Sequence record: OQ349392.1
Length of the DNA stretch: 64,000 nucleotides
Reading direction: 5' to 3' (one strand)
From: Escherichia phage KIT06
In this document: piece by piece, positions 1 to 64,000 of the stretch
Numbering within the stretch: position 1 is the first letter of the stretch
Layout: every line of letters starts with the position of its first letter
The notes under the pieces: generated by a model
The model's database searches: none
What the model was told of the DNA's origin: nothing
The model's input: only the letters and a program-made list of their open reading frames with translations
Program-made: the position numbers and the translations under genes

Positions 1-204
1 ATGAAATCATATAAAGTAAATTTAGAACTTTTTGATAAAGCAGTTCATCGAGAATATAGAATCATTCAACGCTTTTTCGATATGGGAGAAGCCGAAGAGT
101 TTAAAAACCGCTTTAAGAATATTAGAGATAAAATTCAATCCGACACCGCAACTAAAGATGAACTACTAGAAGTTGCTGAAGTTATTAAACGCAATATGAA
201 TTAA
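1..204 (+). CDS. Small conserved ORF upstream of rIIA (rIIA.1-like, 67 aa); may be 5'-truncated at the window edge
   Basis: ORF track 1..204; position immediately upstream of rIIA as in T-even phages. Confidence 0.5.
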
Positions 205-214
205 TGAGGAAATT

Positions 215-2392
215 ATGATTATCACCACTGAAAAAGAAACTATTCTTGGTAATGGTTCTAAATCAAAAGCATTTAGCATCACAGCATCTCCTAAAGTATT
301 TAAAATTCTGTCATCTGATTTGTATACAAACAAGATTCGCGCAGTAGTACGTGAATTGATTACCAACATGATTGATGCACATGCTCTCAATGGAAATCCT
401 GAAAAATTTATCATTCAAGTTCCAGGACGATTAGATCCGCGATTTGTTTGTCGAGATTTTGGTCCGGGTATGAGCGATTTTGATATTCAAGGTGATGATA
501 ATTCTCCTGGGTTGTATAATTCATACTTTAGTTCATCTAAGGCTGAATCTAACGATTTCATTGGTGGATTTGGTTTAGGTTCTAAATCTCCGTTTAGTTA
601 TACTGATACATTTAGTATTACTTCATATCATAAAGGCGAAATTCGTGGTTATGTAGCTTACATGGATGGTGACGGTCCGCAGATTAAACCTACATTCGTA
701 AAAGAAATGGGTCCAGATGATAAAACTGGTATTGAAATCGTAGTTCCAGTTGAAGAAAAAGACTTTAGAAACTTTGCTTATGAAGTTTCTTATATCATGC
801 GACCATTCAAAGATTTGGCTATCATTAATGGTCTTGACCGTGAAATTGATTATTTTCCGGATTTTGATGACTATTACGGCGTAAATCCAGAAAGATACTG
901 GCCAGATCGTGGTGGATTGTATGCTATCTATGGCGGTATTGTTTATCCTATTGATGGTGTTATTAGAGACCGTAACTGGTTAAGCATCCGCAATGAAGTG
1001 AATTATATTAAGTTTCCAATGGGTTCACTTGATATTGCTCCATCGCGTGAGGCTCTTTCACTAGATGATCGTACTCGTAAAAATATTATTGAGCGTGTTA
1101 AAGAGCTCAGTGAGAAAGCATTTAATGAAGATGTAAAACGATTTAAAGAATCTACATCTCCTCGTCATACATACCGTGAATTGATGAAGATGGGATATTC
1201 TGCTCGAGATTATATGATTAGTAATTCGGTCAAATTCACGACTAAAAATCTGTCATATAAAAAGATGCAGAGCATGTTTGAACCTGACAGTAAGTTATGT
1301 AATGCAGGAGTTGTGTATGAAGTAAATCTTGACCCTCGACTGAAACGCATTAAGCAAAGCCATGAAACTTCAGCCGTTGCATCAAGTTATCGTCTGTTTG
1401 GTATTAATACGACAAAAATTAATATTGTTATTGATAATACTAAAAATCGTGTTAATATTGTCCGTGGATTAGCACGTGCATTAGATGATAGCGAATTTAA
1501 TAACACCTTAAATATTCATCACAATGAGCGGCTTCTGTTTATTAATCCAGAAGTAGAATCGCAGATTGATTTGCTTCCTGATATTATGGCAATGTTTGAA
1601 AGTGATGAAGTTAACATTCATTATTTGTCAGAAATCGAAGCTTTAGTTAAAAGTTATATTCCAAAGGTAGTAAAAAGTGCAGCTCCTCGTCCTAAAGCTG
1701 CTACTGCATTTAAGTTTGAAATTAAAGACGGGCGCTGGGAAAAAGAGGAACTGTTTACGCTCACATCAGAAGCAGATGAAATTACTGGTTATGTAGCATA
1801 TATGCATCGTTCTGATATTTTCTCTATGGATGGTACTACATCGCTTTGTAATCCATCTACGAGTATTTTGACCCGTATGGCTAATCTTATTGGCATTAAT
1901 GAATTTTATGTTATTCGTCCACTTTTGCAGAAAAAGGTAAAAGAACTTGGTCAGTGTCAATGTATTTTTGAAACTTTGCGTGATTTATATGTAGATGCTT
2001 TTGATGATGTAGATTATGATAAGTATGTAGGTTATTCAAGTTCAGCTAAACGATATATTGATAAAATTATCAAGTATCCTGAGTTAGATTTTATGATGAA
2101 GTACTTCAGTGTAGATGAAGTTTCCGAAGAATATACTCGCCTTGGTAATATGGTTAGTTCATTGCAGGGTATATATTTCAACGGTGGAAAAGGTACCATC
2201 GGTCATGACATCTGGACAGTAACTAATCTTTTTGAAACACTATCATATAATGCTTCAAAAAACAGTGATAAAATGGTTGCTGAGTTTACCAAGAAATTCC
2301 GTATTGTTTCCGACTTCATCGGATATCGCAACTCTTTAAGTGATGATGAAGTTTCCCAAATCGCTAAAACTATGAAGGCCCTTGCGGCCTAA
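215..2392 (+). CDS. rIIA: rIIA membrane-associated protein (725 aa), GHKL-ATPase-like N-terminal region
   Basis: 725 aa ORF, same length as T4 rIIA as I recall; recognised sequence; followed directly by rIIB. Confidence 0.93.
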
Positions 2393-2403
2393 TAAGGAAA
2401 ATT

Positions 2404-3342
2404 ATGTACAATATTAAATGCCTGACCAAAAACGAACAAGCTGAAATTGTCAAACTGTATTCAAGTGGTAATTATACCCAACAGGAATTGGCTTATTGGA
2501 AAGATGTATCGGTGGACACAATCCGTCGTGTTTTGAAAAATGCTGAAGAAGCTGAACGCTCTAAAGTTACCATTAGCGGTGACATTACAGTTACAGTTAA
2601 TAGCGATGCAGTTATTGCTCCAGTTGCTAAATCTGACATTATTTGGAATGCATCTAAAAAATTCATTTCAATTACTGTTGACGGTGTAACTTATAACGCA
2701 ACTCCTAATACTCATTCAAACTTCCAAGAAATTCTTAATCTGCTTGTAGCGGATAAGTTGGAAGAAGCGGCACAAAAAATTAACGTTCGTCGCGCTGTTG
2801 AAAAATATATTTCCGGTGATGTTCGAATTGAAGGTGGAAGCTTGTTCTATCAAAATATTGAATTACGGTCTGGTTTAGTTGATCGTATTCTCGATTCGAT
2901 GGAAAAAGGCGAAAACTTTGAATTTTATTTTCCGTTCTTGGAAAATCTGTTGGAAAACCCAAGCCAAAAAGCGGTATCTCGACTCTTTGATTTCTTGGTA
3001 GCAAACGATATTGAAATTACAGAAGACGGCTACTTCTATGCTTGGAAAGTAGTTCGCAGCAATTACTTTGACTGTCATTCAAATACTTTTGATAACAGCC
3101 CTGGTAAAGTAGTTAAAATGCCACGTACTCGTGTGAATGACGATGATACACAAACTTGTTCTCGTGGTCTGCATGTGTGTTCTAAATCTTATATTCGTCA
3201 CTTTGGCAGTTCAACCAGTCGAGTTGTAAAAGTTAAAGTGCATCCTCGTGATGTAGTATCAATTCCGATTGATTACAACGATGCTAAAATGCGTACCTGC
3301 CAATACGAAGTAGTTGAAGACGTTACTGAACAATTCAAATAA
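2404..3342 (+). CDS. rIIB: rIIB protein (312 aa)
   Basis: 312 aa ORF, length and position match T4 rIIB; SD-like AGGAAA upstream. Confidence 0.92.
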   Translation: MYNIKCLTKNEQAEIVKLYSSGNYTQQELAYWKDVSVDTIRRVLKNAEEAERSKVTISGDITVTVNSDAVIAPVAKSDIIWNASKKFISITVDGVTYNATPNTHSNFQEILNLLVADKLEEAAQKINVRRAVEKYISGDVRIEGGSLFYQNIELRSGLVDRILDSMEKGENFEFYFPFLENLLENPSQKAVSRLFDFLVANDIEITEDGYFYAWKVVRSNYFDCHSNTFDNSPGKVVKMPRTRVNDDDTQTCSRGLHVCSKSYIRHFGSSTSRVVKVKVHPRDVVSIPIDYNDAKMRTCQYEVVEDVTEQFK

Positions 3343-3370
3343 GGGCTTCGGCCCTTAACTAAGGAAAATT

Positions 3371-3565
3371 ATGTTAGGTTATCAAGCACGAGTAAAAGAA
3401 GAATACGATCAATTAATGCTCAAAATTAACGCACTGAGCAAATTTTTAGAAAGTGAAAAGTTTTCAACGGTTAATGCAGTTGAGCAAGAACTGTTGCTTT
3501 CGCAGTTTATCTCAATGAAATCTTACGCAGATTGTTTAGAGAAAAGAATTGCACAATTCAAATAA
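3371..3565 (+). CDS. Hypothetical small protein (64 aa), rIIB-adjacent
   Basis: ORF with SD AAGGAAA before ATG; followed by hairpin terminator. Confidence 0.5.
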   Translation: MLGYQARVKEEYDQLMLKINALSKFLESEKFSTVNAVEQELLLSQFISMKSYADCLEKRIAQFK

Positions 3566-3569
3566 AGTA

Positions 3570-3591
3570 AAGGGCTTCGGCCCTTTTGTTT
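3570..3591 (+). terminator. Rho-independent terminator, AAGGGC-TTCG-GCCCTT hairpin plus T-run
   Basis: Perfect 6 bp stem with UUCG tetraloop followed by TTTTGTTTT. Confidence 0.6.
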
Positions 3592-3651
3592 TAAGGGAAA
3601 CTATGATTTATTATATTAACATCAGTGATTCCGACGTAAAAGGAAAGTTTA

Positions 3652-4209
3652 ATGCAGAAAACGAATCCGGGTTTACAGAGACTATTTCAGATTCCGACAT
3701 TTACCCTATCGAACAGTGACTTGACTAGTGAAATGAAGGTCAAAATTGCTGACACAGCAAGATACTCTTTAAAACAAAACCCGAACCAGGATAAAGCAGA
3801 AGTTATCGAAAGATGCCGTATCGCTGTGTATGCAGAGTTTTTTGTAGCAGATTGGCTGAGTGGGTATGTTAATAAAGGTCAAGAGGATGTTAATGACCCG
3901 TATACATATGCGTGGGATGTACTGGCGCATCCAAAATACTGTGGGCTTCGTGTAGAAGTCAAAACACATCAAACTGACTCACGTTGGATTTCGGTAACAA
4001 CCGGATGCAGCGGGGAGTATCCATATGGTTCTGGAATAAATCTAGGGCCCATTCTGAATCATCAGGTCGCTGACTGTATAATTATATTCAACACTAAAGA
4101 AATTCATCCAGGTGTCATCCAGTACACTCCGAAGTTCATCGGTGATAGAGAAGACCTTCGTAAGGTTGTAAGAAAAAGCAACTACAGCGGATGGTATCTT
4201 TCCATTTAA
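3652..4209 (+). CDS. denB: Endonuclease IV (185 aa)
   Basis: 185 aa, same length as T4 DenB as I recall; position between rIIB and ndd. Confidence 0.8.
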   Translation: MQKTNPGLQRLFQIPTFTLSNSDLTSEMKVKIADTARYSLKQNPNQDKAEVIERCRIAVYAEFFVADWLSGYVNKGQEDVNDPYTYAWDVLAHPKYCGLRVEVKTHQTDSRWISVTTGCSGEYPYGSGINLGPILNHQVADCIIIFNTKEIHPGVIQYTPKFIGDREDLRKVVRKSNYSGWYLSI

Positions 4210-4225
4210 AAATTTTCACAAAACG

Positions 4226-4264
4226 GTTTACATACCACAAGGACTGTGGTACTATACAACTATC
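4226..4264 (+). promoter_or_regulatory. T4-type early promoter (GTTTAC, 18 bp spacer, TACTAT) including conserved 20-mer TGTGGTACTATACAACTATC
   Basis: GTTTAC at 4226-4231, TACTAT at 4250-4255, upstream A-rich tract; 20-mer shared with 3 other sites. Confidence 0.6.
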
Positions 4265-4282
4265 AGCTACGGAGGAGTAAAA

Positions 4283-4546
4283 ATGAAATTTAAATTTTAT
4301 TACGCTAAACATAAAATAACTGATGAGTTTGTGTCAGTTGAATATTCTAGCGATGATGAAGGTATGATTTATACTCGTTTGGGACTATCGCATTGGGAGT
4401 CTGATACGCCTTATTTTTCAACTCCTGAAGAAATTACACGCTTAGTTAATGGTCATATGAATGACCACTGGGATGTAATTCTTACAGATAGTCTTAAAGC
4501 GGCTATTAATAGTAATGAAATGAAAATCGCTGAGATTGAACTATGA
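4283..4546 (+). CDS. Hypothetical protein (87 aa)
   Basis: ORF with SD GGAGGAG 8 nt upstream of ATG. Confidence 0.5.
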   Translation: MKFKFYYAKHKITDEFVSVEYSSDDEGMIYTRLGLSHWESDTPYFSTPEEITRLVNGHMNDHWDVILTDSLKAAINSNEMKIAEIEL

Positions 4547-4731
4547 GTTCATTATGGTGGTGTTTTGTTTGGTTAATTAGTATTCCATTAATTTGTTTAA
4601 CATTTACTTTTGTGATGAGGTTATTATGAAAATTTTGAATTCTGTACTTATTGCTTGTGCGTGGTGGGTTGCGCAAGTTTCGGCAGTAGTGATTGGTATT
4701 CACATTTATTACGAATATTTTTAAAAAAGTT

Positions 4732-4770
4732 GTTTACAAGACTGTTCCTCTGTGGTACTATACAACTATC
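4732..4770 (+). promoter_or_regulatory. T4-type early promoter (GTTTAC-N18-TACTAT) with conserved 20-mer
   Basis: GTTTAC 4732-4737, TACTAT 4756-4761, 20-mer 4751-4770. Confidence 0.6.
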
Positions 4771-4789
4771 AACTACGGAGGAACAGAAA

Positions 4790-4903
4790 ATGAAAAAGAT
4801 TGTTAAAGCTATATGGAATGTAGTTATAATACTAGTAGTTTTGAGTATATTCCCAATCGTTTTAATGATTGATGTATTAAACGCTTACTTTGGATTTATG
4901 TGA
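4790..4903 (+). CDS. Small hydrophobic peptide (37 aa, predicted single transmembrane helix)
   Basis: ATG at 4790 preceded by SD GGAGGA; inside longer track ORF 4655..4903. Confidence 0.35.
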   Translation: MKKIVKAIWNVVIILVVLSIFPIVLMIDVLNAYFGFM

Positions 4904-4910
4904 GGAAAAT

Positions 4911-5108
4911 ATGAAGCGTAAACGCAGTGCTTTTACATTTATGGAATGGTTTTTCGATAATATTTTTCCAGCTTTATTCATTTTCATGCTGATTTTTGCC
5001 TTAGGTTCAGTTGTAGTTGGAATCTATTTGATGGCAGTTGTCGGAATGGATATTCACCAAAATGGTTTAAAATCTGTGGTTGAAACAATTTGGAATGGTG
5101 TAAAATGA
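4911..5108 (+). CDS. Small membrane protein (65 aa, two hydrophobic segments)
   Basis: ATG at 4911 preceded by GAGGA; track ORF 4890..5108 starts further upstream. Confidence 0.45.
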   Translation: MKRKRSAFTFMEWFFDNIFPALFIFMLIFALGSVVVGIYLMAVVGMDIHQNGLKSVVETIWNGVK

Positions 5109-5223
5109 TGAATTTGCTGAGTGGTTGGTTTTATATTCTTATGTTTTACATTGGTGCAAATTTCCCATATTGGATGGGATGGTCAACAACTGCATTTGGA
5201 TTTTATACTCCTTGAGGTGAATT

Positions 5224-5439
5224 ATGAAAATCTTTAAAGATGTAAAGGTCGGTGAAATTTTTTGCTTAGATAATGGTGATCAGTTAATTCGTATTTCACC
5301 TCTTAAGAGCACTAGCGAGAAAATGACAGTTAACGCTACTTTAGCAAACAACAGCAATGAACGTTTCTGTATTGAAAATGATACTGAAACTTATACTGTA
5401 GAAGAGTTCTGGGAATTGAGTGTTGACTGCGACGATTAA
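5224..5439 (+). CDS. Hypothetical protein (71 aa)
   Basis: ORF with SD GAGGTGA upstream. Confidence 0.5.
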   Translation: MKIFKDVKVGEIFCLDNGDQLIRISPLKSTSEKMTVNATLANNSNERFCIENDTETYTVEEFWELSVDCDD

Positions 5440-5499
5440 TTTAACAGGCCGTGTGTATTCATGCGGCCTTGGAGTAGAAAATAATTAGAGGAAATCAAT

Positions 5500-5955
5500 A
5501 TGAAATACATGACTGTTACTGATCTGAATAATGCAGGTGCTACTGTTATTGGTACAATCAAGGGCGGTGAATGGGTTTTTGGAACTCCACATAAAGACAT
5601 TTTGTCTAACCCTGGATTTTACTTTTTAGTGAGTAAATTTGGTGGTCCATTTGATAGTCCGTGTGTATCTGCGCGATTTTATGTAGGTAATCAGCGTTCT
5701 AAGCAAGGATTCAGTGCAGTTCTAAGTCATATTCGTCAGCGTCGGTCCCAGCTCGCGCGTACTATTGCAAATAACAATGTTCCATACACAGTATTTTATC
5801 TACCTGCTTCTAAGATGAAACCTCTGACGACAGGATTTGGAAAGGGTCAGTTAGCTTTAGCGTTTACTCGTAATCATCATTCTGAGTATCAAACACTTGA
5901 AGAAATGAACCGTATGTTGGCTGATAATTTTAAATTTGTTTTGCAGGCATATTAA
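5500..5955 (+). CDS. ndd: Nucleoid disruption protein (151 aa)
   Basis: 151 aa, length and position (upstream of stp and ac) match T4 Ndd. Confidence 0.8.
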
Positions 5956-6032
5956 TGAGTAATTTCCATAACGAACACGTGATGCAGTTCTATCGTAACA
6001 ATCTTAAAATTAAAGGCGTCTTCGGACGCTAG
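5955..6032 (+). CDS. stp: Stp peptide (25 aa), activator of host PrrC anticodon nuclease
   Basis: Translation [25 protein letters not shown] is near-identical to T4 Stp as I recall; ATG overlaps ndd stop (TAATG). Confidence 0.75.
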
Positions 6033-6042
6033 TGAGGAAAAT

Positions 6043-6198
6043 ATGAATATCGCAAAATTATTAGGAGTTATTTCATTTATTTGTTGGATAGTAGCATGTG
6101 TTTTAACTATCTGTATTGATGTCAGCAGCGTGTTTTCGCAAGCTTTAGCCCAGGGTATGTGTGCATGTTTAACATTTGCGTTGTTATCTAATGATTAA
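6043..6198 (+). CDS. ac: Acriflavine-resistance membrane peptide (51 aa)
   Basis: 51 aa hydrophobic ORF with SD GAGGAAA; position between stp and gene 52. Confidence 0.65.
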   Translation: MNIAKLLGVISFICWIVACVLTICIDVSSVFSQALAQGMCACLTFALLSND

Positions 6199-6331
6199 GA
6201 AAATCTTGGGCTACTCAGTAGCCCTTGCTGCTTTACTGGTAGCACTATATTATGGAGTAATGTTCGGATTAATTCAAGTCGTGCTTTTCATTTCTGATGT
6301 TATTATGGCACTACATTCACTAGTATGGTAA
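6191..6331 (+). CDS. Small hydrophobic peptide (46 aa), 52.1-like
   Basis: ATG overlapping ac 3' end; hydrophobic; ends 5 nt before gene 52. Confidence 0.4.
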   Translation: MIKKILGYSVALAALLVALYYGVMFGLIQVVLFISDVIMALHSLVW

Positions 6332-6335
6332 ATTT

Positions 6336-7664
6336 ATGCAACTGAATAATCGCGATTTAAAAAGTATCATTGATAATGAAGCATTGGCTTATGCTATGTA
6401 CACGGTTGAAAACCGTGCTATTCCAAATATGATTGATGGATTTAAGCCAGTTCAACGATTTGTTATCGCTCGAGCTCTTGATTTGGCACGGGGAAATAAA
6501 GATAAGTTTCACAAACTTGCTTCTATTGCAGGTGGTGTAGCAGACCTTGGATATCATCATGGTGAAAACTCTGCGCAAGACGCGGGGGCTTTGATGGCTA
6601 ACACGTGGAATAATAACTTTCCTTTGTTAGATGGTCAAGGAAACTTTGGTTCTCGTACCGTTCAAAAAGCAGCAGCAAGTCGTTATATTTTTGCTCGTGT
6701 AAGTAAAAATTTCTATAACGTATATAAAGATACTGAATATGCTCCGGTACATCAAGATAAAGAACACATTCCGCCTGCTTTCTATTTGCCTATTATTCCT
6801 ACCGTTCTTCTTAATGGTGTTTCCGGTATTGCAACTGGTTATGCAACTTACATTCTTCCTCATAGTGTTTCTTCTGTCAAGAAAGCTGTACTACAAGCTC
6901 TTCAAGGAAAGAAAGTAACTAAACCGAAGGTAGAATTCCCAGAATTTCGCGGTGAAGTCGTTGAAATTGACGGTCAATATGAAATTCGTGGAACGTACAA
7001 GTTTACTTCACGAACTCAAATGAATATCACTGAGATTCCGTATAAGTATGATCGTGAAACTTATGTGAGTAAAATCTTAGACCCGCTTGAAGATAAAGGC
7101 TTCATTACGTGGGATGATGCTTGCGGCGAGCATGGTTTTGGCTTCAAAGTTAAATTCCGTAAAGAATATTCTTTAAGCGATAACGAAGAAGAACGCCATG
7201 CAAAAATTATGAAAGACTTTGGATTGATTGAGCGTCGTTCTCAGAATATTACAGTCATCAACGAGAAAGGAAAACTGCAAGTTTACGATGACGTAGTTGA
7301 TTTAATCAAAGACTTCGTTGAAGTTCGTAAAACTTATGTCCAAAAACGAATTGATAACAAAATCAAAGAAACTGAATCAGCATTTCGTTTAGCCTTTGCC
7401 AAGGCACATTTCATTAAGAAAGTAATTTCAGGTGAAATTGTTGTGCAAGGTAAAACTCGCAAAGAACTGACCGAAGAACTTTCTAAAATTGATATGTATT
7501 CTTCTTATGTTGATAAACTAGTTGGAATGAATATTTTTCATATGACTTCCGACGAAGCAAAGAAACTTGCTGAAGAAGCTAAAGCTAAAAAAGAAGAAAA
7601 CGAATATTGGAAAACTACTGATGTAGTTACAGAATACACTAAAGATTTAGAGGAAATCAAATGA
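6336..7664 (+). CDS. 52: DNA topoisomerase II medium subunit (GyrA-like, 442 aa)
   Basis: 442 aa; recognised N-terminal sequence; same length as T4 gp52. Confidence 0.93.
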   Translation: MQLNNRDLKSIIDNEALAYAMYTVENRAIPNMIDGFKPVQRFVIARALDLARGNKDKFHKLASIAGGVADLGYHHGENSAQDAGALMANTWNNNFPLLDGQGNFGSRTVQKAAASRYIFARVSKNFYNVYKDTEYAPVHQDKEHIPPAFYLPIIPTVLLNGVSGIATGYATYILPHSVSSVKKAVLQALQGKKVTKPKVEFPEFRGEVVEIDGQYEIRGTYKFTSRTQMNITEIPYKYDRETYVSKILDPLEDKGFITWDDACGEHGFGFKVKFRKEYSLSDNEEERHAKIMKDFGLIERRSQNITVINEKGKLQVYDDVVDLIKDFVEVRKTYVQKRIDNKIKETESAFRLAFAKAHFIKKVISGEIVVQGKTRKELTEELSKIDMYSSYVDKLVGMNIFHMTSDEAKKLAEEAKAKKEENEYWKTTDVVTEYTKDLEEIK

Positions 7665-7810
7665 GTCCATTCATTGGTATTACAAGCGCTGCATTAGTAT
7701 CCGGTAGCATTTTACTGGCGGGTTTAGGTGTTGTTCCAGCCGTAGCAGGAGGTCTTCTTGCGTTCGGAATTCAACGTGTTATCATGACAGTTATCACAGT
7801 CATGCAGTAA
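7661..7810 (+). CDS. Small hydrophobic peptide (49 aa)
   Basis: ATGA overlap with gene 52 stop; glycine/alanine-rich hydrophobic sequence. Confidence 0.4.
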   Translation: MSPFIGITSAALVSGSILLAGLGVVPAVAGGLLAFGIQRVIMTVITVMQ

Positions 7811-7815
7811 TTTTA

Positions 7816-7841
7816 GGGAGAGCCTCGGCTCTCCCTTTTTT
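7816..7841 (+). terminator. Rho-independent terminator (GGGAGAGCC...GGCTCTCCC hairpin plus T6)
   Basis: Near-perfect inverted repeat followed by TTTTTT. Confidence 0.7.
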
Positions 7842-7866
7842 ATTTCAAAATTTTTTTCACAAAACG

Positions 7867-7905
7867 GTTTACAACCAAAGCATACTGTGGTACTATACAA
7901 CTATC
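7867..7905 (+). promoter_or_regulatory. T4-type early promoter upstream of motA (GTTTAC-N18-TACTAT)
   Basis: GTTTAC 7867-7872, TACTAT 7891-7896, conserved 20-mer 7886-7905. Confidence 0.65.
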
Positions 7906-7937
7906 AACTACTGATACAGAATTACGGAGATTAGAAA

Positions 7938-8573
7938 ATGTCTAAAGTAACTTACATCATCAAAGCTTCTAACGATGTTCTGAATGAAAAAACTGCTGCG
8001 ATTTTAATTACTATTGCTAAGAAAGATTTCATTACAGCTGCAGAAGTTCGTGAGGTGCATCCAGATTTAGGTAATGCAGTAGTTAATAGTAATATTGGGG
8101 TATTGATTAAAAAAGGCCTGGTGGAGAAATCTGGTGATGGATTAATCATTACCGGTGAAGCTCAGGATATTATTTCAAATGCAGCAACTTTATACGCACA
8201 GGAAAATGCTCCGGAACTACTGAAAAAACGAGCAACTCGTAAAGCTCGCGAGATTACTTCTGATATGGAAGAAGATAAAGATTTCATGTTAAAACTTTTA
8301 GATGAAAATGGATTTGTTCTTAAAAAAGTTGAAACTTATCGTAGTAACTATCTCGCTATTTTAGAAAAACGCACTCACGGAATTCGTAATTTTGAAATTA
8401 ATAACAATGGAAATATGCGAATTTTTGGATACAAAATGATGGAACATCATATTCAGAAATTTACTGACATTGGTATGTCATGCAAAATCGCTAAAAATGG
8501 TAATGTGTATCTTGACATTAAACGCTCAGTAGAAAACATTGAAGCTGTAATCACTGTAGCATCTGAACTGTGA
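7938..8573 (+). CDS. motA: MotA middle-transcription activator (211 aa)
   Basis: 211 aa, same length as T4 MotA; position adjacent to gene 52. Confidence 0.88.
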   Translation: MSKVTYIIKASNDVLNEKTAAILITIAKKDFITAAEVREVHPDLGNAVVNSNIGVLIKKGLVEKSGDGLIITGEAQDIISNAATLYAQENAPELLKKRATRKAREITSDMEEDKDFMLKLLDENGFVLKKVETYRSNYLAILEKRTHGIRNFEINNNGNMRIFGYKMMEHHIQKFTDIGMSCKIAKNGNVYLDIKRSVENIEAVITVASEL

Positions 8574-8583
8574 GGAATAAATA

Positions 8584-8913
8584 ATGAACAAGTTAGAAAT
8601 TATCAATGAACTTCGCCGTTGTGCAGAACCCACTCAAGAGGGGTGGGACATCTGGTACCACGGAGCTTATCTTGGAACTATCGTAAAGATTAAGACTGGT
8701 AAATACATGATTATTCGTGAAAGTAAAGATGCTCCAGTAGGTATTCGCAATAATTTCATGGCAGCGATAAGTTCTTTTACAGATTCAGCTTACGAAATTT
8801 ACCTTGCTGATTATAAAGAATTTCAGGAATCTCAACCAGTTATTCGCTCAATTGGTGTTAACAAAGCTCAACAGAAAACTTTGTGGCAACGTATTAAAGG
8901 ATGGTTTAAATGA
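8584..8913 (+). CDS. Hypothetical protein (109 aa)
   Basis: ORF, SD GAGGAATAA upstream. Confidence 0.5.
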
Positions 8914-9371
8914 AAACTTTTAAAGAACGTTTAGCTCTGTTAGATAAAGCTTTGTCACGTGAGACTCCAGAAAGTTTGGCGGCTAAATTAGCTTCTTACA
9001 GTGGTGAATACACAGAACAAAATGTTTTAGATGAAGTTCCTGAAATCTGTTGGCAGTCTGCATACTGGGATGAAAACCAAAAGTACCAACGACGGATTGT
9101 TTGCGCAGCCAACCGTTTTAAATTAAAAGATGGACGAACTCTTATTATTCCAGGTGCTCGTCATTATTCTAAAGATATGGCAGCAGTTTTAGATGTAGTT
9201 AAACCTCAATTAGTTACTCAGCAAGTTTGTGATGATGACCAAGGGTTTATTGACCAATATAGTAATTATTGGACACGTGAAGAAGCAATGATTATTGCAA
9301 CTTACGCTGGACAAGTACGTGTTGAACGCGGCGGTAGTGAAAAAGAACTTTACTCTGAGGACCTTTACTAA
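8910..9371 (+). CDS. Hypothetical protein (153 aa)
   Basis: ORF with ATGA overlap to upstream gene. Confidence 0.5.
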
Positions 9372-9667
9372 TGAATATTAAAAAGTTTCAAATTGATGGA
9401 ATTATGAATCAAATCCAGGCATTGGAATATGCCAATAAAATGATGTCAACCAAATGGGGAATTTATGCCAATGAACCGGCATTTCAGTTTTGTAATATGG
9501 AATTCGCTAAAAAGCTCGTAGGAAAAGATTATGTATGTCCATTTAGTTCTCCAATAAATGGAATGCTAAAACCTGCTTTACGCGATCTTTATATCGCGAT
9601 GAACGAAGAAATGATAAAAGAACTAAAACGTCAACTAAAGGTGATTCAATTTGGCCAGGGAAATTAA
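9371..9667 (+). CDS. Hypothetical protein (98 aa)
   Basis: ORF with TAATG overlap to upstream gene. Confidence 0.5.
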   Translation: MNIKKFQIDGIMNQIQALEYANKMMSTKWGIYANEPAFQFCNMEFAKKLVGKDYVCPFSSPINGMLKPALRDLYIAMNEEMIKELKRQLKVIQFGQGN

Positions 9668-9951
9668 TTCAAAATCCGATTATTTTAATTCTCTCAATGA
9701 TAAAGATAAAATCTAATACGGCATTTTATTGTTGAGATGGGATATACTGACACACGTGATTTAAGAGAACATATATTTGAATGTGGTGTAGCTAAAAAGT
9801 TTTCATTCACATGCAAATGTTTAAGAGAGGTAATTCAGCACTATGAACAATTTAGTCGCAAAACATAATTTTAATAAAGCTTCTGTTCATAAAGATAAGA
9901 AGAAAGCGTTTAAAGAATCTAATCGCAAACAGAAACATAAGGGGAAGGTCT

Positions 9952-10230
9952 ATGATTATTGATTCTCAATCTGTGGTTCAATACACAATCAAAATTGATA
10001 TTCTAGAAAAGCTATATAAGTTTCTACCAAATTTATACCACTCAATTGTTAATGAATTAGTTGAAGAACTACATCTCGAGAATAATGATTTCTTGGTTGG
10101 AACTTATAAAGATAACTCAAAGGCGGGATATTTTTACGTAATTCCAGCTCCAGGAAAAAGTATTGATGATGTATTAAAAACTATAATGATTTATGTCCAT
10201 GATTACGAAATTGAAGATTATTTCGAATGA
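9952..10230 (+). CDS. arn: Anti-restriction nuclease inhibitor Arn-like (92 aa, acidic)
   Basis: 92 aa acidic ORF, length and position between motA and asiA match T4 Arn. Confidence 0.6.
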   Translation: MIIDSQSVVQYTIKIDILEKLYKFLPNLYHSIVNELVEELHLENNDFLVGTYKDNSKAGYFYVIPAPGKSIDDVLKTIMIYVHDYEIEDYFE

Positions 10231-10330
10231 GTCATAATCTTGAAATGGTAATCGAGCATAATGTAGCTCAGGAACATGAGTCGTTCAAGGAATTCGTAGA
10301 AAAAATTTTTGAAGAAAATAACACAGACCA

Positions 10331-10360
10331 ATTTACAAATCAAGCGTCTGATGATATTAT
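10331..10360 (+). promoter_or_regulatory. Early-type promoter upstream of asiA (ATTTAC-N18-TATTAT)
   Basis: ATTTAC 10331-10336, TATTAT 10355-10360. Confidence 0.45.
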
Positions 10361-10391
10361 AATAAAGTCAACTAATTGAGTGGTATAGTTA

Positions 10392-10664
10392 ATGAATAAA
10401 AACATTGATACAGTTCGTGAAATTATTACTGTTGCGTCTATTTTGATTAAATTTTCCAGAGAAGATATTGTTGAGAATCGTGCTAATTTTATCGCATTTC
10501 TGAATGAGATTGGAGTAACGCATGAAGGTAGAAAGTTGAATCAGAATTCATTCCGTAAAATTGTTTCTGAATTAACCCAAGAAGATAAGAAAACCCTCAT
10601 CGACGAATTCAACGAGGGTTTTGAGGGTGTATATCGATATCTAGAGATGTATACAAACAAATAA
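10392..10664 (+). CDS. asiA: Anti-sigma-70 factor AsiA (90 aa)
   Basis: 90 aa; sequence MNKNIDTVREIITVASILIKFSRED... recognised as T4 AsiA. Confidence 0.95.
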   Translation: MNKNIDTVREIITVASILIKFSREDIVENRANFIAFLNEIGVTHEGRKLNQNSFRKIVSELTQEDKKTLIDEFNEGFEGVYRYLEMYTNK

Positions 10665-11321
10665 TTATTTAGCCCTTCCTAATATTCTGGCCGCCTGAGA
10701 ACATATTGATTCAAGGCGGTCATTACTTATATGATCATTTCTATACCAGTACATGGTTATTGTTCCAGCATAGATGTTATCCAAATTAAAATATGGACAA
10801 CTGTACATGTAATTTATTTCGGGAGTAGGCTTTTTAGTTGGTAAAAAAGCAAATTTTGAATTGGAATAATAATGACGTCCATTTAAATGGACTGTATATT
10901 CATCCATAGTTTTATCAACAGGATATCCTCCAAGTGATTTTTCGGTTATTGTTGAAGGTAATCTTCCTTCGTATGCTATAATATCAACAAAATAGTTTAA
11001 GTTTTTAGGGCGGAAAGAATACACCGCACTAAAGTCTGCCTCAGATGATATGTGAACTATCTGGAGTTGTTCCAGGGCGACAGATTCAAAGCGTGCATTT
11101 CTTTCCTTTTCAATAATTTCACTGTATGTTTCATACTTTGATTGCTTATAGTACTCAAAGAAACTATCTCCCCTATACCAAACAATCGCCATTATAAACA
11201 AAAGAATTACGACAGCTACCCGGGAAGCAAGAACCTTCCCGGTAGCATTATCTTTGAACAAGCGATCTAGAACACCAAACAGAATATCAGAGGGCGAAAA
11301 TGATATTCTAGGTGCTGCCAT
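10665..11321 (-). CDS. t: Holin T (218 aa)
   Basis: 218 aa; N-terminal TM segment plus large periplasmic domain; matches T4 holin. Confidence 0.93.
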   Translation of the reverse strand: MAAPRISFSPSDILFGVLDRLFKDNATGKVLASRVAVVILLFIMAIVWYRGDSFFEYYKQSKYETYSEIIEKERNARFESVALEQLQIVHISSEADFSAVYSFRPKNLNYFVDIIAYEGRLPSTITEKSLGGYPVDKTMDEYTVHLNGRHYYSNSKFAFLPTKKPTPEINYMYSCPYFNLDNIYAGTITMYWYRNDHISNDRLESICSQAARILGRAK

Positions 11322-11351
11322 AGACCCTCCTTTTAAGGATATTTATTCAAA

Positions 11352-12143
11352 TTATACTCTTGCACCATATATTGTACCAACTTTAGTCCAAGTTGGAGCA
11401 TTACCAGTAACAGCTTTACCCGCAGCACCACCCGAGTGAACAGTTCCTCCAGTACCACCTTGAATATATGAAGATTTGCCAGCAGCTCCCAAATCTCCAC
11501 CATTTCCTCCATAGTGAACCCCAGAAACAGTACCTTTACCAGGAGCAGAAATTGTACCAGCAGATGCTGCCGCGGCACCGCCTCCAGCTTTACCTGCTGC
11601 ACCAAATGGACGACCTCCGCCGCCACCAAATATCATATCCATTTGAGGGAAAGGATGGTATCTAGCACCAGCGCCACCACCACCACCACCACCGATAATA
11701 CCATTATTGTTTATTCTTAAACGAGTTCCAATTCCGTTATTTATTGCAGTTCCTCCTGCTCCACCAGCAGAGTTACTTCCGCCATTTCCTCCTCGACCTA
11801 ATACATGAACCCCGCTATTAATATTTAAGGTAACGTATGCATTAGTTAATGAGCTAGGAAAATCTAAGCATGGAACACCAGTAGATTGAGAAACAATATT
11901 TCCTGTAATAGTAACAACAACAGGAGTACTACCTTGAGATTTGAGATAATTTATTAGCGTGTCTTTATTATAAGAATTGCTAGCACCAATGCTATAATAT
12001 ACTTCTTTAGATTGTCCAGCCATTGAGCTCATCCAACCAGGAACTGAAACACGAACTGCTTTCATTGCAGCGTCCATCCAACGTTGTCCAGTTTCATTCA
12101 CGGCAGATTCACCAATCCAGCCAGGAACACCTACAATTGCCAT
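11352..12143 (-). CDS. 38: Long-tail-fibre tip adhesin gp38, T2/T6 type (263 aa), with polyglycine motifs
   Basis: Glycine runs (GGGGGGGAG, GGGGR, GGNGG) separating variable segments; lies between gene 37 and t. Confidence 0.88.
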   Translation of the reverse strand: MAIVGVPGWIGESAVNETGQRWMDAAMKAVRVSVPGWMSSMAGQSKEVYYSIGASNSYNKDTLINYLKSQGSTPVVVTITGNIVSQSTGVPCLDFPSSLTNAYVTLNINSGVHVLGRGGNGGSNSAGGAGGTAINNGIGTRLRINNNGIIGGGGGGGAGARYHPFPQMDMIFGGGGGRPFGAAGKAGGGAAAASAGTISAPGKGTVSGVHYGGNGGDLGAAGKSSYIQGGTGGTVHSGGAAGKAVTGNAPTWTKVGTIYGARV

Positions 12144-12154
12144 TAAAAATCCTT

Positions 12155-12172
12155 AGAGGGCCGAAGCCCTCT
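12155..12172 (-). promoter_or_regulatory. Intercistronic hairpin between gene 37 stop and gene 38 start
   Basis: AGAGGGC-CGAA-GCCCTCT inverted repeat on the plus strand. Confidence 0.4.
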
Positions 12173-12173
12173 T

Positions 12174-15100
12174 TTACATAAGTTTAGATTCAAGTTCTTT
12201 TACACGAGCAGAAAGTGTTTTCACAGCTTCAACCAGAAGAGCAATCTGGGCTTGAGAAGAAACAGTGAGTATTTTATTACCCTTAATATCTTCAACTTCA
12301 CGAACTGCTTCAGGTAAAACATCTTGCAGTGTTTGAGCCACAATACCCGCTTCAGTCTGAACAATTTCACCACCTATATAGTCAGCTTTATCATAGATTA
12401 AACCATCAAGCTGTTCAACCTTTTCAAGAGCATTTTCAATAGGTCTGAAATTAGATTTCAAACGAATATCAGAACGAATATAAACGTTTGGGGCGTTTAT
12501 ATTCATGTCAGAATAGGTGTCACCTGTCTGGAATCTCATTCGGCGAGCTGCATTGGTCCAAACTTCTAAAAGACCGTCGCCAACCTGTCTGAAACCAGTA
12601 TCACTATCACCTATTACAATTGAGTTACCACCAAATCCGTTGCTTGTGTTAACACCAAGCGCCCCGGTAGAACCACAAGTCAATTTAGGGGTATAGAATG
12701 TACCGTCCATATCAAAAGTCCAACGAGCCTGTTGCCCTGATGCACTGTCACCACGCATGCGAATCATGCCTTGGCGCCAAGTACCAGGAACACCTAACCA
12801 TCCAAACTCAAACGATTGGCGATAACCCGCGTCAGTTAAAAGACTGTATCCAGAAAATAACGGGTAATAAGCTTGACTTGTCTTGGGAATGCTGCCAGTA
12901 TTCGCTAAGAATGCAGAACGGTCACGAGTCACATCAGAAATATCACCAAAGCTAGTGGACCACTGTCCTGCAACTTTAACTCGTGAATTAATGTTTCCAT
13001 TAATAGTAACATCTTTACCAAAAGAAGTATTTTCGTCAAGACGAACAGTACCAGCAGTCATATCAATTGAAAATGGTCGTTTTCCATTCCAACCACCTTC
13101 TGTTGCTGTGTTATCGCCGTCTGAAGCGTTTTTGTCGGTCAGTAAAATATAGAAGGTTCCACCATCATTTCGAAATAAAGCAGAATTAGAACCTGACCTA
13201 TCAGAATTACTCGTAATACGAATACCGGTTTGGTTATTAATAGCAATTTCAGATTCTGCTACATAACGCTTAACTTTACCGCGATCAACCAAGTTATTAA
13301 GAACATTAGCAACTTGACCGTTAACTGCTGTATCTGGAAGAGCATCTACAGGTGATTGTGTAGATGAGTTAATACCAATAACGCTAACAGTAGCATTTTC
13401 GGTACATGACCATTCACACGCTAGTTGATTACAATATGTTCCGGCATAAACATAAATGTCATATGTATTTCCAGAGACATTGTTAACTGCAATATTTCTA
13501 AATGCTGCGCTATACAGTCCAGATGTTCTTGTATATAATACAGCATTTAAGTCAGCAGGTCTTTCATTACCAGTACGTAAAATAATTTCAGCAATATTGC
13601 ATTGTGTGAATAATCCACTATTAAATCCAGAACCACCGGCTATTTTAAAGAAGACCGTAGAAGTAGATTGTGGCATTGTTACTGTTGCAAACTTATACCA
13701 TCCAGAGGTTGCTCCATAAGTAATAAATCCAGAATTAACTTTACGATTTAGCGTGGTATTTAAGTTGGCAAAGTTTCCTGAACCATTGGTAATATTACCG
13801 TCAGTTCCTAGTTGGGCATTGCCGACTTTAAGAGGCTTAGTAATATCGACAGAATCAGAATTTAATGCAATACCATGTGAATGTGTGTAGCTGTGCATAC
13901 GAACGACATTGCCGCCATCACCAATACCCAAATACCATTTAGGCACATCAGCCTTACGTCCTTGAATGAAGTTAGAAGACTCTTGTGTTGGAGCATTTAT
14001 TCTAATAGCATCGCTACTTGCATTAACTGTAATACGTTGACCAGCCGTAGTTCCAGCCACTTCTACTTTAAATCTTCCACCACCGATATCTACATCATGA
14101 TCCATGGAAACTTTACCATTACTTAATGTAATATAGAATGGACGTAAATTAGAAATGCCGCCTGATTCACCGGCATTCTGCGGAGTTGGAATAATATAAA
14201 ACTTATCTTCAGAACGACGGAAAATTGCGCCATATTCAGCATTCCAAATTCTTAATGCATCTGATGTTCCGCCGATTTTAACTTGCCCAGTAATAGAAGA
14301 ACCACCTTGGACAAACAAGCCGTTCTTCATTGTAACATTACCGTTTAAAGTGCTTAAACCATCAACTTTAAGATTTCCTGCAGTGCTAATAGAACCGTTA
14401 GCATTAACTGGTCCATTGAACTGGGTTACAACGGGCCCAACAGTTTCAGAACCTTCTGGGCGCTGGCGTTGTGAATAAAAATAATAACCTTGTGAATCAT
14501 ATACTTCAAATACAGTTTCTCTAATACCGGGAACTGAGTTAAAGGCATTACCCCATGCTTTAATTGAAACAGTATTTTTATTCTGTCCGTTACGAGTGCC
14601 TGCATCCCAGTTAATAGTTTTTGTCCCGTCAACACCTGTAGGCGCTTTAAATGACAAAGCATTGGTATTATCATCACCTGATAAAAATAATCCAGTACGC
14701 ATTGAAATACGTCGGGTTGAGTCAAATGTACCATCTGCTCTAATAGCAACTCTGTTAGAACCAGTGTTAATATCTAAAATTCCTGGTTCAACAAGGAGAC
14801 CTTGGGACATACCAACAGCCATACGACCTGTACCGCGGAAATAGTGATACATTTTAGAATTACTGTTATAACCGATATGAGTCTGACCATCGCCGTTATT
14901 ATTACCATCAATATCGGTACGCGCAGTAAACATTGCTTGGTTGTTATTTGGGAAATCCCAAGTAGAACCGGAATCTCGACTATAACCAACCATCAATTTT
15001 TTAGTACTATTAATACCATTATTCAAAATGGTAGCGGATGAAATACCGTTAGCCATCAGGTCATAAACGCCATCGCGGACCCATTTAATACCGGTATCGT

Positions 15101-16085
15101 TATCGCCAATCGCAATACCAATAGAAATTGCAGAATCAAGTGGATAACGGCCATTTGTACCACTATCAGGAAGACCTACTGAAATAGATTTACCTGCGGT
15201 AATACGTCCAGTGGTATCAAATGCCCACTGGAAAGACGAAGGTCCTACGCCGGTCCACCAAGAAATTTCTTGTGGCTTTCCTGAACGACAGTCAACTATT
15301 TCATGGAAAATGCTAGAAGTATTTGAAGCCCGCATTTTACGCATGTAGTTCAATCCGTTTGTATCACGGTCAGAACCATCTGCTGGTGGATTATAAATCC
15401 AAGTAGGTAAAGAAACAATGTCATAACCCGTGTCATTATTCGGTATAAAGGTTTTAGAACTCAGGTTAATATTTTTTGTATTGACGCGCGGTGCAGAAAC
15501 AAATCCAGTTGCCGAGTTAATATTGCCTGATGCAGAAATATTACCTGCACGGACTTCAATACTGCCATTATCTACAATAAAACTACCGTTACGATTAAAA
15601 GTCCAATATTTTGAATCACCAGATTCATTGATATATTGAATTTTAAAACTACCTTCGTTTACTAACGTACCAACAGAAAAAGTTCCATCTTTATAGCGTT
15701 GTTTAATTAGCGGATGGTATTCTGAAGTAGAAGTCGTTGAACTCAAATCGGTAAAGATAGGAGCTTTATTTTTATGTTGATTTGCCCAAGCACCATTACC
15801 AGCAGTTTTAGGTAAAAATTCAATATATTTTCCTGCATAAACAAACTGATTTCCATTAAGATTATATGTACCGTTCTGTAAATAATCTCCAGTTTGAGTG
15901 ATATTTCCACTGATATTACCGCCAGCGGAAATGCTTAAGTCAATGATATTTCCTGAATCATCTTTAGTAAAAATTGTTCTATCTTTTAAGTTTATAGCCA
16001 ATTCACCTTCGGCTAATACTGAAGCAGCAGGACGTGCACCTGCGGTTTTGCTTCTTTTAAATTGTATTTGTTTTAAAGTAGCCAT
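12174..16085 (-). CDS. 37: Long tail fibre distal subunit gp37 (1303 aa) with C-terminal intramolecular chaperone domain
   Basis: N-terminal half matches T4 gp37; C-terminus has S-D-I-R-L-K self-cleavage-like motif followed by coiled-coil tail. Confidence 0.9.
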   Translation of the reverse strand: MATLKQIQFKRSKTAGARPAASVLAEGELAINLKDRTIFTKDDSGNIIDLSISAGGNISGNITQTGDYLQNGTYNLNGNQFVYAGKYIEFLPKTAGNGAWANQHKNKAPIFTDLSSTTSTSEYHPLIKQRYKDGTFSVGTLVNEGSFKIQYINESGDSKYWTFNRNGSFIVDNGSIEVRAGNISASGNINSATGFVSAPRVNTKNINLSSKTFIPNNDTGYDIVSLPTWIYNPPADGSDRDTNGLNYMRKMRASNTSSIFHEIVDCRSGKPQEISWWTGVGPSSFQWAFDTTGRITAGKSISVGLPDSGTNGRYPLDSAISIGIAIGDNDTGIKWVRDGVYDLMANGISSATILNNGINSTKKLMVGYSRDSGSTWDFPNNNQAMFTARTDIDGNNNGDGQTHIGYNSNSKMYHYFRGTGRMAVGMSQGLLVEPGILDINTGSNRVAIRADGTFDSTRRISMRTGLFLSGDDNTNALSFKAPTGVDGTKTINWDAGTRNGQNKNTVSIKAWGNAFNSVPGIRETVFEVYDSQGYYFYSQRQRPEGSETVGPVVTQFNGPVNANGSISTAGNLKVDGLSTLNGNVTMKNGLFVQGGSSITGQVKIGGTSDALRIWNAEYGAIFRRSEDKFYIIPTPQNAGESGGISNLRPFYITLSNGKVSMDHDVDIGGGRFKVEVAGTTAGQRITVNASSDAIRINAPTQESSNFIQGRKADVPKWYLGIGDGGNVVRMHSYTHSHGIALNSDSVDITKPLKVGNAQLGTDGNITNGSGNFANLNTTLNRKVNSGFITYGATSGWYKFATVTMPQSTSTVFFKIAGGSGFNSGLFTQCNIAEIILRTGNERPADLNAVLYTRTSGLYSAAFRNIAVNNVSGNTYDIYVYAGTYCNQLACEWSCTENATVSVIGINSSTQSPVDALPDTAVNGQVANVLNNLVDRGKVKRYVAESEIAINNQTGIRITSNSDRSGSNSALFRNDGGTFYILLTDKNASDGDNTATEGGWNGKRPFSIDMTAGTVRLDENTSFGKDVTINGNINSRVKVAGQWSTSFGDISDVTRDRSAFLANTGSIPKTSQAYYPLFSGYSLLTDAGYRQSFEFGWLGVPGTWRQGMIRMRGDSASGQQARWTFDMDGTFYTPKLTCGSTGALGVNTSNGFGGNSIVIGDSDTGFRQVGDGLLEVWTNAARRMRFQTGDTYSDMNINAPNVYIRSDIRLKSNFRPIENALEKVEQLDGLIYDKADYIGGEIVQTEAGIVAQTLQDVLPEAVREVEDIKGNKILTVSSQAQIALLVEAVKTLSARVKELESKLM

Positions 16086-16093
16086 AAGTCCTC

Positions 16094-16756
16094 TTAATAA
16101 TAGCCGAAATCTTGAACAGAATCCTTAATTACGATTTGGTCAAATCGTGGAACGTGTGAAGGTTGAGATGCAGGATTCTGCGAGAAAAAGTTTGGTGCGG
16201 TTAAGTTTCCCGTCATAGTGTCACCAGATCGTAACACTCTAGAGTTCGCATTTGCCGTAACAGTATTTATTGCTCCATCAACATAGTCCTTCCTAGTAAG
16301 GTCATTAGCTGATACAGGAGAAACTGCATTACTTCTTATTTGACCTACTGCTGTCACGACGCCTTTTGTACTAATATCACCATTACGTGCATTAATTACA
16401 ACAGTTCGGTCTGCTGAACCTTGTGATGATTTAAAACCAATACCATTCCACGAAACGATGTCAATATTTGCCATAGCAAAAGTAGCTGCATCACCGTTGC
16501 CTGGATAAACACCGCACTGTTGACTACTACCTATAGTAGGAACATGTACTCCTCCATTAAATCGAACAGTCGCGGCATAAGTACCACCATTAGCTTTAGA
16601 AACGAAATCGTTATCTGCAGCTTGTGGTTTATTATATTCTGAATATATTTTAAATGATTTATAGAGTACATCGTCACCGGCTGGATTCAATGGAAAATTT
16701 CCTTGATGCCAAATGACAGAGCCTCCAGTTGTTGAACCTACTTTTAAATCAGCCAT
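16094..16756 (-). CDS. 36: Long tail fibre hinge subunit gp36 (220 aa)
   Basis: Length and position match T4 gp36. Confidence 0.85.
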   Translation of the reverse strand: MADLKVGSTTGGSVIWHQGNFPLNPAGDDVLYKSFKIYSEYNKPQAADNDFVSKANGGTYAATVRFNGGVHVPTIGSSQQCGVYPGNGDAATFAMANIDIVSWNGIGFKSSQGSADRTVVINARNGDISTKGVVTAVGQIRSNAVSPVSANDLTRKDYVDGAINTVTANANSRVLRSGDTMTGNLTAPNFFSQNPASQPSHVPRFDQIVIKDSVQDFGYY

Positions 16757-16779
16757 TGTATGCCCCTTTATTTTAATAG

Positions 16780-16787
16780 TATTTATA
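16780..16787 (-). promoter_or_regulatory. Late promoter TATAAATA for genes 36-37-38
   Basis: Plus-strand TATTTATA is TATAAATA on the minus strand, about 24 nt upstream of the gene 36 ATG. Confidence 0.6.
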
Positions 16788-16794
16788 AAGAAAA

Positions 16795-16822
16795 AGGGAA
16801 CCCGAAGGCTCCCTCAATTTAT
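16795..16822 (-). terminator. Hairpin terminator downstream of gene 35
   Basis: AGGGAGCC-TTCG-GGTTCCCT hairpin (one G-U pair) plus T-run on the minus strand. Confidence 0.5.
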
Positions 16823-17934
16823 ACTTCTCTAAATTCTTGCCCAAACACTTTACCAGTTTTAGACGATGCTTGTGTAGGAAGTACCATTATATCCGGAGGT
16901 GAAGCAGATTCACAGATATAATTAACGCGAATGCCGTTGACGCCAAATTCAGCAGGTTTCGAAATACCTCCATTTCTTGACACTTCAGAAAAGCTTAAAT
17001 TTCTCATGCCACCTTGACCAGCTTGCGCAGTTCTTTGCGCGTATATCGTAAATCCCACAGCGTTTTCTGGAACAACCACATAATCTTCCTTTAATTCCCA
17101 AGACCCAGCTTGTCCGGTAAACTCAGCTTGTGTCGAGGAAATATATCCATTAGATGCATTATAAAAGCGGATAGATATATTTGTAGTTCCAAGCGCAAGT
17201 AAATCTGCATCGGCATATAACTGAGCTTTAAGATAAAGAACATCGCCAGGAATTAAATTATAATCAGAGAGTTTACTTATAGCAGCTGAAGTTGGCAATC
17301 GCGCAATTTCGTTATTGGTTCCGCCAACTGCCGACATAAATTGATCAACGCTTTCATATGTTCTTTTTGGAAACCCGGTAGCTCCAACGTCTTCTAAACT
17401 GTCAAATACAACATCTAAAATAGTTTGATAATCATCTGTGCTTTTTCTATTACTTAATTTGACATGCTCTAATGCAATAGCTCTTTTAGAAGAAGTGTAA
17501 AAAGCAGCATATGATACGTCGAATCTTGACAATATAGAATCAGATGGAAAAGCAGACGTTCCTGCGGTTCTTAGCCAAGATACTACTTCAGGAGGAAAAT
17601 TAACCTTTCCGCTAGTTAATATAGCAACAAGTCTATTATTCGTCAAAGAATTCATGAAACTAACAAAAGCAGCTGATGTAGTATCATTTGAAGTAGAAAA
17701 AGCATATGACTTACTATCAACTAATGCTCCTGTGGAAGGGTCAAAAACTCTTAAATGAAGACCTGCGCTAAATGTTTGACTTCCGACAGGATTATCCTGA
17801 AATTTAACGTACGGTCCTGCAGTAGAAAGCGGGCAAGAACCCGCTATACTTATTTTGTATCTTACTGAATTACTTTCCGATAAAAATGGCGTTTGGACAT
17901 ATCCTTGTCCAAACTCTGCCATAAATTTTTCCAT
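16819..17934 (-). CDS. 35: Long tail fibre hinge connector gp35 (371 aa)
   Basis: Length and position match T4 gp35. Confidence 0.85.
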   Translation of the reverse strand: MEKFMAEFGQGYVQTPFLSESNSVRYKISIAGSCPLSTAGPYVKFQDNPVGSQTFSAGLHLRVFDPSTGALVDSKSYAFSTSNDTTSAAFVSFMNSLTNNRLVAILTSGKVNFPPEVVSWLRTAGTSAFPSDSILSRFDVSYAAFYTSSKRAIALEHVKLSNRKSTDDYQTILDVVFDSLEDVGATGFPKRTYESVDQFMSAVGGTNNEIARLPTSAAISKLSDYNLIPGDVLYLKAQLYADADLLALGTTNISIRFYNASNGYISSTQAEFTGQAGSWELKEDYVVVPENAVGFTIYAQRTAQAGQGGMRNLSFSEVSRNGGISKPAEFGVNGIRVNYICESASPPDIMVLPTQASSKTGKVFGQEFREV

Positions 17935-17942
17935 AATACCTC

Positions 17943-20900
17943 TTATTCAACCCATTCAAATTTAACCGTTTTATTCGCTGGGTCAGGAATAATGCGAACA
18001 TTACCAATTCGTAAGAAATCACGAATAGTAAGATTCCCCATTGTAGCATTATCAGATGGTAAAGCACCAATATCAGATGGTTGAGGAGGGTTACCTCCGT
18101 CAAATACCTGAACAAAACTCGACCAAGAGTTTTTGGTTTTCTGCCATGTACGTGTCCAGCGAGTGGTACGTGCTTCTGGAGTCGTTGGATAAGTAATCCA
18201 ATCTTGGTAAAGCGAATCAAGTGTGTTACCAAATTGAGTCAATGTACCAGGAGATTTAACTTCTTCGCCACGTTCTAAGTATGGAAGTCCAGTCACTTCA
18301 TTAGTTTTTTCAACCATTTTAAAATAACCCGGGAATTGGTTATAAGTAGCTGAATCATTAATATCGATTGACCAGAATCCTACAGTATCAGATGTTGGCG
18401 CACGGGTATATAAGTCAGATGTTTTAATGCCCTGAGAACGAATTCTCGAGTTAACAGTTAAGCCACCTGAGTTTATAGTAACACCTTTGGCAACGATTAA
18501 GCCTTCACCAATCGTTACTTGACCGGATGCATTGTTAATAGCTAAAGGACGTAATCCATTAAAACCACCAGTTTGGTCACCTGAATTAGTTAGCATAAAA
18601 TAGACATTAGCACCATCATTACGAATAAAGAATCCGTAATTACCACTAATAGCTCTAAAAGCATTCGATGATTTGCTAATGAATTCACCATTGGCTGTAA
18701 CTGAACGACCGAATGTTGCAGTGCCATTCACATTCATCAAACCGGAAGCATTAACATTTATTGGCATTACAGTACCATTAATGATAAACGCTATACTACC
18801 ATCTTTATTGCGTTGAGAATAAAAGTGATGAGATGTTTCATCGCCAACTTCAAACACGGTAGAACGAGTCGTATCCGAGCCGCCGCCAAACTGATTTCCC
18901 CATACTCTGATAGTCATCGTCTGTGCTGGGTTAGTTCCAGTTTGAGGTCCTTTTTCAAAAATCAGACGAGTTGCTGTTCCAGAGTTAGAAATAGTTAATG
19001 TACTATTTGCCGAAACTGAACCACCAAACGTAGCAGTACTAGATGATACAAGAGGGGCACTCAGATTCGTTTGTTGGGTTAAGGTTAGTGAACCATTAAC
19101 CGTCTGTGCAATATCCCTACGAATGAACTGGGATGAATCTAGACCATCCAGTAAATTACTATCTACGGCTTTTGCTTTTAATGGCAAGTAATTTGCTAAT
19201 ACACGGTTTAATTCATACGGTGATACTGCATAGCTATTTTTCTCGTATAATTCTAACGACTGTGTTGAACCAACTGTATCATTACCAACGAATGTAATTG
19301 AACCAGATGAAGTTTTAACAAAGCCTCTTATCGCAGTAGTAGCTGCCCAAGTAGGTTCACTCTGCGCAATCCATTTTAAATTTTTTGGAGATACAGCAGT
19401 ATTTGCTGACGTTCCAGCCACAGTTTCAGTCTGAGTTGCAACTTTAATAACACCTTCTTGCGATTCGGTAGATTTAGTACCTAAAAGCTTTTTAGGAGTT
19501 ATTAAAACATTATCCAATGTTCCTGCAGCAGCTTCAACTTGTGTAGCTACACGAAGTGTACCACGCTGTGTCTCATTTGCTTCAAGAATATTAAGGGTAT
19601 AATGGTCCCAGAGAGTTCCTGATTCAACTAATCCAGATAGAGCAACAACAGAAGTACGATCAGTACTATTAAATCTGGTTTTAATTTTTAATGGTGTAGA
19701 GATACGAGTATCGTCGACGCCCGCGTCGAATTCAACTTGTGTAGCAATTTCAGCTATACCACTTAAACTTTCAGTTGCTATACGGTCATTTAAAGTTTTA
19801 GGAGTGACTGCACGAGTATAATCAGTTCCTGTATTAACTTCACTTTGCGTAGCAATTTCAATTAAACCAATTCTTCCATCAGTTGATGTCTTTTTATGTA
19901 ACGTTTCTGGCGTTACAACAGCATTTGCCCATCCTTGCTGACTTTGTCCAGCAATTACTTCACTTTCAACTGCTAAAATTACTGCACCCTGTTGAGTAGG
20001 CGTAGCTTTATACTGATCCAAAGCTTTAGGTGAAACAACTAAATTATTAGTGTTTTTATTATAAACGTTTGTACCATTTAATTCACGACTAGAAGCTGGA
20101 GTAGCTCCTGCGGTAGATACAAAGGTTACAATACCAGATAATGATTCAGAACCTTGACGAGCTTGAAGCTTTTTAGGAGTGATGATTGTAGTATCATCAG
20201 TACCTGCATTAGTTTCCTGTTGCGTAGCAATTTCAGCAACACCTCTGCGAGTTTCAGTAGCAGTTCTTTCATTCAGCTTTTTAGGAGTGATGATAATATC
20301 GTCAGCAAAAGAGAATGTGGTGTTCTGATTCACTTGAGCAGTAGTTGCTATTCTTGCAATACCTCTGCGAGTTTCAGTAGCAGTGCGATTAGCTAACGTT
20401 TCTGGAGTAATTGCTAATTCTTTTTGTGGAGAATTTTCTAAATCGACGTTAGCTTGAGCTTGTGTAGCTAAAGCAATTACGCCTAATCTTGCTCTAGTAG
20501 AATCATTTAAAGAATCAACTCTTTCTACGGTTGGAACGTTTTGCTGTACAACCCAATATTTTCCATCAGAATCTTCTATATAAGCAAGCTCTAAAACTGG
20601 AACATAATTAGTTTCACCGTTAAAAACCAATTCTTGAACAGTTACCCATTTAGTTTCAGGCGGATATTCTGAACGTTTTGGGAATTGCAGCAATTGAACT
20701 GAAGAAGCAATTTTATCTTCACCGGCAGCTTTGATTTTAACTGTTTGTCCTTTTCTCATGTAATTCATGGAAATTTTAACAGTATCACCAACAGAAATAT
20801 TAGTTGGAAGCTGAAGTTCAATTGTTTGAGCTGTTCCGTTATTCGCACCAAATACCATAACTTCTTCATTTGGACGAATATTTGAATTAGTTGTTATAAT

Positions 20901-21812
20901 ACGTAAACGTGCTTTATTATCCCCGTCAAACAATCTCCACAATTTCTCATTATCATCAAACATCAAGAAACCGTCAATCGTTGTACGGCCTTCAATGGAA
21001 TGAGTTCCAACTTCTTGTATTGAAGTCGTTTCATCGTATGTAGTAACAATTGTATGATAAAGCGGATTTAGTTTATCTAAATCGACGAAATTAATAATAT
21101 CGCCATGATTAGCAAATCTTGGAAGTTTAACATTAATTGGTGCAGCAGAAGTAAATCTACGCACGATAAAATCGTTGGATTGCGCTTGATAAGTATTCGC
21201 TGGTGTTACAACTATAGCTTCTCTACTATAATCAGCAACATACATTTGCCACAGACGATTACTAAAAATTAAAACTAACTGTGATTTTGGATGAGTCATT
21301 AGTACTGAACGTACTTGTTCGCCTCTGAAGTTTACAATACTTTGCACTGGAGCTACAATTAAAACTTGGTTAACTCCAGGTTTTCCTCCAATATCTTGGA
21401 GAACGATAGTGTCACCGTCAATTGGGGAAGATGGTAAAGTAAATGTAATATCATTACCAGCTGCAGTGTTAACCGAAATAGCTTCACCGGATTTTAATTG
21501 ATATGAACCAGATGAAACTGTGATCCAGTTAGCATCAGTACGCAATGCTCTCCAGCGTCCACTATTAAAAGTTCCTGCCGGTTTTGGAATATCATTTATA
21601 GCAGCCCAAAAGCGGTTATCATAAATGATTACAAAATCTTTTAAATATCCACGAGTTGGATCATATTGTTGAACTGTGTTTTCTTGAATTAGGTAATCAA
21701 CGTTAACACCGTCAGTTCCTACGGCACGATCAGCTAAAGCTACGTTGATTATTTTATCGCCACCTGCGTCCAGACCATCTTCTGCTCTGAACTTTCTTTT
21801 AATCTCGGCCAT
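17943..21812 (-). CDS. 34: Long tail fibre proximal subunit gp34 (1289 aa)
   Basis: 1289 aa, same length as T4 gp34; internal roughly 36-40 aa repeats. Confidence 0.9.
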   Translation of the reverse strand: MAEIKRKFRAEDGLDAGGDKIINVALADRAVGTDGVNVDYLIQENTVQQYDPTRGYLKDFVIIYDNRFWAAINDIPKPAGTFNSGRWRALRTDANWITVSSGSYQLKSGEAISVNTAAGNDITFTLPSSPIDGDTIVLQDIGGKPGVNQVLIVAPVQSIVNFRGEQVRSVLMTHPKSQLVLIFSNRLWQMYVADYSREAIVVTPANTYQAQSNDFIVRRFTSAAPINVKLPRFANHGDIINFVDLDKLNPLYHTIVTTYDETTSIQEVGTHSIEGRTTIDGFLMFDDNEKLWRLFDGDNKARLRIITTNSNIRPNEEVMVFGANNGTAQTIELQLPTNISVGDTVKISMNYMRKGQTVKIKAAGEDKIASSVQLLQFPKRSEYPPETKWVTVQELVFNGETNYVPVLELAYIEDSDGKYWVVQQNVPTVERVDSLNDSTRARLGVIALATQAQANVDLENSPQKELAITPETLANRTATETRRGIARIATTAQVNQNTTFSFADDIIITPKKLNERTATETRRGVAEIATQQETNAGTDDTTIITPKKLQARQGSESLSGIVTFVSTAGATPASSRELNGTNVYNKNTNNLVVSPKALDQYKATPTQQGAVILAVESEVIAGQSQQGWANAVVTPETLHKKTSTDGRIGLIEIATQSEVNTGTDYTRAVTPKTLNDRIATESLSGIAEIATQVEFDAGVDDTRISTPLKIKTRFNSTDRTSVVALSGLVESGTLWDHYTLNILEANETQRGTLRVATQVEAAAGTLDNVLITPKKLLGTKSTESQEGVIKVATQTETVAGTSANTAVSPKNLKWIAQSEPTWAATTAIRGFVKTSSGSITFVGNDTVGSTQSLELYEKNSYAVSPYELNRVLANYLPLKAKAVDSNLLDGLDSSQFIRRDIAQTVNGSLTLTQQTNLSAPLVSSSTATFGGSVSANSTLTISNSGTATRLIFEKGPQTGTNPAQTMTIRVWGNQFGGGSDTTRSTVFEVGDETSHHFYSQRNKDGSIAFIINGTVMPINVNASGLMNVNGTATFGRSVTANGEFISKSSNAFRAISGNYGFFIRNDGANVYFMLTNSGDQTGGFNGLRPLAINNASGQVTIGEGLIVAKGVTINSGGLTVNSRIRSQGIKTSDLYTRAPTSDTVGFWSIDINDSATYNQFPGYFKMVEKTNEVTGLPYLERGEEVKSPGTLTQFGNTLDSLYQDWITYPTTPEARTTRWTRTWQKTKNSWSSFVQVFDGGNPPQPSDIGALPSDNATMGNLTIRDFLRIGNVRIIPDPANKTVKFEWVE
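19400..20460 (-). repeat. Degenerate intragenic tandem repeats (about 110 bp units) within gene 34
   Basis: Recurring TTTTAGGAGTGATGAT and CCTCTGCGAGTTTCAGTAGCAGT blocks; repeated I-T-P-K-K-L...A-T-Q motifs in the protein. Confidence 0.6.
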
Positions 21813-21845
21813 TCTCCCGGGCTCCTATTGTGTTTTCAATAATAA

Positions 21846-21853
21846 GTATTTAT
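21846..21853 (-). promoter_or_regulatory. Late promoter TATAAATA for gene 34
   Basis: Plus-strand TATTTATA about 34 nt upstream of the gene 34 ATG (minus strand). Confidence 0.6.
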
Positions 21854-21856
21854 ACT

Positions 21857-21886
21857 TGTTTACTTTAAGATTCGGATGGTATATAA
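21857..21886 (+). promoter_or_regulatory. Early promoter for rnh (GTTTAC-N18-TATAAT)
   Basis: GTTTAC 21857-21862, TATAAT 21881-21886. Confidence 0.65.
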
Positions 21887-21916
21887 TAGAAATCTCACTA
21901 ATTGAACGAGGTTCAT

Positions 21917-22834
21917 ATGGATTTAGAAATGATGCTAGATGAAGATTACAAAGAAGGAATCTGCTTAATTGACTTTAGTCAAATTGCGCTTTCAACTGCT
22001 CTAGTAAACTTCCCAGATAAAGAAAAAATTAATTTATCAATGGTTCGTCATTTGATATTGAACTCAATTAAGTTTAATGTCAAAAAAGCAAAAACTCTTG
22101 GATATACTAAAATTGTATTGTGTATAGATAACGCGAAATCTGGATACTGGCGTCGTGATTTCGCTTATTACTATAAGAAAAACCGTGGAAAAGCACGAGA
22201 AGAATCTACTTGGGACTGGGAAGGTTATTTTGAATCCAGCCATAAAGTTATAGATGAATTGAAAGCTTATATGCCATACATTGTTATGGATATTGATAAG
22301 TATGAAGCAGATGACCATATTGCTGTTTTGGTTAAAAAGTTCTCTTTAGAAGGACACAAGATTTTAATCATTTCATCGGATGGTGACTTTACTCAACTTC
22401 ACAAATACCCAAATGTTAAGCAATGGTCACCGATGCACAAGAAATGGGTTAAAATTAAAAGCGGTTCTGCTGAAATTGACTGTATGACTAAAATTCTTAA
22501 GGGCGATAAAAAGGATAACGTTGCTTCAGTTAAAGTACGATCTGACTTTTGGTTTACCAGAGTTGAAGGCGAACGAACTCCTTCAATGAAAACCTCTATT
22601 GTTGAAGCTATTGCTAATGACCGTGAGCAAGCTAAGGTGCTTCTCACCGAATCTGAGTATAATCGATACAAAGAAAATTTAGTTCTAATTGATTTTGATT
22701 ATATTCCTGATAATATTGCTTCAAACATTGTGAATTACTATAATTCATATAAATTACCACCGCGCGGCAAAATTTATTCATATTTTGTAAAAGCGGGTCT
22801 TTCTAAATTAACTAATAGCATTAATGAATTTTGA
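21917..22834 (+). CDS. rnh: RNase H / 5'-3' flap exonuclease (305 aa)
   Basis: Starts MDLEMMLDEDYKEG as T4 RNase H; SD GAGGT 6 nt upstream; track ORF begins 15 nt earlier. Confidence 0.9.
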   Translation: MDLEMMLDEDYKEGICLIDFSQIALSTALVNFPDKEKINLSMVRHLILNSIKFNVKKAKTLGYTKIVLCIDNAKSGYWRRDFAYYYKKNRGKAREESTWDWEGYFESSHKVIDELKAYMPYIVMDIDKYEADDHIAVLVKKFSLEGHKILIISSDGDFTQLHKYPNVKQWSPMHKKWVKIKSGSAEIDCMTKILKGDKKDNVASVKVRSDFWFTRVEGERTPSMKTSIVEAIANDREQAKVLLTESEYNRYKENLVLIDFDYIPDNIASNIVNYYNSYKLPPRGKIYSYFVKAGLSKLTNSINEF

Positions 22835-22842
22835 GGTGAATA

Positions 22843-23112
22843 ATGGCTAAAAAAGAAATGGTTGAATTTGATGAAGCTATCCATGGCGAAGACTTAGCTA
22901 AATTTATCAAAGAAGCATCTGATCATAAACTGAAAATTTCCGGTTATAATGAATTGATTAAAGACATTCGAATTCGTGCCAAAGATGAACTTGGCGTTGA
23001 TGGCAAGATGTTTAATCGTCTATTAGCTTTGTATCATAAAGATAACCGTGATGTGTTTGAAGCTGAAACTGAAGAGGTAGTTGAACTTTATGACACAGTT
23101 TTCTCTAAATGA
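22843..23112 (+). CDS. dsbA: Double-stranded DNA binding protein DsbA (89 aa)
   Basis: 89 aa, length and position between rnh and gene 33. Confidence 0.75.
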   Translation: MAKKEMVEFDEAIHGEDLAKFIKEASDHKLKISGYNELIKDIRIRAKDELGVDGKMFNRLLALYHKDNRDVFEAETEEVVELYDTVFSK

Positions 23113-23428
23113 TATTCGTCCGGTCGATGAGACCGGTCTTTCAGAAAAAGAACTTTCAATTAAGAAAGAAAAGGATGAAATTGCAAAGCTTCTTGACCGT
23201 CAAGAAAATGGATTTATTATTGAAAAAATGGTAGAAGAGTTTGGAATGAGTTATCTTGAAGCTACAACAGCATTCTTAGAAGAAAATTCTATTCCTGAAA
23301 CTCAATTTGCTAAATTTATTCCTTCGGGTATAATTGAAAAAATTCAGTCAGAAGCTATTGACGAAAATCTTTTACGTCCTTCTGTTGTTCGTTGTGAAAA
23401 AACTAATACATTAGATTTTCTACTATGA
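23090..23428 (+). CDS. 33: Late-transcription co-activator gp33 (112 aa)
   Basis: ATG at 23090 gives 112 aa (T4 gp33 length); track ORF uses upstream TTG. Confidence 0.8.
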   Translation: MTQFSLNDIRPVDETGLSEKELSIKKEKDEIAKLLDRQENGFIIEKMVEEFGMSYLEATTAFLEENSIPETQFAKFIPSGIIEKIQSEAIDENLLRPSVVRCEKTNTLDFLL

Positions 23429-24078
23429 TTAAACTCCGCATGCCTGCTGGTGGTGAAAGATACATTGATGGTAAATCAGTTTATAAATTATACTTAATGA
23501 TAAAACAACATATGAATGGAAAGTATGATGTAATTAAGTATAATTGGTGCATGCGGGTGTCTGATGCCGCTTATCAAAAGCGAAGGGATAAGTATTTTTT
23601 CCAGAAGTTATCAGAAAAATATAAATTAAAGGAACTTGCTTTAATCTTTATAAGCAATCTTGTTGCTAACCAAGATGCTTGGATTGGTGACATCTCTGAC
23701 GCTGATGCACTTGTGTTTTATCGTGAATATATCGGACGCTTAAAGCAAATTAAATTTAAGTTTGAAGAAGATATTCGCAACATTTATTATTTTAGTAAAA
23801 AAGTTGAAGTTTCTGCTTTTAAAGAAATCTTTGAGTATAATCCAAAAGTTCAATCAAGTTATATTTTTAAACTACTTCAATCGAATATAATTTCGTTTGA
23901 GACGTTTATCTTGCTTGATTCGTTTTTAAATATAATTGATAAACATGATGAACAGACTGATAATTTAGTCTGGAATAATTATTCTATAAAGTTAAAGGCT
24001 TATAGAAAAATTTTAAATATTGACTCACAGAAAGCTAAAAGTGTTTTTATTGAAACTGTGAAATCTTGTAAGTACTAA
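23425..24078 (+). CDS. 59: Helicase loader gp59 (217 aa)
   Basis: 217 aa; ATGA overlap with gene 33; precedes gene 32. Confidence 0.85.
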   Translation: MIKLRMPAGGERYIDGKSVYKLYLMIKQHMNGKYDVIKYNWCMRVSDAAYQKRRDKYFFQKLSEKYKLKELALIFISNLVANQDAWIGDISDADALVFYREYIGRLKQIKFKFEEDIRNIYYFSKKVEVSAFKEIFEYNPKVQSSYIFKLLQSNIISFETFILLDSFLNIIDKHDEQTDNLVWNNYSIKLKAYRKILNIDSQKAKSVFIETVKSCKY

Positions 24079-24079
24079 T

Positions 24080-24103
24080 TGCTTATTATAAATAGATTAT
24101 AAT
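24080..24103 (+). promoter_or_regulatory. Promoter region upstream of gene 32 with MotA-box-like TGCTT, a TATAAATA octamer and TATAAT
   Basis: TGCTTA 24080-24085, TATAAATA 24087-24094, TATAAT 24098-24103. Confidence 0.5.
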
Positions 24104-24177
24104 TATCTCACTGACCAGCTATGAGGTCATACATCGTCATAGCACCAACTGTTAATTAAATTAAAAAGGAAATAAAA

Positions 24178-25086
24178 ATGTTTAAACGTAAATCTACTGC
24201 TGAACTCGCTGCGCAAATGGCTAAACTGGCTGGAAATAAAGGTGGTTTTTCTTCTGAAGATAAAGGCGAGTGGAAACTGAAACTCGATAATGCGGGTAAC
24301 GGCCAAGCAGTAATTCGTTTTCTTCCGTCTAAAAATGATGAACAAGCACCATTCGCCATTCTTGTAAATCACGGTTTCAAGAAAAATGGTAAATGGTATA
24401 TTGAAAACTGTTCATCTACCCACGGTGATTACGATTCTTGTCCAGTATGTCAGTACATCAGTAAAAATGATTTGTATAACACTGACAATAAAGAGTACGG
24501 TCTTGTTAAACGTAAAACTTCTTACTGGGCTAACATTCTTGTAGTAAAAGACCCAGCTGCTCCAGAAAATGAAGGTAAAGTATTTAAATACCGCTTCGGT
24601 AAGAAAATCTGGGATAAAATCAATGCAATGATTGCAGTTGATGTTGAAATGGGTGAAACTCCGGTTGATGTAACTTGTCCGTGGGAAGGTGCTAACTTTG
24701 TACTGAAAGTTAAACAAGTTTCTGGTTTTAGTAACTACGACGAATCTAAATTCCTGAATCAATCTGCGATTCCAAACATTGATGATGAATCTTTCCAGAA
24801 AGAACTGTTTGAACAGATGGTTGACCTTTCTGAAATGACTTCTAAAGATAAATTCAAATCGTTTGAAGAACTGAGCACTAAGTTCAGTCAAGTTATGGGA
24901 ACTGCTGCTATGGGTGGTGCCGCAGCAACTGCTGCTAAGAAAGCTGATAAAGTTGCTGATGATTTGGATGCATTCAATGTTGATGACTTCAAAACAAAAA
25001 CTGAAGATGATTTTATGAGCTCAAGCTCTGGCAGTTCATCTAGTGCTGATGACACGGACCTGGATGACCTTTTGAATGACCTTTAA
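24178..25086 (+). CDS. 32: Single-stranded DNA binding protein gp32 (302 aa)
   Basis: Recognised sequence incl. acidic Ser/Asp-rich C-terminus; SD AAGGAAA upstream. Confidence 0.95.
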
Positions 25087-25108
25087 TAGATTATATTACT
25101 AATTAATT

Positions 25109-25133
25109 GGGGACCCTAGAGGTCCCCTTTTTT
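25109..25133 (+). terminator. Rho-independent terminator after gene 32
   Basis: GGGGACC-CTAGA-GGTCCCC hairpin plus TTTTTT. Confidence 0.7.
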
Positions 25134-25158
25134 ATTTCAAAAATTTTTTCACAAAACG

Positions 25159-25197
25159 GTTTACAACCAAAGCATACTGTGGTACTATACAACTATC
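25159..25197 (+). promoter_or_regulatory. T4-type early promoter (GTTTAC-N18-TACTAT), near-identical copy of the motA promoter cassette
   Basis: GTTTAC 25159-25164, TACTAT 25183-25188; 70 bp identical to 7836-7905 except 1 nt. Confidence 0.65.
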
Positions 25198-25210
25198 GGC
25201 AATACTGCTG

Positions 25211-25462
25211 ATGATGATTAAAGAGGAAAATAACATGGCTAAAATTGATATTGATGTTGTTGATTTTGAATATATTGAAGAAATTATTCGTAATCGTTAT
25301 CCTGAACTCCGTATTACAAGCGCACTAAATGACCCCAATTGCAATGTTTCAGTTGTTATTGAAGGTCCTTTAAATCGTCTTAAACAATTTATGGTTAATG
25401 AATATTGTGACGGTATGGATGCTGAAGATGTAGAATTTTACACAGGATTTATTGAGCAGTAA
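25211..25462 (+). CDS. Hypothetical protein (83 aa), frd-region small ORF
   Basis: ORF with SD upstream. Confidence 0.5.
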
Positions 25463-25506
25463 TTATTAAGGGGCTATCAAGCCCCTATTAAAATGAGGAA
25501 AACGCA

Positions 25507-25887
25507 ATGTATACTGGTAGAAAATATGAACTTGTTCCAAGACTTATTGATACATTTATTAATTATAGTCCACGTTCTAATTCATCAATAGTTAAAGCTA
25601 TTCGAGATAATGGCGGATGGTTTGAAGTTAAAGAAGTTTCCTTCGCTAATGGATATAAAGCAGTAAAACACATTGAATGCGCAAATGGAAAGCATTTTTA
25701 CCTTAAAGATAGACTTTTAGAAATTTGTGAAGACGAATTTCATTGTTTTCGCGAGTATAAAGAATCGATTTCTGAAGAAGATGAAGTCAAAGACAAGGTT
25801 TCTGGCGTAACAAAAATTCACTGCATTGTAGACGAAAACAATGTAGATGAAATCATTGAACTTTTGCGAAAAACTTTCAAAAAGTAG
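25507..25887 (+). CDS. Hypothetical protein (126 aa)
   Basis: ORF with SD GAGGAAAA upstream. Confidence 0.5.
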   Translation: MYTGRKYELVPRLIDTFINYSPRSNSSIVKAIRDNGGWFEVKEVSFANGYKAVKHIECANGKHFYLKDRLLEICEDEFHCFREYKESISEEDEVKDKVSGVTKIHCIVDENNVDEIIELLRKTFKK

Positions 25888-25916
25888 TTTACAGAAGGGT
25901 AGTAGTGTGATACTAT
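25887..25916 (+). promoter_or_regulatory. Early promoter with internal inverted repeat (GTTTAC-N18-TACTAT)
   Basis: GTTTAC 25887-25892, TACTAT 25911-25916, GGGTAGTAGT/ACTATTACCC inverted repeat. Confidence 0.55.
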
Positions 25917-25941
25917 TACCCTATCAACTAAGGAGAATAAA

Positions 25942-26184
25942 ATGAGATTACAACGCCAGAGCATCAAAGATTCAGAAGTTAAAGGTAAATGGTATTTTAA
26001 TATCATCGGTAAAGATTCTGAACTTGTTGAAAAAGCTGAACATCTTTTGCGTGATATGGGATGGGAAGATGAATGTGATGGATGCCCTCTTTATGAGGAT
26101 GGAGAAAGCGCAGGATTTTGGATTTACCATTCTGACGTTGAACAGTTTAAAGCTGATTGGAAAATTGTGAAAAAGTCTGTTTAA
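25942..26184 (+). CDS. Hypothetical protein (80 aa)
   Basis: ORF with SD AAGGAGAA upstream. Confidence 0.5.
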   Translation: MRLQRQSIKDSEVKGKWYFNIIGKDSELVEKAEHLLRDMGWEDECDGCPLYEDGESAGFWIYHSDVEQFKADWKIVKKSV

Positions 26185-26194
26185 GGAAAATAAT

Positions 26195-27021
<827 letters not shown>

Positions 27022-27029
27022 AATAACGC

Positions 27030-27389
27030 GTGGCGGAAAATATGAACTTTAATTATTATCCTATTCTATTAGAAAAAGACGCAAAACAACCAAAATGGCA
27101 GGGTCCTCAGTTTATTAAAGGCGTCTATCAATTAGTAGTTCCTAAAGACAAGGTTTATAGCAGTTGTTTCACTGAATCCGCTTGCAGTATTTTCGGTAAT
27201 AGTTCTCCGTATTGGAATTTTGATATAAAGCTTGACAGAAATATCGATATTTGGTTGAAAGCTATGGATATCGGCAATATCACGTTTGATGAGAATAACT
27301 ATCATATTATTGGTCGCTTTTCCAAACGTGGTAAAGAATTATATTTTACGCCTGAAATTGAAAGAAAATTTGATGCTAAACCGTATTGA
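27030..27389 (+). CDS. Hypothetical protein (119 aa) inserted between frd and td
   Basis: ORF with own start 9 nt after frd stop; no recognisable motif. Confidence 0.5.
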   Translation: MAENMNFNYYPILLEKDAKQPKWQGPQFIKGVYQLVVPKDKVYSSCFTESACSIFGNSSPYWNFDIKLDRNIDIWLKAMDIGNITFDENNYHIIGRFSKRGKELYFTPEIERKFDAKPY

Positions 27390-27434
27390 TTATTTAGCTT
27401 CATAAAATGTATTATAATTTATATAAGGTACTAA

Positions 27435-28295
27435 ATGAAACAATACCAAGATTTAATTAAAGACATTTTTGAAAATGGCTATGAAACCGATGACCGAACG
27501 GGCACAGGAACAATTGCTTTGTTCGGTACTAAATTACGCTGGGATTTAACTAAAGGTTTTCCTGCAGTAACAACTAAGAAGCTCGCTTGGAAAGCTTGCA
27601 TTGCTGAGCTCCTTTGGTTTTTATCAGGAAGCACAAATGTCAATGATTTACGATTAATTCAGCATGATTCGTTAATTCAAGGCAAAACAGTCTGGGATGA
27701 AAATTACGAAAATCAAGCAAAAGATTTAGGATATCATAGTGGTGAACTTGGTCCAATTTATGGAAAACAATGGCGTGATTTTGGCGGTGTAGACCAAATT
27801 GTAGAAGTTATTGATCGTATTAAAAAACTGCCAAATGATAGACGTCAAATTGTTTCTGCATGGAATCCAGCTGAACTTAAATATATGGCATTACCGCCTT
27901 GTCATATGTTCTATCAGTTTAATGTGCGTAATGGCTATTTGGATTTGCAGTGGTATCAACGTTCTGTAGATGTTTTTCTTGGTCTTCCATTTAATATTGC
28001 ATCATATGCTGCGTTAGTTCATATTGTAGCTAAGATGTGTAATCTTATTCCAGGAGATTTGATATTTTCTGGCGGTAATACTCATATCTATATGAATCAC
28101 GTAGAACAATGTAAAGAAATTTTGCGTCGTGAACCTAAAGAGCTTTGTGAACTGGTAATAGGCGGATTACCTTATAAATTTCGTTATCTTTCTACTAAAG
28201 AACAATTGGAATACATTCTTAAACTCAGGCCTAAAGATTTCGTTCTCAAAGATTATCAGTCCCACGGTGTCTTGAAAGGAAAAATGGCGGTATAA
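27435..28295 (+). CDS. td: Thymidylate synthase, uninterrupted (286 aa)
   Basis: Continuous 286 aa ORF with ThyA motifs (catalytic PPCH); no intron. Confidence 0.95.
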   Translation: MKQYQDLIKDIFENGYETDDRTGTGTIALFGTKLRWDLTKGFPAVTTKKLAWKACIAELLWFLSGSTNVNDLRLIQHDSLIQGKTVWDENYENQAKDLGYHSGELGPIYGKQWRDFGGVDQIVEVIDRIKKLPNDRRQIVSAWNPAELKYMALPPCHMFYQFNVRNGYLDLQWYQRSVDVFLGLPFNIASYAALVHIVAKMCNLIPGDLIFSGGNTHIYMNHVEQCKEILRREPKELCELVIGGLPYKFRYLSTKEQLEYILKLRPKDFVLKDYQSHGVLKGKMAV

Positions 28296-28318
28296 TTTTA
28301 ATTTAATTGCGAGGATAT

Positions 28319-28582
28319 ATGATTTTACGATTTAAGGATACTTCTGGTGTCGTTCTTTTTACACTTCCTAATCCAAGCGAGTTAGAAGTTCCAGGACCAG
28401 AACAGCCTATTATCATTTATGGCAAAAAATATTATACTCATAAAATGACTCGTGAGTATTTTGATAATAAAATTTCCACAGTTAAAACTTCTTCTGATTG
28501 TTATTATGATATTACTGTTTTAACGGAAAAACAATATGACGAACTATTACCGCGCGGGCCGTCTATGTCGGGTAGTGAATAA
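28319..28582 (+). CDS. Hypothetical protein (87 aa)
   Basis: ATG at 28319 with SD GAGGA; track ORF uses upstream TTG at 28307. Confidence 0.5.
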
Positions 28583-28862
28583 ATATAAATCCGACTTTGA
28601 TGTTAATATTCACCGTGGTACATTTTGGGGAAATTACGTCGGTAAAGATGCTGGCAGCCGGGAGGCTGCCATTGAATTATTCAAAAAAGATTTTATACGT
28701 CGAATTAAATCCGGAGAAATAACTAAAGCACATTTAGAGCCTTTACGTGGAATGAGGCTAGGATGCACATGTAAACCAAAGCCGTGTCATGGTGATATAA
28801 TAGCTCATATAGTTAACCGATTGTTTAAAGACGATTTTCAAGTTGAGGACTTATGCAATTAA
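28536..28862 (+). CDS. Hypothetical Cys/His-containing protein (108 aa)
   Basis: ORF overlapping the upstream ORF; C-T-C-K-P-K-P-C-H motif. Confidence 0.5.
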
Positions 28863-31117
28863 TTAATGTTATCAAAAGTAGTGGTGTTTCTCAGAGCTTT
28901 GATCCGCAAAAAATTATTAAAGTTTTATCTTGGGCAGCTGAAGGAACATCTGTAGATCCTTATGAATTATATGAAAATATTAAATCATATCTCCGTGATG
29001 GAATGACAACTGATGACATTCAGACTATTGTCATTAAGGCTGCTGCGAATTCTATTTCAGTTGAAGAGCCTGATTATCAATACGTAGCTGCGCGCTGTTT
29101 AATGTTCGCTCTTCGTAAGCATGTTTACGGGCAATATGAACCACGTTCATTTATTGACCATATTTCTTACTGTGTAAATGAAGGTAAATATGACCCTGAA
29201 TTGTTGTCAAAATATTCTGCAGAAGAAATTACATTTTTAGAATCAAAAATTAAGCACGAGCGGGATATGGAATTTACTTATTCCGGGGCGATGCAATTAA
29301 AAGAAAAATATCTAGTTAAAGATAAAACCACTGGTCAAATTTATGAAACTCCACAGTTTGCATTTATGACTATTGGAATGGCATTACATCAAGATGAACC
29401 TGTTGATAGATTAAAACACGTTATTCGTTTTTATGAAGCAGTATCTACTCGACAGATTTCACTGCCAACTCCTATTATGGCTGGTTGTCGTACTCCAACT
29501 CGGCAGTTTAGTTCATGTGTTGTTATTGAGGCAGGTGATTCGCTGAAGTCTATTAACAAAGCTTCTGCTTCAATTGTTGAATATATCTCCAAACGCGCTG
29601 GAATTGGTATTAACGTTGGTATGATTCGTGCCGAAGGTTCTAAGATTGGCACAGGTGAAGTACGCCATACTGGCGTTATTCCTTTTTGGAAACATTTTCA
29701 GACTGCTGTTAAATCATGTTCACAGGGTGGAATTCGTGGCGGCGCTGCTACTGCTTATTATCCTATTTGGCATTTGGAAGTTGAAAATCTTCTCGTTTTG
29801 AAAAATAACAAAGGCGTAGAAGAAAACCGTATTCGTCATATGGATTATGGCGTCCAGCTGAATGATTTGATGATGGAACGTTTTGGAAAGAACGACTACA
29901 TTACTTTGTTCAGTCCACATGAAATGGGTGGTGAGCTTTATTATTCTTATTTTAAAGACCAAGACCGTTTCCGTGAATTATACGAAGCCGCAGAAAAAGA
30001 CCCTAATATTCGTAAAAAGCGCATTAAAGCCCGTGAACTGTTTGAATTGCTCATGACTGAACGCTCAGGAACAGCAAGGATTTATGTACAGTTCATTGAT
30101 AATACGAATAACTATACTCCATTTATTCGTGAAAAGGCACCTATTCGTCAGAGTAACTTGTGTTGTGAAATTGCTATTCCAACAAATGATGTGAATAGTC
30201 CTGATGCTGAAATTGGATTGTGCACGTTATCTGCATTTGTGTTGGATAACTTCGATTGGCAAGACCAAGATAAAATTAATGAATTAGCAGAAGTTCAAGT
30301 TCGCGCTCTTGATAATCTTTTGGATTACCAAGGATATCCAGTTCCTGAAGCAGAAAAAGCTAAAAAGCGTCGAAATCTTGGTGTAGGTGTTACCAACTAT
30401 GCAGCTTGGCTGGCAAGTAACTTTGCTTCTTATGAAGATGCTAACGATTTAACACATGAACTATTTGAGAGATTACAGTATGGACTCATTAAAGCATCCA
30501 TTAAGCTCGCCAAAGAAAAAGGACCTTGCGAATATTATTCAGACACTCGTTGGTCTCGAGGCGAATTACCTATCGACTGGTACAATAAAAAGATTGACCA
30601 AATCGCAGCTCCAAAATACGTTTGTGACTGGTCGTCGCTGCGGGAAGACCTTAAGCTCTTTGGCATCCGTAATAGCACATTATCAGCACTTATGCCATGT
30701 GAGTCATCTTCCCAAGTTTCTAACAGTACAAACGGTATCGAGCCTCCACGTGGACCAGTCTCTGTTAAAGAATCAAAAGAGGGTTCCTTTAATCAAGTCG
30801 TGCCCAATATTGAGCATAACATAGACCTATATGATTATACGTGGAAATTAGCTAAGAAAGGTAATAAACCTTATCTTACACAGGTAGCTATTATGCTTAA
30901 ATGGGTGTGTCAATCAGCTTCAGCGAATACATATTATGACCCGCAGATTTTTCCAAAAGGAAAGGTTCCAATGTCTGTAATGATTGATGACCTTTTGTAC
31001 TTTTGGTATTTTGGCGGAAAAAATTTCTATTATCATAATACCCGTGACGGTTCTGGTACTGATGATTATGAAATAGAAACTCCAAAAGCTGAAGATTGTT
31101 CATCCTGTAAATTATGA
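28853..31117 (+). CDS. nrdA: Aerobic ribonucleotide reductase large subunit (754 aa)
   Basis: 754 aa; ATP-cone N-terminus, class I RNR motifs; same length as T4 NrdA. Confidence 0.95.
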   Translation: MQLINVIKSSGVSQSFDPQKIIKVLSWAAEGTSVDPYELYENIKSYLRDGMTTDDIQTIVIKAAANSISVEEPDYQYVAARCLMFALRKHVYGQYEPRSFIDHISYCVNEGKYDPELLSKYSAEEITFLESKIKHERDMEFTYSGAMQLKEKYLVKDKTTGQIYETPQFAFMTIGMALHQDEPVDRLKHVIRFYEAVSTRQISLPTPIMAGCRTPTRQFSSCVVIEAGDSLKSINKASASIVEYISKRAGIGINVGMIRAEGSKIGTGEVRHTGVIPFWKHFQTAVKSCSQGGIRGGAATAYYPIWHLEVENLLVLKNNKGVEENRIRHMDYGVQLNDLMMERFGKNDYITLFSPHEMGGELYYSYFKDQDRFRELYEAAEKDPNIRKKRIKARELFELLMTERSGTARIYVQFIDNTNNYTPFIREKAPIRQSNLCCEIAIPTNDVNSPDAEIGLCTLSAFVLDNFDWQDQDKINELAEVQVRALDNLLDYQGYPVPEAEKAKKRRNLGVGVTNYAAWLASNFASYEDANDLTHELFERLQYGLIKASIKLAKEKGPCEYYSDTRWSRGELPIDWYNKKIDQIAAPKYVCDWSSLREDLKLFGIRNSTLSALMPCESSSQVSNSTNGIEPPRGPVSVKESKEGSFNQVVPNIEHNIDLYDYTWKLAKKGNKPYLTQVAIMLKWVCQSASANTYYDPQIFPKGKVPMSVMIDDLLYFWYFGGKNFYYHNTRDGSGTDDYEIETPKAEDCSSCKL

Positions 31118-31168
31118 TATAATTTGACTCACGGACGAGTCACTATCTATTAACTAAGCGGAAAATTT

Positions 31169-32347
31169 ATGAGCACAGTTTTTAATACAAATCCAGTTGA
31201 TGTTTTAAAAGAACCTATGTTCTTCGGTTCAGGTCTTGGTATTGCACGTTATGATATTCAACGCCATAAAGTTTTTGAAGATTTAACCGAAAAGCAATTG
31301 TCATTTTTCTGGCGTCCTGAAGAAGTAAACTTGATGATGGATGCTGCACAATTTAACAAGCTTCCTCAGTATCAGCAAGATATTTTTACTAATAACCTGA
31401 AGTATCAATCACTTCTAGATAGCATTCAGGGTCGTGCACCGTCTGCTGTACTTATGTCATTAATTTCAGATCCAAGCCTTGATACATGGGTTGCTACATG
31501 GACTTTTAGTGAAACTATTCACAGTCGTTCATATACTCATATCATGCGAAATCTTTATACTGATCCATCGAAGGTATTTGATGAGATTGTACTAGATGAA
31601 GCTATCATGAAACGTGCTGAATCTATCGGTCGCTATTATGATGATGTTCTGACTAAAACCCGTGAATGGGAAAATGCTAAAGAATTTACAGAACTAGCTA
31701 AAGAATCTCCTGATGCTGTTTTTCGTTTAAATCGAGCTATTAAACAAGAAGCCGAAGCTAAACGAGCACTAATGAAATCTCTTTACCTCTGTTTGCACGT
31801 TATTAATGCCTTAGAAGCTATTCGTTTTTATGTATCTTTTGCATGTACCTTTAACTTCCATAAGAACATGGAAATCATGGAAGGTAATGCCAAGATTATG
31901 AAGTTCATTGCGCGTGATGAGCAGCTTCACCTTAAAGGCACTCAATATATTATTCGTCAACTTCAATCCGGTACTGATGGTGATGAATGGGTTAAAATTG
32001 CTCAAGAGTGTGAACAAGAAGCAGTTGATATTTTCATGGAAGTTAACCGCCAAGAAAAAGATTGGGCAGTTCATTTATTTAAAGATGGCGATGTTCCTGG
32101 ATTAAATACAAATAGCATGTGGAGCTTTATTGATTACTTAACTGTATCTCGTATGAAACAGTGCGGTCTTCCATGCCCAATTACTGATGCTCCGGTTAAA
32201 CATCCGTATCCTTGGATTCGTGAATACCTTAATTCTGATAATGTTCAATCCGCGCCGCAAGAAGTAGAACTGTCATCTTACCTTGTAGCACAGATTGATA
32301 ATGATGTTGATGATAAAGTTATGATGAGTTTTAAAAAATATTTTTAA
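31169..32347 (+). CDS. nrdB: Aerobic ribonucleotide reductase small subunit, uninterrupted (392 aa)
   Basis: Continuous ORF with di-iron ferritin-like motifs; no intron. Confidence 0.93.
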   Translation: MSTVFNTNPVDVLKEPMFFGSGLGIARYDIQRHKVFEDLTEKQLSFFWRPEEVNLMMDAAQFNKLPQYQQDIFTNNLKYQSLLDSIQGRAPSAVLMSLISDPSLDTWVATWTFSETIHSRSYTHIMRNLYTDPSKVFDEIVLDEAIMKRAESIGRYYDDVLTKTREWENAKEFTELAKESPDAVFRLNRAIKQEAEAKRALMKSLYLCLHVINALEAIRFYVSFACTFNFHKNMEIMEGNAKIMKFIARDEQLHLKGTQYIIRQLQSGTDGDEWVKIAQECEQEAVDIFMEVNRQEKDWAVHLFKDGDVPGLNTNSMWSFIDYLTVSRMKQCGLPCPITDAPVKHPYPWIREYLNSDNVQSAPQEVELSSYLVAQIDNDVDDKVMMSFKKYF

Positions 32348-32351
32348 GGAG

Positions 32352-32374
32352 TGGGCCGCAAGGCCCATTTTATT

Positions 32375-32375
<1 letters not shown>
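32352..32375 (+). terminator. Hairpin terminator after nrdB
   Basis: TGGGCC-GCAA-GGCCCA hairpin followed by TTTTATTAT. Confidence 0.55.
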
Positions 32376-33962
<1,587 letters not shown>

Positions 33963-33965
33963 GCT

Positions 33966-34019
33966 GTTTACAAGTCCCTCGTGTTGTGTTACAGTAGTCT
34001 TACTGACATAACATGAGGA
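33966..34019 (+). repeat. 54 bp promoter/5'UTR cassette, copy 1 (GTTTAC, imperfect inverted repeat, SD)
   Basis: Identical 54-mer also at 49061-49114. Confidence 0.8.
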
Positions 34020-34023
34020 CTTT

Positions 34024-34530
34024 ATGATGGATTTACAGCTTATTACTACTGAAATGGTCGTTGAAGCATACGGTGATACTACAGATGGGATTTCTGTATT
34101 TAAAGGAAATCGTCGAGTTGGATATATCACCGATCTTAAGAAAGATTTAGCTAAGCAAGTCAAGCGGAAAACGACTATTAAAGAATATCGAAATCGTCGC
34201 CTTGAGCAAGCCCGTGATATGCTTCCTGATGCGGTTGAGGAGATGAAAGTCTTTTTAGAAAATCAGCTTGCGAAATATGATTGTGATGTGTTCATTAATC
34301 AGACTCAACCTAATGTTCATATTAATAGCTGTAAATGCTACATCATCGTTAATCCTTTGACGGGAAAACATCGTCTTGGAATTAGTAATCCAAATCGTAG
34401 TGCATCAGATATGGCAGAAGATGTTGAGGCATGCTTTAAAATTTCTAAATCTCCGGCTGAACATCATATTTTAATTAACGGTCTTTCTCAAGACGATATT
34501 GTAGAGGTTATTAAAACTTTATGCATGTAA
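34024..34530 (+). CDS. alc: Alc, inhibitor of host transcription on cytosine DNA (167-168 aa)
   Basis: Length and position between rnlA and pseT-region ORFs; start may be the second ATG at 34027. Confidence 0.78.
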   Translation: MMDLQLITTEMVVEAYGDTTDGISVFKGNRRVGYITDLKKDLAKQVKRKTTIKEYRNRRLEQARDMLPDAVEEMKVFLENQLAKYDCDVFINQTQPNVHINSCKCYIIVNPLTGKHRLGISNPNRSASDMAEDVEACFKISKSPAEHHILINGLSQDDIVEVIKTLCM

Positions 34531-34874
34531 GTAATTTTACAGCTGGATTGCTATTACTTGTAATAGCATTTGGTGGAACATCTATTATTTTAAAAAATAA
34601 GGTAGAAAGATTAGAAACATCGGTTACTGAAATTACAAAAACGGCCAATGAAAACGCTTTAGCATTAGATAATTTGCGAATTCAGTATAATTATATTGAT
34701 GCGATGAATAATAAAAATCGTGAGGCAATTGCTGCTATTGAGCGTGAAAATGAAAAACTGCGCAAAGATGCAAAGAAGGCGGATGTGGTGGCTCATAAGC
34801 CAGGATTGGTTGAAAAACAAATCAACAACTCCTTCAACAAGTTCGCAGAAGACATCCAGGACCTTTCTAAATGA
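34521..34874 (+). CDS. Spanin inner-membrane subunit (Rz-like, 117 aa)
   Basis: N-terminal TM helix followed by coiled-coil-rich periplasmic domain; T4 pseT.3 position. Confidence 0.65.
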   Translation: MHVSNFTAGLLLLVIAFGGTSIILKNKVERLETSVTEITKTANENALALDNLRIQYNYIDAMNNKNREAIAAIERENEKLRKDAKKADVVAHKPGLVEKQINNSFNKFAEDIQDLSK

Positions 34875-35170
34875 TTAAACTATCGGCAGTAATATTATCT
34901 ATTGGTCTTCTAGTTGGTTGTTCGACAAAGCCTCTAGAAGTAAAGAAAGAAACAGTTCATCCTAATTGGCCTGTGCAAATAAAGTCATATGATGAAGCTA
35001 AACTATCTTGGCAAGTTAAAGTTATTGATGGTAAAGCTTGGGTCGGTATGCCATTTGAAGATTCCCAGGAATTTCGTATTTGGCTTAATGATGTAAAACG
35101 ATATGTACATGACCAAAAAACTATGATATGTTATTATCGTCAAGAGCTAAAAGAGGATAAATGTAAATGA
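34871..35170 (+). CDS. Spanin outer-membrane lipoprotein subunit (Rz1-like, 99 aa)
   Basis: Signal peptide with lipobox LVGC; immediately after the i-spanin, ATGA overlap. Confidence 0.65.
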   Translation: MIKLSAVILSIGLLVGCSTKPLEVKKETVHPNWPVQIKSYDEAKLSWQVKVIDGKAWVGMPFEDSQEFRIWLNDVKRYVHDQKTMICYYRQELKEDKCK

Positions 35171-35394
35171 TTTCATGGCATCAATTTGAACATCTCAAAG
35201 GATTGATTTATGAATCCGAGATGGCTGCAATGATTTATGGACGCCAGATTCAACGATTAGAATCTTTGCCTCCAACTAATGATGTTTTATTAGCTCAATC
35301 ACGCGCTAATCTTAAAAATGAATACCAAAATAAGTGGGGGTAAAGCATCTAAAGACCTGCATGATTATATTCAATCATTGGTTGAGAAAAATAA

Positions 35395-36602
<1,208 letters not shown>

Positions 36603-36666
36603 TGGCTTGGCACCATGAAACTTTGTCTATTATTGATTGGCTTGAAGAAAATTATGTGAGGTAAAT

Positions 36667-36942
36667 ATGTTTCCGACTTACTCTAAAATCGTAGAAGTAG
36701 TGTTTAGTCAAATTATCGCTAATAACATGTTTGAAAAGCTTGATAATGCAGCTGAGCTTCGAATCCACGCTCAAGTGACTCATGTATTGAACGCTTTGCT
36801 TCCAGACCAAGTGGATTCTATTGCAATTACGCTGTATCCAGGTTCCGCGCATATCATTGTCGTATTTGGTCTTGATGCTGAGCTAGTCATCAAAGGCGAT
36901 ATTCGTTTTGAATCGCAGACATCAGAATTCAAAGCAATTTAA
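36667..36942 (+). CDS. Hypothetical protein (91 aa)
   Basis: ORF with SD upstream. Confidence 0.5.
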   Translation: MFPTYSKIVEVVFSQIIANNMFEKLDNAAELRIHAQVTHVLNALLPDQVDSIAITLYPGSAHIIVVFGLDAELVIKGDIRFESQTSEFKAI

Positions 36943-36944
36943 TA

Positions 36945-36974
36945 GTTTACTTTACGGTAGAGTTGTGATATTAT
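36945..36974 (+). promoter_or_regulatory. Early promoter with stem-loop (GTTTAC-N18-TATTAT)
   Basis: GTTTAC 36945-36950, TATTAT 36969-36974, GGTAGAG/CTCTACC inverted repeat. Confidence 0.55.
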
Positions 36975-37003
36975 AGCTCTACCAAACAAATGAGGAAATT
37001 GAA

Positions 37004-37240
37004 ATGCTAAGTGAAAAACCAATTACTGTTAAAGAATTCCAAGAAAAAGTTAAACTATTTGCTCAGGAATTGGTAAATAAAGTTTCTGAACGATTTCCTG
37101 AAACATCGGTTCGTGTTATTACCGAAACTCCTCGTTCAGTATTAGTAATTGTGAATCCAGGTGATGGTGACCAAATAACACATCTCAAATTGGATTTTGA
37201 TGGATTAGTTGAAGCACAAAGGGTGTATGGCGTACTATGA
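37004..37240 (+). CDS. Hypothetical protein (78 aa)
   Basis: ORF with SD TGAGGAAA upstream. Confidence 0.5.
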   Translation: MLSEKPITVKEFQEKVKLFAQELVNKVSERFPETSVRVITETPRSVLVIVNPGDGDQITHLKLDFDGLVEAQRVYGVL

Positions 37241-37575
37241 TGAATTTAACTGATATAATTGATAATTGTCTTGAAAATGATACTGGCGATCATAGAGCGC
37301 TTGACTCTGAAACAGCACAGTTCATTAGAATAACTTTAATGAATGATACTCTAGTGAATAGTATTCATCCTTCTGTGTATGATGCTATTATTGTGACGAA
37401 GTATCCAGTTGAGCTTCACAAAAAGATGGCTGGTGCAATTTTTATTGATAAGAAAAACCGCTTTAAAGATGGGCAGAATATAATTAGTTCTGTTATTAAA
37501 AGTATAACTAAACTTCGTCACGAAATTTATCGTGTTGAAACCGCTAAATCTGCTTATCTGGTGATTATGAAATGA
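37237..37575 (+). CDS. Hypothetical protein (112 aa)
   Basis: ORF with ATGA overlap. Confidence 0.5.
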   Translation: MMNLTDIIDNCLENDTGDHRALDSETAQFIRITLMNDTLVNSIHPSVYDAIIVTKYPVELHKKMAGAIFIDKKNRFKDGQNIISSVIKSITKLRHEIYRVETAKSAYLVIMK

Positions 37576-38153
37576 AAGCGAGTACAGTACTTCAAATTGC
37601 ATATTTAGTATCACAAGAATCCAAATGTTGCTCCTGGAAGGTAGGAGCAGTAATTGAAAAGAATGGACGTATTATTTCTACTGGATATAACGGTTCTCCG
37701 GCAGGTGGTGTGAATTGCTGTGATTATGCTGCCGAGCAAGGTTGGTTGTTGAATAAACCTAAACATACTATCATTCAAGGTCATAAGCCCGAATGTGTAT
37801 CATTTAGTTCAACTGAACGTTTTGTCTTAGCGAAAGAACACCGTAGTGCTCACTCTGAATGGTCGTCTAAAAATGAAATTCACGCTGAACTAAATGCAAT
37901 TTTGTTTGCTGCACGAAATGGTTCTTCAATTGAAGGCGCTACTATGTATGTAACACTTTCTCCTTGCCCAGATTGTGCAAAAGCAATAGCTCAATCTGGA
38001 ATTAAAAAGTTGGTTTATTGTGAAACGTACGATAAAAATAAACCTGGCTGGGATGATATTCTGCGAAATGCGGGTATTGAAGTGTTTAATGTTCCTAAGA
38101 AAAACTTGAATAAGTTAAACTGGGAAAATATCAACGAATTCTGCGGTGAATAA
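37572..38153 (+). CDS. cd: dCMP deaminase (193 aa)
   Basis: Zinc-binding H-A-E and P-C-x-x-C deaminase motifs; same length as T4 Cd. Confidence 0.9.
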   Translation: MKASTVLQIAYLVSQESKCCSWKVGAVIEKNGRIISTGYNGSPAGGVNCCDYAAEQGWLLNKPKHTIIQGHKPECVSFSSTERFVLAKEHRSAHSEWSSKNEIHAELNAILFAARNGSSIEGATMYVTLSPCPDCAKAIAQSGIKKLVYCETYDKNKPGWDDILRNAGIEVFNVPKKNLNKLNWENINEFCGE

Positions 38154-38389
38154 TGAAATTTCGTTTGGTACAACTCACAGCAATTAGTTCTTATTCTAAT
38201 GAGAACATTTCATTTGCTGTAGAGTATAAGAAGCATTTTTTCTCTAAATGGAAGCAGTATTATAAGTCAAACTGGGTTTGTATTGATAATCCACATAGTT
38301 GGAAATCTGATTTAGAAAAATGCCAAAAATTGCTTTCCACTCTTAAAGAACGTGGAACAACTCATATTAAAACTGTGATAGGTAAATAA
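38153..38389 (+). CDS. Hypothetical protein (78 aa)
   Basis: ORF with TAATG overlap. Confidence 0.5.
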   Translation: MKFRLVQLTAISSYSNENISFAVEYKKHFFSKWKQYYKSNWVCIDNPHSWKSDLEKCQKLLSTLKERGTTHIKTVIGK

Positions 38390-38698
38390 ATGAAACTGAC
38401 GACTGAACAGAAAGTAGCAATTCGTGAAATTTTGAAAACTAAATTGTCCATGGGTATTTCAAACGTAGTTTTTGAAAAGTCTGATGGTACTATTCGTACT
38501 ATGAAAGGCACTCGTGATGCAGACTTTATGCCAACCATGCAAACCGGTAAATTGACTGAATCGACTCGGAAAGAATCTACTGATATGATTCCAGTATTTG
38601 ATGTTGAGCTTGGTGCATGGCGAGGTTTTTCTATTGACAAATTGATTTCCGTTAATGGTATGAAAGTTGAGCATTTGCTTCAATTTATTGGTAAATAA
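38390..38698 (+). CDS. Hypothetical protein (102 aa)
   Basis: ORF directly after the preceding stop. Confidence 0.5.
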   Translation: MKLTTEQKVAIREILKTKLSMGISNVVFEKSDGTIRTMKGTRDADFMPTMQTGKLTESTRKESTDMIPVFDVELGAWRGFSIDKLISVNGMKVEHLLQFIGK

Positions 38699-38754
38699 AT
38701 GCTTTAAGAATTATTTGTTATTATTAATTCATCTGTTAACAAAAAGGAAAAACG

Positions 38755-39090
38755 ATGTCTGAAGTACAACAGCTACCAATTCGTGCTGTCGGTGAATATG
38801 TTATTTTAGTTTCTGAACCTGCACAAGCCGGTGATGAAGAAGTCACAGAATCAGGACTCATTATCGGTAAACGTGTTCAAGGTGAAGTTCCTGAACTGTG
38901 TGTAGTTCACTCTGTTGGTCCTGATGTTCCTGAAGGTTTCTGCGAAGTTGGTGATTTGACTTCTCTTCCAGTTGGTCAAATTCGAAACGTTCCGCATCCT
39001 TTTGTAGCTCTGGGTCTTAAGCAGCCAAAAGAAATTAAACAAAAATTCGTTACCTGTCACTATAAAGCTATTCCGTGTCTTTATAAGTGA
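38755..39090 (+). CDS. 31: Co-chaperonin gp31 (GroES analogue, 111 aa)
   Basis: 111 aa; recognised sequence; position next to rIII. Confidence 0.9.
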
Positions 39091-39237
39091 TATAAATAAT
39101 AATATGAATTGGGTGTCGGAATAATAAGTTAACCGAACAATTCTATGTGGTAGTCTACAACTGAGAGATCTGTCGAAAGAAGATGAAATTCAGAAGAACG
39201 TGACTACCGAGTTTTAATCTCTAACGAGAATTTTTAA

Positions 39238-39486
39238 ATGATTAAACAATTACAACACGCTCTTGAACTGCAACGAAACGCATGGAATAATGGTCACGAA
39301 AACTATGGCGCATCTATTGATGTTGAAGCCGAAGCTCTTGAAATCCTGCGTTATTTCAAACATCTGAATCCTGCTCAAACTGCATTAGCTGCTGAGCTCC
39401 AGGAAAAAGATGAACTTAAGTATGCTAAGCCTCTGGCTTCTGCTGCACGAAAAGCAGTTCGTCACTTTGTGGTAACACTGAAGTAA
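39238..39486 (+). CDS. rIII: rIII lysis-inhibition accessory protein (82 aa)
   Basis: 82 aa, length and position match T4 rIII. Confidence 0.82.
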   Translation: MIKQLQHALELQRNAWNNGHENYGASIDVEAEALEILRYFKHLNPAQTALAAELQEKDELKYAKPLASAARKAVRHFVVTLK

Positions 39487-39841
39487 TTTATTGGAGATTC
39501 ACTGCCTTAGTGTGAGCTAAAATCGAGGAGCCGTCGAACTGTCTGATTAATGATTTGCGAATCATTATAGTTTTAAGACCCCGGCAGTTTTACGGTGTAC
39601 CTCTTGAATGTTATTCTTATAGCGGCAAGTGCATGCTACCCCGAGGTGATGGCTAATCGGGAGTACGCCTCAAGGCCTATATATCCATCAGTATATATCT
39701 TATCCTCGAGAAATCGAACCCGGAACCTTTAAGCTAACGGTGTGCAACAGATAAGAGCTATAAGGTATGATGACGGGTTTATGGTTATCCTGTCGGTAAA
39801 TATTCAAAACCTAAGTACCCCTTTGAGGGCTTTCGCAGGCA

Positions 39842-40060
39842 ATGCCAATAAGTCCTGCATTTTCATTTAAAAGAGAATTTATAATGGCAAAACAAGCTAA
39901 AGCAAAGAAAGCAGTTGAAAAGAAAGTTGGTGATTCTAAACGCGCTGGCTACAAGCGTGGGTCGAACTCTCGTATCAATCAAACTGTTGAGAAGATCATG
40001 CGCCGAGCACGTGCGGTTCTTCGAGATGATGCTTCTCGTTTTGGTAAGCAGAAAGCATAA
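39842..40060 (+). CDS. Hypothetical basic protein (72 aa; possibly 58 aa from ATG 39884)
   Basis: Lys/Arg-rich ORF followed by strong terminator; start uncertain. Confidence 0.45.
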   Translation: MPISPAFSFKREFIMAKQAKAKKAVEKKVGDSKRAGYKRGSNSRINQTVEKIMRRARAVLRDDASRFGKQKA

Positions 40061-40065
40061 GTTGA

Positions 40066-40090
40066 GGACTCCTTCGGGAGTCCTTTTTTA
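40066..40090 (+). terminator. Rho-independent terminator
   Basis: GGACTCC-TTCG-GGAGTCC hairpin plus TTTTTTA. Confidence 0.7.
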
Positions 40091-40113
40091 TTTTCCAAAG
40101 ATTGCACAAAGTT

Positions 40114-40143
40114 GTTTACAGTATAGTTCCTTTGTGATAGTAT
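40114..40143 (+). promoter_or_regulatory. Early promoter (GTTTAC-N18-TAGTAT)
   Basis: GTTTAC 40114-40119, TAGTAT 40138-40143. Confidence 0.55.
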
Positions 40144-40170
40144 TATCTTACACAAACAAAGGAGAATAAA

Positions 40171-40503
40171 ATGAAAACGATTAATCTGAACGCTACAGTT
40201 AAAACTAAATGCTTCAATGGTAAATATGATGAAACTATGTGGTTCTTAATGGCAGTTGAAGGTGATATTATTGAAGTAGAAACAACAGAAGGTATGGGAA
40301 CAGATTTCACCTTTACAATTCAAGTTCATAATTTCTTTACTGGTTGGATTTATGAATTGAATACAGTAATCGTTGGAAAAATTGAACAAAATGAATTGGG
40401 TGAATGGTATTATGTTACAGCTCGCCAGCGTGCCGAACGCTTAATTGAGAAGATGAAAAAAGTTGGTAAACTTGACATGCAGCACTGGAAAGTAGTAAAA
40501 TAA
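40171..40503 (+). CDS. Hypothetical protein (110 aa)
   Basis: ORF with SD AAGGAGAA. Confidence 0.5.
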   Translation: MKTINLNATVKTKCFNGKYDETMWFLMAVEGDIIEVETTEGMGTDFTFTIQVHNFFTGWIYELNTVIVGKIEQNELGEWYYVTARQRAERLIEKMKKVGKLDMQHWKVVK

Positions 40504-40505
40504 TT

Positions 40506-40536
40506 GTTTACTTTGGTACAGGATATGATATTATAT
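40506..40536 (+). promoter_or_regulatory. Early promoter with stem-loop (GTTTAC, GGTACAGG/CCTGTACC inverted repeat)
   Basis: GTTTAC 40506-40511; A/T-rich -10 region about 18 bp downstream. Confidence 0.5.
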
Positions 40537-40571
40537 ACCTGTACCGCAATTAAACATCTCGGAGAATAAAA

Positions 40572-40937
40572 ATGAACTACATCAACTTTGAACGTAAATA
40601 TGTTTCTAATGGTATTGCAGGTTCTATTGATACTATCTGCCTTTGGAAACATCAAAATGGATCAGTATGCGAAATTGAACAGTATATGACTCCTAACTAC
40701 GTTTATATGCGATTTGAAAATGGCATCACGGTTTCAATCACGAAAGAAGGTTCTTCTTTTAAAATCGCATTAGATGATGATTTCCGTCAACGTGATTTAG
40801 GTACCCATCCTTGCTGGAACGGCGTTAATCGTAAGCTTCTGGTTAAAACTTGGATTCGTCATATTCTGAGTAACAGAGCTAAACCTGAGCATCTTGAAGC
40901 GATCTTTGATGTAGTTCTTAACGAATTTGATATTTAA
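40572..40937 (+). CDS. Hypothetical protein (121 aa)
   Basis: ORF with SD GGAGAATAAA. Confidence 0.5.
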   Translation: MNYINFERKYVSNGIAGSIDTICLWKHQNGSVCEIEQYMTPNYVYMRFENGITVSITKEGSSFKIALDDDFRQRDLGTHPCWNGVNRKLLVKTWIRHILSNRAKPEHLEAIFDVVLNEFDI

Positions 40938-40977
40938 AATAAAACAGGGGCTTCGGCCCCTTACTGAGGAAAATACT

Positions 40978-41265
40978 ATGTTTATGACTACTTATTTTGA
41001 TACCCGTAAAAACTTCTGTGAAGTAGTTTTCTCTAAGGCGCCTAAAGACCTTCCTGCTCATTTGCAACCTACCAGTGAATCAATTAAAAACTACGTTAAT
41101 GTAGTCTGCCCTTTAGAGTTTCGTACTGTAAATGGGCGTGATACTCTAGCTATCACTAAACTTAATCGTGAAATTGACATTGACCCTTCAATTGCGCGTG
41201 AAATTAACATTTCTGATATTGGCGGCGGTAATGTTAAATCGCATGGTTTTCAGATGAGGTTCTAA
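40978..41265 (+). CDS. Hypothetical protein (95 aa)
   Basis: ATG at 40978 with SD TGAGGA; track ORF 40927.. would run through the GGGGC-TTCG-GCCCC hairpin at 40947-40960. Confidence 0.45.
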   Translation: MFMTTYFDTRKNFCEVVFSKAPKDLPAHLQPTSESIKNYVNVVCPLEFRTVNGRDTLAITKLNREIDIDPSIAREINISDIGGGNVKSHGFQMRF

Positions 41266-41462
41266 TGAAATTCTTTTTAGGTCAAACTGTTGAATTAAAG
41301 GGAGTTGGTATACCTGGATTAATTTCTAAGGTTCTATCTCCATTTAAATGGAGTGGTATTCAAATAAAAGAGGCTTATATTGTTTCCTGGGTAGATGGAA
41401 ATGAAGACCTTCGTATGGGCGATGAATTATCTCCTATCTATGGATTAAAGGAATTAGTATGA
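41265..41462 (+). CDS. Hypothetical protein (65 aa)
   Basis: ORF with TAATG overlap. Confidence 0.45.
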   Translation: MKFFLGQTVELKGVGIPGLISKVLSPFKWSGIQIKEAYIVSWVDGNEDLRMGDELSPIYGLKELV

Positions 41463-41665
41463 ATATAATTAATAAGATTTTTGGAATTCAGTACATTAAG
41501 GTCACATATAAAGTAACGTATAAAGGTCCGTATACCGATGAACATGAAGAGCCGCAAGTTAAGTCTATTATATTAGAAAAGGACCCTAACTGGCCAATTG
41601 AATTTCGTCTTCCTTGCTATGGTCATTGGGCTGATGTTGAAATTATAAGTATTGAAAATGTCTGA
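41459..41665 (+). CDS. Hypothetical protein (68 aa)
   Basis: ORF with ATGA overlap. Confidence 0.45.
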   Translation: MNIINKIFGIQYIKVTYKVTYKGPYTDEHEEPQVKSIILEKDPNWPIEFRLPCYGHWADVEIISIENV

Positions 41666-42116
41666 GTTAGAGATTAGAAGCAATTTTAGATGGCCATCAT
41701 GTGCATTAAGTAATTTCGCCCAATGGCCTTTTGTTATGGATGGTATCCAATTTGGAGGTCTCGAAGGATTCCTCCAAGGATGCAAGGTGAAAAATGTTGA
41801 ACAACAGCGTCGTATATTTGGGTTATCCGGGCTTGCCGCCCAACAAGCTGGAAGGTCTTATGCAAGAGCTCAGGACCATGGCACGTTGTTCTGGCTTGGA
41901 ACTCCGTTTTCAAGATATTCCGAAGCATGGAAAGAATTATACACAAATGCATATTTTGAAGCCGCGATCCAAAACAAGGGGTTTCGTGATGCCTTACAAG
42001 CCTCTAAAGGAAAAATTTTGAAGCACAGCATGGCTAGCGGTCTAACAAAAGATGATACAATACTAACCGAAGCTGAATTTATTGATGTGTTAAACCTATT
42101 AAGAGACTCTCTATGA
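41652..42116 (+). CDS. NADAR (YbiA-like) domain protein (154 aa)
   Basis: Motif LSNFAQWPFVMDGIQFGGLEGFLQGCK resembles the NADAR signature FSNFxxWP..DG......EhyfQaxK of E. coli YbiA. Confidence 0.6.
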   Translation: MKMSELEIRSNFRWPSCALSNFAQWPFVMDGIQFGGLEGFLQGCKVKNVEQQRRIFGLSGLAAQQAGRSYARAQDHGTLFWLGTPFSRYSEAWKELYTNAYFEAAIQNKGFRDALQASKGKILKHSMASGLTKDDTILTEAEFIDVLNLLRDSL

Positions 42117-42943
42117 AGCCAACTATTTTGACTGATATTGATGGAGTATGTTTAAGCTGGCAATCAGGCCTTCCTTATTTTGCTCAGAAATATAATCTTC
42201 CGTTAGAACATATTTTAAAAATGATCCAAGATGAGAAATTTATTTCTCCAGGTAAACTCTTTAATTGTGACGAAGAACTTGGCGTCAAGTTAATTGAAAA
42301 ATACAATCGTTCAGATTTTATTCGTTACTTGTCTCCGTATAAAGATGCCCTGTGTGTAATTAACAAATTAAAAGAAGATTATAATTTTGTAGCTGTTACA
42401 GCATTGGGTGATTCTATTGACGCTCTGTTGAATCGTCAATTTAATTTGAATGCTCTTTTTCCTGGTGCTTTCTCGGAAGTAATGATGTGTGGTCATGATT
42501 CTTCAAAAGAAGAGCTGTTCAAAAAGGCAAAAGAGAAATATAACGTAATTTGTTATATTGACGATCTCGCTCATCACTGCGATCATGCGAGTGAAATATT
42601 AAATGTTCCTGTTTATTGGATGGCTCGAGGGGAGCGTGATAATATTCCAAAAACTGCTCAGCGAGTTTATACATGGAATGATGTAGAAAATAAGCTTTTT
42701 TCGCCGAAGGAAAATAAAGAAAGTTTTGATAGTGAAAAAGCTATAAAAGATTTAATTGAGAAGATGGTTAAAAACGATTCTTTTCCTTGGAACACTACCT
42801 GGAGAACGCCTGGATTAAATCCTTATAATCATCCATATCAGACACATCCGTTTCAGACATGGAACTATATTAAACCTGGTGGCATAGAGTATTTGTATAA
42901 TAGACCTACTAGTGGTGATAATATTTTTCAAGGAGCATTCTAA
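42113..42943 (+). CDS. HAD-superfamily hydrolase-like protein (276 aa)
   Basis: N-terminal ILTDIDGV motif (HAD motif I, DxDG). Confidence 0.55.
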   Translation: MKPTILTDIDGVCLSWQSGLPYFAQKYNLPLEHILKMIQDEKFISPGKLFNCDEELGVKLIEKYNRSDFIRYLSPYKDALCVINKLKEDYNFVAVTALGDSIDALLNRQFNLNALFPGAFSEVMMCGHDSSKEELFKKAKEKYNVICYIDDLAHHCDHASEILNVPVYWMARGERDNIPKTAQRVYTWNDVENKLFSPKENKESFDSEKAIKDLIEKMVKNDSFPWNTTWRTPGLNPYNHPYQTHPFQTWNYIKPGGIEYLYNRPTSGDNIFQGAF

Positions 42944-43209
42944 TGTTTGTTGTTCATACTATTTATGAAAATGAAGGTAATACTACACGTGATTACGGTC
43001 ACGTAAATCAATTTTTTAGATGCAATCCAGAATTCCGTGCTCAAAAAGACGAACGAATTTTTAAAAAATGTGTAGAACAAGGTTTCATTTACGTCAAGCA
43101 CTGGATGCAAGGAAATAAAGTTAGAACTACATATCATAAGTCTTTGCCTGAGCTTAATGATGAATTGATTTATAATAGAGCTGTAAACCAAACCTTGAAG
43201 GATGAATAA
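42943..43209 (+). CDS. Hypothetical protein (88 aa)
   Basis: ORF with TAATG overlap; directly precedes ligase. Confidence 0.5.
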   Translation: MFVVHTIYENEGNTTRDYGHVNQFFRCNPEFRAQKDERIFKKCVEQGFIYVKHWMQGNKVRTTYHKSLPELNDELIYNRAVNQTLKDE

Positions 43210-44669
43210 TGATTCTTAAAATTCTGAATGAAATAGCATCTATTGGTTCAACTAAGCAGAAGCAAGCAATTCTTGAAAAGAATAAAGATAATGAATTGCT
43301 TAAACGAGTATATCGTCTGACTTATTCTCGTGGGTTACAGTATTATATCAAGAAATGGCCTAAACCTGGTATTGCTACCCAGAGTTTTGGAATGCTGACT
43401 ATTACCGATATGCTTGACTTCATTGAATTCACGTTAGCTACTCGGAAATTAACTGGCAATGCAGCAATTGAGGAATTAACTGGATATATCACCGATGGTA
43501 AAAAGGATGATGTTGAAGTTTTGCGTCGAGTTATGATGCGAGACCTTGAATGCGGTGCTTCAGTATCTATTGCAAACAAAGTTTGGCCAGGTTTAATTCC
43601 TGAACAACCTCAAATGCTGGCAAGTTCTTATGATGAAAAAGGCATTAGTAAGAATATCAAGTTTCCAGCTTTTGCGCAGTTAAAAGCAGATGGAGCTCGG
43701 TGTTTTGCTGAAGTCCGAGGTGATGAATTAGATGATGTTCGTCTTTTATCACGAGCTGGCAATGAATACCTAGGATTAGATCTTCTTAAGGAAGAGTTAA
43801 TCAAAATGACTGCTGAAGCCCGCCAGATTCATCCAGAAGGTGTGTTAATTGATGGCGAATTGGTATACCATGAGCAAGTTGAAAAGGAACCAGAAGGCCT
43901 AGATTTTCTTTTTGATGCTCCTGAAATCAGTAAAGCTAAAGAATTCGCCGAAGTAGCTGAATCACGTACTGCTTCTAATGGAATCGCCAATAAATCTTTA
44001 AAGGGAACTATTTCAGAAAAAGAAGCCAAATGTATGAAGTTTCAGGTCTGGGATTATGTTCCGTTGGTAGAAATATACGGTCTTCCGGCGTTTCGTTTAA
44101 AATATGATGTACGTTTTTCTAAACTAGAACAAATGACATCAGGATATGATAAAGTAATTTTAATTGAAAACCAAGTAGTAAATAACCTAGATGAAGCTAA
44201 GGTAATTTATAAAAAATATATTGACCAAGGTCTTGAAGGTATTATTCTCAAAAATACCGATGGATTGTGGGAAAATGCTCGTTCAAAAAATCTCTATAAA
44301 TTTAAAGAAGTAATTGATGTTGATTTAAAAATTGTAGGAATTTATCCTCACCGTAAAGACCCTACTAAAGCAGGTGGATTTATTCTTGAGTCAGAGTGTG
44401 GAAAAATTAAAGTAAATGCTGGTTCAGGCTTAAAAGATAAAGCCGGTGTAAAATCACATGAACTTGACCGTACTCGCATTATGGAAAACCAAAATTATTA
44501 TATTGGAAAAATTCTAGAGTGCGAATGCAACGGTTGGCTAAAATCTGATGGCCGCACTGATTACGTAAAATTATTTCTTCCAATTGCGATTCGTTTGCGT
44601 GAAGATAAAACAAAAGCTAATACATTCGAGGATGTATTTGGTGATTTTCATGAGGTAACTGGTCTATGA
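43209..44669 (+). CDS. 30: ATP-dependent DNA ligase (486 aa)
   Basis: Recognised as T4 DNA ligase (MILKILNEIASIGSTKQKQAILEKNKDNELLKRVYRL...); adenylation lysine motif in FAQLKADGAR. Confidence 0.95.
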   Translation: MILKILNEIASIGSTKQKQAILEKNKDNELLKRVYRLTYSRGLQYYIKKWPKPGIATQSFGMLTITDMLDFIEFTLATRKLTGNAAIEELTGYITDGKKDDVEVLRRVMMRDLECGASVSIANKVWPGLIPEQPQMLASSYDEKGISKNIKFPAFAQLKADGARCFAEVRGDELDDVRLLSRAGNEYLGLDLLKEELIKMTAEARQIHPEGVLIDGELVYHEQVEKEPEGLDFLFDAPEISKAKEFAEVAESRTASNGIANKSLKGTISEKEAKCMKFQVWDYVPLVEIYGLPAFRLKYDVRFSKLEQMTSGYDKVILIENQVVNNLDEAKVIYKKYIDQGLEGIILKNTDGLWENARSKNLYKFKEVIDVDLKIVGIYPHRKDPTKAGGFILESECGKIKVNAGSGLKDKAGVKSHELDRTRIMENQNYYIGKILECECNGWLKSDGRTDYVKLFLPIAIRLREDKTKANTFEDVFGDFHEVTGL

Positions 44670-44854
44670 AAGCTTACTTAGAAACAATTGTCATTGCTCA
44701 AAAAGAAGGTGGAGATGTTTCTACTTCTGTATCACAAGTCATTCTCGAATTTGTAGATGCATATGCTTATAATAAATTTACAGAAACATTTGATGCCTAC
44801 GAAAAAGGTCCAAAGTTTGAAATATATCGTACTCTCTTACCATTAGATTATTAA
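44666..44854 (+). CDS. Hypothetical protein (62 aa)
   Basis: ORF with ATGA overlap to ligase; followed by hairpin terminator. Confidence 0.45.
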   Translation: MKAYLETIVIAQKEGGDVSTSVSQVILEFVDAYAYNKFTETFDAYEKGPKFEIYRTLLPLDY

Positions 44855-44876
44855 AGGCCTTCGGGCCTTTAATTTT
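44853..44876 (+). terminator. Hairpin terminator
   Basis: AAAGGCC-TTCG-GGCCTTT hairpin followed by AATTTT. Confidence 0.55.
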
Positions 44877-44883
44877 ATAAATA
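44876..44883 (+). promoter_or_regulatory. Late promoter TATAAATA upstream of alt
   Basis: Exact TATAAATA about 20 nt upstream of the alt ATG. Confidence 0.6.
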
Positions 44884-44903
44884 GAATAAACACTAGAGAG
44901 GAT

Positions 44904-47000
44904 ATGATGGAACTCATTACAGAATTATTTGACGAAGATACTACTCTTCCGATTACAAACTTAAATCCAAAGAAGAAAATACCGCAAATTTTTTCAGTTC
45001 ATGTTGATGACGCAATTGAACAACCAGGCTTTCGTTTATGTACCTATACATCTGGAGGTGATACTAACCGTGATCTAAAGATGGGCGATAAAATGATGCA
45101 CATTGTTCCTTTTACATTAACTGCTAAAGGTTCAATTGCTAAATTGAAAGGTCTCGGTCCAAGCCCAATTAATTACATCAATTCAGTTTTTACTGTTGCG
45201 ATGCAAACGATGCGTCAGTATAAAATTGATGCCTGCATGCTTCGTATTCTTAAGTCTAAAACTGCCGGTCAAGCTCGACAAATTCAAGTTATTGCTGATA
45301 GACTTATCCGTAGTCGTTCGGGTGGCAGATACGTCCTTCTTAAGGAACTCTGGGATTACGATAAAAAGTACGCATATATTCTTATACATCGCAAAAATGT
45401 ATCACTAGAAGACATTCCAGGAGTTCCGGAAATTAGTACCGAGCTCTTTACTAAAGTTGAATCGAAAGTCGGCGATGTTTATATCAATAAAGATACTGGA
45501 GCTCAAGTAACTAAAAATGAGGCAATTGCTGCATCTATTGCGCAAGAAAATGATAAGCGTTCTGACCAAGCTGTAATCGTTAAAGTTAAAATTTCCCGTA
45601 GAGCAATTGCGCAAAGTCAGTCATTGGAATCTTCTAGATTTGAAAGCGAATTATTCCAGAAATATGAATCTACCGCAGCTAATTTCAATAAACCCGCTAC
45701 AGCTCCTTTAATTCCCGAAGCAGAAGAAATGAAGCTTGGAATTAATTCATTAGCTTCTAAAACTAAGGCAGCAAAAATTATTGCTGAAGGAACTGCAGAT
45801 GAACTTCACTATGACTATAAATTCTTTTCAAAAAGTGAGGTTAATGAAGTTTCTGAAAAAATTAAAGACGTAATTCTTAATGCGATTAAAAATGAACCAA
45901 CTACTTCAATAAAATGTTTAGAGAAGTATGCAGCAGCTATTAATAAATTCTTTGAAGAATATAAAGATACTTGGCTTGATAAACATAATAAAACCCGTAA
46001 AGGACAGCCAGATGAAGTCTGGGAAGAAATAACTAAAAATTCCTGGAACGCAGCAAAAACTAAATTCCTCAAACGAATGATTTATAGCTTTTCTGGAATT
46101 GGTGCAGGTCCAATGATTGATATTACTATTGCCCGTGATGGTTCTAAATATACTCCATCACAAAAGCGCGGCATTAGAGAATATTGTGGTTCAGGATATA
46201 CTGACATCAATAATCTTCTTTTAGGACGCTACAATCCAGAACGATATGATGTAATGAGTGAAAAAGAAATTGAATCTGCGATAAATAATTTAGATTCAGC
46301 CTTTGAAAATGGTGACCGTATACCAGAAGGCATTACAGTTTATCGTGCTCAAAGTATGACTGCTCCTATATACGAAGCGCTAGTTAAAAATAAAGTGTTC
46401 TATTTCAGAAATTTTGTATCTACTTCTTTAACTCCTATCATTTTTGGACGTTTTGGAATTACACATGCTGGTATCGGTCTTTTAGAACCAGAAGCTCGTA
46501 ATGAATTAACAGTTGATAAAAATGAAGAAGGAATAACTATTAATCCGAACGAAATAAGAGCGTATAAAGAAAATCCTGAATACGTTAAAGTTCAAATAGG
46601 ATGGGCAATTGATGGAGCTCATAAAGTTAATGTTGTATATCCAGGGAGTCTCGGAATAGCAACAGAAGCTGAAGTAATTCTACCACGCGGATTGATGGTC
46701 AAAGTTAATAAAATAACTGATGCTTCTAATAATGACGGAACAACATCTAATAACACAAAACTCATTCAAGCTGAAGTTATGACTACGGAAGAACTCACCG
46801 AATCAGTAATTTATGACGGTGACCGTCTAATGGAAACTGGTGAAGTAGTTGCAATGACAGATGATATTGAAATAGAAGACAGAGTTGACTTTGCATCATT
46901 TGTTTCATCAAATGTTAAACAGAAAGCAGAATCATCTCTCGGAATTATTGCGTCTTGCATAGATATTACAAACATGCCTTACAAGTTCGTTCAAGGATAA
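44904..47000 (+). CDS. alt: ADP-ribosyltransferase Alt (about 697 aa), capsid-packaged
   Basis: N-terminus MELITELFDEDTTLPITNL as T4 Alt; C-terminal half has R / S-T-S / E-x-E ART signatures (YR, FVSTSL, EAEV); start probably ATG 44907. Confidence 0.85.
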   Translation: MMELITELFDEDTTLPITNLNPKKKIPQIFSVHVDDAIEQPGFRLCTYTSGGDTNRDLKMGDKMMHIVPFTLTAKGSIAKLKGLGPSPINYINSVFTVAMQTMRQYKIDACMLRILKSKTAGQARQIQVIADRLIRSRSGGRYVLLKELWDYDKKYAYILIHRKNVSLEDIPGVPEISTELFTKVESKVGDVYINKDTGAQVTKNEAIAASIAQENDKRSDQAVIVKVKISRRAIAQSQSLESSRFESELFQKYESTAANFNKPATAPLIPEAEEMKLGINSLASKTKAAKIIAEGTADELHYDYKFFSKSEVNEVSEKIKDVILNAIKNEPTTSIKCLEKYAAAINKFFEEYKDTWLDKHNKTRKGQPDEVWEEITKNSWNAAKTKFLKRMIYSFSGIGAGPMIDITIARDGSKYTPSQKRGIREYCGSGYTDINNLLLGRYNPERYDVMSEKEIESAINNLDSAFENGDRIPEGITVYRAQSMTAPIYEALVKNKVFYFRNFVSTSLTPIIFGRFGITHAGIGLLEPEARNELTVDKNEEGITINPNEIRAYKENPEYVKVQIGWAIDGAHKVNVVYPGSLGIATEAEVILPRGLMVKVNKITDASNNDGTTSNNTKLIQAEVMTTEELTESVIYDGDRLMETGEVVAMTDDIEIEDRVDFASFVSSNVKQKAESSLGIIASCIDITNMPYKFVQG

Positions 47001-47003
47001 ATC

Positions 47004-49061
47004 ATGGAACTTATTACAGAATTATTTGACGGCGCTTCGGCGCCGGTTGTTAACTTAAATCCTAAGCATAAAATACCTCAAATTTTTGCTATTCAAGCCG
47101 GCGAAGAAAGTGTGCTTCCTGGATTTAGATTTTGTACATACACCTCTGGCGGTGATACAAATAAAAACGTTAAGCCAGGCGATAAAATGATGCATATCGT
47201 AATGATAGGTGTTAATGAGAAACTATCATTAGTTAAACTTAAAAACTTGGGTGGAAATCCAATTGGTGTCATTAATGCAGTTTTTGATACTGCTCTTCAA
47301 ACAATGAAACAGTATAAAATTGACGCATGCTTATTCCGCGTACTAAAGAGTAAAACAAATGGCGCTGCTCGTCAAATGCAAGTTATTGCCGACCGTTTAG
47401 TACGTACTAAAGGAGCAGGTCGATATGTTCTTTTAAAGGAAATCTGGGACTATGATAAGAAATATGCATATATTATGGTTTACCGTAAAAATGCCAATTT
47501 AGAAGACATTCCAGGTGTACCTCCTATTTCAACTGAGTTATTCACAAAAGTTGAATCAAAGGTTGGTGATGTTTATGTAGATGTTAAAACAGGTAATGCT
47601 GTTCCTAAAGCTGTTGCTGTTGCTGCTTCTATTGCTTTAGAAAATGATAAGCGTACGGATCAAGCTGTTATTCAGAAAACTAAAATTAGCCGTCGATTAG
47701 CAGCTCAGGCTCAATATTCTACTGTCGATGCTTCACTTCAGGGTGATAGCTTCGCTGCTAAGAAATATCAAGAGTTTGAATCTAAAGTTCCGGTATATAA
47801 AGCAGAAGGACCAATGAACTCTGGCGTTATTCAGGTTGGTTCAAACTTCAGTAAAGGAGCTATCGGTGGTATGAGAAGTGCTTCTCGTTTTAAATCTAGT
47901 GATTATGAACTAGAAAGCTTCAGAAATCATATTGCATTGGCTCATGCACGTTTACGTGATCCATCTATCAAGTTACAGAGCGATATAACATATCAAGGTT
48001 CTCAGGAATATTTAAAGAATAAAGAATTTTTTGATTATAAAACTGATAAAATTTTAAGCGATCTCGCTGACATTAATATTTCTAATAGCTTTGATGTTAT
48101 TAAGAAAATTATCAATGATTTAGTTAAAGGTTCTAAAGCCACGCCAGATGAAAAGGTAGCTATTGTTCAATTTGTCATGAATGGCATTTATAAATTGATT
48201 AATGAGTCTGCTTCTCAAGCGTATGAATATGCAAGTACTGAAGTACCCCCAAAAGGATTAACTCGGGCTGAGTCTGATGTAATTGAAGATTATTGCGCAG
48301 ATTCATATGTTGAAATGAACTCGTTCCTTTTAGGTAAACCAGATTCTACTCGTGAAGAATACATGGAACGAGCTATTAAACACATCGAGACAATGGATTC
48401 TGCCTTTGCCAAAGGATCAGTTCTTCCTCCAGGAACTACGCTTTATCGTGGACAAGAAGTTACTTTTAAAACTTTACGCCATAATATTGAAAATAAAATG
48501 TTCTATTTCAAGAACTTCGTATCAACATCGCTTAAACCAAATATCTTCGGTGAGTATGGTAAAAACTATATGGCCCTAGATGATTCTGGTGCAGTATTTT
48601 CTGGTGAAGGAGAAGGTTCAGTTGATGCTGAAGATTTAATGCATATGGGCAGTCACTCTGCTTACGCGAATGAAGATGCTGAAACTAGCGTGGGTATGGT
48701 AATTAAAGGGGCTGAGCGAATCAAAGTTATCGTTCCAGGTCATTTATCAGGATTTCCATCAGAAGCTGAAGTTATTCTACCGCGCGGAATTTTACTGAAG
48801 ATTAATAAAGTAAGTACGTACTTTATGAAAGAAACTGCTTATAACAAGTATCTAATAGAAGGTACAATCGTTCCTCCTTCTGAACAATTAGAGGAATCGG
48901 TATATGATGGCGAGCATCTAATGGAAACTGGCGAAGTTCGTCCAATGGCTGGATTTAATCAATTCCTTGTAGAAGAATCAAAAGAAGAGGAAAACGAAGT
49001 TTCTCAAATCTTGGCTTCTTTGGTTAACATCAACGGAATGTCTAAAAAGTTCAAAATGTAG
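47004..49061 (+). CDS. Second Alt-like ADP-ribosyltransferase paralog (685 aa)
   Basis: N-terminal ~230 aa closely parallel the upstream alt; divergent C-terminal half keeps YR...FVSTSL...EAEVILPRG motifs. Confidence 0.7.
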   Translation: MELITELFDGASAPVVNLNPKHKIPQIFAIQAGEESVLPGFRFCTYTSGGDTNKNVKPGDKMMHIVMIGVNEKLSLVKLKNLGGNPIGVINAVFDTALQTMKQYKIDACLFRVLKSKTNGAARQMQVIADRLVRTKGAGRYVLLKEIWDYDKKYAYIMVYRKNANLEDIPGVPPISTELFTKVESKVGDVYVDVKTGNAVPKAVAVAASIALENDKRTDQAVIQKTKISRRLAAQAQYSTVDASLQGDSFAAKKYQEFESKVPVYKAEGPMNSGVIQVGSNFSKGAIGGMRSASRFKSSDYELESFRNHIALAHARLRDPSIKLQSDITYQGSQEYLKNKEFFDYKTDKILSDLADINISNSFDVIKKIINDLVKGSKATPDEKVAIVQFVMNGIYKLINESASQAYEYASTEVPPKGLTRAESDVIEDYCADSYVEMNSFLLGKPDSTREEYMERAIKHIETMDSAFAKGSVLPPGTTLYRGQEVTFKTLRHNIENKMFYFKNFVSTSLKPNIFGEYGKNYMALDDSGAVFSGEGEGSVDAEDLMHMGSHSAYANEDAETSVGMVIKGAERIKVIVPGHLSGFPSEAEVILPRGILLKINKVSTYFMKETAYNKYLIEGTIVPPSEQLEESVYDGEHLMETGEVRPMAGFNQFLVEESKEEENEVSQILASLVNINGMSKKFKM

Positions 49062-49114
49062 TTTACAAGTCCCTCGTGTTGTGTTACAGTAGTCTTACTG
49101 ACATAACATGAGGA
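49061..49114 (+). repeat. 54 bp promoter/5'UTR cassette, copy 2
   Basis: Identical to 33966-34019. Confidence 0.8.
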
Positions 49115-49121
49115 ACACAAA

Positions 49122-49412
49122 ATGAAATCTTCTTTACGCTTTTTAGGTCAAGAACTTGTAGTTGAAGGCGTTATTCCTGCTGATAATGCTTTTAATGAAG
49201 CAGTTTACGATGAATTTATTAAAATTTTTGGAACAGATAAAAAGTTCGGAATTTTTCCTTCTGAAAATTTTTCAAAGCCAGAACAGACTGAAAGCATTTT
49301 CCAAGGTGTAGTAACAGGCAAATTTGAGTCAGAAGCTCCGGTAAAAATTGAAGTTTATATTGAAGACAGTTTAGTTGCTTCAGTTGCTGCTTTTATTTCA
49401 TTCCGTAAATAA
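49122..49412 (+). CDS. Hypothetical protein (96 aa)
   Basis: ORF with SD GAGGAACA; followed by bidirectional hairpin. Confidence 0.5.
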   Translation: MKSSLRFLGQELVVEGVIPADNAFNEAVYDEFIKIFGTDKKFGIFPSENFSKPEQTESIFQGVVTGKFESEAPVKIEVYIEDSLVASVAAFISFRK

Positions 49413-49418
49413 AAACAT

Positions 49419-49436
49419 GGGGACCGAAAGGTCCCC
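49419..49436. terminator. Bidirectional hairpin terminator between convergent genes
   Basis: GGGGACC-GAAA-GGTCCCC perfect 7 bp stem; A-run upstream and T-rich downstream. Confidence 0.6.
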
Positions 49437-49440
49437 GTTG

Positions 49441-50406
49441 TTATATTGCTCCTAATATTTTACTCTGCGAATTGACAATCCCTGTCATAGTATTAATGTT
49501 TGAAATGCTTCCCGCAGTTCCTCCTAATCTACTAAGTCGTGAAAGCGAATTAGATAGTCCAGTAACACCTCCGCTATTTCCGAGAACGCTTTGAATGCCA
49601 TTTATAGCAGCAGATTCAAGCCATTCAAGCGCAGCTTGTCTATCAACCGACCCAGCCTGCATGACTCTATACGCAAAAGTAACATCAAATGTAGTTATTT
49701 GGTTATCTCCATCATATGATAACTCAGGAGCGCTCACTGACACTGGAATGCATCCGGTGAACATCACCGCAGTATGAGGCAATCCATTGCGAGCATGAAG
49801 ATTAACTTGAATATCTGCCTCGACATCTTGTGGCAAAGCACGCAATCCAGTTACTGGGTCTTGAACAGCGTTAACCCAGTCTTGCATTGCACGATAGTTA
49901 CATGCTTCTGAATCCATTCTAAATGAAATAACCAAAGGGTCTAATTCTCTTCCGGTTATGCGAATATTAGGAGAATTGTAGTTCCAGTCAGTTTCATAGG
50001 ATAATCTATTCTCTGGCATTTTTACAGAATATATCATCAATCCAGATGAGTTATATGCCATGTTAAAGAAGTCAATTAAATATGTACCAACTGTAAATGA
50101 GCCCAATAAACTTTGAACCGTACGTTGACTCATGGCACCAATAAGATATTTACTAACCCCTGATTTTCTTATCAGTTTTTGTGTGCCAGCTGTAATTAGC
50201 GTAGTAATTCCCTGATTAATATCACCTTGAGTTAATCCTAACCAATCTGAATTTAGGCCCAAGTTATTATAAGAAAAGTTGCTAATTGAACTTATCAACG
50301 AAGAGCTTTTAGTTGATGGAGTTGTTGCAAAAACGCAGCTAAACATATTATTACGTTGGAAATCTGCGTTTATTGCTTGATTATTAAATTCCTCTAAAGA
50401 ATACAT
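49441..50406 (-). CDS. 54: Baseplate tail-tube initiator gp54 (321 aa)
   Basis: Length and position in the 51-27-28-29-48-54 block. Confidence 0.85.
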   Translation of the reverse strand: MYSLEEFNNQAINADFQRNNMFSCVFATTPSTKSSSLISSISNFSYNNLGLNSDWLGLTQGDINQGITTLITAGTQKLIRKSGVSKYLIGAMSQRTVQSLLGSFTVGTYLIDFFNMAYNSSGLMIYSVKMPENRLSYETDWNYNSPNIRITGRELDPLVISFRMDSEACNYRAMQDWVNAVQDPVTGLRALPQDVEADIQVNLHARNGLPHTAVMFTGCIPVSVSAPELSYDGDNQITTFDVTFAYRVMQAGSVDRQAALEWLESAAINGIQSVLGNSGGVTGLSNSLSRLSRLGGTAGSISNINTMTGIVNSQSKILGAI

Positions 50407-51500
50407 TAAAAAGTCCCCGCATATAAAGAAGCACGGTTTAACGTGATAATTTCTCTCATAGTAATCTCGAGAGTAAATGTACTAGGGAGGTTTGGAGCAA
50501 TAGCTAATCCGTTAAAGTTACCATTAGGTGTTTTATCAAATCTAATGCTCTGTATTTGGCATGGACCAAATATTTCCGTTTTTCCATCAAACTTAGATGT
50601 TGCACCAAAGTTTTTCACCATCCAAACTGTCGGGTTTGAAACTACAAGAACGTTCGTTAAACTTGCTGTCATTTTCTCAAATAGTGTTTTATTTTTAGCT
50701 GCGTCTTCCGGAGATAAAGGTTCAATTAATGTAGAACGATACCAATCATCTAAATACCCCTTTATTTCAGCAGCATATTGAGATTTGCCAGTTTCACCAT
50801 AAGAAAAATAGTTAAAATATTGATAGATATTGATAATAGCCATCAAATCTTCTGTTGAACGTGGAGTCAAATCCCATGTAAACACTTTAGTTCTATTTTC
50901 AGCACCACCATACATACTTCTGGCTGTCGTATAAATCTGCTCATTATTATCAGCCATTATACCTTGTGTTATACTTTCCAGTGCCCCAAATACTGCGGTT
51001 GAAGCAATATTACTTAGCACACCAGTAGCAGTACCTCCGCCTCTACTAATAAGACTTTCTTGAACATCATTAAATCTATGTGATGATGTGTCAACATCAG
51101 ATTTAGATCTCGGTAAAAGAATGTTTGCGACAGGAGCTTTACTTATTGTTCCTGAATTGTTATTTGATATTAATCCATTTGATAGTTTTGATACTGTACT
51201 ACTAATAGTGTTTCTAGCTGTACTTAAAATACTCGAAGATGAAGAAGAGTAGTTAGATCTCATCGATCTAAGACTTCCAGAATCCCTAGATGACATATTG
51301 TATGCAGTAAATAATAATCCATTCTTATATAGATCTGTTACCTGGAAGTCCCCTGTAGTGTCATTACCACTAGCACGCCCAGTTGGAAACTGGGCGGTGT
51401 ATGTTTTAGTTGCTACTTCTGATTTAGTACTCTGTCCGGCTGAAATTTTCTCACCGGACTTTTTAATTAAATCAGCAGTTATTTCTTTAACAATTGCCAT
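50406..51500 (-). CDS. 48: Baseplate tail-tube cap protein gp48 (364 aa)
   Basis: 364 aa as T4 gp48; gene order. Confidence 0.85.
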   Translation of the reverse strand: MAIVKEITADLIKKSGEKISAGQSTKSEVATKTYTAQFPTGRASGNDTTGDFQVTDLYKNGLLFTAYNMSSRDSGSLRSMRSNYSSSSSSILSTARNTISSTVSKLSNGLISNNNSGTISKAPVANILLPRSKSDVDTSSHRFNDVQESLISRGGGTATGVLSNIASTAVFGALESITQGIMADNNEQIYTTARSMYGGAENRTKVFTWDLTPRSTEDLMAIINIYQYFNYFSYGETGKSQYAAEIKGYLDDWYRSTLIEPLSPEDAAKNKTLFEKMTASLTNVLVVSNPTVWMVKNFGATSKFDGKTEIFGPCQIQSIRFDKTPNGNFNGLAIAPNLPSTFTLEITMREIITLNRASLYAGTF

Positions 51501-51508
51501 ATTATTCC

Positions 51509-53281
51509 TTAATTAACTCCAGTCGCATCAAATACACCAGGAGCAGTTGTACTCGTAACAGGTGTCATATTATGAACGACAGTATTTTTCTTAACAACAT
51601 TATTAGTATTATTGATCGAAGGAGATGCTTGTTGAACAGGAGCTTGTTGTGCTTTGTTCTTTTCAATAACCTGGACCTGTTTAGCTTCTGGTGATTTAGC
51701 AGAAGTTTCAGGTTTGGCATTAGGCTGATTTTTCTTGAGCTCTTGATAAGTAGCATCAATTTTAGAAAATCTAGCAGCAAGTTCTTTTTTAACTGCCGGT
51801 GAATTATTTAAATCAGGGTCATCCATCCGTTTTTTAAGGTCTTCATAGGCAGCTTCAACTGATTTAACTGTTGAGTCTTTACTCATATCAGCCGAATCAG
51901 CATATTTTTCAAAGCGAATCATTGCGGCACGGGCTTCATTAGCCTTCATTAAAGCATTTTTTCTTTCTTCTGGTGAAAGTTGCTTTAATTTTTCTTCTTC
52001 TGCTGCACGTTCTTCGTCGGTAGTTAGTGCTTCTTTATTATCAACGCCACGAATCCAGTTAGATGCACGAGTTTTCCAATTAGCAATTTTATCTAATCCT
52101 TTTGCTATCGGACCAAGGTCTCCGTTCATTCGTTTATCTTGATAATTTGCAACTTTTTCCTGGTCTTCTTTATTGAGAGATGCTCCAGTAGAATTTTGGA
52201 AATTTTCTAGTGCTCTTCCTTCTACTTCATCAGCAGTATCCTTCATACCAGGAATGACTCGAAGAATTGCCGCAGATAATTTAGCCATACCTAATTGAAT
52301 AAGTTCACCTAAATTGTAAAGAACCTTTCCAAGCCCTTCTACAATAGCTACCGTCAAACCACCCCAATCTCCCTCTTCCCAGAATTTTTTAATTTCATCA
52401 ATAGAACTAAAGATGCTCTGTAATAAAGGACCCCATGTTCCGGTTTCGCTAGAGAATTTAGTAAAGTTTGAACTAAACAAATCCCAAGCCTGCGAAAATT
52501 TATCTGACCAATATTTAAAGTGAACCATCAGCAGATCTATTCCAACAACAACAGCCAATATCATTGCAGTCATTTTAGCGGCTTCAATAGCAGCACTGAC
52601 AGTATACTTAAATAACATGCTTGATATTTTATCAGTAATTGAAATGGATTTCTTAAATCCAAAATCAACAGTCTTTGTTAATTTATCTAAAGCTTGAGAT
52701 AATTTTAAGTTAAATGCGTCTTTTTTCTGTTTTTCTTCTGGCGATTCTTGTTTGGGCTCAACTGGCTGAGGGGTAGGGAAAAAATCAGCATCAGGATCAT
52801 TATTAACTGCTTCAGGAGCTGGTAATAAAGGACCAACAGATTCAGCTGTATCATCCTCAACAACTTTAACAGGAATAGCGCTTTCAACCGTGGCTAAACT
52901 AGTTCCTGTTTGTTGAATTCCGGCTGTCTGAATTTTTTGCTCTAGTAAACTCGTTAATTTATCTAATTTGCTCCCGAGTGATTCACCGATTTCTTTATTA
53001 ATATTATTGCCAATTTCGACAGTTTCAGCAATTAACTCAGAACCAGCAGTAGTATCACTCACTGCGTTTTCTACGCTGTCAATTGCTCCAATTATTTCAT
53101 TCGATTTTTCTTCGACAGTTTGAGCAATTAACTCAGAAGCAGCTTGAGCATCATCCAATTTCGTAGATATATCGTTAAGTCCAGATAAAGTGTTAGAAGC
53201 GGATTTAGCCGCTTCCTGTGTTGGTTTATTATCTGAAATAACTTTTCTACGCATCGTTTGCATTTCTTGTGGCTTTTTCAT
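51509..53281 (-). CDS. 29: Baseplate hub / tail-length determinator gp29 (590 aa)
   Basis: 590 aa as T4 gp29; gene order. Confidence 0.85.
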   Translation of the reverse strand: MKKPQEMQTMRRKVISDNKPTQEAAKSASNTLSGLNDISTKLDDAQAASELIAQTVEEKSNEIIGAIDSVENAVSDTTAGSELIAETVEIGNNINKEIGESLGSKLDKLTSLLEQKIQTAGIQQTGTSLATVESAIPVKVVEDDTAESVGPLLPAPEAVNNDPDADFFPTPQPVEPKQESPEEKQKKDAFNLKLSQALDKLTKTVDFGFKKSISITDKISSMLFKYTVSAAIEAAKMTAMILAVVVGIDLLMVHFKYWSDKFSQAWDLFSSNFTKFSSETGTWGPLLQSIFSSIDEIKKFWEEGDWGGLTVAIVEGLGKVLYNLGELIQLGMAKLSAAILRVIPGMKDTADEVEGRALENFQNSTGASLNKEDQEKVANYQDKRMNGDLGPIAKGLDKIANWKTRASNWIRGVDNKEALTTDEERAAEEEKLKQLSPEERKNALMKANEARAAMIRFEKYADSADMSKDSTVKSVEAAYEDLKKRMDDPDLNNSPAVKKELAARFSKIDATYQELKKNQPNAKPETSAKSPEAKQVQVIEKNKAQQAPVQQASPSINNTNNVVKKNTVVHNMTPVTSTTAPGVFDATGVN

Positions 53282-53811
53282 TCAAATAATCCAATAATAT
53301 TGCCAATTCCGGTTATTGGACCATTAGGGCCAGGAATTGCTAAAGTTGTAAAAATATCATTTGCCCATTTTAAAACGAATGCTGGCATCTCAAGAAAATT
53401 AATTTCTTTAACTTCATCATTGACCTTAAGCAAGCATTTGGATAACATATCGCTCACCGTTAAAAATTGTTCAAATTTTCCAGGAGGTCTAAAATAAAAT
53501 GTATTTCCTTGGTATTGAAATTCTAATCTTTGGCACACATAAACATCATTAATGTCATAAGTATAACCATCTATTTCTTTACGAGATTTAATCTTTCCAT
53601 TAAATTCCAATAAATGAATAGAAACGAAATCAACTTCTGCCGGTGATAAATTCGGACAAATAGAATCAATAAGAAGTTTTAAATTTTCATCAGGACCTTT
53701 AACATCTTTTAAAATGTTATAGTGTTTAAGACCCATTTTAGGAATAGAAACTTCTTTATTGCTTATTGGAAGAACTACTTTCTTCAGTGGTAGTATCAGA
53801 TTTAAATTCAT
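53278..53811 (-). CDS. 28: Baseplate hub distal subunit gp28 (177 aa)
   Basis: 177 aa as T4 gp28; overlaps the gene 27 3' end, so start may be internal. Confidence 0.8.
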
Positions 53812-54931
53812 TTTTAACCTTAACTGGGTCTATTGTTTCCAGTTTCGTTGCATTAGTGAACATATATAGATGAGTTACTGAATTATTATTGGATAATTCA
53901 TGGATGACTTCATCAACGTAAAATTCTGTTTTAAATTGGTTTTTACTATCATTAAAAATAATTTTAACGCCAGGTGTCAAGTTAAAATTACCGACAGTGG
54001 AACATTTAGCATAGCCGTCATATTGCGCCATAGTTTGAAGACGAATAGCTTCTTCATATCCATTCCTATAAGTCATTTCAGAATAAGCACCTGACCTTGA
54101 CACTACAATAGAGTTTTCTCCCTTTCCTGTAGTAATCATTGGCAATGAAGAATCTAAAAATGAATGCGCGTAGATAGTAGCGTTTTTCATTGGGTCGCGT
54201 TTGTGAGGATTCGATTTAGTCAACCAAACGAAATCATATGCTAATGGATATTTTAATTCTTGGATGAATTGACCTATTAAAGATGGCTCACCGACAATCA
54301 TTGGATACGGTTCTTGATTTATCATCATATCATAGTCCATCATGTTAACTCCCATGATGTCTTGCCACACAAATACAAATTTGTCACTTCCTACAGCTAG
54401 AGCAACTTCTCTAACATACGACAAATAGTTTTCAAATGTGCTAGTCCATGGAATATCAGGAACATAAGCATTTATAGCATTTATTGCTGGAGTTAATAAC
54501 GTGCGATCTTGATAAATGACGCCAAGCATTTCCTTTATAGATTCACCTGCATCAGGGAAAAACGGTCTGCCAAATTTAAGATTTTCTATAGAATGAATAG
54601 TTCCCAATTCAATAGCAATGATGTTATCACCCTTTGAATCTACTGACACGGAAAAATGCTTACATCCATAAATTCGTGTTTTAACATTATTAATATCGTT
54701 TGCATTAGCTACAGAAATCTGAATTATTTCATTTCCATCCATTTTTGTATGGATATTTTTAGAATCATAAAACTGCAGCATTCCTTCATTTCGACCATAA
54801 AGAGAATCCCGCATAGTTAATGTGGTAATAGTAGCAGCTAATTCAACAAATCTATTATTACTCCAAGCGTCGTAGCTATCAAATAATTTAACGCTGAGAT
54901 TTGGATATCCTGGGCGTTGCAACATACTCAT
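53756..54931 (-). CDS. 27: Baseplate hub subunit gp27 (391 aa)
   Basis: 391 aa as T4 gp27; gene order. Confidence 0.88.
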
Positions 54932-55680
54932 TATTGTTTATCCTTCTCAATCAGTTTTAATACGAATCCGCGCTCGGCAGGAATCATTTTCATTATTGAA
55001 TTTAAGCTATAATTACTTTTTACGAGTGTGTGATTAATTTGATAAAAAGTAAATATTTCATCTGGGTTAACTAATAGCTTAAATACATCTACTATATCAG
55101 TGTATTTTTTTACATACTTATTACAACACGACATATGCAATGTTAAATTAATAGGATTCATTGCATCGAGAATTTTTTCTAATGTTTCTATCTCGATTGC
55201 ATCAACAAGTTCTATTTGACTTGATTCGCTAATTTCCTTCCAATCATACCATGTTTCATCTACTTGAACAGAATGAATATTTTCAGTAATCATCTTTGCT
55301 TTATTTTCATAAAACTCAGAAGGAAACTTTAATTTAATTTTAACATTAGCTACATCAAAAACAGGTTCCTTTAATTCTTTTTGATATATTTCAAATGGAA
55401 CTGTCTTTTCTTTTTTACATTTTGGACATACAAATGTGACCGGTACTTTAGTTTTACCTATTGACCCTACAAATACCTGCAAAAATATAAATGGTTGCCA
55501 AGTCTTCGGATAGTCTCCAAAATAATCGGCAATTAAATCAGCAATTATTTCTTTTTGTTCTTGTGGTGACCGATGTTCTATATCGTTTCGAACTAACAAA
55601 AAATCTCGATAATCTTCTACCGTAAATGGTTTAAAACGATGAACACCATCTGGTAATTTACAACGAATAATGTTTGCCAT
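54931..55680 (-). CDS. 51: Baseplate hub assembly catalyst gp51 (249 aa)
   Basis: 249 aa as T4 gp51; Cys-rich; gene order. Confidence 0.85.
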
Positions 55681-55697
55681 AGATGCTCCTTTTATTC

Positions 55698-55705
55698 TAT
55701 TTATA
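55698..55705 (-). promoter_or_regulatory. Late promoter TATAAATA for gene 51 operon
   Basis: Plus-strand TATTTATA; overlaps the divergent gene 26 late promoter. Confidence 0.55.
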
Positions 55706-55709
55706 AATA
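55702..55709 (+). promoter_or_regulatory. Late promoter TATAAATA for genes 26-25
   Basis: Exact TATAAATA about 22 nt upstream of the gene 26 ATG. Confidence 0.55.
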
Positions 55710-55730
55710 TGATAAATAAAGGAGCTAAAT

Positions 55731-56357
55731 ATGTATGAATACAAATTTGATGTGAGAGTTGGTTCTAAAATAATCAACTGTCGCGCATTTACTCTTAAAG
55801 AATATCTAGAACTTATTACTGCTAAAAAGAACGGTTCAGTAGAAGAGATCGTTAAAAAGCTAATCAAAGAATGCACAAATGCAAAAGATTTAAACCGCCA
55901 AGAATCAGAACTACTATTGATTCATTTATGGGCACATTCTCTTGGAGAAGTTAATCACGAAAACTCCTGGAAGTGCACCTGCGGAACTGAAATACCAACC
56001 CATATAAATCTATTACATACACAAATAGATGCACCAGAAGACCTCTGGTATACACTGGGTGACATTAAAATTAAGTTCCATTACCCTAAAATTTTTGATG
56101 ATAAAAATATAGCCCACATGATAGTATCATGTATAGAAACGATTCATGCTAACGGTGAAAGCATTCCAATTGAAGACTTGAATGAAAAAGAGTTGGAAGA
56201 TTTATATTCTATCATCACAGAGTCAGATATTGTAGCTATAAAAGATATGCTTTTAAAGCCTACTGTTTATTTGGCTGTTCCAATTAAATGTCCAGAGTGT
56301 GGAAAATCTCACGCTCATGTAATAAGAGGACTCAAAGAATTCTTTGAGCTATTGTAA
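55731..56357 (+). CDS. 26: Baseplate hub subunit gp26 (208 aa)
   Basis: 208 aa as T4 gp26; divergent from gene 51. Confidence 0.85.
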
Positions 56358-56755
56358 TGGCAAATATTAATAAGCTTTATTCTGACATTGACCCAGAAAT
56401 GAAAATGGATTGGGACAAAGACGTTTCCAGATCTCTTGGATTAAGGTCAATTAAAAATAGTCTTTTAGGAATTATTACAACCAGGAAAGGGTCAAGGCCA
56501 TTTGACCCGGAATTTGGATGTGATTTATCTGACCAGCTTTTTGAGAATATGACTCCTCTTACTGCTGATACTGTTGAGCGTAACATTGAAAGCGCAGTAA
56601 GAAACTACGAGCCACGTATTGATAAATTAGCAGTTAATGTAATACCAGTTTATGATGATTATACTCTGATAGTAGAAATACGCTTTTCAGTCATCGATAA
56701 CCCTGATGATATTGAGCAGATAAAACTACAACTGGCTTCCAGTAACAGAGTATAA
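56357..56755 (+). CDS. 25: Baseplate wedge subunit gp25 (132 aa)
   Basis: 132 aa as T4 gp25; TAATG overlap with gene 26. Confidence 0.88.
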   Translation: MANINKLYSDIDPEMKMDWDKDVSRSLGLRSIKNSLLGIITTRKGSRPFDPEFGCDLSDQLFENMTPLTADTVERNIESAVRNYEPRIDKLAVNVIPVYDDYTLIVEIRFSVIDNPDDIEQIKLQLASSNRV

Positions 56756-56781
56756 TGCTTCACGTATAAACGTGGTATAAT
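56756..56781 (+). promoter_or_regulatory. MotA-dependent middle promoter-like element upstream of uvsY
   Basis: TGCTT 56756-56760, then TGGTATAAT extended -10 at 56773-56781. Confidence 0.55.
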
Positions 56782-56821
56782 GAATCTAAGTCCATCCAAT
56801 AACAATTGAATAGAGAACAAT

Positions 56822-57235
56822 ATGAAATTAGAAGATCTTCAAGAAGAATTGAAGAAAGATGTGTTTATAGATTCGACTAAATTACAGTATGAAGCAGCTA
56901 ATAATGTGATGTTATATAGTAAATGGCTTAATAAGCATTCAAGTATTAAAAAGGAAATGCTTAGAATTGAAGCACAGAAAAAAGTTGCTCTTAAAGCTAA
57001 ATTAGACTACTACTCGGGACGAGGAGATGGTGATGAATTTAGTATGGATCGTTATGAAAAATCAGAAATGAAGACAGTTCTATCAGCTGATAAGGATGTT
57101 TTAAAAGTTGATACTTCATTACAATATTGGGGAATTTTATTAGATTTCTGTAGCGGAGCTCTTGATGCTATTAAATCACGCGGATTTGCTATTAAGCATA
57201 TTCAAGACATGCGAGCATTTGAGGCTGGAAAATAA
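56822..57235 (+). CDS. uvsY: Recombination mediator UvsY (137 aa)
   Basis: 137 aa; recognised sequence. Confidence 0.9.
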   Translation: MKLEDLQEELKKDVFIDSTKLQYEAANNVMLYSKWLNKHSSIKKEMLRIEAQKKVALKAKLDYYSGRGDGDEFSMDRYEKSEMKTVLSADKDVLKVDTSLQYWGILLDFCSGALDAIKSRGFAIKHIQDMRAFEAGK

Positions 57236-57459
57236 TGAGATATAGCATTGATGATGCTTTTAATTATGAAGAAGAATTTGAAACGGAAATTCAATTCTTA
57301 ATGAAAAAGTATAATCTCAAGCGTCAGGATATTCGTATCCTGGCCGACCACCCATGCGGTGAAGATGTCCTTTATATTAAAGGAAAATTTGCCGGATATC
57401 TTGATGAATATTTTTATTCTAAAGATATGGGCATTGATATGCATATGAGAGTTATATAA
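57235..57459 (+). CDS. Hypothetical protein (74 aa)
   Basis: ORF with TAATG overlap to uvsY. Confidence 0.5.
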   Translation: MRYSIDDAFNYEEEFETEIQFLMKKYNLKRQDIRILADHPCGEDVLYIKGKFAGYLDEYFYSKDMGIDMHMRVI

Positions 57460-57487
57460 ATAGATATATAATTTAGAGGAGACAATC

Positions 57488-57655
57488 ATGTCAGATAAGA
57501 TTTGTGTTGTCTGTAAAACTCCAATCGATTCTGCATTGGTTGTTGAAACAGACAAAGGTCCTGTGCATCCTGGGCCTTGTTATAATTACATTAAAGAACT
57601 ACCAGTTTCAGAAAGTTCGGAAGAACAATTAAATGAAACACAACTTTTGCTATAG
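57488..57655 (+). CDS. Hypothetical small Cys-containing protein (55 aa)
   Basis: ATG with SD GAGGAGA; C-x-x-C ... P-G-P-C pattern; below the track's 60 aa cutoff. Confidence 0.4.
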   Translation: MSDKICVVCKTPIDSALVVETDKGPVHPGPCYNYIKELPVSESSEEQLNETQLLL

Positions 57656-57677
57656 TGTGACCTTTAGTCTATAGTTT

Positions 57678-57706
57678 TGGCCCTTCCTTTTTGGTTGGGC
57701 CTTTTT
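57678..57706 (+). terminator. Hairpin plus T6 terminator
   Basis: GGCCC...GGGCC stem with 13 nt loop followed by TTTTTT. Confidence 0.45.
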
Positions 57707-57710
57707 TAAT

Positions 57711-57953
57711 TTAAAAGCTTTCTTCTACTTCATCGTCTGAATCTTCTAATTCAGCTCTTTTTCCTGCCAAAGCATCTCTCACAGAGATGTCATCAGTATC
57801 TTTTAATTCAGTTTCTTTAACTCTTTTCTTGTAATAAGCTTCAAGTTCTTCTAGACCTTCTAATGTTTGACAAGAGGCAATTTTACCCATAAATTCATCA
57901 ATAGAAGCTTCATAAAGAAATTGTTTAAATTCTAGTAACATCTTTTTCTCCAA
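57711..57953 (-). CDS. UvsW.1-like small acidic protein (80 aa)
   Basis: Immediately downstream of uvsW on the minus strand. Confidence 0.6.
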   Translation of the reverse strand: MEKKMLLEFKQFLYEASIDEFMGKIASCQTLEGLEELEAYYKKRVKETELKDTDDISVRDALAGKRAELEDSDDEVEESF

Positions 57954-57966
57954 AGGGCCGGAGCCC

Positions 57967-59478
57967 TTATAAATTAACTGTTTTCATTACGTAATTAAAT
58001 TTTTCATCTGCGTAGCGCTGAATACGATCAATGCCGTGTTTTAAAAGATAGTTCAAATGAACGTATTTCTTTTTCGTATTAGCAGATTTTGGTCTAACGC
58101 CCGCGTCATCTATAAGATCCCAGACCGTTGCGATTGTTTTAGAACCATGCTTACGTAATACGCGACCTATTGTTTGCAATACAATAATTTTAGATTTAAC
58201 ACCGTGTGCTAAAACAACGTGATGCAGATTTTTAACTGAAATACCGGTAGAAAATACACCATAACTAGCTACTATAATTATTCCTTTACCGTTTTCAGCT
58301 AAGGTTTTCATTACGTTGCGTGTTTCGGTATCAACTTCCCCTGATACGTAATAAACTTTATCGTATTCATTTTTAATTAAATCGAAAATAGCTTTACCGT
58401 GCGATACGTGTTTAAACATGACAAAAGCGTTTTCATCTTTTTGCGCAAGTTTAATAGCTAATTTAGCGATCCATTTATTTCTTTTACTGAGCCCAGTAAT
58501 AATTTTTATTTCTTCTTGGTAAGTTTTTCCCTTTAATTTAGTAGTGAACTCATCGGGATAGCGAAGAAAAATACTATTAATTTTTAACTCAGTTACTTGT
58601 CCATCTTCCATTAATTTAGAAGTCGTTACTGGCTTAAATATTTCACCAAACATTCCAACATACTGCATGATATTAGCTTTGCCATCACGTAATGAACCAG
58701 ACAAACCAAATTTAAACATACAGTTATTTAAACCTGATATGATAGATGAAATACTTTTTCCTGTAGCAAGATGGCATTCATCATTCATCATCATTCCAAA
58801 CTGTGAGAACCATTCTTTTGGTTGTTTTACTACAGTTTGCCATGTACCAACAACGACTGGTGCATCATTTTTATATTTATCATCTTTTGATGCTCCACCA
58901 CCGATTTTCTTTATCATTGCATGACTGAATAAACGATAGTCAACAAAGTCATCAGCCATCTGAGTTGTCAGAGCAGTTGTTGGAACAATGATAAGAATTT
59001 TACCTTCATAATTTTCCAAATAATAACGTGCAAGCAAAGCTTGAATTAAAGATTTACCTGCGGATGTTGGAAGATTAAGAATTCTACGACGATTAACTAA
59101 TCCTTCGAACACTGCATCTTTTTGATACCAGTGTGGTTCAATTCTTTTATTTCCTGAATAGATTTCTAATTTAGAAAGCCATTCATCAAAATCTTTTCTT
59201 GATAATTCTTCTTTTTCGTTAATCTGTGGGTCAATCCAAGCTTTATAGCCAAAGTTATCGCAGAACTTTTTAATTTGCCCGACTAAGCCGAATGGAAGAA
59301 GGCGATTATAATCTAAAAGACGGATTCGTCCATCCCAGTGGCCATATTTGTACTTCGGATTAAAACGATACCCATCAGCTTCAAAGCTAAAGAAATCACG
59401 GAGTTCATGAAATGTACTTTCTTCACAATCAATTCTCACGTGACTAAAATCATAAAAATGTACTTTAATGTCAGTCAT
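57967..59478 (-). CDS. uvsW: UvsW SF2 DNA helicase (503 aa)
   Basis: Walker A PTSAGKS, DECH box; length matches T4 UvsW. Confidence 0.9.
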   Translation of the reverse strand: MTDIKVHFYDFSHVRIDCEESTFHELRDFFSFEADGYRFNPKYKYGHWDGRIRLLDYNRLLPFGLVGQIKKFCDNFGYKAWIDPQINEKEELSRKDFDEWLSKLEIYSGNKRIEPHWYQKDAVFEGLVNRRRILNLPTSAGKSLIQALLARYYLENYEGKILIIVPTTALTTQMADDFVDYRLFSHAMIKKIGGGASKDDKYKNDAPVVVGTWQTVVKQPKEWFSQFGMMMNDECHLATGKSISSIISGLNNCMFKFGLSGSLRDGKANIMQYVGMFGEIFKPVTTSKLMEDGQVTELKINSIFLRYPDEFTTKLKGKTYQEEIKIITGLSKRNKWIAKLAIKLAQKDENAFVMFKHVSHGKAIFDLIKNEYDKVYYVSGEVDTETRNVMKTLAENGKGIIIVASYGVFSTGISVKNLHHVVLAHGVKSKIIVLQTIGRVLRKHGSKTIATVWDLIDDAGVRPKSANTKKKYVHLNYLLKHGIDRIQRYADEKFNYVMKTVNL

Positions 59479-59507
59479 GTCTAAATACCATGTAATAAAT
59501 ATATCTA

Positions 59508-59515
59508 TATTTATA
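59508..59515 (-). promoter_or_regulatory. Late promoter TATAAATA for uvsW
   Basis: Plus-strand TATTTATA about 30 nt upstream of the uvsW ATG (minus strand). Confidence 0.55.
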
Positions 59516-59528
59516 CTGAGGAAATATT

Positions 59529-60209
59529 ATGATAGATAAAGATTATATTGCAGAGCTGAAGGCTCTTGATGATAATAAAGAAGCTAAGGCTAAATTAGCT
59601 GAATATGCTGAACAGTTTGGTATAAAGGTCAAAAAGAATAAATCTTTTGATAATATCGTTAATGATATTGAAGAAGCCCTCCAGAAGCTCGCTAGTGAAC
59701 CTATGCCAGAGACTGATGGGTTATCTATTAAAGACTTAATCAATGCTGCTGATGCTGCAGAGGGATTAAAATATGACGATGAAGAAGTCAATCCAGAGGC
59801 AGCACTTCTGATTGATTCTCCGGTTAAATCTGATATTAAAATTGAAGTAGTCGAAACGGATAAAATTCCTGAAAATACCGATGTTTTGATTGAAGATACT
59901 CCTTTTGTTGAAGAAAAATTCGAACAGGCTGTAGCTGAGATTATTGAATCTGAAAAGCCGTCTGTATTTACTCTTCCGGAAAACTTTAGTCCGAATCTTC
60001 AGCTGATTGGAAAAAATCCAGGATTCTGCACTGTTCCTTGGTGGATTTACCAGTGGATTGCTGAAACTCCGGATTGGAAATCTCACCCAACTAGTTTTGA
60101 ACACGCGTCGGCACATCAAACTTTATTTAGCTTAATTTATTACATTAATCGCGACGGATCAGTTCTAATTCGTGAAACACGCAATTCTTCTTTCGTAACA
60201 TTAAAATAA
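59529..60209 (+). CDS. inh: Inh, inhibitor of prohead protease (226 aa)
   Basis: 226 aa as T4 Inh; position between uvsW and hoc. Confidence 0.7.
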   Translation: MIDKDYIAELKALDDNKEAKAKLAEYAEQFGIKVKKNKSFDNIVNDIEEALQKLASEPMPETDGLSIKDLINAADAAEGLKYDDEEVNPEAALLIDSPVKSDIKIEVVETDKIPENTDVLIEDTPFVEEKFEQAVAEIIESEKPSVFTLPENFSPNLQLIGKNPGFCTVPWWIYQWIAETPDWKSHPTSFEHASAHQTLFSLIYYINRDGSVLIRETRNSSFVTLK

Positions 60210-60218
60210 GGATAACTT

Positions 60219-61070
60219 ATGGCTTTTACAGTTGATATAACTCCTAAAACACCTACTGGAGTTATAGATCAGACTCAGCAGTTTACTGCTACACCCAGTG
60301 GTGAAACTGGAGGTGGAACTATTACCTATGCTTGGACTGTAGACGATGTTCCACAGGATGGAGCTGAAGCAACTTTTAGTTATGTACTAAAAGGACCTGC
60401 CGGTCAAAAGACTATTAAAGTAGTTGCAACAAACACAGTTCCAGATACTGATGCTGAAACAGCAGAAGCTACTACAACTATCACGGTTCAAAATAAGACA
60501 CAGACAACTACCTTAGCTGTAACTCCTGATAGTCCTGCTGCTGGAGTGATTGGAACTCCTGTTGAATTTACTGCTGCTTTAGCTTCTCAACCATCAGGCG
60601 CATCTGCTACGTATCAATGGTATGTAGATGATTCACAAGTTGGTGGAGAAACTAACTCTACATTTAATTACACTCCTTCCACAAGCGGAGTTAAAACAAT
60701 TAAGTGTGTGGCTCAAGTAACCGCGACAGATTATGATGCAAAGGAAGTTACTTCGAATGAAGTATCACTGACTGTGACTGATAAAGTTGCTCCAGAACCA
60801 GAAGGTGAACTACCTTATGTTCATCCTCTTCCACATCGTACTTCAGCTTATATCTGGTGCGGTTGGTGGGTTATGGATGAAATCCAAAAAATGACTGAAG
60901 AAGGTAAAGATTGGAAAACTGAAGATCCAGATAGTAAATACTACCTGCATCGTTACACTCTTCAGAAGATGTTGAAAGACTATCCAGAAGTTGATGTTCA
61001 AGAATCACGTAATGGATACATCATTCATAAAACTGCTTTAGAAACTGGTATCATCTATACCTATCCATAA
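60219..61070 (+). CDS. hoc: Highly immunogenic outer capsid protein Hoc, short form (283 aa)
   Basis: N-terminus MAFTVDITPKTPTGVIDQTQQFTATPSGETGGGTITYAWTV and C-terminal capsid-binding domain recognised; fewer Ig-like repeats than T4 Hoc. Confidence 0.88.
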   Translation: MAFTVDITPKTPTGVIDQTQQFTATPSGETGGGTITYAWTVDDVPQDGAEATFSYVLKGPAGQKTIKVVATNTVPDTDAETAEATTTITVQNKTQTTTLAVTPDSPAAGVIGTPVEFTAALASQPSGASATYQWYVDDSQVGGETNSTFNYTPSTSGVKTIKCVAQVTATDYDAKEVTSNEVSLTVTDKVAPEPEGELPYVHPLPHRTSAYIWCGWWVMDEIQKMTEEGKDWKTEDPDSKYYLHRYTLQKMLKDYPEVDVQESRNGYIIHKTALETGIIYTYP

Positions 61071-61074
61071 TCTA

Positions 61075-61100
61075 AGGGGCTTCGGCCCCTTTCTTCATTT
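61075..61100 (+). terminator. Rho-independent terminator after hoc
   Basis: AGGGGC-TTCG-GCCCCT hairpin followed by T-rich tract. Confidence 0.65.
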
Positions 61101-61158
61101 TGAAAGCACACAAAACACAATCAGAAAACGATGTATATAATGGCACCAACTCGATAAC

Positions 61159-61374
61159 ATGAGATTGATTATGAGAACTGAGGTTGTGGTGTTTACACTC
61201 CATGAGTCTGGAAAGTCATTCATTGAAATTGCTCGTGAATTGAACTTACAGGCAAAAGAAGTGGCTGTATTATGGGCTCGAGCTATGACTGCTAAGAATA
61301 AATTTGAGACTCGAGAAAAAGTTGTCTATAGAAAAAGACATATTAATAAAAAGGTGAAAAATGGAACAGTATGA
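61159..61374 (+). CDS. Hypothetical protein (71 aa), possible helix-turn-helix
   Basis: ORF; segment SGKSFIEIARELNLQAKEVAVLWARA looks HTH-like (weak). Confidence 0.4.
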   Translation: MRLIMRTEVVVFTLHESGKSFIEIARELNLQAKEVAVLWARAMTAKNKFETREKVVYRKRHINKKVKNGTV

Positions 61375-61639
61375 TCTTTATGAAAATGAATCTTTTGCTA
61401 ATCAATTACGCGAAAAAGCGCTTAAAAGTAAACAGTTTAAACTAGAGTGTTTTATCAAAGATTTTTCGGAACTTGCTAATAAAGCAGCTGAGCAAGGTAA
61501 AACATATTTTAGTTATTATTGTACCGCTCGTGATAAATTGATTACTGAAGAAATTGGTGATTGGCTGAGAAAAGAAGGATTTAGCTTTAAAGTCAATAGT
61601 GACCAGCGTGATGGTGATTGGTTAGAAATTACATTTTGA
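61361..61639 (+). CDS. Hypothetical protein (92 aa)
   Basis: ORF overlapping the upstream ORF end. Confidence 0.5.
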   Translation: MEQYDLYENESFANQLREKALKSKQFKLECFIKDFSELANKAAEQGKTYFSYYCTARDKLITEEIGDWLRKEGFSFKVNSDQRDGDWLEITF

Positions 61640-61648
61640 GGATTAATT

Positions 61649-62653
61649 ATGTTTAAAAAGTATAGCAGTCTTGAAAATCATTATAATTCTAAATTCATTG
61701 AAAAACTTTATAGTTTAGGATTGACTGGCGGCGAATGGGTAGCTCGTGAAAAGATTCATGGTACAAATTTCTCACTGATTATTGAGCGTGATAAAGCAAC
61801 TTGTGCTAAACGTACTGGACCGATTCTTCCTGCTGAAGATTTCTTTGGGTATGAAATTATTCTAAAGAATTACGCTGATTCCATTAAAGCAGTACAAGAT
61901 ATTATGGAAACTTCGGCAGTTGTATCTTATCAAGTCTTCGGCGAATTCGCTGGACCTGGCATTCAGAAGAATGTCGATTATGGTGATAAAGATTTTTATG
62001 TATTTGACATTATTGTTACTACAGAAAGTGGTGATGTGACTTATGTCGATGATTATATGATGGAATCATTCTGTAATACATTCAAATTTAAAATGGCTCC
62101 ACTTTTAGGTCGCGGTAAATTTGAAGAGCTTATTAAATTGCCAAATGATTTAGATTCTGTCGTCCAAGATTATAATTTTACAGTAGACCATGCCGGATTA
62201 GTTGATGCAAATAAATGCGTCTGGAATGCCGAAGCAAAAGGCGAAGTATTTACCGCTGAAGGTTATGTATTGAAACCTTGTTATCCTTCTTGGATGCCTA
62301 ATGGCAATCGTGTAGCTATTAAATGCAAGAACTCTAAATTTAGCGAAAAGAAAAAGTCTGATAAGCCTATTAAAGCTAAAGTTGAACTGTCAGAAGCTGA
62401 TAACAAGCTGATGGGAATTTTAGCTTGTTACGTTACACTGAACCGAGTAAATAACGTTATTTCTAAAATTGGCGAAATTGGTCCAAAAGATTTTGGAAAG
62501 GTGATGGGACTAACTGTTCAAGATATTTTGGAAGAAACTTCTCGTGAAGGTATTACTCTAACTCAAGCGGATAATCCTTCTTTAGTTAAAAAGGAATTAG
62601 TTAAAATGGTACAAGATGTACTTCGTCCGGCTTGGATTGAATTGGTAAGTTAA
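61649..62653 (+). CDS. rnlB: RNA ligase 2 (334 aa)
   Basis: Recognised as T4 Rnl2 ([23 protein letters not shown]...); nucleotidyltransferase lysine motif in EKIHGTN. Confidence 0.92.
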
Positions 62654-62655
62654 AT

Positions 62656-62685
62656 AAAAAGGGACCTTTCGGTCCCTTTGTTTTA
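62656..62685. terminator. Bidirectional terminator between rnlB and gene 24
   Basis: A5-GGGACC-TTTC-GGTCCC-T-run; symmetric A/T flanks. Confidence 0.7.
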
Positions 62686-63966
62686 TTCATCAACGATAAT
62701 TTTTGGTAGCTTAACACCTAATAAAACAGACAAATCTGAACGACCCGCCATTTTATCCATGTCTCCGCCATCAATTATTCTTGCTTCTTTTTCGTCTTTT
62801 GCTACAGTGTAAGGATTTGCAGATAAAGCATATCTAACCAATAAACCGATAGATGGCTGCAAACTTTCTGGATCAACTACAACTTTAAATGCACCTACAT
62901 GTTCAGGGTCATCTAAGTCAAGACCTTCTGTATACGGAGCATAGAAAATTGATCCGACAATTTCTTTTTCACCAATATTTTCTACTACACCAACGATTAC
63001 ATAATCTAATGGGCTGTTAGTATCGCAATAAAGCGGTAAACCATTAGCTAAGAACCCGTAGGCATTTTGTGAAAGATATTTATCATCTTCTGGTTTATGT
63101 TTTAACCAACCTGATGCAGCAAGAATCGCAGCGGCACGAGCTGAAGCAACACAGAACGTTGCTGTATAAGTTGATTCTTTTTGGATATGCGAAACCATTT
63201 CACATACCATTCGGTATAATGAACGACCGGCTTCAGGTGCAGATGCATAACTCAAATCAATGAATCCGGTATCAGTAATTCCTGTAACTTTATAGCGTTT
63301 TGACACTGTAATCAAAGACTGTAGAATATCTTTATTGATTTCATCCGCCATTTCAGTTGCAAGCAAATCTTCCAAGAAATTAGGAGCATCGAATCCATTT
63401 GCTTCTAAATCTTGTGCTAATTCAACTGTGATGCCAGTTTTAAGTTTACGAGATTTGACTGAAGTTTGCCATTTATTAATCTGGAATCTAGCATCAGCAA
63501 TTTCGCTATCAGAGCTTTCAAATTTGCTCGTTGACGCTGCATCAGAAAATAGACGAACCTTTAAAAGAACAATTGCAATCTGAAGAGCTAGTTCTAAATC
63601 GCTTTCTTCAATGGTAGCAAATGGTGTATCTTCTAATACTTTATAAACGATATTATTGTATTTGAATAAATCGCCTTTATTGAGAGTTAATTTAGACTCT
63701 TCTGTTAATTCTGTGATTTGTTCTCGGTCTACATATCCAGCTTCGCCAGCGTAAGTAGCACCAGTTTTAAATGTAAATTCATTATCTGGGTTAAGGTATT
63801 TGATACCATAAAAAGCAGCAACAGGTTGATTAGTTCTTTGCGTTGCTACAATGTCAGAATATATTAATTTAGTGGTAGCGCGAGTCAAAGCAACGAGATT
63901 TGGGCGACCGATTGAGTTGCTATTCGTTGTGGTTGATTCGCGCAGAAGTTCGTTGATTTTAGCCAT
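62683..63966 (-). CDS. 24: Capsid vertex protein gp24 (427 aa)
   Basis: 427 aa as T4 gp24; major-capsid-protein-like fold family; gene order next to rnlB. Confidence 0.9.
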   Translation of the reverse strand: MAKINELLRESTTTNSNSIGRPNLVALTRATTKLIYSDIVATQRTNQPVAAFYGIKYLNPDNEFTFKTGATYAGEAGYVDREQITELTEESKLTLNKGDLFKYNNIVYKVLEDTPFATIEESDLELALQIAIVLLKVRLFSDAASTSKFESSDSEIADARFQINKWQTSVKSRKLKTGITVELAQDLEANGFDAPNFLEDLLATEMADEINKDILQSLITVSKRYKVTGITDTGFIDLSYASAPEAGRSLYRMVCEMVSHIQKESTYTATFCVASARAAAILAASGWLKHKPEDDKYLSQNAYGFLANGLPLYCDTNSPLDYVIVGVVENIGEKEIVGSIFYAPYTEGLDLDDPEHVGAFKVVVDPESLQPSIGLLVRYALSANPYTVAKDEKEARIIDGGDMDKMAGRSDLSVLLGVKLPKIIVDE

Positions 63967-64000
63967 TGCGCTTTCCTTGTTGAGAGTATATGTTTATTTA

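Follow-up and report, generated by a model that had tools for sequence, protein, structure and literature searches.

A Peptidase S74-type chaperone domain at the C-terminus of the gp37 long tail fibre protein of Escherichia phage KIT06 and its predicted self-cleavage

Introduction

Does the distal long tail fibre protein of Escherichia phage KIT06 carry its C-terminus into the virion, or does it end in a chaperone that is removed to make way for a separate adhesin? KIT06 is a T4-like phage of the genus Tequatrovirus, and the relatives of its fibre genes offer precedents for both arrangements. In T4, which has the same fibre architecture and gene order as KIT06, gp37 binds the receptor through a C-terminal extension of its own, and gp38 serves as a folding chaperone (PMC3157838). 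For T2 and T6, the passage of PMC3157838 that cites Drexler, Riede and Henning 1986 states that the gp37 C-terminus is cleaved and that gp38 then caps the fibre. Removal of C-terminal intramolecular chaperones by autoproteolysis has been described for fibres or spikes of K1F, phi29, S16 and T5 (PMC7289586).

An original prediction made from the letters of the DNA held that the last 99 or so residues of KIT06 gp37, which start with SDIRLK and continue into a coiled-coil-like tail, are an S74-family intramolecular chaperone that cleaves itself off at the serine. It further held that the mature fibre ends near residue 1204 and is capped by gp38, and it proposed a Peptidase_S74 profile search as a check. 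Here we report a computational analysis of this locus within a window of 64,000 nucleotides of sequence record OQ349392.1, the whole stretch of DNA that was analysed, and consider what the domain, its catalytic residues and the neighboring gp38 gene imply for the structure of the fibre tip.

Results

Gene 37 ends in a single Ser-Asp-x-x-x-Lys motif and a heptad-patterned tail

The long tail fibre genes lie on the minus strand in the order gp34 (1289 aa), gp35 (371 aa), gp36 (220 aa), gp37 (1303 aa) and gp38 (263 aa), followed by a 218-aa ORF that is the counterpart of the T2 holin. Next to the fibre genes lies a 24-kb stretch that aligns over 99% of its length with Escherichia phage BF15 and its relatives, at 96-97% identity. 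Gene 37 (12174..16085, minus strand), identified from the ORF list, Pfam and the annotation of relatives, where it appears as 'long tail fiber protein distal subunit', encodes the distal subunit precursor of 1303 aa plus stop, with a calculated full-length mass of 140.4 kDa. Its Pfam domains are gp37_trimer, Gp34_trimer and Peptidase_S74. On the opposite strand, zero ORFs of at least 60 aa overlap positions 12174-12480.

Translation of the ORF places the SDIRLK motif where it had been read in the DNA: its serine is residue 1205, encoded by the TCT codon at 12471..12473 (minus strand), and 99 residues run from it to the end of the protein. The span originally assigned to the motif, 12174-12480, is correct as to the Ser codon but also takes in the stop codon at 12174-12176 and reaches 7 nt farther upstream than the Ser codon. 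The domain itself, residues 1205-1303, occupies 12177..12473 on the minus strand and is predicted, from its Pfam match, alignments, PDB profile matches and identity to T2, to be released as a 99-aa C-terminal intramolecular chaperone of 10.9 kDa. Its position is established directly by the reading frame, since it runs up to the gp37 stop and is the extreme C-terminus of a fibre protein with gp37_trimer and Gp34_trimer domains.

The coiled-coil-like tail also proved real. The last 23 residues, IALLVEAVKTLSARVKELESKLM (residues 1281-1303; 12177..12245, minus strand), have one heptad register in which I, L, V, M or F fills 7 of the 9 a/d positions, compared with 1-5 in the other registers. On the basis of this register the segment is predicted to be an amphipathic helix that forms a trimeric coiled coil. 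A single-sequence AlphaFold2 model of gp37 1184-1303 was of low confidence (pLDDT 56, pTM 0.41) and all-helical, with a helix over the C-terminal tail.

SDIRLK is the sole S-D-x-x-x-K in gp37. Given the composition of the protein, about 0.3 such motifs are expected by chance, and the bare motif is therefore no proof. A fortuitous combination of SDIRLK with a helical tail, with no homology to the S74 family behind it, accordingly has to be considered, and the expected frequency of the motif at the size and composition of gp37 is the point in its favor. That explanation is refuted by the full-model Pfam match at about 1e-14, the profile match to 6F45 at 2.4e-25 and the occurrence of related ends in 1792 phage records, described below, and its probability is effectively nil.

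The C-terminal domain belongs to the Peptidase S74 family

The Pfam model Peptidase_S74 ('Chaperone of endosialidase', PF13884) matches residues 1205-1262 of gp37 (12300..12473, minus strand) over its entire length (model positions 1-58 of 58), and the match begins exactly at Ser1205. The score was 51.9 bits (E-value 9.4e-14) when the whole of gp37 was searched and 55.5 bits (6.9e-15) with the last 148 aa, set against a gathering score of 22 bits. The profile search that had been proposed as a check thus returned a significant match spanning the full model and far over its threshold. Family membership is established by this result, together with the invariance of the Ser/Lys dyad in ten fibre ends and the ability of profiles to reach 6F45, 7DC3 and 3GUD, and the assignment to the S74 family made originally is borne out.

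Related C-terminal ends also occur in other phages. Of 50,697 phage records searched by tblastn with the last 148 aa, 1792 gave a match, including direct matches to T5-like phages (Spc35, 7e-13) and also to Vibrio, Aeromonas, Synechococcus and Thermus phages. Ten sequences were aligned, from KIT06, T2, Cronobacter S13, Klebsiella KP15, Vibrio ValKK3, a Synechococcus phage, Thermus YS40, the podovirus phi296 and two T5-like phages, and two alignments of these same ten ends were made, one covering the fibre C-termini and the other the chaperone only. Twelve domain positions are invariant in the ten fibre ends (S1, D2, K6, I12, G24, G43, A46, P54, E55, V57, L79 and L80). The putative catalytic residues Ser1205 and Lys1210 are among them, and their conservation is thereby established. 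The residue that precedes the serine varies among the homologues in the fibre C-terminus alignment, being R, S, T or Y.

The profile built from the fibre C-termini matched four structures in the PDB: S16 gp37 (6f45_A, 2.4e-25), the autoprocessing domain of human MYRF (7dc3, 7.8e-12), a tail fibre (8jov, 1e-9) and the chaperone released from the neck appendage of phage GA-1 (3gud, 5e-3). The chaperone-only profile gave the same four matches (6f45_A, 7dc3, 8jov and 3gud), and 6f45_A was also reached by the KIT06 sequence on its own (2e-7), in an alignment that pairs the Ser/Lys motifs. The deposited chain of 3GUD starts SDERHK, and its residue 1 aligns with the serine of the profile. The ten-sequence profiles did not reach T5 pb1 (4UW8) or the K1F endosialidase (3GW6) in the PDB at E-values up to 10, and bridging to T5 pb1 through the fibre end of the T5-like phage Kenya-K15 gave PDB matches to MYRF and S16 only. 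The link to these two founding members of the family, T5 pb1 and K1F, consequently depends on the Pfam model together with GA-1 3GUD, a structure that PMC4690869 terms very similar to the T5 chaperone.

The predicted cut falls between Arg1204 and Ser1205

Homology to proteins with published cleavage sites (S16, fPS, T5 and GA-1) puts the predicted cut in KIT06 at NVYIR^SDIRLKS, exactly between R1204 and S1205, which sharpens the earlier placement of the mature end near residue 1204. On this boundary, mature gp37 would comprise residues 1-1204 (12474..16085, minus strand), with a calculated mass of 129.5 kDa and the end ...NAPNVYIR. The account of S16 in PMC7917993 describes the last 113 residues, an intramolecular chaperone, as autocleaved after trimerisation at DLNVS^SDRRIKK, between two serines. 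S16 gp37 is homologous to KIT06 gp37 over the tip and chaperone and has the same Ser-Asp-x-x-x-Lys start, with the published cut right before the equivalent Ser; it differs in the length of the chaperone (113 aa versus 99 aa) and in the tip strand (DLNVS versus NVYIR), and the S16 fibre ahead of the tip is unrelated in sequence. For the fPS phages of Yersinia, which are also members of Tequatrovirus, the predicted cut is DVYIR^SDGRLKI (PMC7917993), and their five-residue tip strand is DVYIR compared with NVYIR in KIT06.

The residues proposed to carry out the reaction can be assigned by comparison with T5, in which Ser1264 is activated by Lys1269, the bond between Thr1263 and Ser1264 is cut, and the serine departs with the chaperone (PMC4690869). 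Ser1205 of KIT06 corresponds to T5 Ser1264 and is invariant in the alignments; it is the predicted nucleophile and would be the first residue of the released domain. Lys1210 (codon 12456..12458, minus strand), likewise invariant, corresponds to T5 Lys1269 at Ser +5 and is the predicted general base of a Ser-Lys dyad.

The closest known counterpart is the processed C-terminal segment of gp37 in T2 and in phages with gp37 of the T6/K3/Ox2 type. T2 provides a comparison within the genus, and it shares with KIT06 the gene order gp37-gp38-holin. The near-identity of the two chaperone domains is established by alignment: the T2 domain likewise has 99 aa and is 89% identical (88/99), with 11 substitutions, and the identity is 80% over the last 148 aa of gp37 (tblastn). 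The tip strand and the start of the chaperone, NAPNVYIR^SDIRLKS, are identical, whereas the fibre shaft upstream differs in the manner of a mosaic. The title of Drexler, Riede and Henning 1986, as given in PMC3157838, reports proteolytic processing of T2 gp37.

That title, as quoted there, speaks of processing only, and a cut after Arg would also suit a trypsin-like enzyme, so that the C-terminal piece could in principle be removed by another protease, of host or phage origin. Several observations speak against such an external activity. A single Ser-to-Ala substitution blocks cleavage of recombinant T5 pb1 (PMC4690869), and a sentence in the same source cites an equivalent Ser-to-Ala result for the similar chaperone domain of other proteins. 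Cleavage of S16 is described as autocleavage in the relevant statements of PMC7917993 and PMC7289586. Finally, the residue before the serine is not conserved (R, S, T or Y), and this variability fits self-cleavage better than recognition of a site by an external protease. Participation of a second protease is, in our estimation, highly improbable, and self-cleavage is the reading we follow for the predicted processing of KIT06 gp37.

Gene 38 encodes an adhesin-type partner

Gene 38 (11352..12143, minus strand), immediately downstream of gene 37, encodes a T2/S16-type glycine-rich adhesin of 263 aa. On the evidence of Pfam and 6f45_D, this adhesin is predicted to bind the tip of gp37 once the chaperone has been released. 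The Pfam matches are GP38 (6.2e-69) and Gp38_N (7.3e-18). Homology to S16 gp38 is established by the match to 6f45_D (4.2e-49), in which the N-terminal residues W9, W22 and W37 of KIT06 gp38 align with Trp of the S16 protein. In PMC7917993, conserved N-terminal Trp residues of this domain of gp38 are described as prongs that enter the tip of gp37. According to the section of that source on S16, autocleavage exposes the docking surface for gp38; the structural work on S16 is summarised in portions of PMC7917993, PMC7289586 and PMC9608196. The idea that the tip is capped by gp38 gains support from this adhesin-type gene next door, with its GP38, Gp38_N and 6f45_D matches and aligned Trp residues.

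A hairpin with a 7-bp stem and a UUCG loop lies between gp37 and gp38 (12155..12172, minus strand; -13.4 kcal/mol). The annotation of relatives has a terminator at this position, and the AAGGA ribosome-binding site of gp38 comes after the hairpin.

The S74 homologue might instead remain part of the virion, serving permanently as a C-terminal trimerisation module, with gp38 binding elsewhere or acting as an assembly factor like that of T4. The heptad-repeat tail could indeed hold a trimer permanently. The Ser/Lys dyad is nevertheless intact and invariant, the T2 protein, with a domain 89% identical, is reported as processed in the statement carried by PMC3157838, and gp38 is of the adhesin type and homologous to the S16 gp38 that docks on a cleaved tip. 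These observations make permanent retention very unlikely. The distal tip of KIT06 also departs from that of T4, since gp37 ends in an S74 domain and gp38 is in the adhesin family. A T4-type tip is ruled out by the Peptidase_S74 end of gp37 and the match of gp38 to the adhesin family and the S16 structure; taken together, the S74 end and the adhesin-family gp38 indicate a tip of the T2/S16 type.

Discussion

The combined evidence makes it very probable that residues 1205-1303 of KIT06 gp37 are a Peptidase S74 chaperone of the endosialidase (CIMCD) kind, in the short T2/S16 form, that trimerises the fibre tip, cleaves itself off and leaves, after which gp38 caps the fibre. That gp37 is cleaved in KIT06 is predicted by homology, and the chemistry and order of events proposed below are drawn by analogy with better characterized systems. 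By comparison with the T5 and K1F structures, the chaperone domain would bring three gp37 chains into register, its last ~23 residues forming a trimeric coiled coil; folding of the beta-structured tip may thereby be nucleated at the C-terminal end. Once the tip has trimerised correctly, Lys1210 would activate the hydroxyl of Ser1205 for attack on the Arg1204-Ser1205 bond in each chain, following the chemistry of K1F and T5. Three chaperone pieces of 10.9 kDa would then dissociate, a step in keeping with the processing reported for T2, and the mass of each gp37 chain would fall from 140.4 to 129.5 kDa with the new end at ...NVYIR1204. The S16 complex in 6F45 suggests that the flat tip newly exposed in this way would be bound by the Trp-bearing N-terminal attachment domain of gp38, and the same gp37-gp38 structure suggests that gp38, once docked, would take over receptor recognition.

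The T5 and K1F proteins have in common with KIT06 gp37 the Pfam family, the dyad of Ser and Lys (+5) and the placing of the domain at the extreme C-terminus of a trimeric fibre or spike. They also have a terminal coiled-coil helix, as is predicted for KIT06; in T5 the last chaperone helix contributes to a central triple coiled coil (PMC4690869). The T5 and K1F proteins differ in having their own receptor-binding or enzymatic domain, without a gp38-type cap. In T5, the S1264A protein stays uncleaved and shows no competitive inhibition of infection (PMC4690869). The T5 chaperone has 133 aa and beta-hairpin 'tentacles' of 50 angstroms, and those of K1F are longer still, whereas the segment of KIT06 that aligns with the T5-type tentacles, also far shorter than that of a T5-like fibre, has only ~15-18 residues compared with 40 in T5. 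The T2-type chaperones thus appear as a trimmed version of the family.

In T5, an Arg from the neighboring subunit makes correct folding of the trimer a prerequisite for cleavage (PMC4690869). When the KIT06 sequence upstream of Ser1205 was read directly for the T5 'folding sensor' Arg1250/Asp1239, no obvious equivalent was found at the same spacing; Arg residues are present at 1181, 1182 and 1184 (-21 to -24) and Asp residues at 1189 and 1193 (-12 and -16). Since the sensor is absent at the T5 spacing and the tentacle segment is short, the details of folding control may differ from those in T5. Neither the short tentacle nor the missing T5-spaced sensor distinguishes KIT06 from T2 or S16. A further reading of the T2-type chaperone is that it adds little to folding of the tip, which may depend instead on gp57A, the general fibre chaperone of T-even phages, and that it serves mainly as a removable cap and timer, hiding the docking face for gp38 until the trimer has fully formed. 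We regard this as a speculative and rather unlikely proposal; if true, it would mean that the function of the domain has shifted within the S74 family.

The detectable homology to MYRF (7DC3) extends the comparison to a trimerisation-dependent self-cleaving domain beyond phages. MYRF is a eukaryotic membrane-bound transcription factor in which the autoprocessing domain is internal and not C-terminal. Its self-cleavage releases the transcription factor and is unrelated to fibre maturation.

A self-cleaving gp37 chaperone end is already known and is an ordinary feature of long tail fibres of the T2 type, documented for T2, T6, S16 and the Yersinia fPS phages, and its predicted occurrence in KIT06 raises no new question. 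The consequences are instead practical, and they concern how this locus is annotated and used. Annotation should give residues 1-1204 as the mature fibre protein, leave the 99-residue chaperone out of the virion components, and treat gp38, not the gp37 C-terminus, as the host-range determinant of the phage. In host-range engineering, the NVYIR tip and the chaperone should stay matched with the subtype of the gp38 N-terminus, and knowledge of the chaperone is also useful for the production of recombinant fibres.

Chaperone length and homology

The S74-type C-terminal domain of gp37, a chaperone predicted to release itself from the fibre, is 99 aa long both in the window (12177-12473, minus strand) and in T2, versus 114-128 aa in two T5-like phages. 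The comparison covers the window domain, positions 544-1053 of locus L003, and columns about 165-185 of an alignment of ten phage fibre C-termini. In this alignment the longest of the two T5-like chaperones, that of Kenya-K15, carries its additional residues directly ahead of the last helix, a site matching that of the beta-hairpin "tentacle" in the T5 structure. The length difference, together with the placement of the additional residues at the tentacle site, indicates that T2-type chaperones keep only a stub of this element.

The phage domain profile also matched the autoprocessing domain of human myelin regulatory factor (MYRF; PDB 7dc3) with E = 7.8e-12. That self-cleaving trimerisation domains of phages and animals are homologous is already known; the relationship is unusually easy to see from the sequence at 12177-12473.

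Gene context and apparent exchange of the fibre tip

The intergenic spacer between genes 37 and 38 (12144-12173) contains a minus-strand hairpin (12155-12172) in which a 7 bp stem (AGAGGGC/GCCCUCU) is closed by a UUCG tetraloop. It lies 2 nt beyond the stop codon of gene 37, and on its 3′ side comes a ribosome-binding site, AAGGA, placed 6 nt ahead of the ATG of gp38. The hairpin has a free energy of -13.4 kcal/mol, with a z-score of only -1.08 against shuffles of a 61-nt piece, and a terminator is annotated at this position in the records of relatives. The hairpin probably stabilises the transcript or acts as a weak terminator, a type of element common in T-even phages. Several ORFs of 61-98 aa at 11333-11720, on both strands, run across gene 38, either in another reading frame or on the plus strand. 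They coincide with the region encoding the glycine-rich repeats of gp38 and are most likely artefacts of the biased codon content there, not genes.

Gene 37 itself (12174-16085, minus strand) is mosaic: 80% is the greatest coverage by any phage record, reached by REP4 at 96.6% identity in three pieces. The adjoining 24 kb is 96-97% identical to several phages across 99% of its length. Such a pattern is expected where recombination shuffles host-range genes.

A gene that carries the annotation of a gp38-like "tail fiber adhesin" lies directly 3′ of a fibre gene with this same S74-type domain at its end in the Escherichia podovirus vB_EcoP_phi296 (Traversvirus; locus L007, 1-1503) and in Klebsiella phage KP15 (Slopekvirus; locus L008, 1-1536). 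Since the fibre/adhesin pair is common to a Stx-phage-like podovirus and a Slopekvirus, the chaperone-plus-adhesin tip module seems to be exchanged among phage groups that are not related.

Follow-up and report, generated by a model that had tools for sequence, protein, structure and literature searches.

The cassette that follows gene 32 in the window, the whole 64,000-nt stretch of Escherichia phage KIT06 DNA analysed here (record OQ349392.1), is orthologous to the gene 32 terminator and frd.3 early promoter of T4, a feature known since the 1980s. Very probably, the intrinsic gene 32 terminator is joined here to an early promoter of the T4 type whose spacer has been replaced by the version found upstream of motA.

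The window derives from a Tequatrovirus (T4/T2-like coliphage). A 2.5-kb segment around the gene 32 cassette shares 97.6% identity with Escherichia phage HMD-9 and matched 880 phage records, mostly from Tequatrovirus, and early transcription runs along the + strand of the window. Based on ORF size and order and on the annotation of HMD-9, T4, RB14, PST, T2, and T6, the following local map was obtained:

6336-7664: gene 52
7661-7810: motA.1
7938-8573: motA, followed by the arn genes and asiA
10665-21812, opposite (−) strand: t, 38, 37, 36, 35, and 34
Between the gene 34 side and gene 59: rnh, dsbA, and 33
23425-24078: gene 59
24178-25086, + strand: gene 32, single-stranded DNA-binding protein of 302 aa (ORF; annotation in the 97.6%-identical records and in T4)
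25235-25462, + strand: frd.3, encoding 75 aa with no known function and placed first after the cassette promoter
Between frd.3 and frd: frd.2, frd.1, and then an 81-aa ORF (26195-26440)
26440-27021: frd

The gene order 59-32-frd.3-frd.2-frd.1-frd is the same as in T4. The frd.3 start at 25235 corresponds to the 228-nt annotated frd.3 of T4, RB14, and T2, and the mechanical ORF extends over 25211-25462. A GAT/ATG triplet repeat of variable length is present in the frd.3 leader (25208-25219), with three ATGs in the window and RB14 and two in most relatives; the longer repeat creates an in-frame upstream ATG at 25211, which is why the mechanical ORF measures 83 aa rather than 75. According to the ORF list, the window has no copy of segG, the homing endonuclease gene that adjoins gene 32 in T4 and PST. 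Elsewhere in the window, the tail-fibre tip (11352-16085, − strand) is of the T2/T6 kind, with a 1303-aa gp37 and a 263-aa gp38 adhesin unlike the 183-aa chaperone that is gp38 in T4, and the lengths of both proteins differ in every genome compared. At 44900-49061 lies a tandem pair of paralogous genes, each about 2.1 kb long, with approximately 71% DNA identity between them; the product of the second is 685 aa long, and HMD-9 carries the annotation of an Alt-like RNA polymerase ADP-ribosyltransferase at the homologous position.

Between gene 32 and frd.3, the cassette and the leader are composed of the following elements:

25109-25127, + strand: terminator hairpin GGGGACC-CTAGA-GGTCCCC (terminator scan, RNA fold)
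25109-25115 and 25121-25127, + strand: stem arms of the hairpin, 7 bp including 6 G-C pairs, with a loop of five, CTAGA
25128-25133, + strand: T-run TTTTTT of the terminator
25128-25158, + strand: the T-run running into an A/T-rich, UP-like region, TTTTTTATTTCAAAAATTTTTTCACAAAACG
25150-25158, + strand: A-rich tract CACAAAACG
25159-25164, + strand: −35 element GTTTAC, with the sigma-70 hexamer TTTACA at 25160-25165
25165-25182, + strand: 18-nt spacer AACCAAAGCATACTGTGG, with the extended −10 TGG at 25180-25182
25183-25188, + strand: −10 element TACTAT
25189-25234, + strand: frd.3 leader, with the Shine-Dalgarno sequence GAGG at 25223-25226

The hairpin lies 22 nt beyond the stop codon of gene 32 (which ends at 25086), and the letters directly 3' of it read TTTTTTATTT. 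Its RNA fold, a 7-bp stem, has an energy of −14.3 kcal/mol with a modest z-score of −2.2, 8 of 200 shuffled sequences folding equally well. Between positions 20 and 30 kb of the window, no other strong terminator-like site was found on the + strand near gene 32, and the hairpin combines the structural elements of an intrinsic (Rho-independent) terminator, namely a G+C-rich stem-loop, an immediate T-run, and a location downstream of a coding region. The stem is kept in the 19 genomes compared, with the loop present in both orientations, and a terminator downstream of gene 32 has been found to be kept in five of six T4-like genomes (PMC1524935). An Rfam scan of the whole window gave no match at the gathering threshold, and an IMG/VR scan for the gene 32 hairpin returned one contig only.

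The segment 25061-25150, which contains the last 26 nt of gene 32 and the hairpin, also matches three plasmids, each with two copies at 98.9% identity; the copies of the gene 32 3' end and hairpin flank a resistance gene in all three, aph(3')-IIIa in the case of pCoo, and thereby offer indirect support for termination. The Omega interposon of Prentki and Krisch, dating from 1984, is said to carry transcription terminators from T4 gene 32, and the plasmid copies are consistent with this laboratory interposon. Their likeness to the window is the twofold 98.9% match in each plasmid; they differ in being laboratory constructs with only the gene 32 3' end and hairpin, without the downstream promoter.

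Both terminator hairpins in question, that after gene 32 (25109-25127) and that upstream of motA (7816-7835), come in two versions, each the exact reverse complement of the other, with the loop flipped. The gene 32 loop reads CTAGA in the window, T4, T6, HMD-9, and bov9_1 and TCTAG in RB14, PST, and T2, and the motA-upstream loop reads TC in the window, RB14, PST, and T6 and GA in T4, HMD-9, bov9_1, and T2. Such flipped loops look like the result of template-switch inversion at a palindrome. The record of Escherichia phage BYEP02 shows the 3' end of gene 32 duplicated in tandem over 77 bp, up to a point within the hairpin; since gene 32 is also split into two CDS in that record, this is probably a sequencing or assembly error.

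The promoter has all the elements of a T4 early promoter (Pe): GTTTAC, TGn, a −10 element of the TAnnnT form, and an A-rich tract at about −40. The consensus of T4 early promoters places GTTTAC at −36 to −31 (PMC1524935), they carry UP elements (PMC2988021; PMC1524935), and they have been classed as UP/−35/TGn/−10 promoters with unusually long consensus regions (PMC2988021). Judged from the sequence and the usual 7-nt distance, transcription would start near 25195. A MotA box (TGCTT at −30) is absent from the cassette promoter sequence, which therefore does not suggest a middle promoter. The leader contains a part common to the promoter subfamily (ACAACTATC), after which the locus-specific sequence GGCAATACTG begins, and GGCAAT was found at the gene-32-downstream locus in 19 of 19 genomes. 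Across the window, the pattern GTTTAC-N17-19-TANNAT has 10 matches, all on the + strand, versus 0.78 expected; a G+C hairpin and T-run lie directly upstream in three of them (7867, 25159, and 40114).

Early promoters of another form are located at 25887-25925, 36945-36985, and 40506-40545, where an inverted repeat extends across the −10 box and the spacer pairs with the +1 region. The arms of the frd.1 promoter covary, the window reading GGGTAG...TACCC where RB14 and an IMG/VR contig read GGCTAT...ATAGCC. Promoters with such an inverted repeat across the −10 box are a subclass of the PeSLs (promoter-early stem-loops) in which the stem lies over the −10 element.

Further members of the promoter family in the window are:

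7816-7905, + strand: partner cassette upstream of motA, with GTTTAC at 7867-7872, the spacer at 7873-7890, and TACTAT at 7891-7896
4226-4264, + strand: family member downstream of denB, spacer ATACCACAAGGACTGTGG
4732-4770, + strand: family member in the ndd region, spacer AAGACTGTTCCTCTGTGG

The repeat finder aligned 7808-7905 with 25100-25197 without gaps at 87% identity and an offset of 17,292 nt, and within this alignment the segments 7833-7905 and 25125-25197 match at 72 of 73 positions. The hairpin sequences of the two copies are unlike; the motA-upstream hairpin, GGGAGAGCC-TC-GGCTCTCCC at 7816-7835, folds at −21.1 kcal/mol (z = −5.7) and is followed by a T-run and the same upstream block. 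This block, which begins with the T-run, reaches the −35 element, and measures 38 nt, occurs solely at 7836 and 25128 even when up to three mismatches are allowed. The 20-mer TGTGGTACTATACAACTATC has exactly four copies in the window (4245, 4751, 7886, and 25178), whereas none arose in 100 shuffles. The preliminary description of this DNA, which had claimed the hairpin at 25109-25127, the T-run, GTTTAC-N18-TACTAT, a near-identical direct repeat about 17.3 kb away, and shorter copies of the 20-mer core at 4245 and 4751, thus agrees with what was found. Extended identity on realignment, one of the two points on which it had staked the claim, is borne out by the 73-nt core from 7833/25125 to 7905/25197, and its statement that the copies bracket the tail-fibre, rnh, and gene 32 region accords with the local map.

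The spacer of the ndd-region promoter (4732) matches that of the T4 nrdC.8-upstream promoter at 17 of 18 positions. The latter promoter (at approximately 53943 of T4, minus strand; spacer AAGACCGTTCCTCTGTGG) forms a distant spacer-sharing pair with window 4732-4761. Another pair lies within the window itself, 15.1 kb apart, where promoter and leader are identical over 54 of 54 nt between 33966-34019 and 49061-49114 (GTTTAC...TGTTACAGT...GAGGA). One copy precedes an alc-like ORF (34024-34530), the other precedes a 96-aa ORF (49122-49412) just after the Alt-like gene, and the flanks of the two are unrelated. This pair probably reflects the same kind of copying as the gene 32 and motA cassettes.

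The gene-32-downstream locus was compared across 19 genomes drawn from an identity-ranked list, which is not a random sample. The hairpin, upstream block, −35 element, −10 element, and leader are conserved among them, and the spacer, 18 nt long in all alleles, occurs in four unrelated types that differ pairwise at 8-11 of the 18 positions:

Type A, ATCCTTGTCCTTCCATGG and close variants: T2, T6, PST, PP01, RB18, Kha5h, Ozark, YUEEL01, O157 typing phage 7, and one IMG/VR contig; the same spacer is found upstream of e.8 in AR1
Type M, AACCAAAGCATACTGTGG: the window, bov9_1, and RB14, and UFV-AREG1 with 1 mismatch; equal to the motA-upstream spacer
Type N, AAGCATAAAGCTTTATGG: T4 and BYEP02; equal to the nrdC.10-upstream spacer in T2 and T4
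Type D, ATACCACAAGGACTGTGG: SH7 and teqhad exactly, and HMD-9 with 2 mismatches; equal to the denB-downstream spacer (window 4226)

When the window, T4, and HMD-9 are aligned, the T-run, the upstream block, the −35 element, and the region from −10 to +8 are common to both loci; the motA-upstream spacer is constant, and the gene-32-downstream spacer is different in each phage. Identical motA-upstream spacers were read in the window and eight other genomes as well as in the motA-upstream copies of UFV-AREG1 and FJ1, and the putative donor loci upstream of motA and nrdC.10 are nearly invariant. The window and HMD-9, its closest relative, differ at 23 of 1101 positions, 9 of which fall inside 25150-25182 (P of about 1e-8, binomial). 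T-even genomes are mosaics, and every spacer type is combined with different frd.3 haplotypes and with both hairpin-loop orientations.

The allele-specific megablast searches required a 28-nt exact word and missed variants, so that the resulting allele counts are lower bounds. The motA allele probe matched at least 436 phage records (428 of these at 99% or more) at no fewer than 467 places, the nrdC.10 allele probe at least 451 records and at least 513 places, and the type A probe at least 243 records and at least 279 places, one being the AR1 site upstream of e.8; the HMD-9 spacer variant was present in at least nine records. The excess of places over records suggests that about 31 sequenced phages have two motA-type promoter copies, like the window, and that about 62 have two nrdC.10-type copies, like T4. 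The region of T4 at 52.6-55.0 kb was considered as the home of the T4 spacer allele and rejected, as it held the nrdC.8-upstream promoter; the allele in fact resides upstream of nrdC.10.

At the nrdC.10-upstream cassette, T2 and T4 agree in the promoter and differ in the hairpin (GGGGGCCCTAGAGGTCCCC in T2, GGGAGCCTTCGGGCTCCC in T4). The T2 form is one base away from the gene 32 hairpin, a near-match suggesting that hairpins, besides spacers, have been exchanged between cassettes. In UFV-AREG1 and FJ1, a third hairpin type is found upstream of motA.

A plausible course of events can be proposed from these observations. RNA polymerase arriving from gene 32 would meet the 7-bp G+C-rich hairpin and U-run and release its transcript, and host sigma-70 polymerase would restart about 30 nt further on, at the early promoter, producing a transcript that extends through frd.3 and frd.2 as far as the following promoter, at 25887; both putative activities are assigned to the cassette from the T4 and PeSL literature and from consensus. 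The motA-upstream and gene-32-downstream promoters belong to one T-even early-promoter subfamily, with some 38 nt in common before the spacer and some 18 nt in common starting at the −10 element. In the window lineage, according to the simplest account, the 18-nt gene-32-downstream spacer was very probably replaced by the motA-upstream spacer in a non-reciprocal, short-patch event, the changed bases within the copied patch lying at 25165-25179. The shared 38-nt and ~18-nt blocks may have acted as homology arms, and T4 recombination works on less than 50 bp of homology (cited in PMC2839356). The molecular route may have been either gene conversion (heteroduplex repair) or replicative template switching, which would yield the same product. 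In other lineages, the gene-32-downstream spacer would have been overwritten from the nrdC.10-upstream or denB-downstream promoters.

The presence of spacers from several donors suggests that the cassette family exchanges small patches over 17 to ~90 kb, and a variable, donor-matching spacer at a fixed locus, combined with near-invariant donors, argues that the near-identity of the two copies reflects short-patch ectopic copying. It thus appears from the spacer matches that spacers have been copied between cassettes, while the direction of copying is suggested solely by the invariance of the donor loci. It is also conceivable, if rather improbable, that the gene-32-downstream promoter is a preferred recipient of such copying, with at least three donors seen. 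In that case, the terminator-promoter cassettes of T-even phages would undergo concerted evolution, exchanging promoter alleles while their genes stay in place. Going further, the copying might be targeted to this promoter, triggered either by double-strand breaks that the SegG homing endonuclease makes near gene 32 or by hairpin-directed cleavage, instead of background recombination.

If strong early promoters are under a shared functional constraint, the two copies could be alike merely for that reason, with no exchange. The long consensus regions of T4 early promoters (PMC2988021) favor such a view, as does T4, in which both loci share the upstream block and the stretch from −10 to +8 despite their different spacers. 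However, the spacer itself is unconstrained, its four types, with their 8-11 differences, lying within conserved flanks, and three of these types equal the spacer of another locus, each at 18 of 18 positions in at least one genome. Since convergence at 18 of 18 positions on three occasions is not credible, constraint alone is contradicted and must be regarded as extremely improbable. Alternatively, the spacer swaps may be adaptive, with alleles setting the strength of frd.3-frd.2 expression or the response to Alt ADP-ribosylation and with selection keeping the polymorphism. Some T4 early promoters have the same −35, TGn, and −10 elements yet differ in their Alt response (PMC2988021), and because no single position explains this response, the spacer sequence could matter; the length of 18 in all alleles is also in line with selection. 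Nevertheless, neutral conversion would predict the same pattern equally well, which leaves an adaptive role doubtful, and such a role adds to short-patch copying from motA rather than replacing it. As for a small mobile element (MITE-like or homing-associated) inserted after gene 32, the sequence is indeed repeated and dispersed, and segG adjoins gene 32 in T4 and PST, but each of the 19 genomes sampled has the cassette at one and the same place, between gene 32 and frd.3, and no empty site was found among them. It also has neither a target-site duplication nor terminal inverted repeats, only its inner 15-26 nt vary, and the window is devoid of segG, so the probability of an insertion is close to negligible.

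Rearrangement on a larger scale was implied by the preliminary description, which had suggested looking for deletion or inversion variants between the copies, and this idea is not supported. The copies are direct repeats, so that inversion of the interval is impossible, and the eight genomes read at both loci share one gene order, with a spacing of 16.35-17.4 kb. The deletion junction (motA.1 hairpin joined to frd.3 leader) was covered over at least 80% of the query at no place in 502 matching records, and the circle or duplication junction (gene 32 hairpin joined to motA leader) was absent from about 500 Tequatrovirus records. Three full-length hits (94-95%) to the circle-junction query were rejected as motA-upstream cassettes with a third hairpin, GGGGAGCTTCGGCTCCCC. 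The interval from motA to gene 32 holds genes essential to T4 (motA, asiA, 34-38, 33, 59, and 32); viable deletions are therefore not expected, such a loss being lethal, and a 17-kb duplication would exceed headful capacity. All of this weighs against the possibility that the direct repeats drive reciprocal recombination of the 17.3-kb motA-gene 32 segment as a large-scale PeSL mini-circle that moves the tail-fibre module. Although the 72 of 73 matching nucleotides of the repeats, the PeSL mini-circles of phi1/RB49, and the homology requirement of T4 of less than 50 bp (PMC2839356) are in its favor, we consider this very unlikely. The exchange to which the copies point, as far as sequence comparison can tell, is non-reciprocal and restricted to a short patch, the promoter spacer.

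The genes flanking the cassette (gene 32, frd.3, and frd.2) are constant in nine genomes, and ORFs are gained or lost only further downstream, from the frd.1 promoter onwards and ahead of frd. A length difference of about 340 bp in some relatives was traced not to the cassette but to an additional ORF that separates frd.1 from frd. In the 26185-26440 region, the 81-aa ORF of the window (26195-26440) is missing in T4; bov9_1, PST, and T6 have an extra ORF of approximately 111-119 aa after frd.1, and in the IMG/VR contig an additional ORF separates frd.2 from frd.1. Following the denB-downstream promoter (4226-4780), a 207-nt ORF is present in HMD-9, bov9_1, RB14, and PST and absent in the window and T6, and T2 retains this ORF without the next one. 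PeSL-linked exchanges have been described in the ndd/denB region (PMC4122927).

In functional terms, the cassette corresponds to textbook T4 regulation, in which it would insulate gene 32 transcription and restart early transcription for the frd.3-frd cluster. Spacer swapping at a fixed locus would constitute direct sequence evidence of recombination among dispersed T-even terminator-promoter cassettes. Such recombination is the premise of the PeSL modular-shuffling model and is supported here, with an outcome that appears to be promoter patch conversion rather than gene gain or loss. In practice, near-identical cassettes of 70-100 nt with flipping loops can mislead assembly, rearrangement calls based on repeats, and promoter annotation in T4-like genomes.

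Among known systems, T4 itself (NC_000866, intergenic 146803-146947) has its cassette at the same position between gene 32 and frd.3, and its hairpin (GGGGACCCTAGAGGTCCCC), T-run, −35 element, −10 element, +1 region, and leader are identical to those of the window, with the upstream block one base off (T for C at window 25138). In contrast, its spacer, AAGCATAAAGCTTTATGG, is that of its own nrdC.10-upstream promoter, whereas the window spacer, AACCAAAGCATACTGTGG, is the motA-upstream one. With respect to T4 early promoters (Pe) as a class, the likeness includes the UP-like A-rich tract, GTTTAC, TGn, the −10 element, and co-orientation with early genes; there is no difference in kind, although the cassette subfamily is more uniform than the whole class.

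Promoter and terminator activities have been shown for the PeSLs of phi1/RB49 (Arbiol et al. 2010, PMC2839356), where recombination from PeSL to PeSL yields mini-circles (PMC2839356). These elements resemble the window cassette in combining a terminator or attenuator with a strong sigma-70 promoter as a linker and recombination site. However, the RB49-type promoter is near TTGACA-N17-TATAAT, and its poly-G/poly-C stems often lie over the boxes or between them, unlike the window cassette, and the phi1/RB49 mini-circles join nearby PeSLs, whereas the window copies are 17.3 kb apart and no junction between them was found.

The PeSLs of PST/T4, according to Comeau, Arbiol and Krisch 2014 (PMC4122927), have a stem-loop just upstream of TTTACW-N17-TAYWAT. 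In the window, TTTACA-N17-TACTAT lies at 25160-25188, preceded by the A/T-rich TTTTTTATTTCAAAAATTTTTTCACAAAACG, and the stem-loop at 25109-25127 ends 31 nt before the −35 element. The composite is intergenic, being located between the gene 32 stop at 25086 and the frd.3 ATG at 25235 with GAGG at 25223-25226, and its promoter pattern is repeated, with 10 matches in 64 kb. A link to ORF insertion, deletion, or replacement was not seen at the cassette in nine genomes, an association that is a statistical tendency of the PeSL family rather than a strict criterion. The layout fits the published PST/T4 class, and the label of PeSL-like terminator-promoter cassette given in the preliminary description is therefore right, the cassette being already known. 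The likeness comprises the stem-loop/early-promoter composite, the A/T-rich upstream region, the intergenic position, and repetition in the genome; the difference is that the PST/T4 PeSLs are sites of ORF exchange in hyperplastic regions, whereas here only an internal patch appears to have been exchanged. A donor-matching polymorphic spacer is not described in the available portions of PMC4122927 or PMC2839356, and the term "gene conversion" is absent from the available text of the former. Taken together, the cassette is known biology with a modest new comparative detail, the swapping of promoter spacers.

Follow-up and report, generated by a model that had tools for sequence, protein, structure and literature searches.

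The genes e, soc, 49 and I-TevI of phage T4 carry inhibitory hairpins at their translation start regions, with a promoter lying inside the hairpin region (PMC3014915). On long RNA initiated upstream the Shine-Dalgarno sequence (SD) is sequestered in a helix; the gene's own transcript, in which the 5' strand is missing, is translated, and the gene is expressed according to transcript origin in overlapping transcription units. The internal promoter of these genes is a late one (TATAAATA), which delays expression. A second kind of element is the PeSL cassette, a repeated intergenic module of about 50–60 bp with an early promoter, a stem-loop, an SD and a start codon (PMC2839356; PMC4122927). In the PST/T4 pair its promoter reads TTTACW-N17-TAYWAT, and the modules were proposed as substrates for homologous exchange. 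Their stem-loops, often of the form GGGG...CCCC, were read as terminators or attenuators, and translation was not discussed. T4 early promoters themselves are described by an UP element, a GTTTACA -35 element, a 17-bp spacer, TGn, TAnnnT and an early gene downstream (Hinton 2010, PMC2988021).

The 54-bp cassette described here, which precedes both alc and alt.-3, is a variant of two of these kinds, the PeSL cassettes and the e/soc/49/I-TevI hairpins, with the predicted logic reversed by its early promoter compared to the latter. Similar to e, soc, 49 and I-TevI, folding predictions place the SD in a stable helix on read-through RNA, and transcription from the internal promoter is predicted to skip the 5' strand of this helix, so that an own transcript free for translation is predicted and expression by transcript origin is likewise proposed. 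In contrast to the late promoters of those genes, the cassette has an early sigma-70 promoter, with predicted confinement of expression to the early period, and its own spacer and -10 make up the 5' arm. With the PeSL cassettes it shares the arrangement of promoter, stem-loop, SD and ATG in one repeated module. Unlike in these, the stem reaches the SD, a U tract is missing at copy 2, and the copies lie in conserved gene blocks instead of flanking variable ORFs. They do not mark boundaries of indels or ORF swaps, yet the probable replacement of the alt.-3 promoter discussed below would itself be an exchange with promoter and SD motifs at its limits. The -10 element, TAYAGT, is one position off the PeSL form TAYWAT. 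The -35, the 17-bp spacer, TGn and TAnnnT of the T4 early promoters and their early downstream gene are common to the cassette, with a weaker -10 and an A-rich upstream stretch that is clear at the alt.-3 copy only. The review of T4 start-region hairpins (PMC3014915) does not mention alc or alt.-3, and no earlier description of a hairpin at either gene was found in the literature searched. Both promoters, and perhaps the repeat too, may already be catalogued in the lists of mapped T4 early promoters (Liebig and Rueger 1989; Miller et al. 2003) or among the PeSLs of PST.

The window, that is the whole stretch of 64,000 nucleotides analysed from Escherichia phage KIT06 (OQ349392.1), is that of a Tequatrovirus (T4-like phage), and its + strand matches the minus strand of the T4 reference. 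The 54-mer GTTTACAAGTCCCTCGTGTTGTGTTACAGTAGTCTTACTGACATAACATGAGGA occurs in it as two exact copies with 0 mismatches (Table 1), about 15 kb apart as the first-pass annotation had reported, and the GTTTAC element, the GAGGA and the downstream ATG which it had described were all found at both copies. No third copy is present in the window at up to three mismatches, and 100 shuffles gave 0 matches. The repeat is exactly 54 bp long, from the G of GTTTAC to the final A of GAGGA, because the flanking bases differ (gct before and C after copy 1, gta and A at copy 2). The stop codon of rnlA ends 3 nt 5' of copy 1, and that of the second alt gene ends on the first base of copy 2. In alc, an alternative in-frame ATG is found at 34024. 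The alt.-3 gene is dispensable, and mutants with a C-terminal extension allow T4 to escape the CmdTAC defence system (PMC11618068).

Table 1. Features of the two cassette copies and their surroundings in the window.
Feature	Position	Strand	Remarks
Window promoters with masked SD (prediction)	4227, 4733, 33967 (copy 1), 40115, 49062 (copy 2)		
rnlA (gene 63, RNA ligase 1)	32838..33962	+	upstream of copy 1
Cassette copy 1	33966..34019	+	exact match; in the 64-bp gap between rnlA and alc
-35 hexamer TTTACA, copy 1	33967..33972	+	promoter scan; T4 early-type consensus
RNA hairpin, copy 1	33972..34022	+	dG -25.7 kcal/mol, z -4.4, 0/200 shuffles as stable
Extended -10 TGt + TACAGT, copy 1	33987..33995	+	promoter scan
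Predicted transcription start, copy 1	34002	+	from promoter geometry, 7 nt past -10
Shine-Dalgarno GAGGA of alc	34015..34019	+	7 nt before the T4-annotated alc start (34027)
alc (inhibitor of host transcription), 167 aa	34027..34530	+	start as annotated in T4
T4 late-promoter motif TATAAATA	44876..44883	+	upstream of alt (44904-47000)
Second full-length alt paralogue, 685 aa	47004..49061	+	upstream of copy 2
Cassette copy 2	49061..49114	+	exact match; between second alt gene and alt.-3
-35 hexamer TTTACA, copy 2	49062..49067	+	promoter scan
RNA hairpin, copy 2	49069..49116	+	dG -24.3 kcal/mol, z -4.6, 0/200 shuffles as stable
Extended -10 TGt + TACAGT, copy 2	49082..49090	+	promoter scan
Predicted transcription start, copy 2	49097	+	from promoter geometry
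Shine-Dalgarno GAGGA of alt.-3	49110..49114	+	7 nt before the alt.-3 ATG at 49122
alt.-3, 96 aa	49122..49412	+	downstream of copy 2
Bidirectional terminator hairpin	49417..49438	.	between alt.-3 and gene 54; ends the alt/alt.-3 unit

A promoter scan revealed the same sigma-70 layout at both copies, with a 17-bp spacer between the -35 hexamer and the extended -10 element. The -35, the spacer of 17 ± 1 bp, TGn and the -10 TAnnnT of a T4-type early promoter are thus found at both sites, and the geometry matches that of other T4-type early promoters in the window. In comparison to the TACAGT of the window, T4 and most relatives have a better -10, TATAGT. Upstream of the -35, copy 2 has CTAAAAAGTTCAAAATGTA, as at other early promoters; at copy 1 AGAAGGATACTAAGCT adjoins the -35 and an A/T-rich stretch is found only farther upstream. 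In the GenBank record MZ726795 the annotation at the alt.-3 copy is that of a T4 early promoter overlapped by a hairpin. The cassette lacks a MotA box and neither site is listed among the MotA middle promoters (Hinton 2010, PMC2988021); the late-promoter motif TATAAATA is absent from the cassette as well. Judged by its sequence, the cassette is a sigma-70 promoter of the T4 early type, for which we infer activity as well as, from the geometry of the elements, the start site.

A predicted 22-bp RNA hairpin with the loop GUCU, two G·U pairs and two small bulges takes up almost all of the cassette (cassette positions 7–57). The 5' arm comprises promoter spacer and -10, the 3' arm leader and SD; in the stem of copy 1, three basal pairs are formed by alc-specific flank bases. 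An imperfect inverted repeat of 10 + 9 nt that could pair the SD had been proposed before. The repeat is real and the SD is paired in the predicted fold, whereas the extent of the structure had been far underestimated. Both leaders fold far more stably than shuffled controls (Table 1). The antisense strand folds more weakly, with -17.9 kcal/mol at copy 1 and -19.7 kcal/mol at copy 2, so that the sense RNA is 5–8 kcal/mol more stable. In Rfam, copy 1 was without match up to E = 1; the cassette of copy 2 was without match as well, and three weak hits (E 0.23–0.99, below gathering score) fell within alt.-3 or at its 3' end.

The 3' arm represents the first ~20 transcribed nucleotides, with the predicted +1 as its second base. 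Since the 5' arm is located between the -35 and the predicted start, the hairpin is impossible in own-promoter RNA and can therefore act only on RNA from upstream. RNA beginning at the predicted +1 is unstructured (z +0.8 for copy 1, +0.3 for copy 2). As a measure of SD exposure, the free energy required to expose all five SD bases was predicted. For alc this opening cost amounts to 0.2–0.5 kcal/mol in own-promoter RNA compared to 7.8–7.9 kcal/mol in read-through RNA, and for alt.-3 to 1.4–1.6 compared to 11.0–11.3 kcal/mol, all being equilibrium values in which co-transcriptional folding and ribosomes are ignored. The outcome is the same when the assumed start is moved by ±2 nt. According to the model, the hairpin sorts transcripts by origin and does not regulate the promoter's own mRNA. 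The earlier suggestion of shared transcriptional and possibly translational control of the two genes is thereby narrowed: an early promoter, a paired SD and, in T4, early expression are common to both, but the hairpin can act on read-through RNA only. The target of the endoribonuclease RegB is GGAG within the SD of early mRNA. The SD region of the cassette, AUGAGGA, contains no GGAG and is therefore not a RegB-type site. GGAG is present in several other early leaders of the window.

Homologues of alc occur in more than 1,100 phage records, and ten further lineages were sampled with one or two alc leaders each. The gap between rnlA and alc carries TTTACA-N16/17-TAnnnT in Karamvirus, Gelderlandvirus-like contigs, Winklervirus, Marfavirus, Dhakavirus and an unclassified Klebsiella phage. 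In these six lineages the spacer pairs from its first or second base with the SD region, and the stem sequence differs per lineage. The stems of the other genera are shorter (13–17 bp) and interrupted, and the rnlA stop is found 0–6 nt before TTTACA. The leader of Gaprivervirus VR20 exhibits another layout with the SD still buried. For eight alc leaders, the predicted SD-opening differential between read-through and own RNA lies at 7.3–12.6 kcal/mol. No SD masking was found in the alc leaders of Mosigvirus phiEC1, Lazarusvirus and Tulanevirus, so masking is not indispensable.

A covariance model was built from four well-aligned alc leaders and then used to align seven. In the resulting alignment 96.2% of the cells are paired and 8 of the 16 pairs have changed on both sides, a result equalled by none of 500 shuffles; with the partners slid by 1–3 columns as a control, only 35–46% are paired. 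Tequatrovirus was omitted from this count because the model aligns its cassette in a register unlike that of its own best fold. The model also matches both window copies, the copies of T4, T2 and DalCa, and two other promoters of the window. RNAalifold applied to a MAFFT alignment of the alc leaders gave no structure, due to mis-registered 3' arms. In the cross-genus alignment C·A/A·C mismatches are about as frequent as G·U pairs. Taken across the sampled genera, the leader sequences point towards a hairpin that is ancestral to the alc leader in the Tevenvirinae.

In T4, early, middle and late transcription units overlap, and RNA of early genes is made long after their promoter is off. From the sequence, read-through RNA is to be expected at both sites of the cassette. 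No convincing terminator occurs between the nrd/denA/rnlA genes and alc, and the + strand has no terminator-like site between 44876 and 49417. The late-promoter motif in front of alt (Table 1) is a likely source of late RNA reading through copy 2. Expression classes reported for T4 (PMC9697503 Table S2) assign early RNA and early protein to alc, alt.-3 and gene 30.8, early RNA and late protein to rnlA, middle RNA and late protein to denA and alt, and middle RNA to alt.-1 and alt.-2. On the alt.-3 side, the kinetic class hence switches at the cassette, as alt, alt.-1 and alt.-2 upstream of it are middle RNA. The first-pass annotation had named uncorrelated expression of the two genes as part of what would speak against it; in T4 both genes are early for RNA as well as for protein, a combination that their upstream neighbours lack (PMC9697503). 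These classes fit an early promoter at the cassette together with early-only protein synthesis, while the mechanism itself is left unproven by them.

The position of the upstream stop codons suggests a different use of the stem: on polycistronic RNA it would block independent initiation, a ribosome finishing rnlA or alt could melt its base, and the output of alc and alt.-3 would follow translation of the upstream gene instead of being silenced. The stops described above, 3 nt before copy 1, overlapping the first base of copy 2 and 0–6 nt before TTTACA elsewhere, are in line with such a translational coupling, and the SD-pairing bases start ~13–16 nt past the stop, near the reach of a terminating ribosome. 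At alc, however, the SD-pairing bases lie 16–20 nt past the stop and are probably beyond this reach. A tight form of coupling is also at odds with the T4 data, in which RnlA and Alt are late proteins and Alc and Alt.-3 early ones. We consider coupling unlikely as the explanation of the cassette; it can coexist with SD masking by transcript origin and is a serious complement to it, more plausible at alt.-3 than at alc.

The likeness to PeSL cassettes raises the question of termination. In such a reading the stem-loop mainly attenuates or terminates transcription arriving from upstream and so insulates the early unit, the repeat is a homology patch for recombinational shuffling and the pairing of the SD is incidental. 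Cassettes of sigma-70 promoter, stem-loop and SD are known in T4-type phages (Arbiol 2010, PMC2839356; Comeau 2014, PMC4122927), some of their stem-loops are located between -35 and -10 or over the -10, and one terminated transcription in a reporter. In MZ726795 the hairpin was called a terminator by WebGeSTer, and copy 1 is followed by UUUAU. On the other hand, neither copy 2 (ACACAAAAUG) nor the alc hairpins of other genera are followed by a U tract, and a scan for intrinsic terminators was negative at both copies. A terminator has no need of a 3' arm that stops precisely at the SD, as it does in every lineage. With respect to recombination, no indel boundary falls within the cassette, the joint of the alt.-2 deletion (truncation) in T4 being ~17 nt upstream of it, and excision is not viable since ~13–15 kb with essential genes separate the copies. 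This reading is unlikely overall; an attenuator role may apply to copy 1 but is improbable at copy 2 and in the other genera.

Gaprivervirus, Mosigvirus, Marfavirus, Dhakavirus and Karamvirus have an early promoter of their own in front of alt.-3 (TTTACA-17-TAnnnT), with a short hairpin inside the spacer, e.g. CCACAAGGAYGTGG, and the SD context ...CATGAGGA... in these five genera. Their alt.-3 SD is predicted to be unmasked, with a differential of 0.5–3.5 kcal/mol. The interior of the Tequatrovirus cassette resembles alc leaders of other genera (CCCTCGTGTTGTGTTAT compared to ACCTCGTTTGTTCGTGTTAT in Marfavirus), and the stem runs 3 bp into the flank at alc only. Comparison of these leaders suggests that the alc module probably overwrote the native alt.-3 promoter in an ancestor of Tequatrovirus. 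The direction from alc to alt.-3 is indicated because the hairpin layout is kept in the alc leaders of other lineages and absent from those of alt.-3. The end motifs GTTTACAA and CATGAGGA are already found in the native alt.-3 promoters, and the exchange may have been delimited by these motifs common to both promoters. Copying of the alc module onto alt.-3 would represent a PeSL-like exchange event. Later exchange between the sites, together with purifying selection on the 3' arm, would leave the copies nearly or fully identical. As for the two "unrelated genes" of the first-pass annotation, common control signals are indeed present; no functional link between the proteins is shown, and the sharing probably goes back to a copying event.

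Within Tequatrovirus, blastn with the 54-mer found 997 places in 499 phage records, i.e. two per genome in essentially every member, among them T4 and T2. Both sites, ahead of alc and alt.-3, are syntenic in the 499 records. Exact-pattern scans of the IMG/VR and JGI metagenomes yielded only 7 and 8 loci, numbers that do not permit population statistics. For the analysis of variation, 17 genomes with both copies were chosen for divergence out of ~500 Tequatrovirus. Among these, the two copies within one genome differ at 0–6 positions. Except for position 40, the 3' arm (positions 36–54) is invariant, and the variation is found in the 5' arm and the loop. No position shows a fixed difference between the alc and the alt.-3 copies. 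The variants C15T, G16A, T27C, G29A and G32A each occur at both loci, in different genomes, and G29A and G32A mostly appear together, whether at alc, at alt.-3 or at both loci of a genome. The distribution of these shared variants suggests that short patches have been exchanged repeatedly between the two sites. Copies within one genome are not significantly closer to each other (2.06 vs 2.35 differences, permutation p = 0.12) in this divergence-biased sample; the claim of ongoing gene conversion is therefore based on the variants shared between the loci and not on a test of concerted evolution.

Further variants bear on the structure. The -10 TACAGT is a minority state that is common at alc; only ~16 of 497 records appear to carry it at alt.-3 as well, a number derived from the megablast seed requirement. 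C11T was found in alt.-3 copies only. It converts a C·A mismatch arising from the alt.-3 flank into a U-A pair and results in a perfect stem (dG -25.7, z -6.0), which may reflect an adjustment of the stem to its new site. Stem-weakening variants exist within Tequatrovirus as well (G9A+T10C, G18A, G29A and G40T). Where the 5' arm pairs with the SD, three transitions preserve and one disrupts pairing, compared to an expected 5/13, a difference that is not significant.

These data allow an assessment of whether the cassettes are ordinary early promoters that have been homogenised by ectopic gene conversion, with the hairpin as a neutral passenger. T4 recombines on ~50 bp of homology (PMC2839356), and the recurrence of the same variants at both loci across genomes, the lack of a fixed locus difference and the small number of differences within a genome are all consistent with conversion. 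Conversion accounts for identity but not for structure: the hairpin is far stabler than expected by chance, compensatory changes are found at alc across genera, C11T fits the stem to the alt.-3 flank, and the 3' arm is nearly invariant in the 17 genomes. As an explanation of the whole cassette, it is quite improbable.

RNase III substrates are about the size of a 22-bp stem. The stem on read-through RNA could accordingly be cut by this host enzyme, or shield the 3' end of the upstream message, and in this way part the mRNAs; its size and its location exactly at the gene boundaries would suit such a role. The stems of other genera are shorter and interrupted, though, and the constant inclusion of the SD is left unexplained, which renders processing or stabilization very improbable as the function of the hairpin. 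Covariation alone cannot separate an RNA hairpin from a DNA palindrome, and the inverted repeat overlaps spacer and -10, but a DNA-level role, in which a dimeric protein binds the repeat as its operator or a cruciform modulates the promoter, is highly improbable, as the arms are 17–27 nt apart, the stem sequence differs per genus and hence offers no conserved recognition sequence, G·U pairs, bulges and the higher stability of the sense RNA favour RNA, and a promoter operator has no reason to reach the SD in every lineage.

We therefore regard as the probable, though by no means certain, explanation that each copy is one compact control module, an early promoter embedded in an SD-masking hairpin, by which translation is determined by transcript origin. 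A polymerase starting at the cassette promoter (predicted starts in Table 1) would produce mRNA without the 5' arm and with a free SD, and alc and alt.-3 would be translated immediately after infection. RNA entering from upstream, i.e. from rnlA and the nrd/denA units in the case of alc and from the alt genes and the late promoter in the case of alt.-3, would contain both arms, fold into the hairpin and bury the SD. According to the folding model, only RNA begun at the cassette promoter is probably translated well, a translational effect which we infer from the opening energies. Alc and Alt.-3 would thus be made mainly from their own early transcripts, and their synthesis would fade when the early promoters are shut off, although transcription of the region continues. 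A weak point of this account is that ribosomes finishing the upstream gene may open the stem at its base, above all at alt.-3.

The design is not unique to the cassette. An SD and a start codon can be identified for ten TG-extended early-type promoters of the window. Half of these, including both copies (Table 1), show a predicted differential in SD opening of at least 4.5 kcal/mol between read-through and own RNA, and the other five show none; we conclude from this proportion that the arrangement is recurrent. The promoter at 4733 reaches a differential of 13.3 kcal/mol, with a hairpin of dG -23.2 whose z-score varies between -6.6 and -7.1 with the stretch chosen for folding, and that at 40115 is located upstream of gene 30.8. 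The predictions raise the possibility, which we put forward tentatively as having a little less than an even chance, that early genes of T4-like phages are in general subject to a 'promoter-of-origin' code, in which an early promoter forms the 5' arm of an SD-masking hairpin and synthesis of the protein stops once early promoters are silent; the code would be kept at alc, with compensatory changes, across at least seven Tevenvirinae lineages and be movable by short-patch gene conversion.

In practical terms, the finding is of relevance for the annotation of T4-like therapeutic phages, the hairpin having been labelled a terminator before, and for the design of phage expression cassettes. At alt.-3, short-patch recombination has probably carried a regulatory module from one gene to another, a clear natural case of such a transfer. 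If the proposed mechanism is true, the stem-loops of PeSL cassettes would gain a second, translational meaning besides that of terminator or recombination site. It would also explain how Alc, the terminator of host transcription, and other early proteins are confined to the first minutes of infection without a repressor or a nuclease.

The arrangement seen in the two exact copies of the 54 bp cassette, an early promoter enclosed in an RNA hairpin that also holds the Shine-Dalgarno sequence (SD), recurs elsewhere in the window. At the early-type promoter at 4733-4792, pairing between the spacer and the SD of the same promoter (CTGTTCCTCTGTGGT...ACTACGGAGGAACAG) gives a predicted hairpin with dG -23.2 and z about -7. 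The predicted cost of opening the SD is 0.3 kcal/mol in RNA started at this promoter, in comparison to 13.7 kcal/mol in read-through RNA that holds both arms. By these predictions, this site is the strongest example of the design in the window besides the cassette copies; downstream lies a 37-aa membrane ORF similar to ndd.4. The early promoter at 40115-40173, 5' of gene 30.8 (40171-40503), shows the same design (UUCCUUUGU...ACAAAGGAG). In T4, both the RNA and the protein of 30.8 are early (PMC9697503 Table S2).

Five sites carry members of repeat family D3, T4-type early promoter cassettes that are almost identical to one another. The two at 4213 and 4719 bracket a 67-aa ORF (4283-4486) that T4 lacks at the equivalent place, between denB and ndd.6; it is in this ndd region that ORF swaps between T4 and PST, mediated by promoter-early stem-loop (PeSL) cassettes, were reported (Comeau 2014, PMC4122927). 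Additionally, a 98-bp repeat occurs in two copies, 17.3 kb apart and 87% identical, whose stems differ in sequence while the pairing is kept in both. It shares with PeSLs the classic terminator-then-promoter layout. At 19435-20411 a 68-nt unit is present five times, at uneven intervals of 108-375 bp and with 60-74% identity; it probably corresponds to a recurring protein motif within a structural gene.

Coordinates of repeat copies and alt paralogues in the window
Feature	Position	Description
D3 cassette	4213-4273	repeat family D3
D3 cassette	4719-4779	repeat family D3
D3 cassette	7854-7914	repeat family D3
D3 cassette	25146-25206	repeat family D3
D3 cassette	25874-25934	repeat family D3
98-bp repeat copy	7808-7905	G+C-rich terminator hairpin + T run + early promoter
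98-bp repeat copy	25100-25197	G+C-rich terminator hairpin + T run + early promoter
alt paralogue, full-length	44904-47000	ADP-ribosyltransferase
second alt paralogue, full-length	47004-49061	ADP-ribosyltransferase

The two alt genes stand in tandem and contain repeated DNA blocks about 71% identical. Since the second paralogue survives in T4 only as the fragments alt.-1 and alt.-2, the two copies of the 54 bp cassette are 13.2 kb apart there, compared to 15.1 kb in the window.

In MZ726795 the cassette hairpin (16513-16562 of the stretch compared) is annotated as a rho-independent terminator despite having no U tract, and the alc copy, identical in sequence, carries no annotation at all, a case of inconsistent automatic annotation. 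In Gaprivervirus VR20 the alc leader is organised differently: about 90 nt 5' of alc lies a G+C-rich terminator-like hairpin whose loop contains TGTACA, similar to a -35 element. CATAAT comes next, and after it another hairpin (GGUUCCAUCA...UGAUGAGGACC) that buries the SD.

About 30 nt upstream of the alc copy in the window, within the rnlA 3' end, AAAATTATAAAAAATTT at 33929-33936 matches the T4 late promoter motif TATAAAAA with one mismatch, and a late promoter is annotated at the equivalent site in MZ726795. If this candidate late promoter is active, its transcripts would hold the entire hairpin of the alc copy.

Follow-up and report, generated by a model that had tools for sequence, protein, structure and literature searches.

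The rIII to 30.9 interval

The window analyzed here, a stretch of 64,000 nucleotides, is a segment of a Tequatrovirus (T4-like) genome that in this region is 99% identical to phage ACG-C40. On its plus strand the genetic elements are arranged in the order cd, 31.2, 31.1, gene 31, rIII, a spacer, 30.9, a terminator, an early-promoter-like site and 30.8. The rIII coding sequence (39238-39486, +) is an ORF that is annotated as rIII in ACG-C40 (99% identical) and T4, and it is the upstream gene in nearly all phages that carry the RNA domain described below. Gene 30.9 (39884-40060, +) encodes a very basic protein of 58 amino acids that matches phrog_1427 (E 2e-31), has homologs in 1005 phage records and gave no match in a Pfam search. 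Translation of 30.9 starts at the ATG at 39884 (MAKQ...), as in the T4 annotation, and the non-coding spacer therefore reaches 39883. A longer ORF beginning at the ATG at 39842, 14 codons upstream of MAKQ, is probably spurious and untranslated; the extension that it would add (39842-39883) overlaps the hairpin HP3 and a putative ribosome-binding-site hairpin. At the nucleotide level, 30.9 is unusually conserved across genera (91% identity to Jiaodavirus, as compared to 77% for rIII), which hints at strong constraint on the tiny basic protein or on its mRNA. Many GenBank records label its product a '1,4-alpha-glucan branching enzyme, GH-13-type', which is implausible for a basic protein of 58 residues. 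The rIII-30.9 transcription unit is closed by an intrinsic terminator with a 9-bp stem and a T-run (40064-40095, +), after which an early-promoter-like site is found (40115-40143, TTTACA-17-TAGTAT). A similar site, GTTTAC...TATTAT, is located at ~40504-40545, ahead of the next gene. The combination of terminator and early promoter at 40061-40145 and the site at ~40504-40545 look like PeSL cassettes of T4-type phages. A promoter scan returned no sigma-70-like promoter within 39487-39883. Another ORF-free spacer, 147 nt long and lacking any ORF of at least 40 aa, separates gene 31 from rIII (39091-39237).

The initial annotation had singled out positions 39487-39841 as the longest stretch of the window with no plausible ORF on either strand. 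This is correct when ORFs of at least 50 aa are counted on both strands (355 nt), but at 60 aa the interval 5956-6335 (380 nt) is longer. The same stretch had been described as GC-rich relative to flanks of about 35% GC. Its GC content of 43.4%, as compared to 36.0% for the window, does place it in the 98th percentile of 355-nt windows, and its central 142 nt reach 47.2%; however, rIII (41.8%) and 30.9 (44.6%) are themselves richer in GC than had been claimed, and the region stands out against the window only. An open frame at 39516-39656, said to lack a start codon, contains a TTG at 39555, though this codon is not conserved. The short inverted repeats that had also been noted are real and correspond to helices that are conserved across related phages.

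A covarying RNA fold at 39615-39765

The central 151 nt of the spacer (39615-39765, +) fold into a structured RNA domain that is closed by helix P1, in which UCUUAUAGC (39615-39623) pairs with GCUAUAAGG (39757-39765). In dot-bracket notation, with square brackets denoting a kissing contact, the domain reads ((((((((((((........(((((((((((([[[[[[))..))))).))).))......)))(((((((]]]]]])))))))(((((((.((((....))))(((((....(.....)....))).))......)))))))))))))))). Within P1, GGC (39624-39626) pairs with GCC (39675-39677) in a tentative helix, P1a, for which there is one compensatory change (GGU with ACC in Yersinia phage fHe-Yen9-01) and one wobble (locus L067). If P1a is real, then P1, P1a, P3 and P4 probably meet in a four-way junction that has no unpaired linkers. 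A conserved internal loop (AAGUGCAU, 39627-39634, opposite CUCAAG, 39669-39674) connects P1a to the P2 hairpin (39635-39668), where 7 of 13 pairs are doubly compensated. The UGAUGG loop of P2 (L2, 39647-39652) kisses the CCAUCA loop (L3, 39685-39690) of the P3 hairpin (39678-39697), in which three of seven pairs are changed on both sides and 97% of the cells are paired. The third arm, P4 (39698-39704 with 39750-39756; five of seven pairs doubly changed), encloses P5, P6 and the joining segment J6/4 (GCAACA, 39744-39749). P5 (39706-39717) carries a GAAA tetraloop of the GNRA type, and all four of its pairs are doubly changed. In P6 (39718-39743), one of five pairs is doubly changed, and an additional G-C to A-U compensation is seen in fHe-Yen9-01. 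The sequence pattern of its internal loop, GAA (39723-39725) opposite UAA (39735-39737), points to a probable UAA/GAN loop; the variable pentaloop that caps it has gained a 3-bp hairpin in one diverged member (locus L031). Among unpaired nucleotides, conservation is highest in J6/4 and in the internal loops of P1a/P2 and P6.

The fold is supported by covariation. In an alignment made by MAFFT and not fitted to the structure, five helices comprising 36 core pairs were evaluated: 96.2% of the cells are paired and 20 of the 36 pairs have changed on both sides, whereas none of 500 shuffled controls reached any of these measures and controls with one strand slid out of register are 26-45% paired. 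An alignment of 29 distinct sequences fitted to the model gave 97.5% paired cells and again 20 doubly changed pairs; over both alignments, the slid controls reach only 24-48%. The frequent G-U pairs assign the structure to the plus strand. Of the 29 distinct flank pairs, 26 form P1 with 4-11 contiguous bp, and the helix is seen in at least eight unrelated sequence versions, whereas cross-lineage pairings average 1.7 bp; the three exceptions, of the PG7 type, form 2 bp followed by an A-G mismatch. All nine lineages have an L2-L3 duplex of 6-7 contiguous Watson-Crick pairs, which occurs in six versions (UGAUGG/CCAUCA, CGAUGG/CCAUCG, CUAUGG/CCAUAG, UGCAUU/AAUGCA, UUGUAUU/AAUACAA and CAAUGA/UCAUUG), where cross-lineage pairings yield 2-5 bp. 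A covariance model built from 22 distinct sequences finds a single match in the 64 kb, at 39621-39762 (165.6 bits, E 7e-40); it detects one copy in each carrier locus and none at the T4, T2 and KP15 loci. The diverged members (mtp5, JC221, L031 and fHe-Yen9-01), which score 95-118 bits, keep every helix by compensation together with the same unpaired nucleotides, so that the fold is evidently under long-term selection and is not merely young. Covariation between lineages thus lends strong support, for the central 151 nt, to one of the origins offered in the initial annotation, a structured noncoding RNA, and we consider it very nearly certain that 39615-39765 specifies a functional structured RNA.

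Likeness to shuffled controls had been named beforehand as a sign against such an RNA. The folding energy of the core is indeed that of shuffled sequence (z = +0.08, with -1.34 for the whole spacer and +1.1 for the minus strand), yet the covariation is real, and energy alone would have led to the wrong conclusion. The single-sequence minimum free energy (MFE) prediction nonetheless draws helices that were later confirmed by comparison. For this domain, z-scores of folding energy are uninformative, and the structure rests on covariation, not on stability.

Several other pairings were considered and set aside. A closing helix between GCAAG (39625-39629) and CUUGC (~39830) was replaced, as flank analysis showed that the true P1 directly flanks the core; the same result led us to drop the idea that the Erwinia phage COW86c and L031 copies are circular permutations, and removed the circular-permutation argument for a ribozyme. 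An inner P2 pair (U27-G32) was superseded by the kissing contact. A pseudoknot between AAGG (J2/3) and CCUU (P6 loop), a contact between UGCAU and GUGCA, and an 11-nt tetraloop receptor (UAUGG/CCUAAG) either show no covariation or are contradicted by variants, and the receptor is moreover not conserved in T4 or JS10. An all-versus-all scan of column covariation was drowned in phylogenetic signal, with K10 and A/U55 as the sole notable pair.

The domain is conserved as an RNA and not as a protein. When the window is compared to Jiaodavirus, Karamvirus or Moonvirus, the core shows 94-95% identity, gene 31 shows 70-75%, rIII 76-80% and 30.9 81-91%; the high cross-genus identity of the core could in part reflect recent horizontal spread rather than constraint. 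'Hypothetical proteins' have been annotated over the domain in ACG-C40 (0208a), Merci (gp117) and COW86c (228), and these annotations are the one argument for a small protein-coding gene. However, no open frame runs through the core, as each of the six frames contains at least one stop in all 33 loci; core length varies between 139 and 151 nt across lineages (142 nt in the main group), with several differences that are not multiples of three and therefore break any common frame; and the internal ORFs match no Pfam or PHROG family. With stops in all frames, variable length and no family match, the three annotated proteins are probably spurious, i.e. annotation errors. Substitutions, moreover, are paired across helices rather than concentrated at third codon positions. 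A decayed gene, which had been suggested for the region, fares no better given the stops in all frames of every member, the lack of family matches for the internal ORFs and the compensatory substitutions. A conserved small protein gene, which had been named beforehand as a finding that would speak against the initial reading, was found neither by Pfam or PHROG homology nor by inspection of the frames. A small or decayed protein-coding gene is in our estimate scarcely credible, and coding or chance explanations are essentially excluded.

Distribution of the domain and its flanking modules

A BLAST search with the whole spacer matches ~990 phage records, only some of which contain its middle part. 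The central 148 nt match ~410 records, corresponding to a domain present in ~400 phage genomes of at least eight genera, whose hosts are Escherichia, Shigella, Klebsiella, Enterobacter, Citrobacter, Salmonella, Yersinia, Serratia and Erwinia. The domain lies between rIII and 30.9 on the coding strand in each of the following carriers: Tequatrovirus ACG-C40, Dhakavirus JS10, Jiaodavirus Merci, Karamvirus PG7, Moonvirus Moon and KM16, Serratia phage PS2 and Erwinia phage COW86c. Comparison with T-even genomes, as the initial annotation had proposed, shows that T4 and T2 do not have the central unit: T4 has a clean gap from 39613 to ~39765 in window coordinates, T2 has 47 unrelated bases in its place, and T6, judged by BLAST coverage, also lacks the domain. 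What is absent in T4 and T2 is exactly the P1-closed domain. Altogether, ~600 of ~1000 phages with 30.9 do not carry it. Among IMG/VR loci with a 30.9 homolog, 13 of 25 carry the domain (filters off), including that of Yersinia phage fHe-Yen9-01, which is a new divergent member.

The domain also occurs at a second locus, between uvsY.-2 and uvsW.1, where divergent copies are found in Slopekvirus mtp5, Pseudotevenvirus GWPR59 and Yersinia phage JC221 and are absent from a close relative, KP15. At both loci the unit of presence and absence coincides with the P1-closed domain. No sign of Slopekvirus was found among the 1005 records with 30.9 homologs. In GWPR59, the domain is followed by ~180 nt without an ORF longer than 33 aa and then by a terminator, and in mtp5 and JC221 the domain stands between a late-promoter-like CATAAATA box on its 5' side and a possible small ORF on its 3' side. 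Upstream of the JC221 copy (800-880), the stretch CCGAGGUGAUAACG resembles the P2 apex of the main-type domain; it may, from its sequence, be a fragment of a second copy, and a minus-strand 'hypothetical protein' is annotated across it. The Slopekvirus locus also contains a perfect late promoter (TATAAATA) and a hairpin (GUACCCGAAAGGGGCUUG) upstream of a conserved region of ~230 nt (KP15, L068, 800-1140; mtp5, L020, 1050-1290; JC221, L021, 1100-1200). Judging from its sequence pattern, this region could encode a small peptide (..LLRRPxEFTFGxVIDxIPSxKG..) or equally form an RNA structure; it has several synonymous differences between mtp5 and JC221, and it contains CAAGGGCAUG, a word shared with the 5' motif of the domain.

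Outside T4-like phages the searches were negative. Two motif scans across 185,579 species genomes of bacteria and archaea gave zero matches, and blastn against 5,426 E. coli genomes and the PLSDB plasmids found no match to the domain. In IMG/VR and the JGI metagenomes, all contigs recovered by motif scans were of T4-like size, apart from chance matches that were discarded; the pattern-scan matches L024, L025, L030, L035-L037, L039 and L041-L053 are of this kind and fall in GC-rich coding DNA. No terminal repeats, target duplications, or endonuclease or transposase genes were found at the domain. The earlier suggestion of a mobile-element remnant is right in part, as the domain behaves as an insertion/deletion cassette, but it is intact and highly conserved and so is no remnant.

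The domain is surrounded by smaller modules. Module U (39493-39523, +), read by eye, consists of a hairpin (UCACUGCCUUAGUGUGA, 39499-39515) and a GCUAAAAU tail. Its stem shows compensatory changes. Jiaodavirus, CIP9 and fHe-Yen9-01 carry the module 5' of the domain, JC221 carries it on the 3' side, and T4 has it as well. A second hairpin, UAAUGAUU-UGCG-AAUCAUUA (39548-39567, +), was read from the sequence and appears in the MFE fold. The Tequatrovirus-specific 5' part of the spacer (39487-39614) is common to T4 and T2 only. On the 3' side, module H (39766-39811, +) pairs GACGGG (39772-39777) with CCUGUC (39789-39794) around a conserved 11-nt loop and is followed by GUAAAUAUUCAAAACC; its stem covaries across 12 lineages. 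Module H is found 3' of the domain in Tequatro-, Karam- and Moonvirus phages and COW86c and 5' of it in Jiaodavirus and PS2, and T4 keeps it. Next comes an ACCCC..GGG hairpin followed by CUUUC (39817-39834, +), which is unique in the 64-kb window. Such ACCC/GGGG hairpins stand beside the domain at both loci, on either side, and also occur in T4 and KP15, which have no domain. The window, ACG-C40 and T2 read CUUUC at position 39833, and T4 and other genera, most relatives among them, read CUUGC. Thus, modules U and H and the ACCC/GGGG hairpin swap sides of the domain between genera and persist in the domain-less T4 and KP15.

HP3 (39835-39868, +) is a variable hairpin (GCAGG, 39835-39839, with CCUGC, 39854-39858) with a U-rich run. 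From its sequence it resembles a weak terminator, and a terminator scan leaves it uncalled, its loop being longer than 8 nt; other genera have longer hairpins of different sequence at this position. An antiterminator pairing of CUUGC with GCAA in HP3 was rejected, being confined to T4-type spacers and not conserved in other genera. Finally, UUUUC (39860-39864) pairs with GAGAA (39873-39877) in the MFE fold, and this predicted hairpin (39860-39877, +) possibly sequesters the ribosome-binding site of 30.9. An analogous UCUCC...GGAAGA arrangement was seen by eye in other genera.

Possible roles and comparison with known RNAs

Although T4-like phages are among the best-studied viruses, this RNA has been overlooked. 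It escaped notice because the laboratory strains examined (T4 and T2, and T6 by BLAST coverage) do not have the domain. It is large, intricately folded and more conserved than the surrounding protein genes, and RNAs with such properties are usually ribozymes, riboswitches or the cores of RNA-protein machines. The behaviour of the domain as a swappable cassette suggests an accessory function at the RNA level in phage-host adaptation.

The explanation that we favor, at just under an even chance and on comparative grounds, is that plus-strand positions 39615-39765 encode an RNA domain of ~150 nt that folds autonomously and belongs to an undescribed family, a cassette whose folded form serves as a partner-binding accessory module. 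The domain would be transcribed within the rIII-to-30.9 message. The comparisons show that P1 closes the fold, that the P2 and P3 arms are locked side by side by the 6-bp kissing helix, and that the third arm, P4, branches into P5, with its GNRA tetraloop, and P6. They also show that this P1-closed unit is gained or lost as a block, in two loci and in differing neighbourhoods. Its function would reside in the folded RNA itself, independent of the neighbouring gene. Most likely it would be a stable accessory RNA with a small ligand or a conserved factor of host or phage as its binding partner; candidate roles are those of a decoy or scaffold (e.g. in host takeover or counter-defence), and it would act either as part of the polycistronic transcript or after release from it. 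A predicted stability equal to that of shuffled sequences counts against this explanation. The more radical idea of a new functional RNA class with a biochemical activity of its own is conceivable but on the unlikely side: the domain could be a self-cleaving ribozyme, or else an aptamer by which a host molecule such as an immune signalling nucleotide or a defence protein is sensed or sequestered. In that case, T4-like phages would exchange a portable, RNA-only accessory module for host adaptation. Natural pairs that are close to isogenic exist, in the form of ACG-C40-type and T4-type spacers, and genome editing of T4 is possible.

That the domain is autonomous, and not a dedicated regulator of 30.9, is plausible though somewhat short of even. 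Activity that is largely independent of the neighbouring gene is indicated by the ~600 of ~1000 30.9-bearing phages in which the domain is missing, by its occurrence where no 30.9 was detected and by its shuffled flanks. The competing account is that of a riboswitch-like, cis-regulatory leader: the domain would be an aptamer for a metabolite, a signalling nucleotide or a protein, possibly gp30.9, and expression of the gene behind it would be switched by the way the aptamer folds, with HP3 and its U-run, or else the putative ribosome-binding-site hairpin, as the effector. This account ranks next after the favored one, but we judge both the aptamer and the gating to be unlikely. At ~400 loci, in at least six genera, the domain at the rIII locus is invariably upstream of 30.9 on the same strand, which fits a cis-regulator as well as an autonomous RNA; like the lysine and purine riboswitches, it has several helices closed off by P1, conserved nucleotides in its loops and a kissing contact between L2 and L3; the start codon is separated from it by hairpins and a U-rich tract; and 30.9 itself is unusually conserved and basic. 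The layout in mtp5 and JC221 is also leader-like, with the domain at the 5' end of a probable late transcript, after a late-promoter-like box and ahead of a possible small ORF. It also counts against the favored explanation that T4, the phage with experimental data, is without the domain. However, a leader dedicated to 30.9 is difficult to reconcile with the many phages that have the gene alone, T4 among them, and with copies of the domain in phages of the Slopekvirus and Pseudotevenvirus-like groups, for which the search gave no 30.9 homolog and where no ORF follows the GWPR59 copy. In addition, any putative expression platform is 50-110 nt away from P1, with variable modules in between, the order of these flanking modules is not fixed, and the sole alternative pairing found (CUUGC with GCAA in a T4-type HP3) is not conserved in other genera. 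The regulatory leader that the initial annotation had listed among its possibilities is thereby weakened.

Two further explanations retain the RNA fold and assign it a different purpose. The domain could be a new self-cleaving or otherwise catalytic RNA that cuts the polycistronic transcript, either separating rIII from 30.9 or defining RNA ends. The analogy rests on a compact, multi-junction fold with a kissing loop and strictly conserved internal-loop nucleotides, similar in size and architecture to the Varkud satellite (VS) and hairpin ribozymes, and on its placement as a context-independent cassette inside phage polycistronic transcripts, both typical of small ribozymes; but no known ribozyme model matches at E <= 10, no candidate cleavage site was identified, and the supposed natural circular permutation, a ribozyme hallmark, proved to be wrong. 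We regard catalysis as improbable. Still less probable is a selfish or neutral cassette that brings the phage little or no benefit, moves among T4-like phages during co-infection by recombination or homing, and owes its conservation to its youth. The clean presence/absence polymorphism at two loci and the near-identity across genera would be expected of such a cassette, and T4-type genomes do shuffle small cassettes. The retention of helices and unpaired nucleotides by deeply diverged members, however, requires long-term purifying selection on the fold, and the repeats, duplications and mobility genes that were searched for are absent.

The domain was compared to known RNA families by sequence, covariance models and architecture. 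The Rfam scan that had been proposed for the region was run with Rfam 15 (4227 covariance models) on 1.4 kb and gave no match inside 39487-39883 at E <= 10; the 161-nt domain sequence alone, with lax filters, gave zero matches at E <= 10, and the divergent members gave matches at chance level only. No description of this RNA was found in the literature that was searched, and neither were RNA-seq data on the carrier genera; it is apparently an undescribed family of structured RNA in T4-like phages, a statement that leaves the list of 10,000 motifs in PMC10690425 outside the comparison.

ARAGORN found no tRNA or tmRNA gene in the whole window, and the architecture also differs, as tRNA is held together by a contact between the D-loop and T-loop, whereas the kissing contact of the domain joins adjacent arms. 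There is likewise no Rfam match to RNase P RNA or to group I or II introns; the domain lies between two complete genes, and T4 shows no joined coding sequence. The domain contains GUGCAACAGA, a word that it presumably has in common with E. coli M1 RNA, but a likeness to RNase P, the M-box or the td intron was rejected because it rested on short shared words and had no Rfam support. None of the self-cleaving ribozymes (hammerhead, twister, twister-sister, pistol, hatchet, HDV-like, hairpin, VS and glmS) matches in Rfam at E <= 10. By analogy, the Varkud satellite and hairpin ribozymes are alike in their length of ~150 nt, multi-way junctions, kissing or loop-docking contact and conserved internal loops, which here would be a candidate active site; the kissing helix of the VS ribozyme, however, has 3 bp, as compared to 6 bp in the domain.

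The closest architectural parallel is to the lysine and purine riboswitches, which also have a P1-closed junction, arms P2 and P3 placed side by side by a loop-loop contact, conserved nucleotides at junctions and internal loops, and usually a position upstream of a gene. The loop-loop contact of the lysine riboswitch contains ~6 bp; the domain is alike, with 6-7 bp in six covarying versions, though this is an architectural likeness only. There is no covariance match to the lysine riboswitch (RF00168), and the L-box is built on a five-way junction, whereas the domain has a probable four-way junction. The domain further shows no sequence or Rfam similarity to these riboswitches, contains an additional three-way junction and has neither a connection to lysine or purine genes nor, as far as was found, a conserved expression platform: the gene downstream is 30.9 (phrog_1427), or there is no ORF at all, and not a gene for lysine biosynthesis or transport. 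The generic riboswitch position, a co-oriented 5' leader, is seen at the rIII locus, but no ORF follows the domain in GWPR59/L032. No conserved alternative pairing that would compete with the helices of the domain was found, and HP3 and the candidate ribosome-binding-site hairpin are variable and far from P1.

Among the mobile units of T4-type phages, the nearest counterparts are the PeSL (promoter-early stem-loop) cassettes, reportedly described by Arbiol et al. in 2010. They are alike in that both are short non-coding units shuffled among T4-type genomes between small genes of plastic regions. However, a PeSL consists of a terminator-like stem-loop and an early promoter, as at 40064-40143 in the window, whereas the domain has no sigma-70-like promoter and is instead a tertiary fold of 151 nt. 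It also resembles the orphan RNA motifs of phages (Rfam; bulk predictions, PMC10690425), which are likewise conserved, intergenic and covarying and have no assigned function, and in their company the domain is unusually large and unusually well supported by comparison.

Follow-up and report, generated by a model that had tools for sequence, protein, structure and literature searches.

The closest described relative of the gene studied here is gene 30.3 of phage T4, whose product has been renamed AdfN (anti-DarT factor NADAR; Johannesman et al., bioRxiv 2024, PMC11257639; Nat Commun 2025, PMC11825919). Phage crosses mapped the DarTG1 resistance of T-even phages to this gene; T4 or T2 lacking it plaque about four logs less well on DarTG1, and RB69 is rescued by adfN provided in trans (PMC11257639; PMC11825919). 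AdfN is both necessary and sufficient against DarTG1 and does not counter DarTG2, and the purified protein strips ADP-ribose from DarT1-modified DNA while showing no binding to DarT1 (PMC11257639; PMC11825919). Each of the substitutions E36A and K43A abolishes the function of the T4 protein (PMC11257639). In vitro, T4 gp30.3 hydrolyses guanine-ADPr (PMC11125620) and leaves cytidine-ADPr intact (PMC12945103). DarTG1 resistance in infection has been shown for adfN of T4 and of T2 (PMC11257639; 10.1101/2025.11.20.689424), and according to a transposon screen the gene is not needed on K-12 and is essential in the presence of DarTG1 (10.1101/2025.11.20.689424). T4 AdfN is also active in T4-GT7, whose DNA is unmodified (PMC11825919). 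In uninfected E. coli it does not neutralise DarT1, and it hardly rescues phages outside the T-even group (PMC11825919; PMC11125620), so that a picture in which the enzyme alone suffices is incomplete in vivo.

Several other phage factors serve the same purpose as AdfN, escape from DarTG, namely AdfA (gp61.2), AdfM (the tk.4 macrodomain), NADAR(Bas32) and NADAR(Bas60). AdfA binds the toxin instead of repairing DNA, and AdfM is a macrodomain directed against thymine-ADPr (DarTG2), whereas the two NADARs share the chemistry of AdfN, belong to other NADAR clades and are also active outside their own phage (PMC11257639; 10.1101/2025.11.20.689424). Phage NADARs are recognised by a histidine in the last strand, a position held by Glu in the YbiA type and by Asp in the DarG1 type (PMC11543638; PMC11125620). 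DarG1, the NADAR antitoxin of DarTG1 (e.g. from Geobacter/Trichlorobacter lovleyi, PDB 8bat), sits by darT1, and T4 AdfN cannot substitute for it in uninfected cells (PMC11825919).

We analysed a stretch of 64,000 nucleotides from Escherichia phage KIT06 (OQ349392.1), referred to as the window. A 1-kb query around the open reading frame (ORF) of interest matched 666 phage records, nearly all of them T4-like phages of Escherichia, Shigella or Yersinia, with vB_EcoM_IME339 (Tequatrovirus, MH051915.1) as the best match at 98.3%. These matches identify the window as the genome of a Tequatrovirus (T4-like phage). A preliminary description had placed the gene in the 30.x cluster near ADP-ribosyltransferase (ART) genes, which agrees with our findings: the order 30.7, 30.6, 30.5, 30.4, 30.3, 30.2, 30.1, DNA ligase (30), alt.1, alt is that of T4 and IME339, and two intact Alt-like genes that carry PF03496 (E 1.6e-37 and 1.3e-19; 41% mutual identity) follow, the first about 2.8 kb downstream of adfN. 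T4 itself has one alt together with alt.-1 and alt.-2, which according to its record are remnants left when the first part of alt was duplicated, and RB69 has alt in single copy, compared with the two tandem genes of the window.

The ORF at 41652-42116 on the plus strand begins mechanically with a TTG at 41652. Two codons further 3', the ATG at 41658 is the likelier start of adfN, since it coincides with the start annotated for gene 30.3 of T4, yields a protein of 152 aa and overlaps the stop codon of gene 30.4. The translation matched Pfam PF08010 (Phage_30_3, "Bacteriophage protein GP30.3") with an E-value of 9.5e-69 and 230 bits over profile positions 1-138 of 138, where the curated cut-off is 36 bits; the ORF is thus far beyond chance, and we regard it as a real gene. 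PHROG 652 was matched as well (E 4e-51). The coordinates of all features are collected in Table 1.

Table 1 Features of the adfN locus, in coordinates of the window
Feature	Position	Strand	Remarks
adfN (gene 30.3), coding sequence	41658..42116	+	152 aa plus stop; predicted phage-type NADAR DNA ADP-ribosylglycohydrolase
ATGTCTGA, overlap of adfN start and gene 30.4 stop	41658..41665	+	read from the sequence; gene 30.4 = 41459-41665
N-terminal NADAR signature, L17-K43 (ALSNF ... EGFLQGCK)	41706..41786	+	aligned to YbiA SNFAAWP...SEHYFQAQKF (HMMER, hhalign)
E36, predicted catalytic Glu, codon GAA	41763..41765	+	invariant; opposite the E of YbiA SEHYF
K43, predicted catalytic Lys, codon AAG	41784..41786	+	at least 90% conserved; opposite the K of YbiA AQKF
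H123, phage-NADAR histidine of the last strand, codon CAC	42024..42026	+	invariant in 63/63; predicted strand 120-122/123
C-terminal alpha-helix, residues 138-151, intact	42069..42110	+	AlphaFold2 model
ATGA, overlap of adfN stop and gene 30.2 start	42113..42116	+	read from the sequence; gene 30.2 = 42113-42943
Tandem Alt-like ADP-ribosyltransferase genes	44904-47000 and 47004-49061	+	698 and 685 aa; context only, outside the adfN system

The window protein and T4 gp30.3 have the same length and align without gaps, with 147 of 152 residues identical (97%). The five differences (R74H, V82T, P89E, V120I and I125M) are conservative or lie at variable positions, and none falls into an invariant or at least 90% conserved column of our family alignment of 63 sequences. 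A homologue search retrieved 102 sequences. Both proteins share E36, K43 and H123 as well as an intact C-terminal helix, and both genes are flanked by 30.4 and 30.2 and precede ligase gene 30. Judging from sequence and position, the window gene and T4 gene 30.3 (adfN) are orthologues.

The overlaps at either end of adfN bear on its expression. The ATGTCTGA overlap suggests translational coupling of 30.4 and adfN, and the ATGA overlap would likewise couple adfN to 30.2. Expression of adfN would probably be early, within the 30.x transcription unit. A scan for sigma-70 promoters and terminators between 39000 and 45000 gave 22 hits against 19.5 expected from shuffles, which is not above the shuffled expectation. 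The strongest sigma-70-like match of the region, TTGACA-18-TAAAAT at 40472-40501 (+; 11/12), is found at the end of 30.8, ahead of 30.7, and represents a candidate early promoter of the unit containing adfN.

We then asked how firmly the protein can be assigned to the NADARs, as the preliminary description had proposed. Searched as a single sequence, it matched neither Pfam NADAR (PF08719) at E≤1 nor any entry in NCBIfam, among PDB sequences or in PADLOC. The link to NADARs thus depends on family members, profiles and fold. Pfam NADAR was matched by 23 of the 63 aligned family members (best E 1.5e-7), several homologues are named "YbiA (DUF1768 family)" by JGI, and one homologue has both PF08010 and PF08719. 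Compared with E. coli YbiA (PDB 2b3w), the family profile gave an E-value of 0.0032 in HMMER over the SNF...E...K motif and a probability of 94.1% (E 1.2e-7, 91 columns) in hhalign. An AlphaFold2 model computed from the family alignment was confident (pLDDT 93.5, pTM 0.89), and three NADAR structures were its top three Foldseek matches in the PDB, the rest being noise. The model thus predicts the NADAR fold, an alpha-helical core with small flanking sheets. The Pfam search suggested in the preliminary description gave no NADAR match for the protein itself and matches for some of its relatives, and the suggested structure prediction bore the assignment out. The absence of a NADAR profile match combined with missing catalytic residues would have spoken against it; the single-sequence search by itself gave half of this picture, which the profile matches and the presence of E36 and K43 contradict. 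Judged from family profiles and the predicted fold, the assignment as a NADAR is unambiguous.

The peptide LSNFAQWPFVMDGIQFGGLEGFLQGCK, to which the preliminary description had pointed as resembling the NADAR/YbiA signature, comprises residues 17-43 when numbered from the ATG at 41658. A manual count against FSNFAAWPIKVDGKTWPTSEHYFQAQK of E. coli YbiA showed 11 of 27 ungapped positions to be shared, and HMMER and hhalign aligned the same residues. Within and next to it, A16, L17, S18, N19, F20, E36, G37, F38 and Q40 are invariant in all 63 family members. In the last strand, the window protein has the His of the phage NADARs and lacks the catalytic Glu of the YbiA type (YbiA E125): the hhalign alignment stops at K122/YbiA V124, which places H123 opposite E125. 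E36, K43 and H123 would be expected to cluster in space.

The NADARs of known structure are less similar to the window protein than T4 gp30.3 is. DarG1 has 219 aa compared with 152 aa (132 aligned), with an N-terminal extension that the window protein lacks, and carries Asp in the last strand where H123 is found here. Whereas DarG1 is encoded next to a darT1 gene, the window adfN is an orphan, and Pfam scans of the neighbours 30.4, 30.2, 30.1, ligase and alt revealed no DarT domain. E. coli YbiA and the NADAR of Phytophthora nicotianae (PDB 8bau) are 19-20% identical to the window protein, and neither is a phage counter-defence protein.

A comparison with RB69 allowed us to judge the integrity of the allele. 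RB69 30.3 encodes only 137 aa, of which 131 (96%) match the window protein up to the last residue, T137. At the DNA level, RB69 reads ...CTAACTTGAAGC... in place of ...CTAAC-CGAAGC... in the window and in T4, and the extra T creates a TGA after T137, by which the C-terminal helix is lost. The DarTG1 sensitivity of RB69 is due to this insertion, which is located at nucleotide 411, deprives AdfN of its last 15 residues and leaves a non-functional allele (PMC11257639; PMC11825919). The window frame is free of the insertion and open through residue 152 and retains the helix; it thus appears to be an intact allele of the active type. It seems highly improbable that the window gene is instead an inactive or decaying allele like that of RB69. 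Truncated or mis-started versions are admittedly common in databases (entries of 126 and 109 aa, and the internal Met start in IME339), but here the full 152-aa frame is open and all invariant residues are kept.

The gene also stands out by its conservation between the window and RB69. AdfN is 96% identical at the amino-acid level, compared with 51% for 30.4, 68% for 30.2, 58% for 30.1, 63% for ligase and 42% for alt. We considered recent horizontal transfer as the cause and rejected it: the DNA of RB69 adfN (L006:8268-8681) is only 81-97% identical to the window per 100 nt, with many synonymous differences. DNA that has diverged at synonymous sites while the protein was kept suggests strong purifying selection on adfN, although the RB69 allele is frameshifted.

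Within adfN, a 75-aa ORF is located in the +1 frame (41794-42021, +), which is annotated as 30.3' in T4. This frame is open in the window, T4 and IME339; in RB69 only 34 aa of it remain. Diverged homologues likewise have an unusually long open stretch in frame 2, of 125, 97 and 97 codons in L011, L013 and L008, respectively.

Taking these data together, the window gene is very probably the orthologue of T4 adfN and encodes a minimal NADAR-fold glycohydrolase that repairs DarT1-modified phage DNA. Our own analysis contributes the identity with T4 AdfN, the conserved residues, the predicted NADAR fold and the intact frame, while the anti-DarTG1 phenotype, the specificity for guanine and the enzymatic activity were established in published experiments with T4 AdfN; the 97%-identical window allele would be expected to behave alike. 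According to this model, host DarT1 would ADP-ribosylate guanine bases (N2) in phage DNA and thereby block replication, and AdfN would cleave the ADP-ribose from the base and restore a replicable template. Its target would be the modified DNA lesion and not the toxin. The active site would be composed of E36, K43 and the phage-specific H123, the C-terminal helix would be required, and the enzyme would represent a minimal NADAR core devoid of the N-terminal extension of DarG1. The preliminary description had suggested a counter-defence against DarT-type toxins; our own tests and the published DarTG1 experiments on the T4 orthologue both argue for this guess, which was correct and not new, the function being already known and published.

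As an alternative, the preliminary description had suggested that the protein tunes the ADP-ribosylation exerted by the phage itself. We consider it very unlikely that AdfN reverses or tunes the activity of Alt, ModA and ModB. The two Alt-like ART genes downstream and the 30.3...alt synteny, which is retained in diverged T4-like contigs, would be in line with such a role. Alt and Mod enzymes, however, have arginine residues of proteins as their targets or RNAylate proteins. Base-linked ADP-ribose on guanine is what NADARs have been shown to act on (PMC11543638; PMC12945103), and on K-12 the phage can do without adfN, which becomes important only in the presence of DarTG1 (10.1101/2025.11.20.689424; PMC11257639). 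Moreover, contigs with homologues of ~38% identity contain no ART gene within 5-6 kb, and neither darT nor ART genes were seen near family members in metagenomic contigs. As distant family members thus lack a nearby ART gene, the linkage of 30.3 and alt reflects T4-type synteny only, and the idea of tuning found no support. There is next to no probability either that the protein is a housekeeping N-glycosidase acting, like YbiA, on small-molecule intermediates of the riboflavin pathway and not on DNA. YbiA is among the best matches of the AdfN family by fold and profile, yet the YbiA-type Glu of the last strand is replaced by the invariant His123, and the T4 protein is a demonstrated hydrolase of G-ADPr in DNA with an anti-DarTG1 phenotype (PMC11125620; PMC11257639).

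The T4 protein reaches full activity in T-even infections only. Since DNA modification is not the cause (PMC11825919), a T-even partner may be needed. That AdfN would not act alone in vivo but with such a partner (the putatively translationally coupled neighbours gp30.4 and HAD-like gp30.2 being candidates), or that it would have a second physiological substrate, e.g. G-ADP-ribosylated RNA, appears unlikely to us. RB69, in which ectopic AdfN is functional, has both gp30.4 and gp30.2. In T4-like contigs at 58-65% identity, 30.3 is followed by gene 30.2; the latter is absent beside homologues of ~38% identity, so we rejected a conserved functional pairing of 30.3 and 30.2, for which there is no support beyond synteny. 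The product of 30.2 (276 aa) starts with ...ILTDIDGV..., which resembles motif I of HAD phosphatases. It had no match in Pfam or NCBIfam, a PDB sequence search was uninformative, and PHROG gave weak matches only, to polynucleotide kinase/phosphatase. In some GenBank records, it is named 5'-3' deoxyribonucleotidase or phosphatase.

To assess the distribution of the family, we searched phage records by tblastn with a diverged family member and found gp30.3 relatives in 1509 of 50,697 records. Among 40 sampled of these 1509, genomes measured 149-253 kb, the hosts included Escherichia, Klebsiella, Aeromonas, Acinetobacter, Vibrio, Sinorhizobium and others, and the matched gene was almost always annotated as "hypothetical protein". 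In IME339 (MH051915.1; L002 8337-8717), gp30.3 is called from an internal Met as a 126-aa protein, and this start loses ALSNF and the catalytic motif. Similarly truncated calls, of 126 aa and 109 aa, occur in several database clusters. The biology is important, with an orphan enzyme that resembles an antitoxin and repairs phage DNA after ADP-ribosylation; the window locus adds just one further allele to it, because the T4 orthologue was published in 2023-2025. Its practical value lies in annotation, given a family that is mostly "hypothetical protein" and contains mis-started genes.

Homologues of the His type with ~38% identity were also detected in a 308-kb jumbo-phage-like contig (ERZ12302817 NODE_6, L003) near NUDIX and Thg1 genes, in the 82-kb phage-like contig L008 near a GGDEF gene, and beside a phage integrase in a 27-kb contig (GCA_016648615.1). 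Judging from these jumbo-like, 82-kb and integrase-bearing contigs, the gp30.3 family may reach beyond classical T4-like lytic phages. Finally, the PADLOC candidate-defence model PDC-M42C was weakly matched by 42 of the 63 family members (best E 3.4e-5), the window protein not being among them; from these matches, the PDC-M42C candidate system may hold a NADAR-like component.
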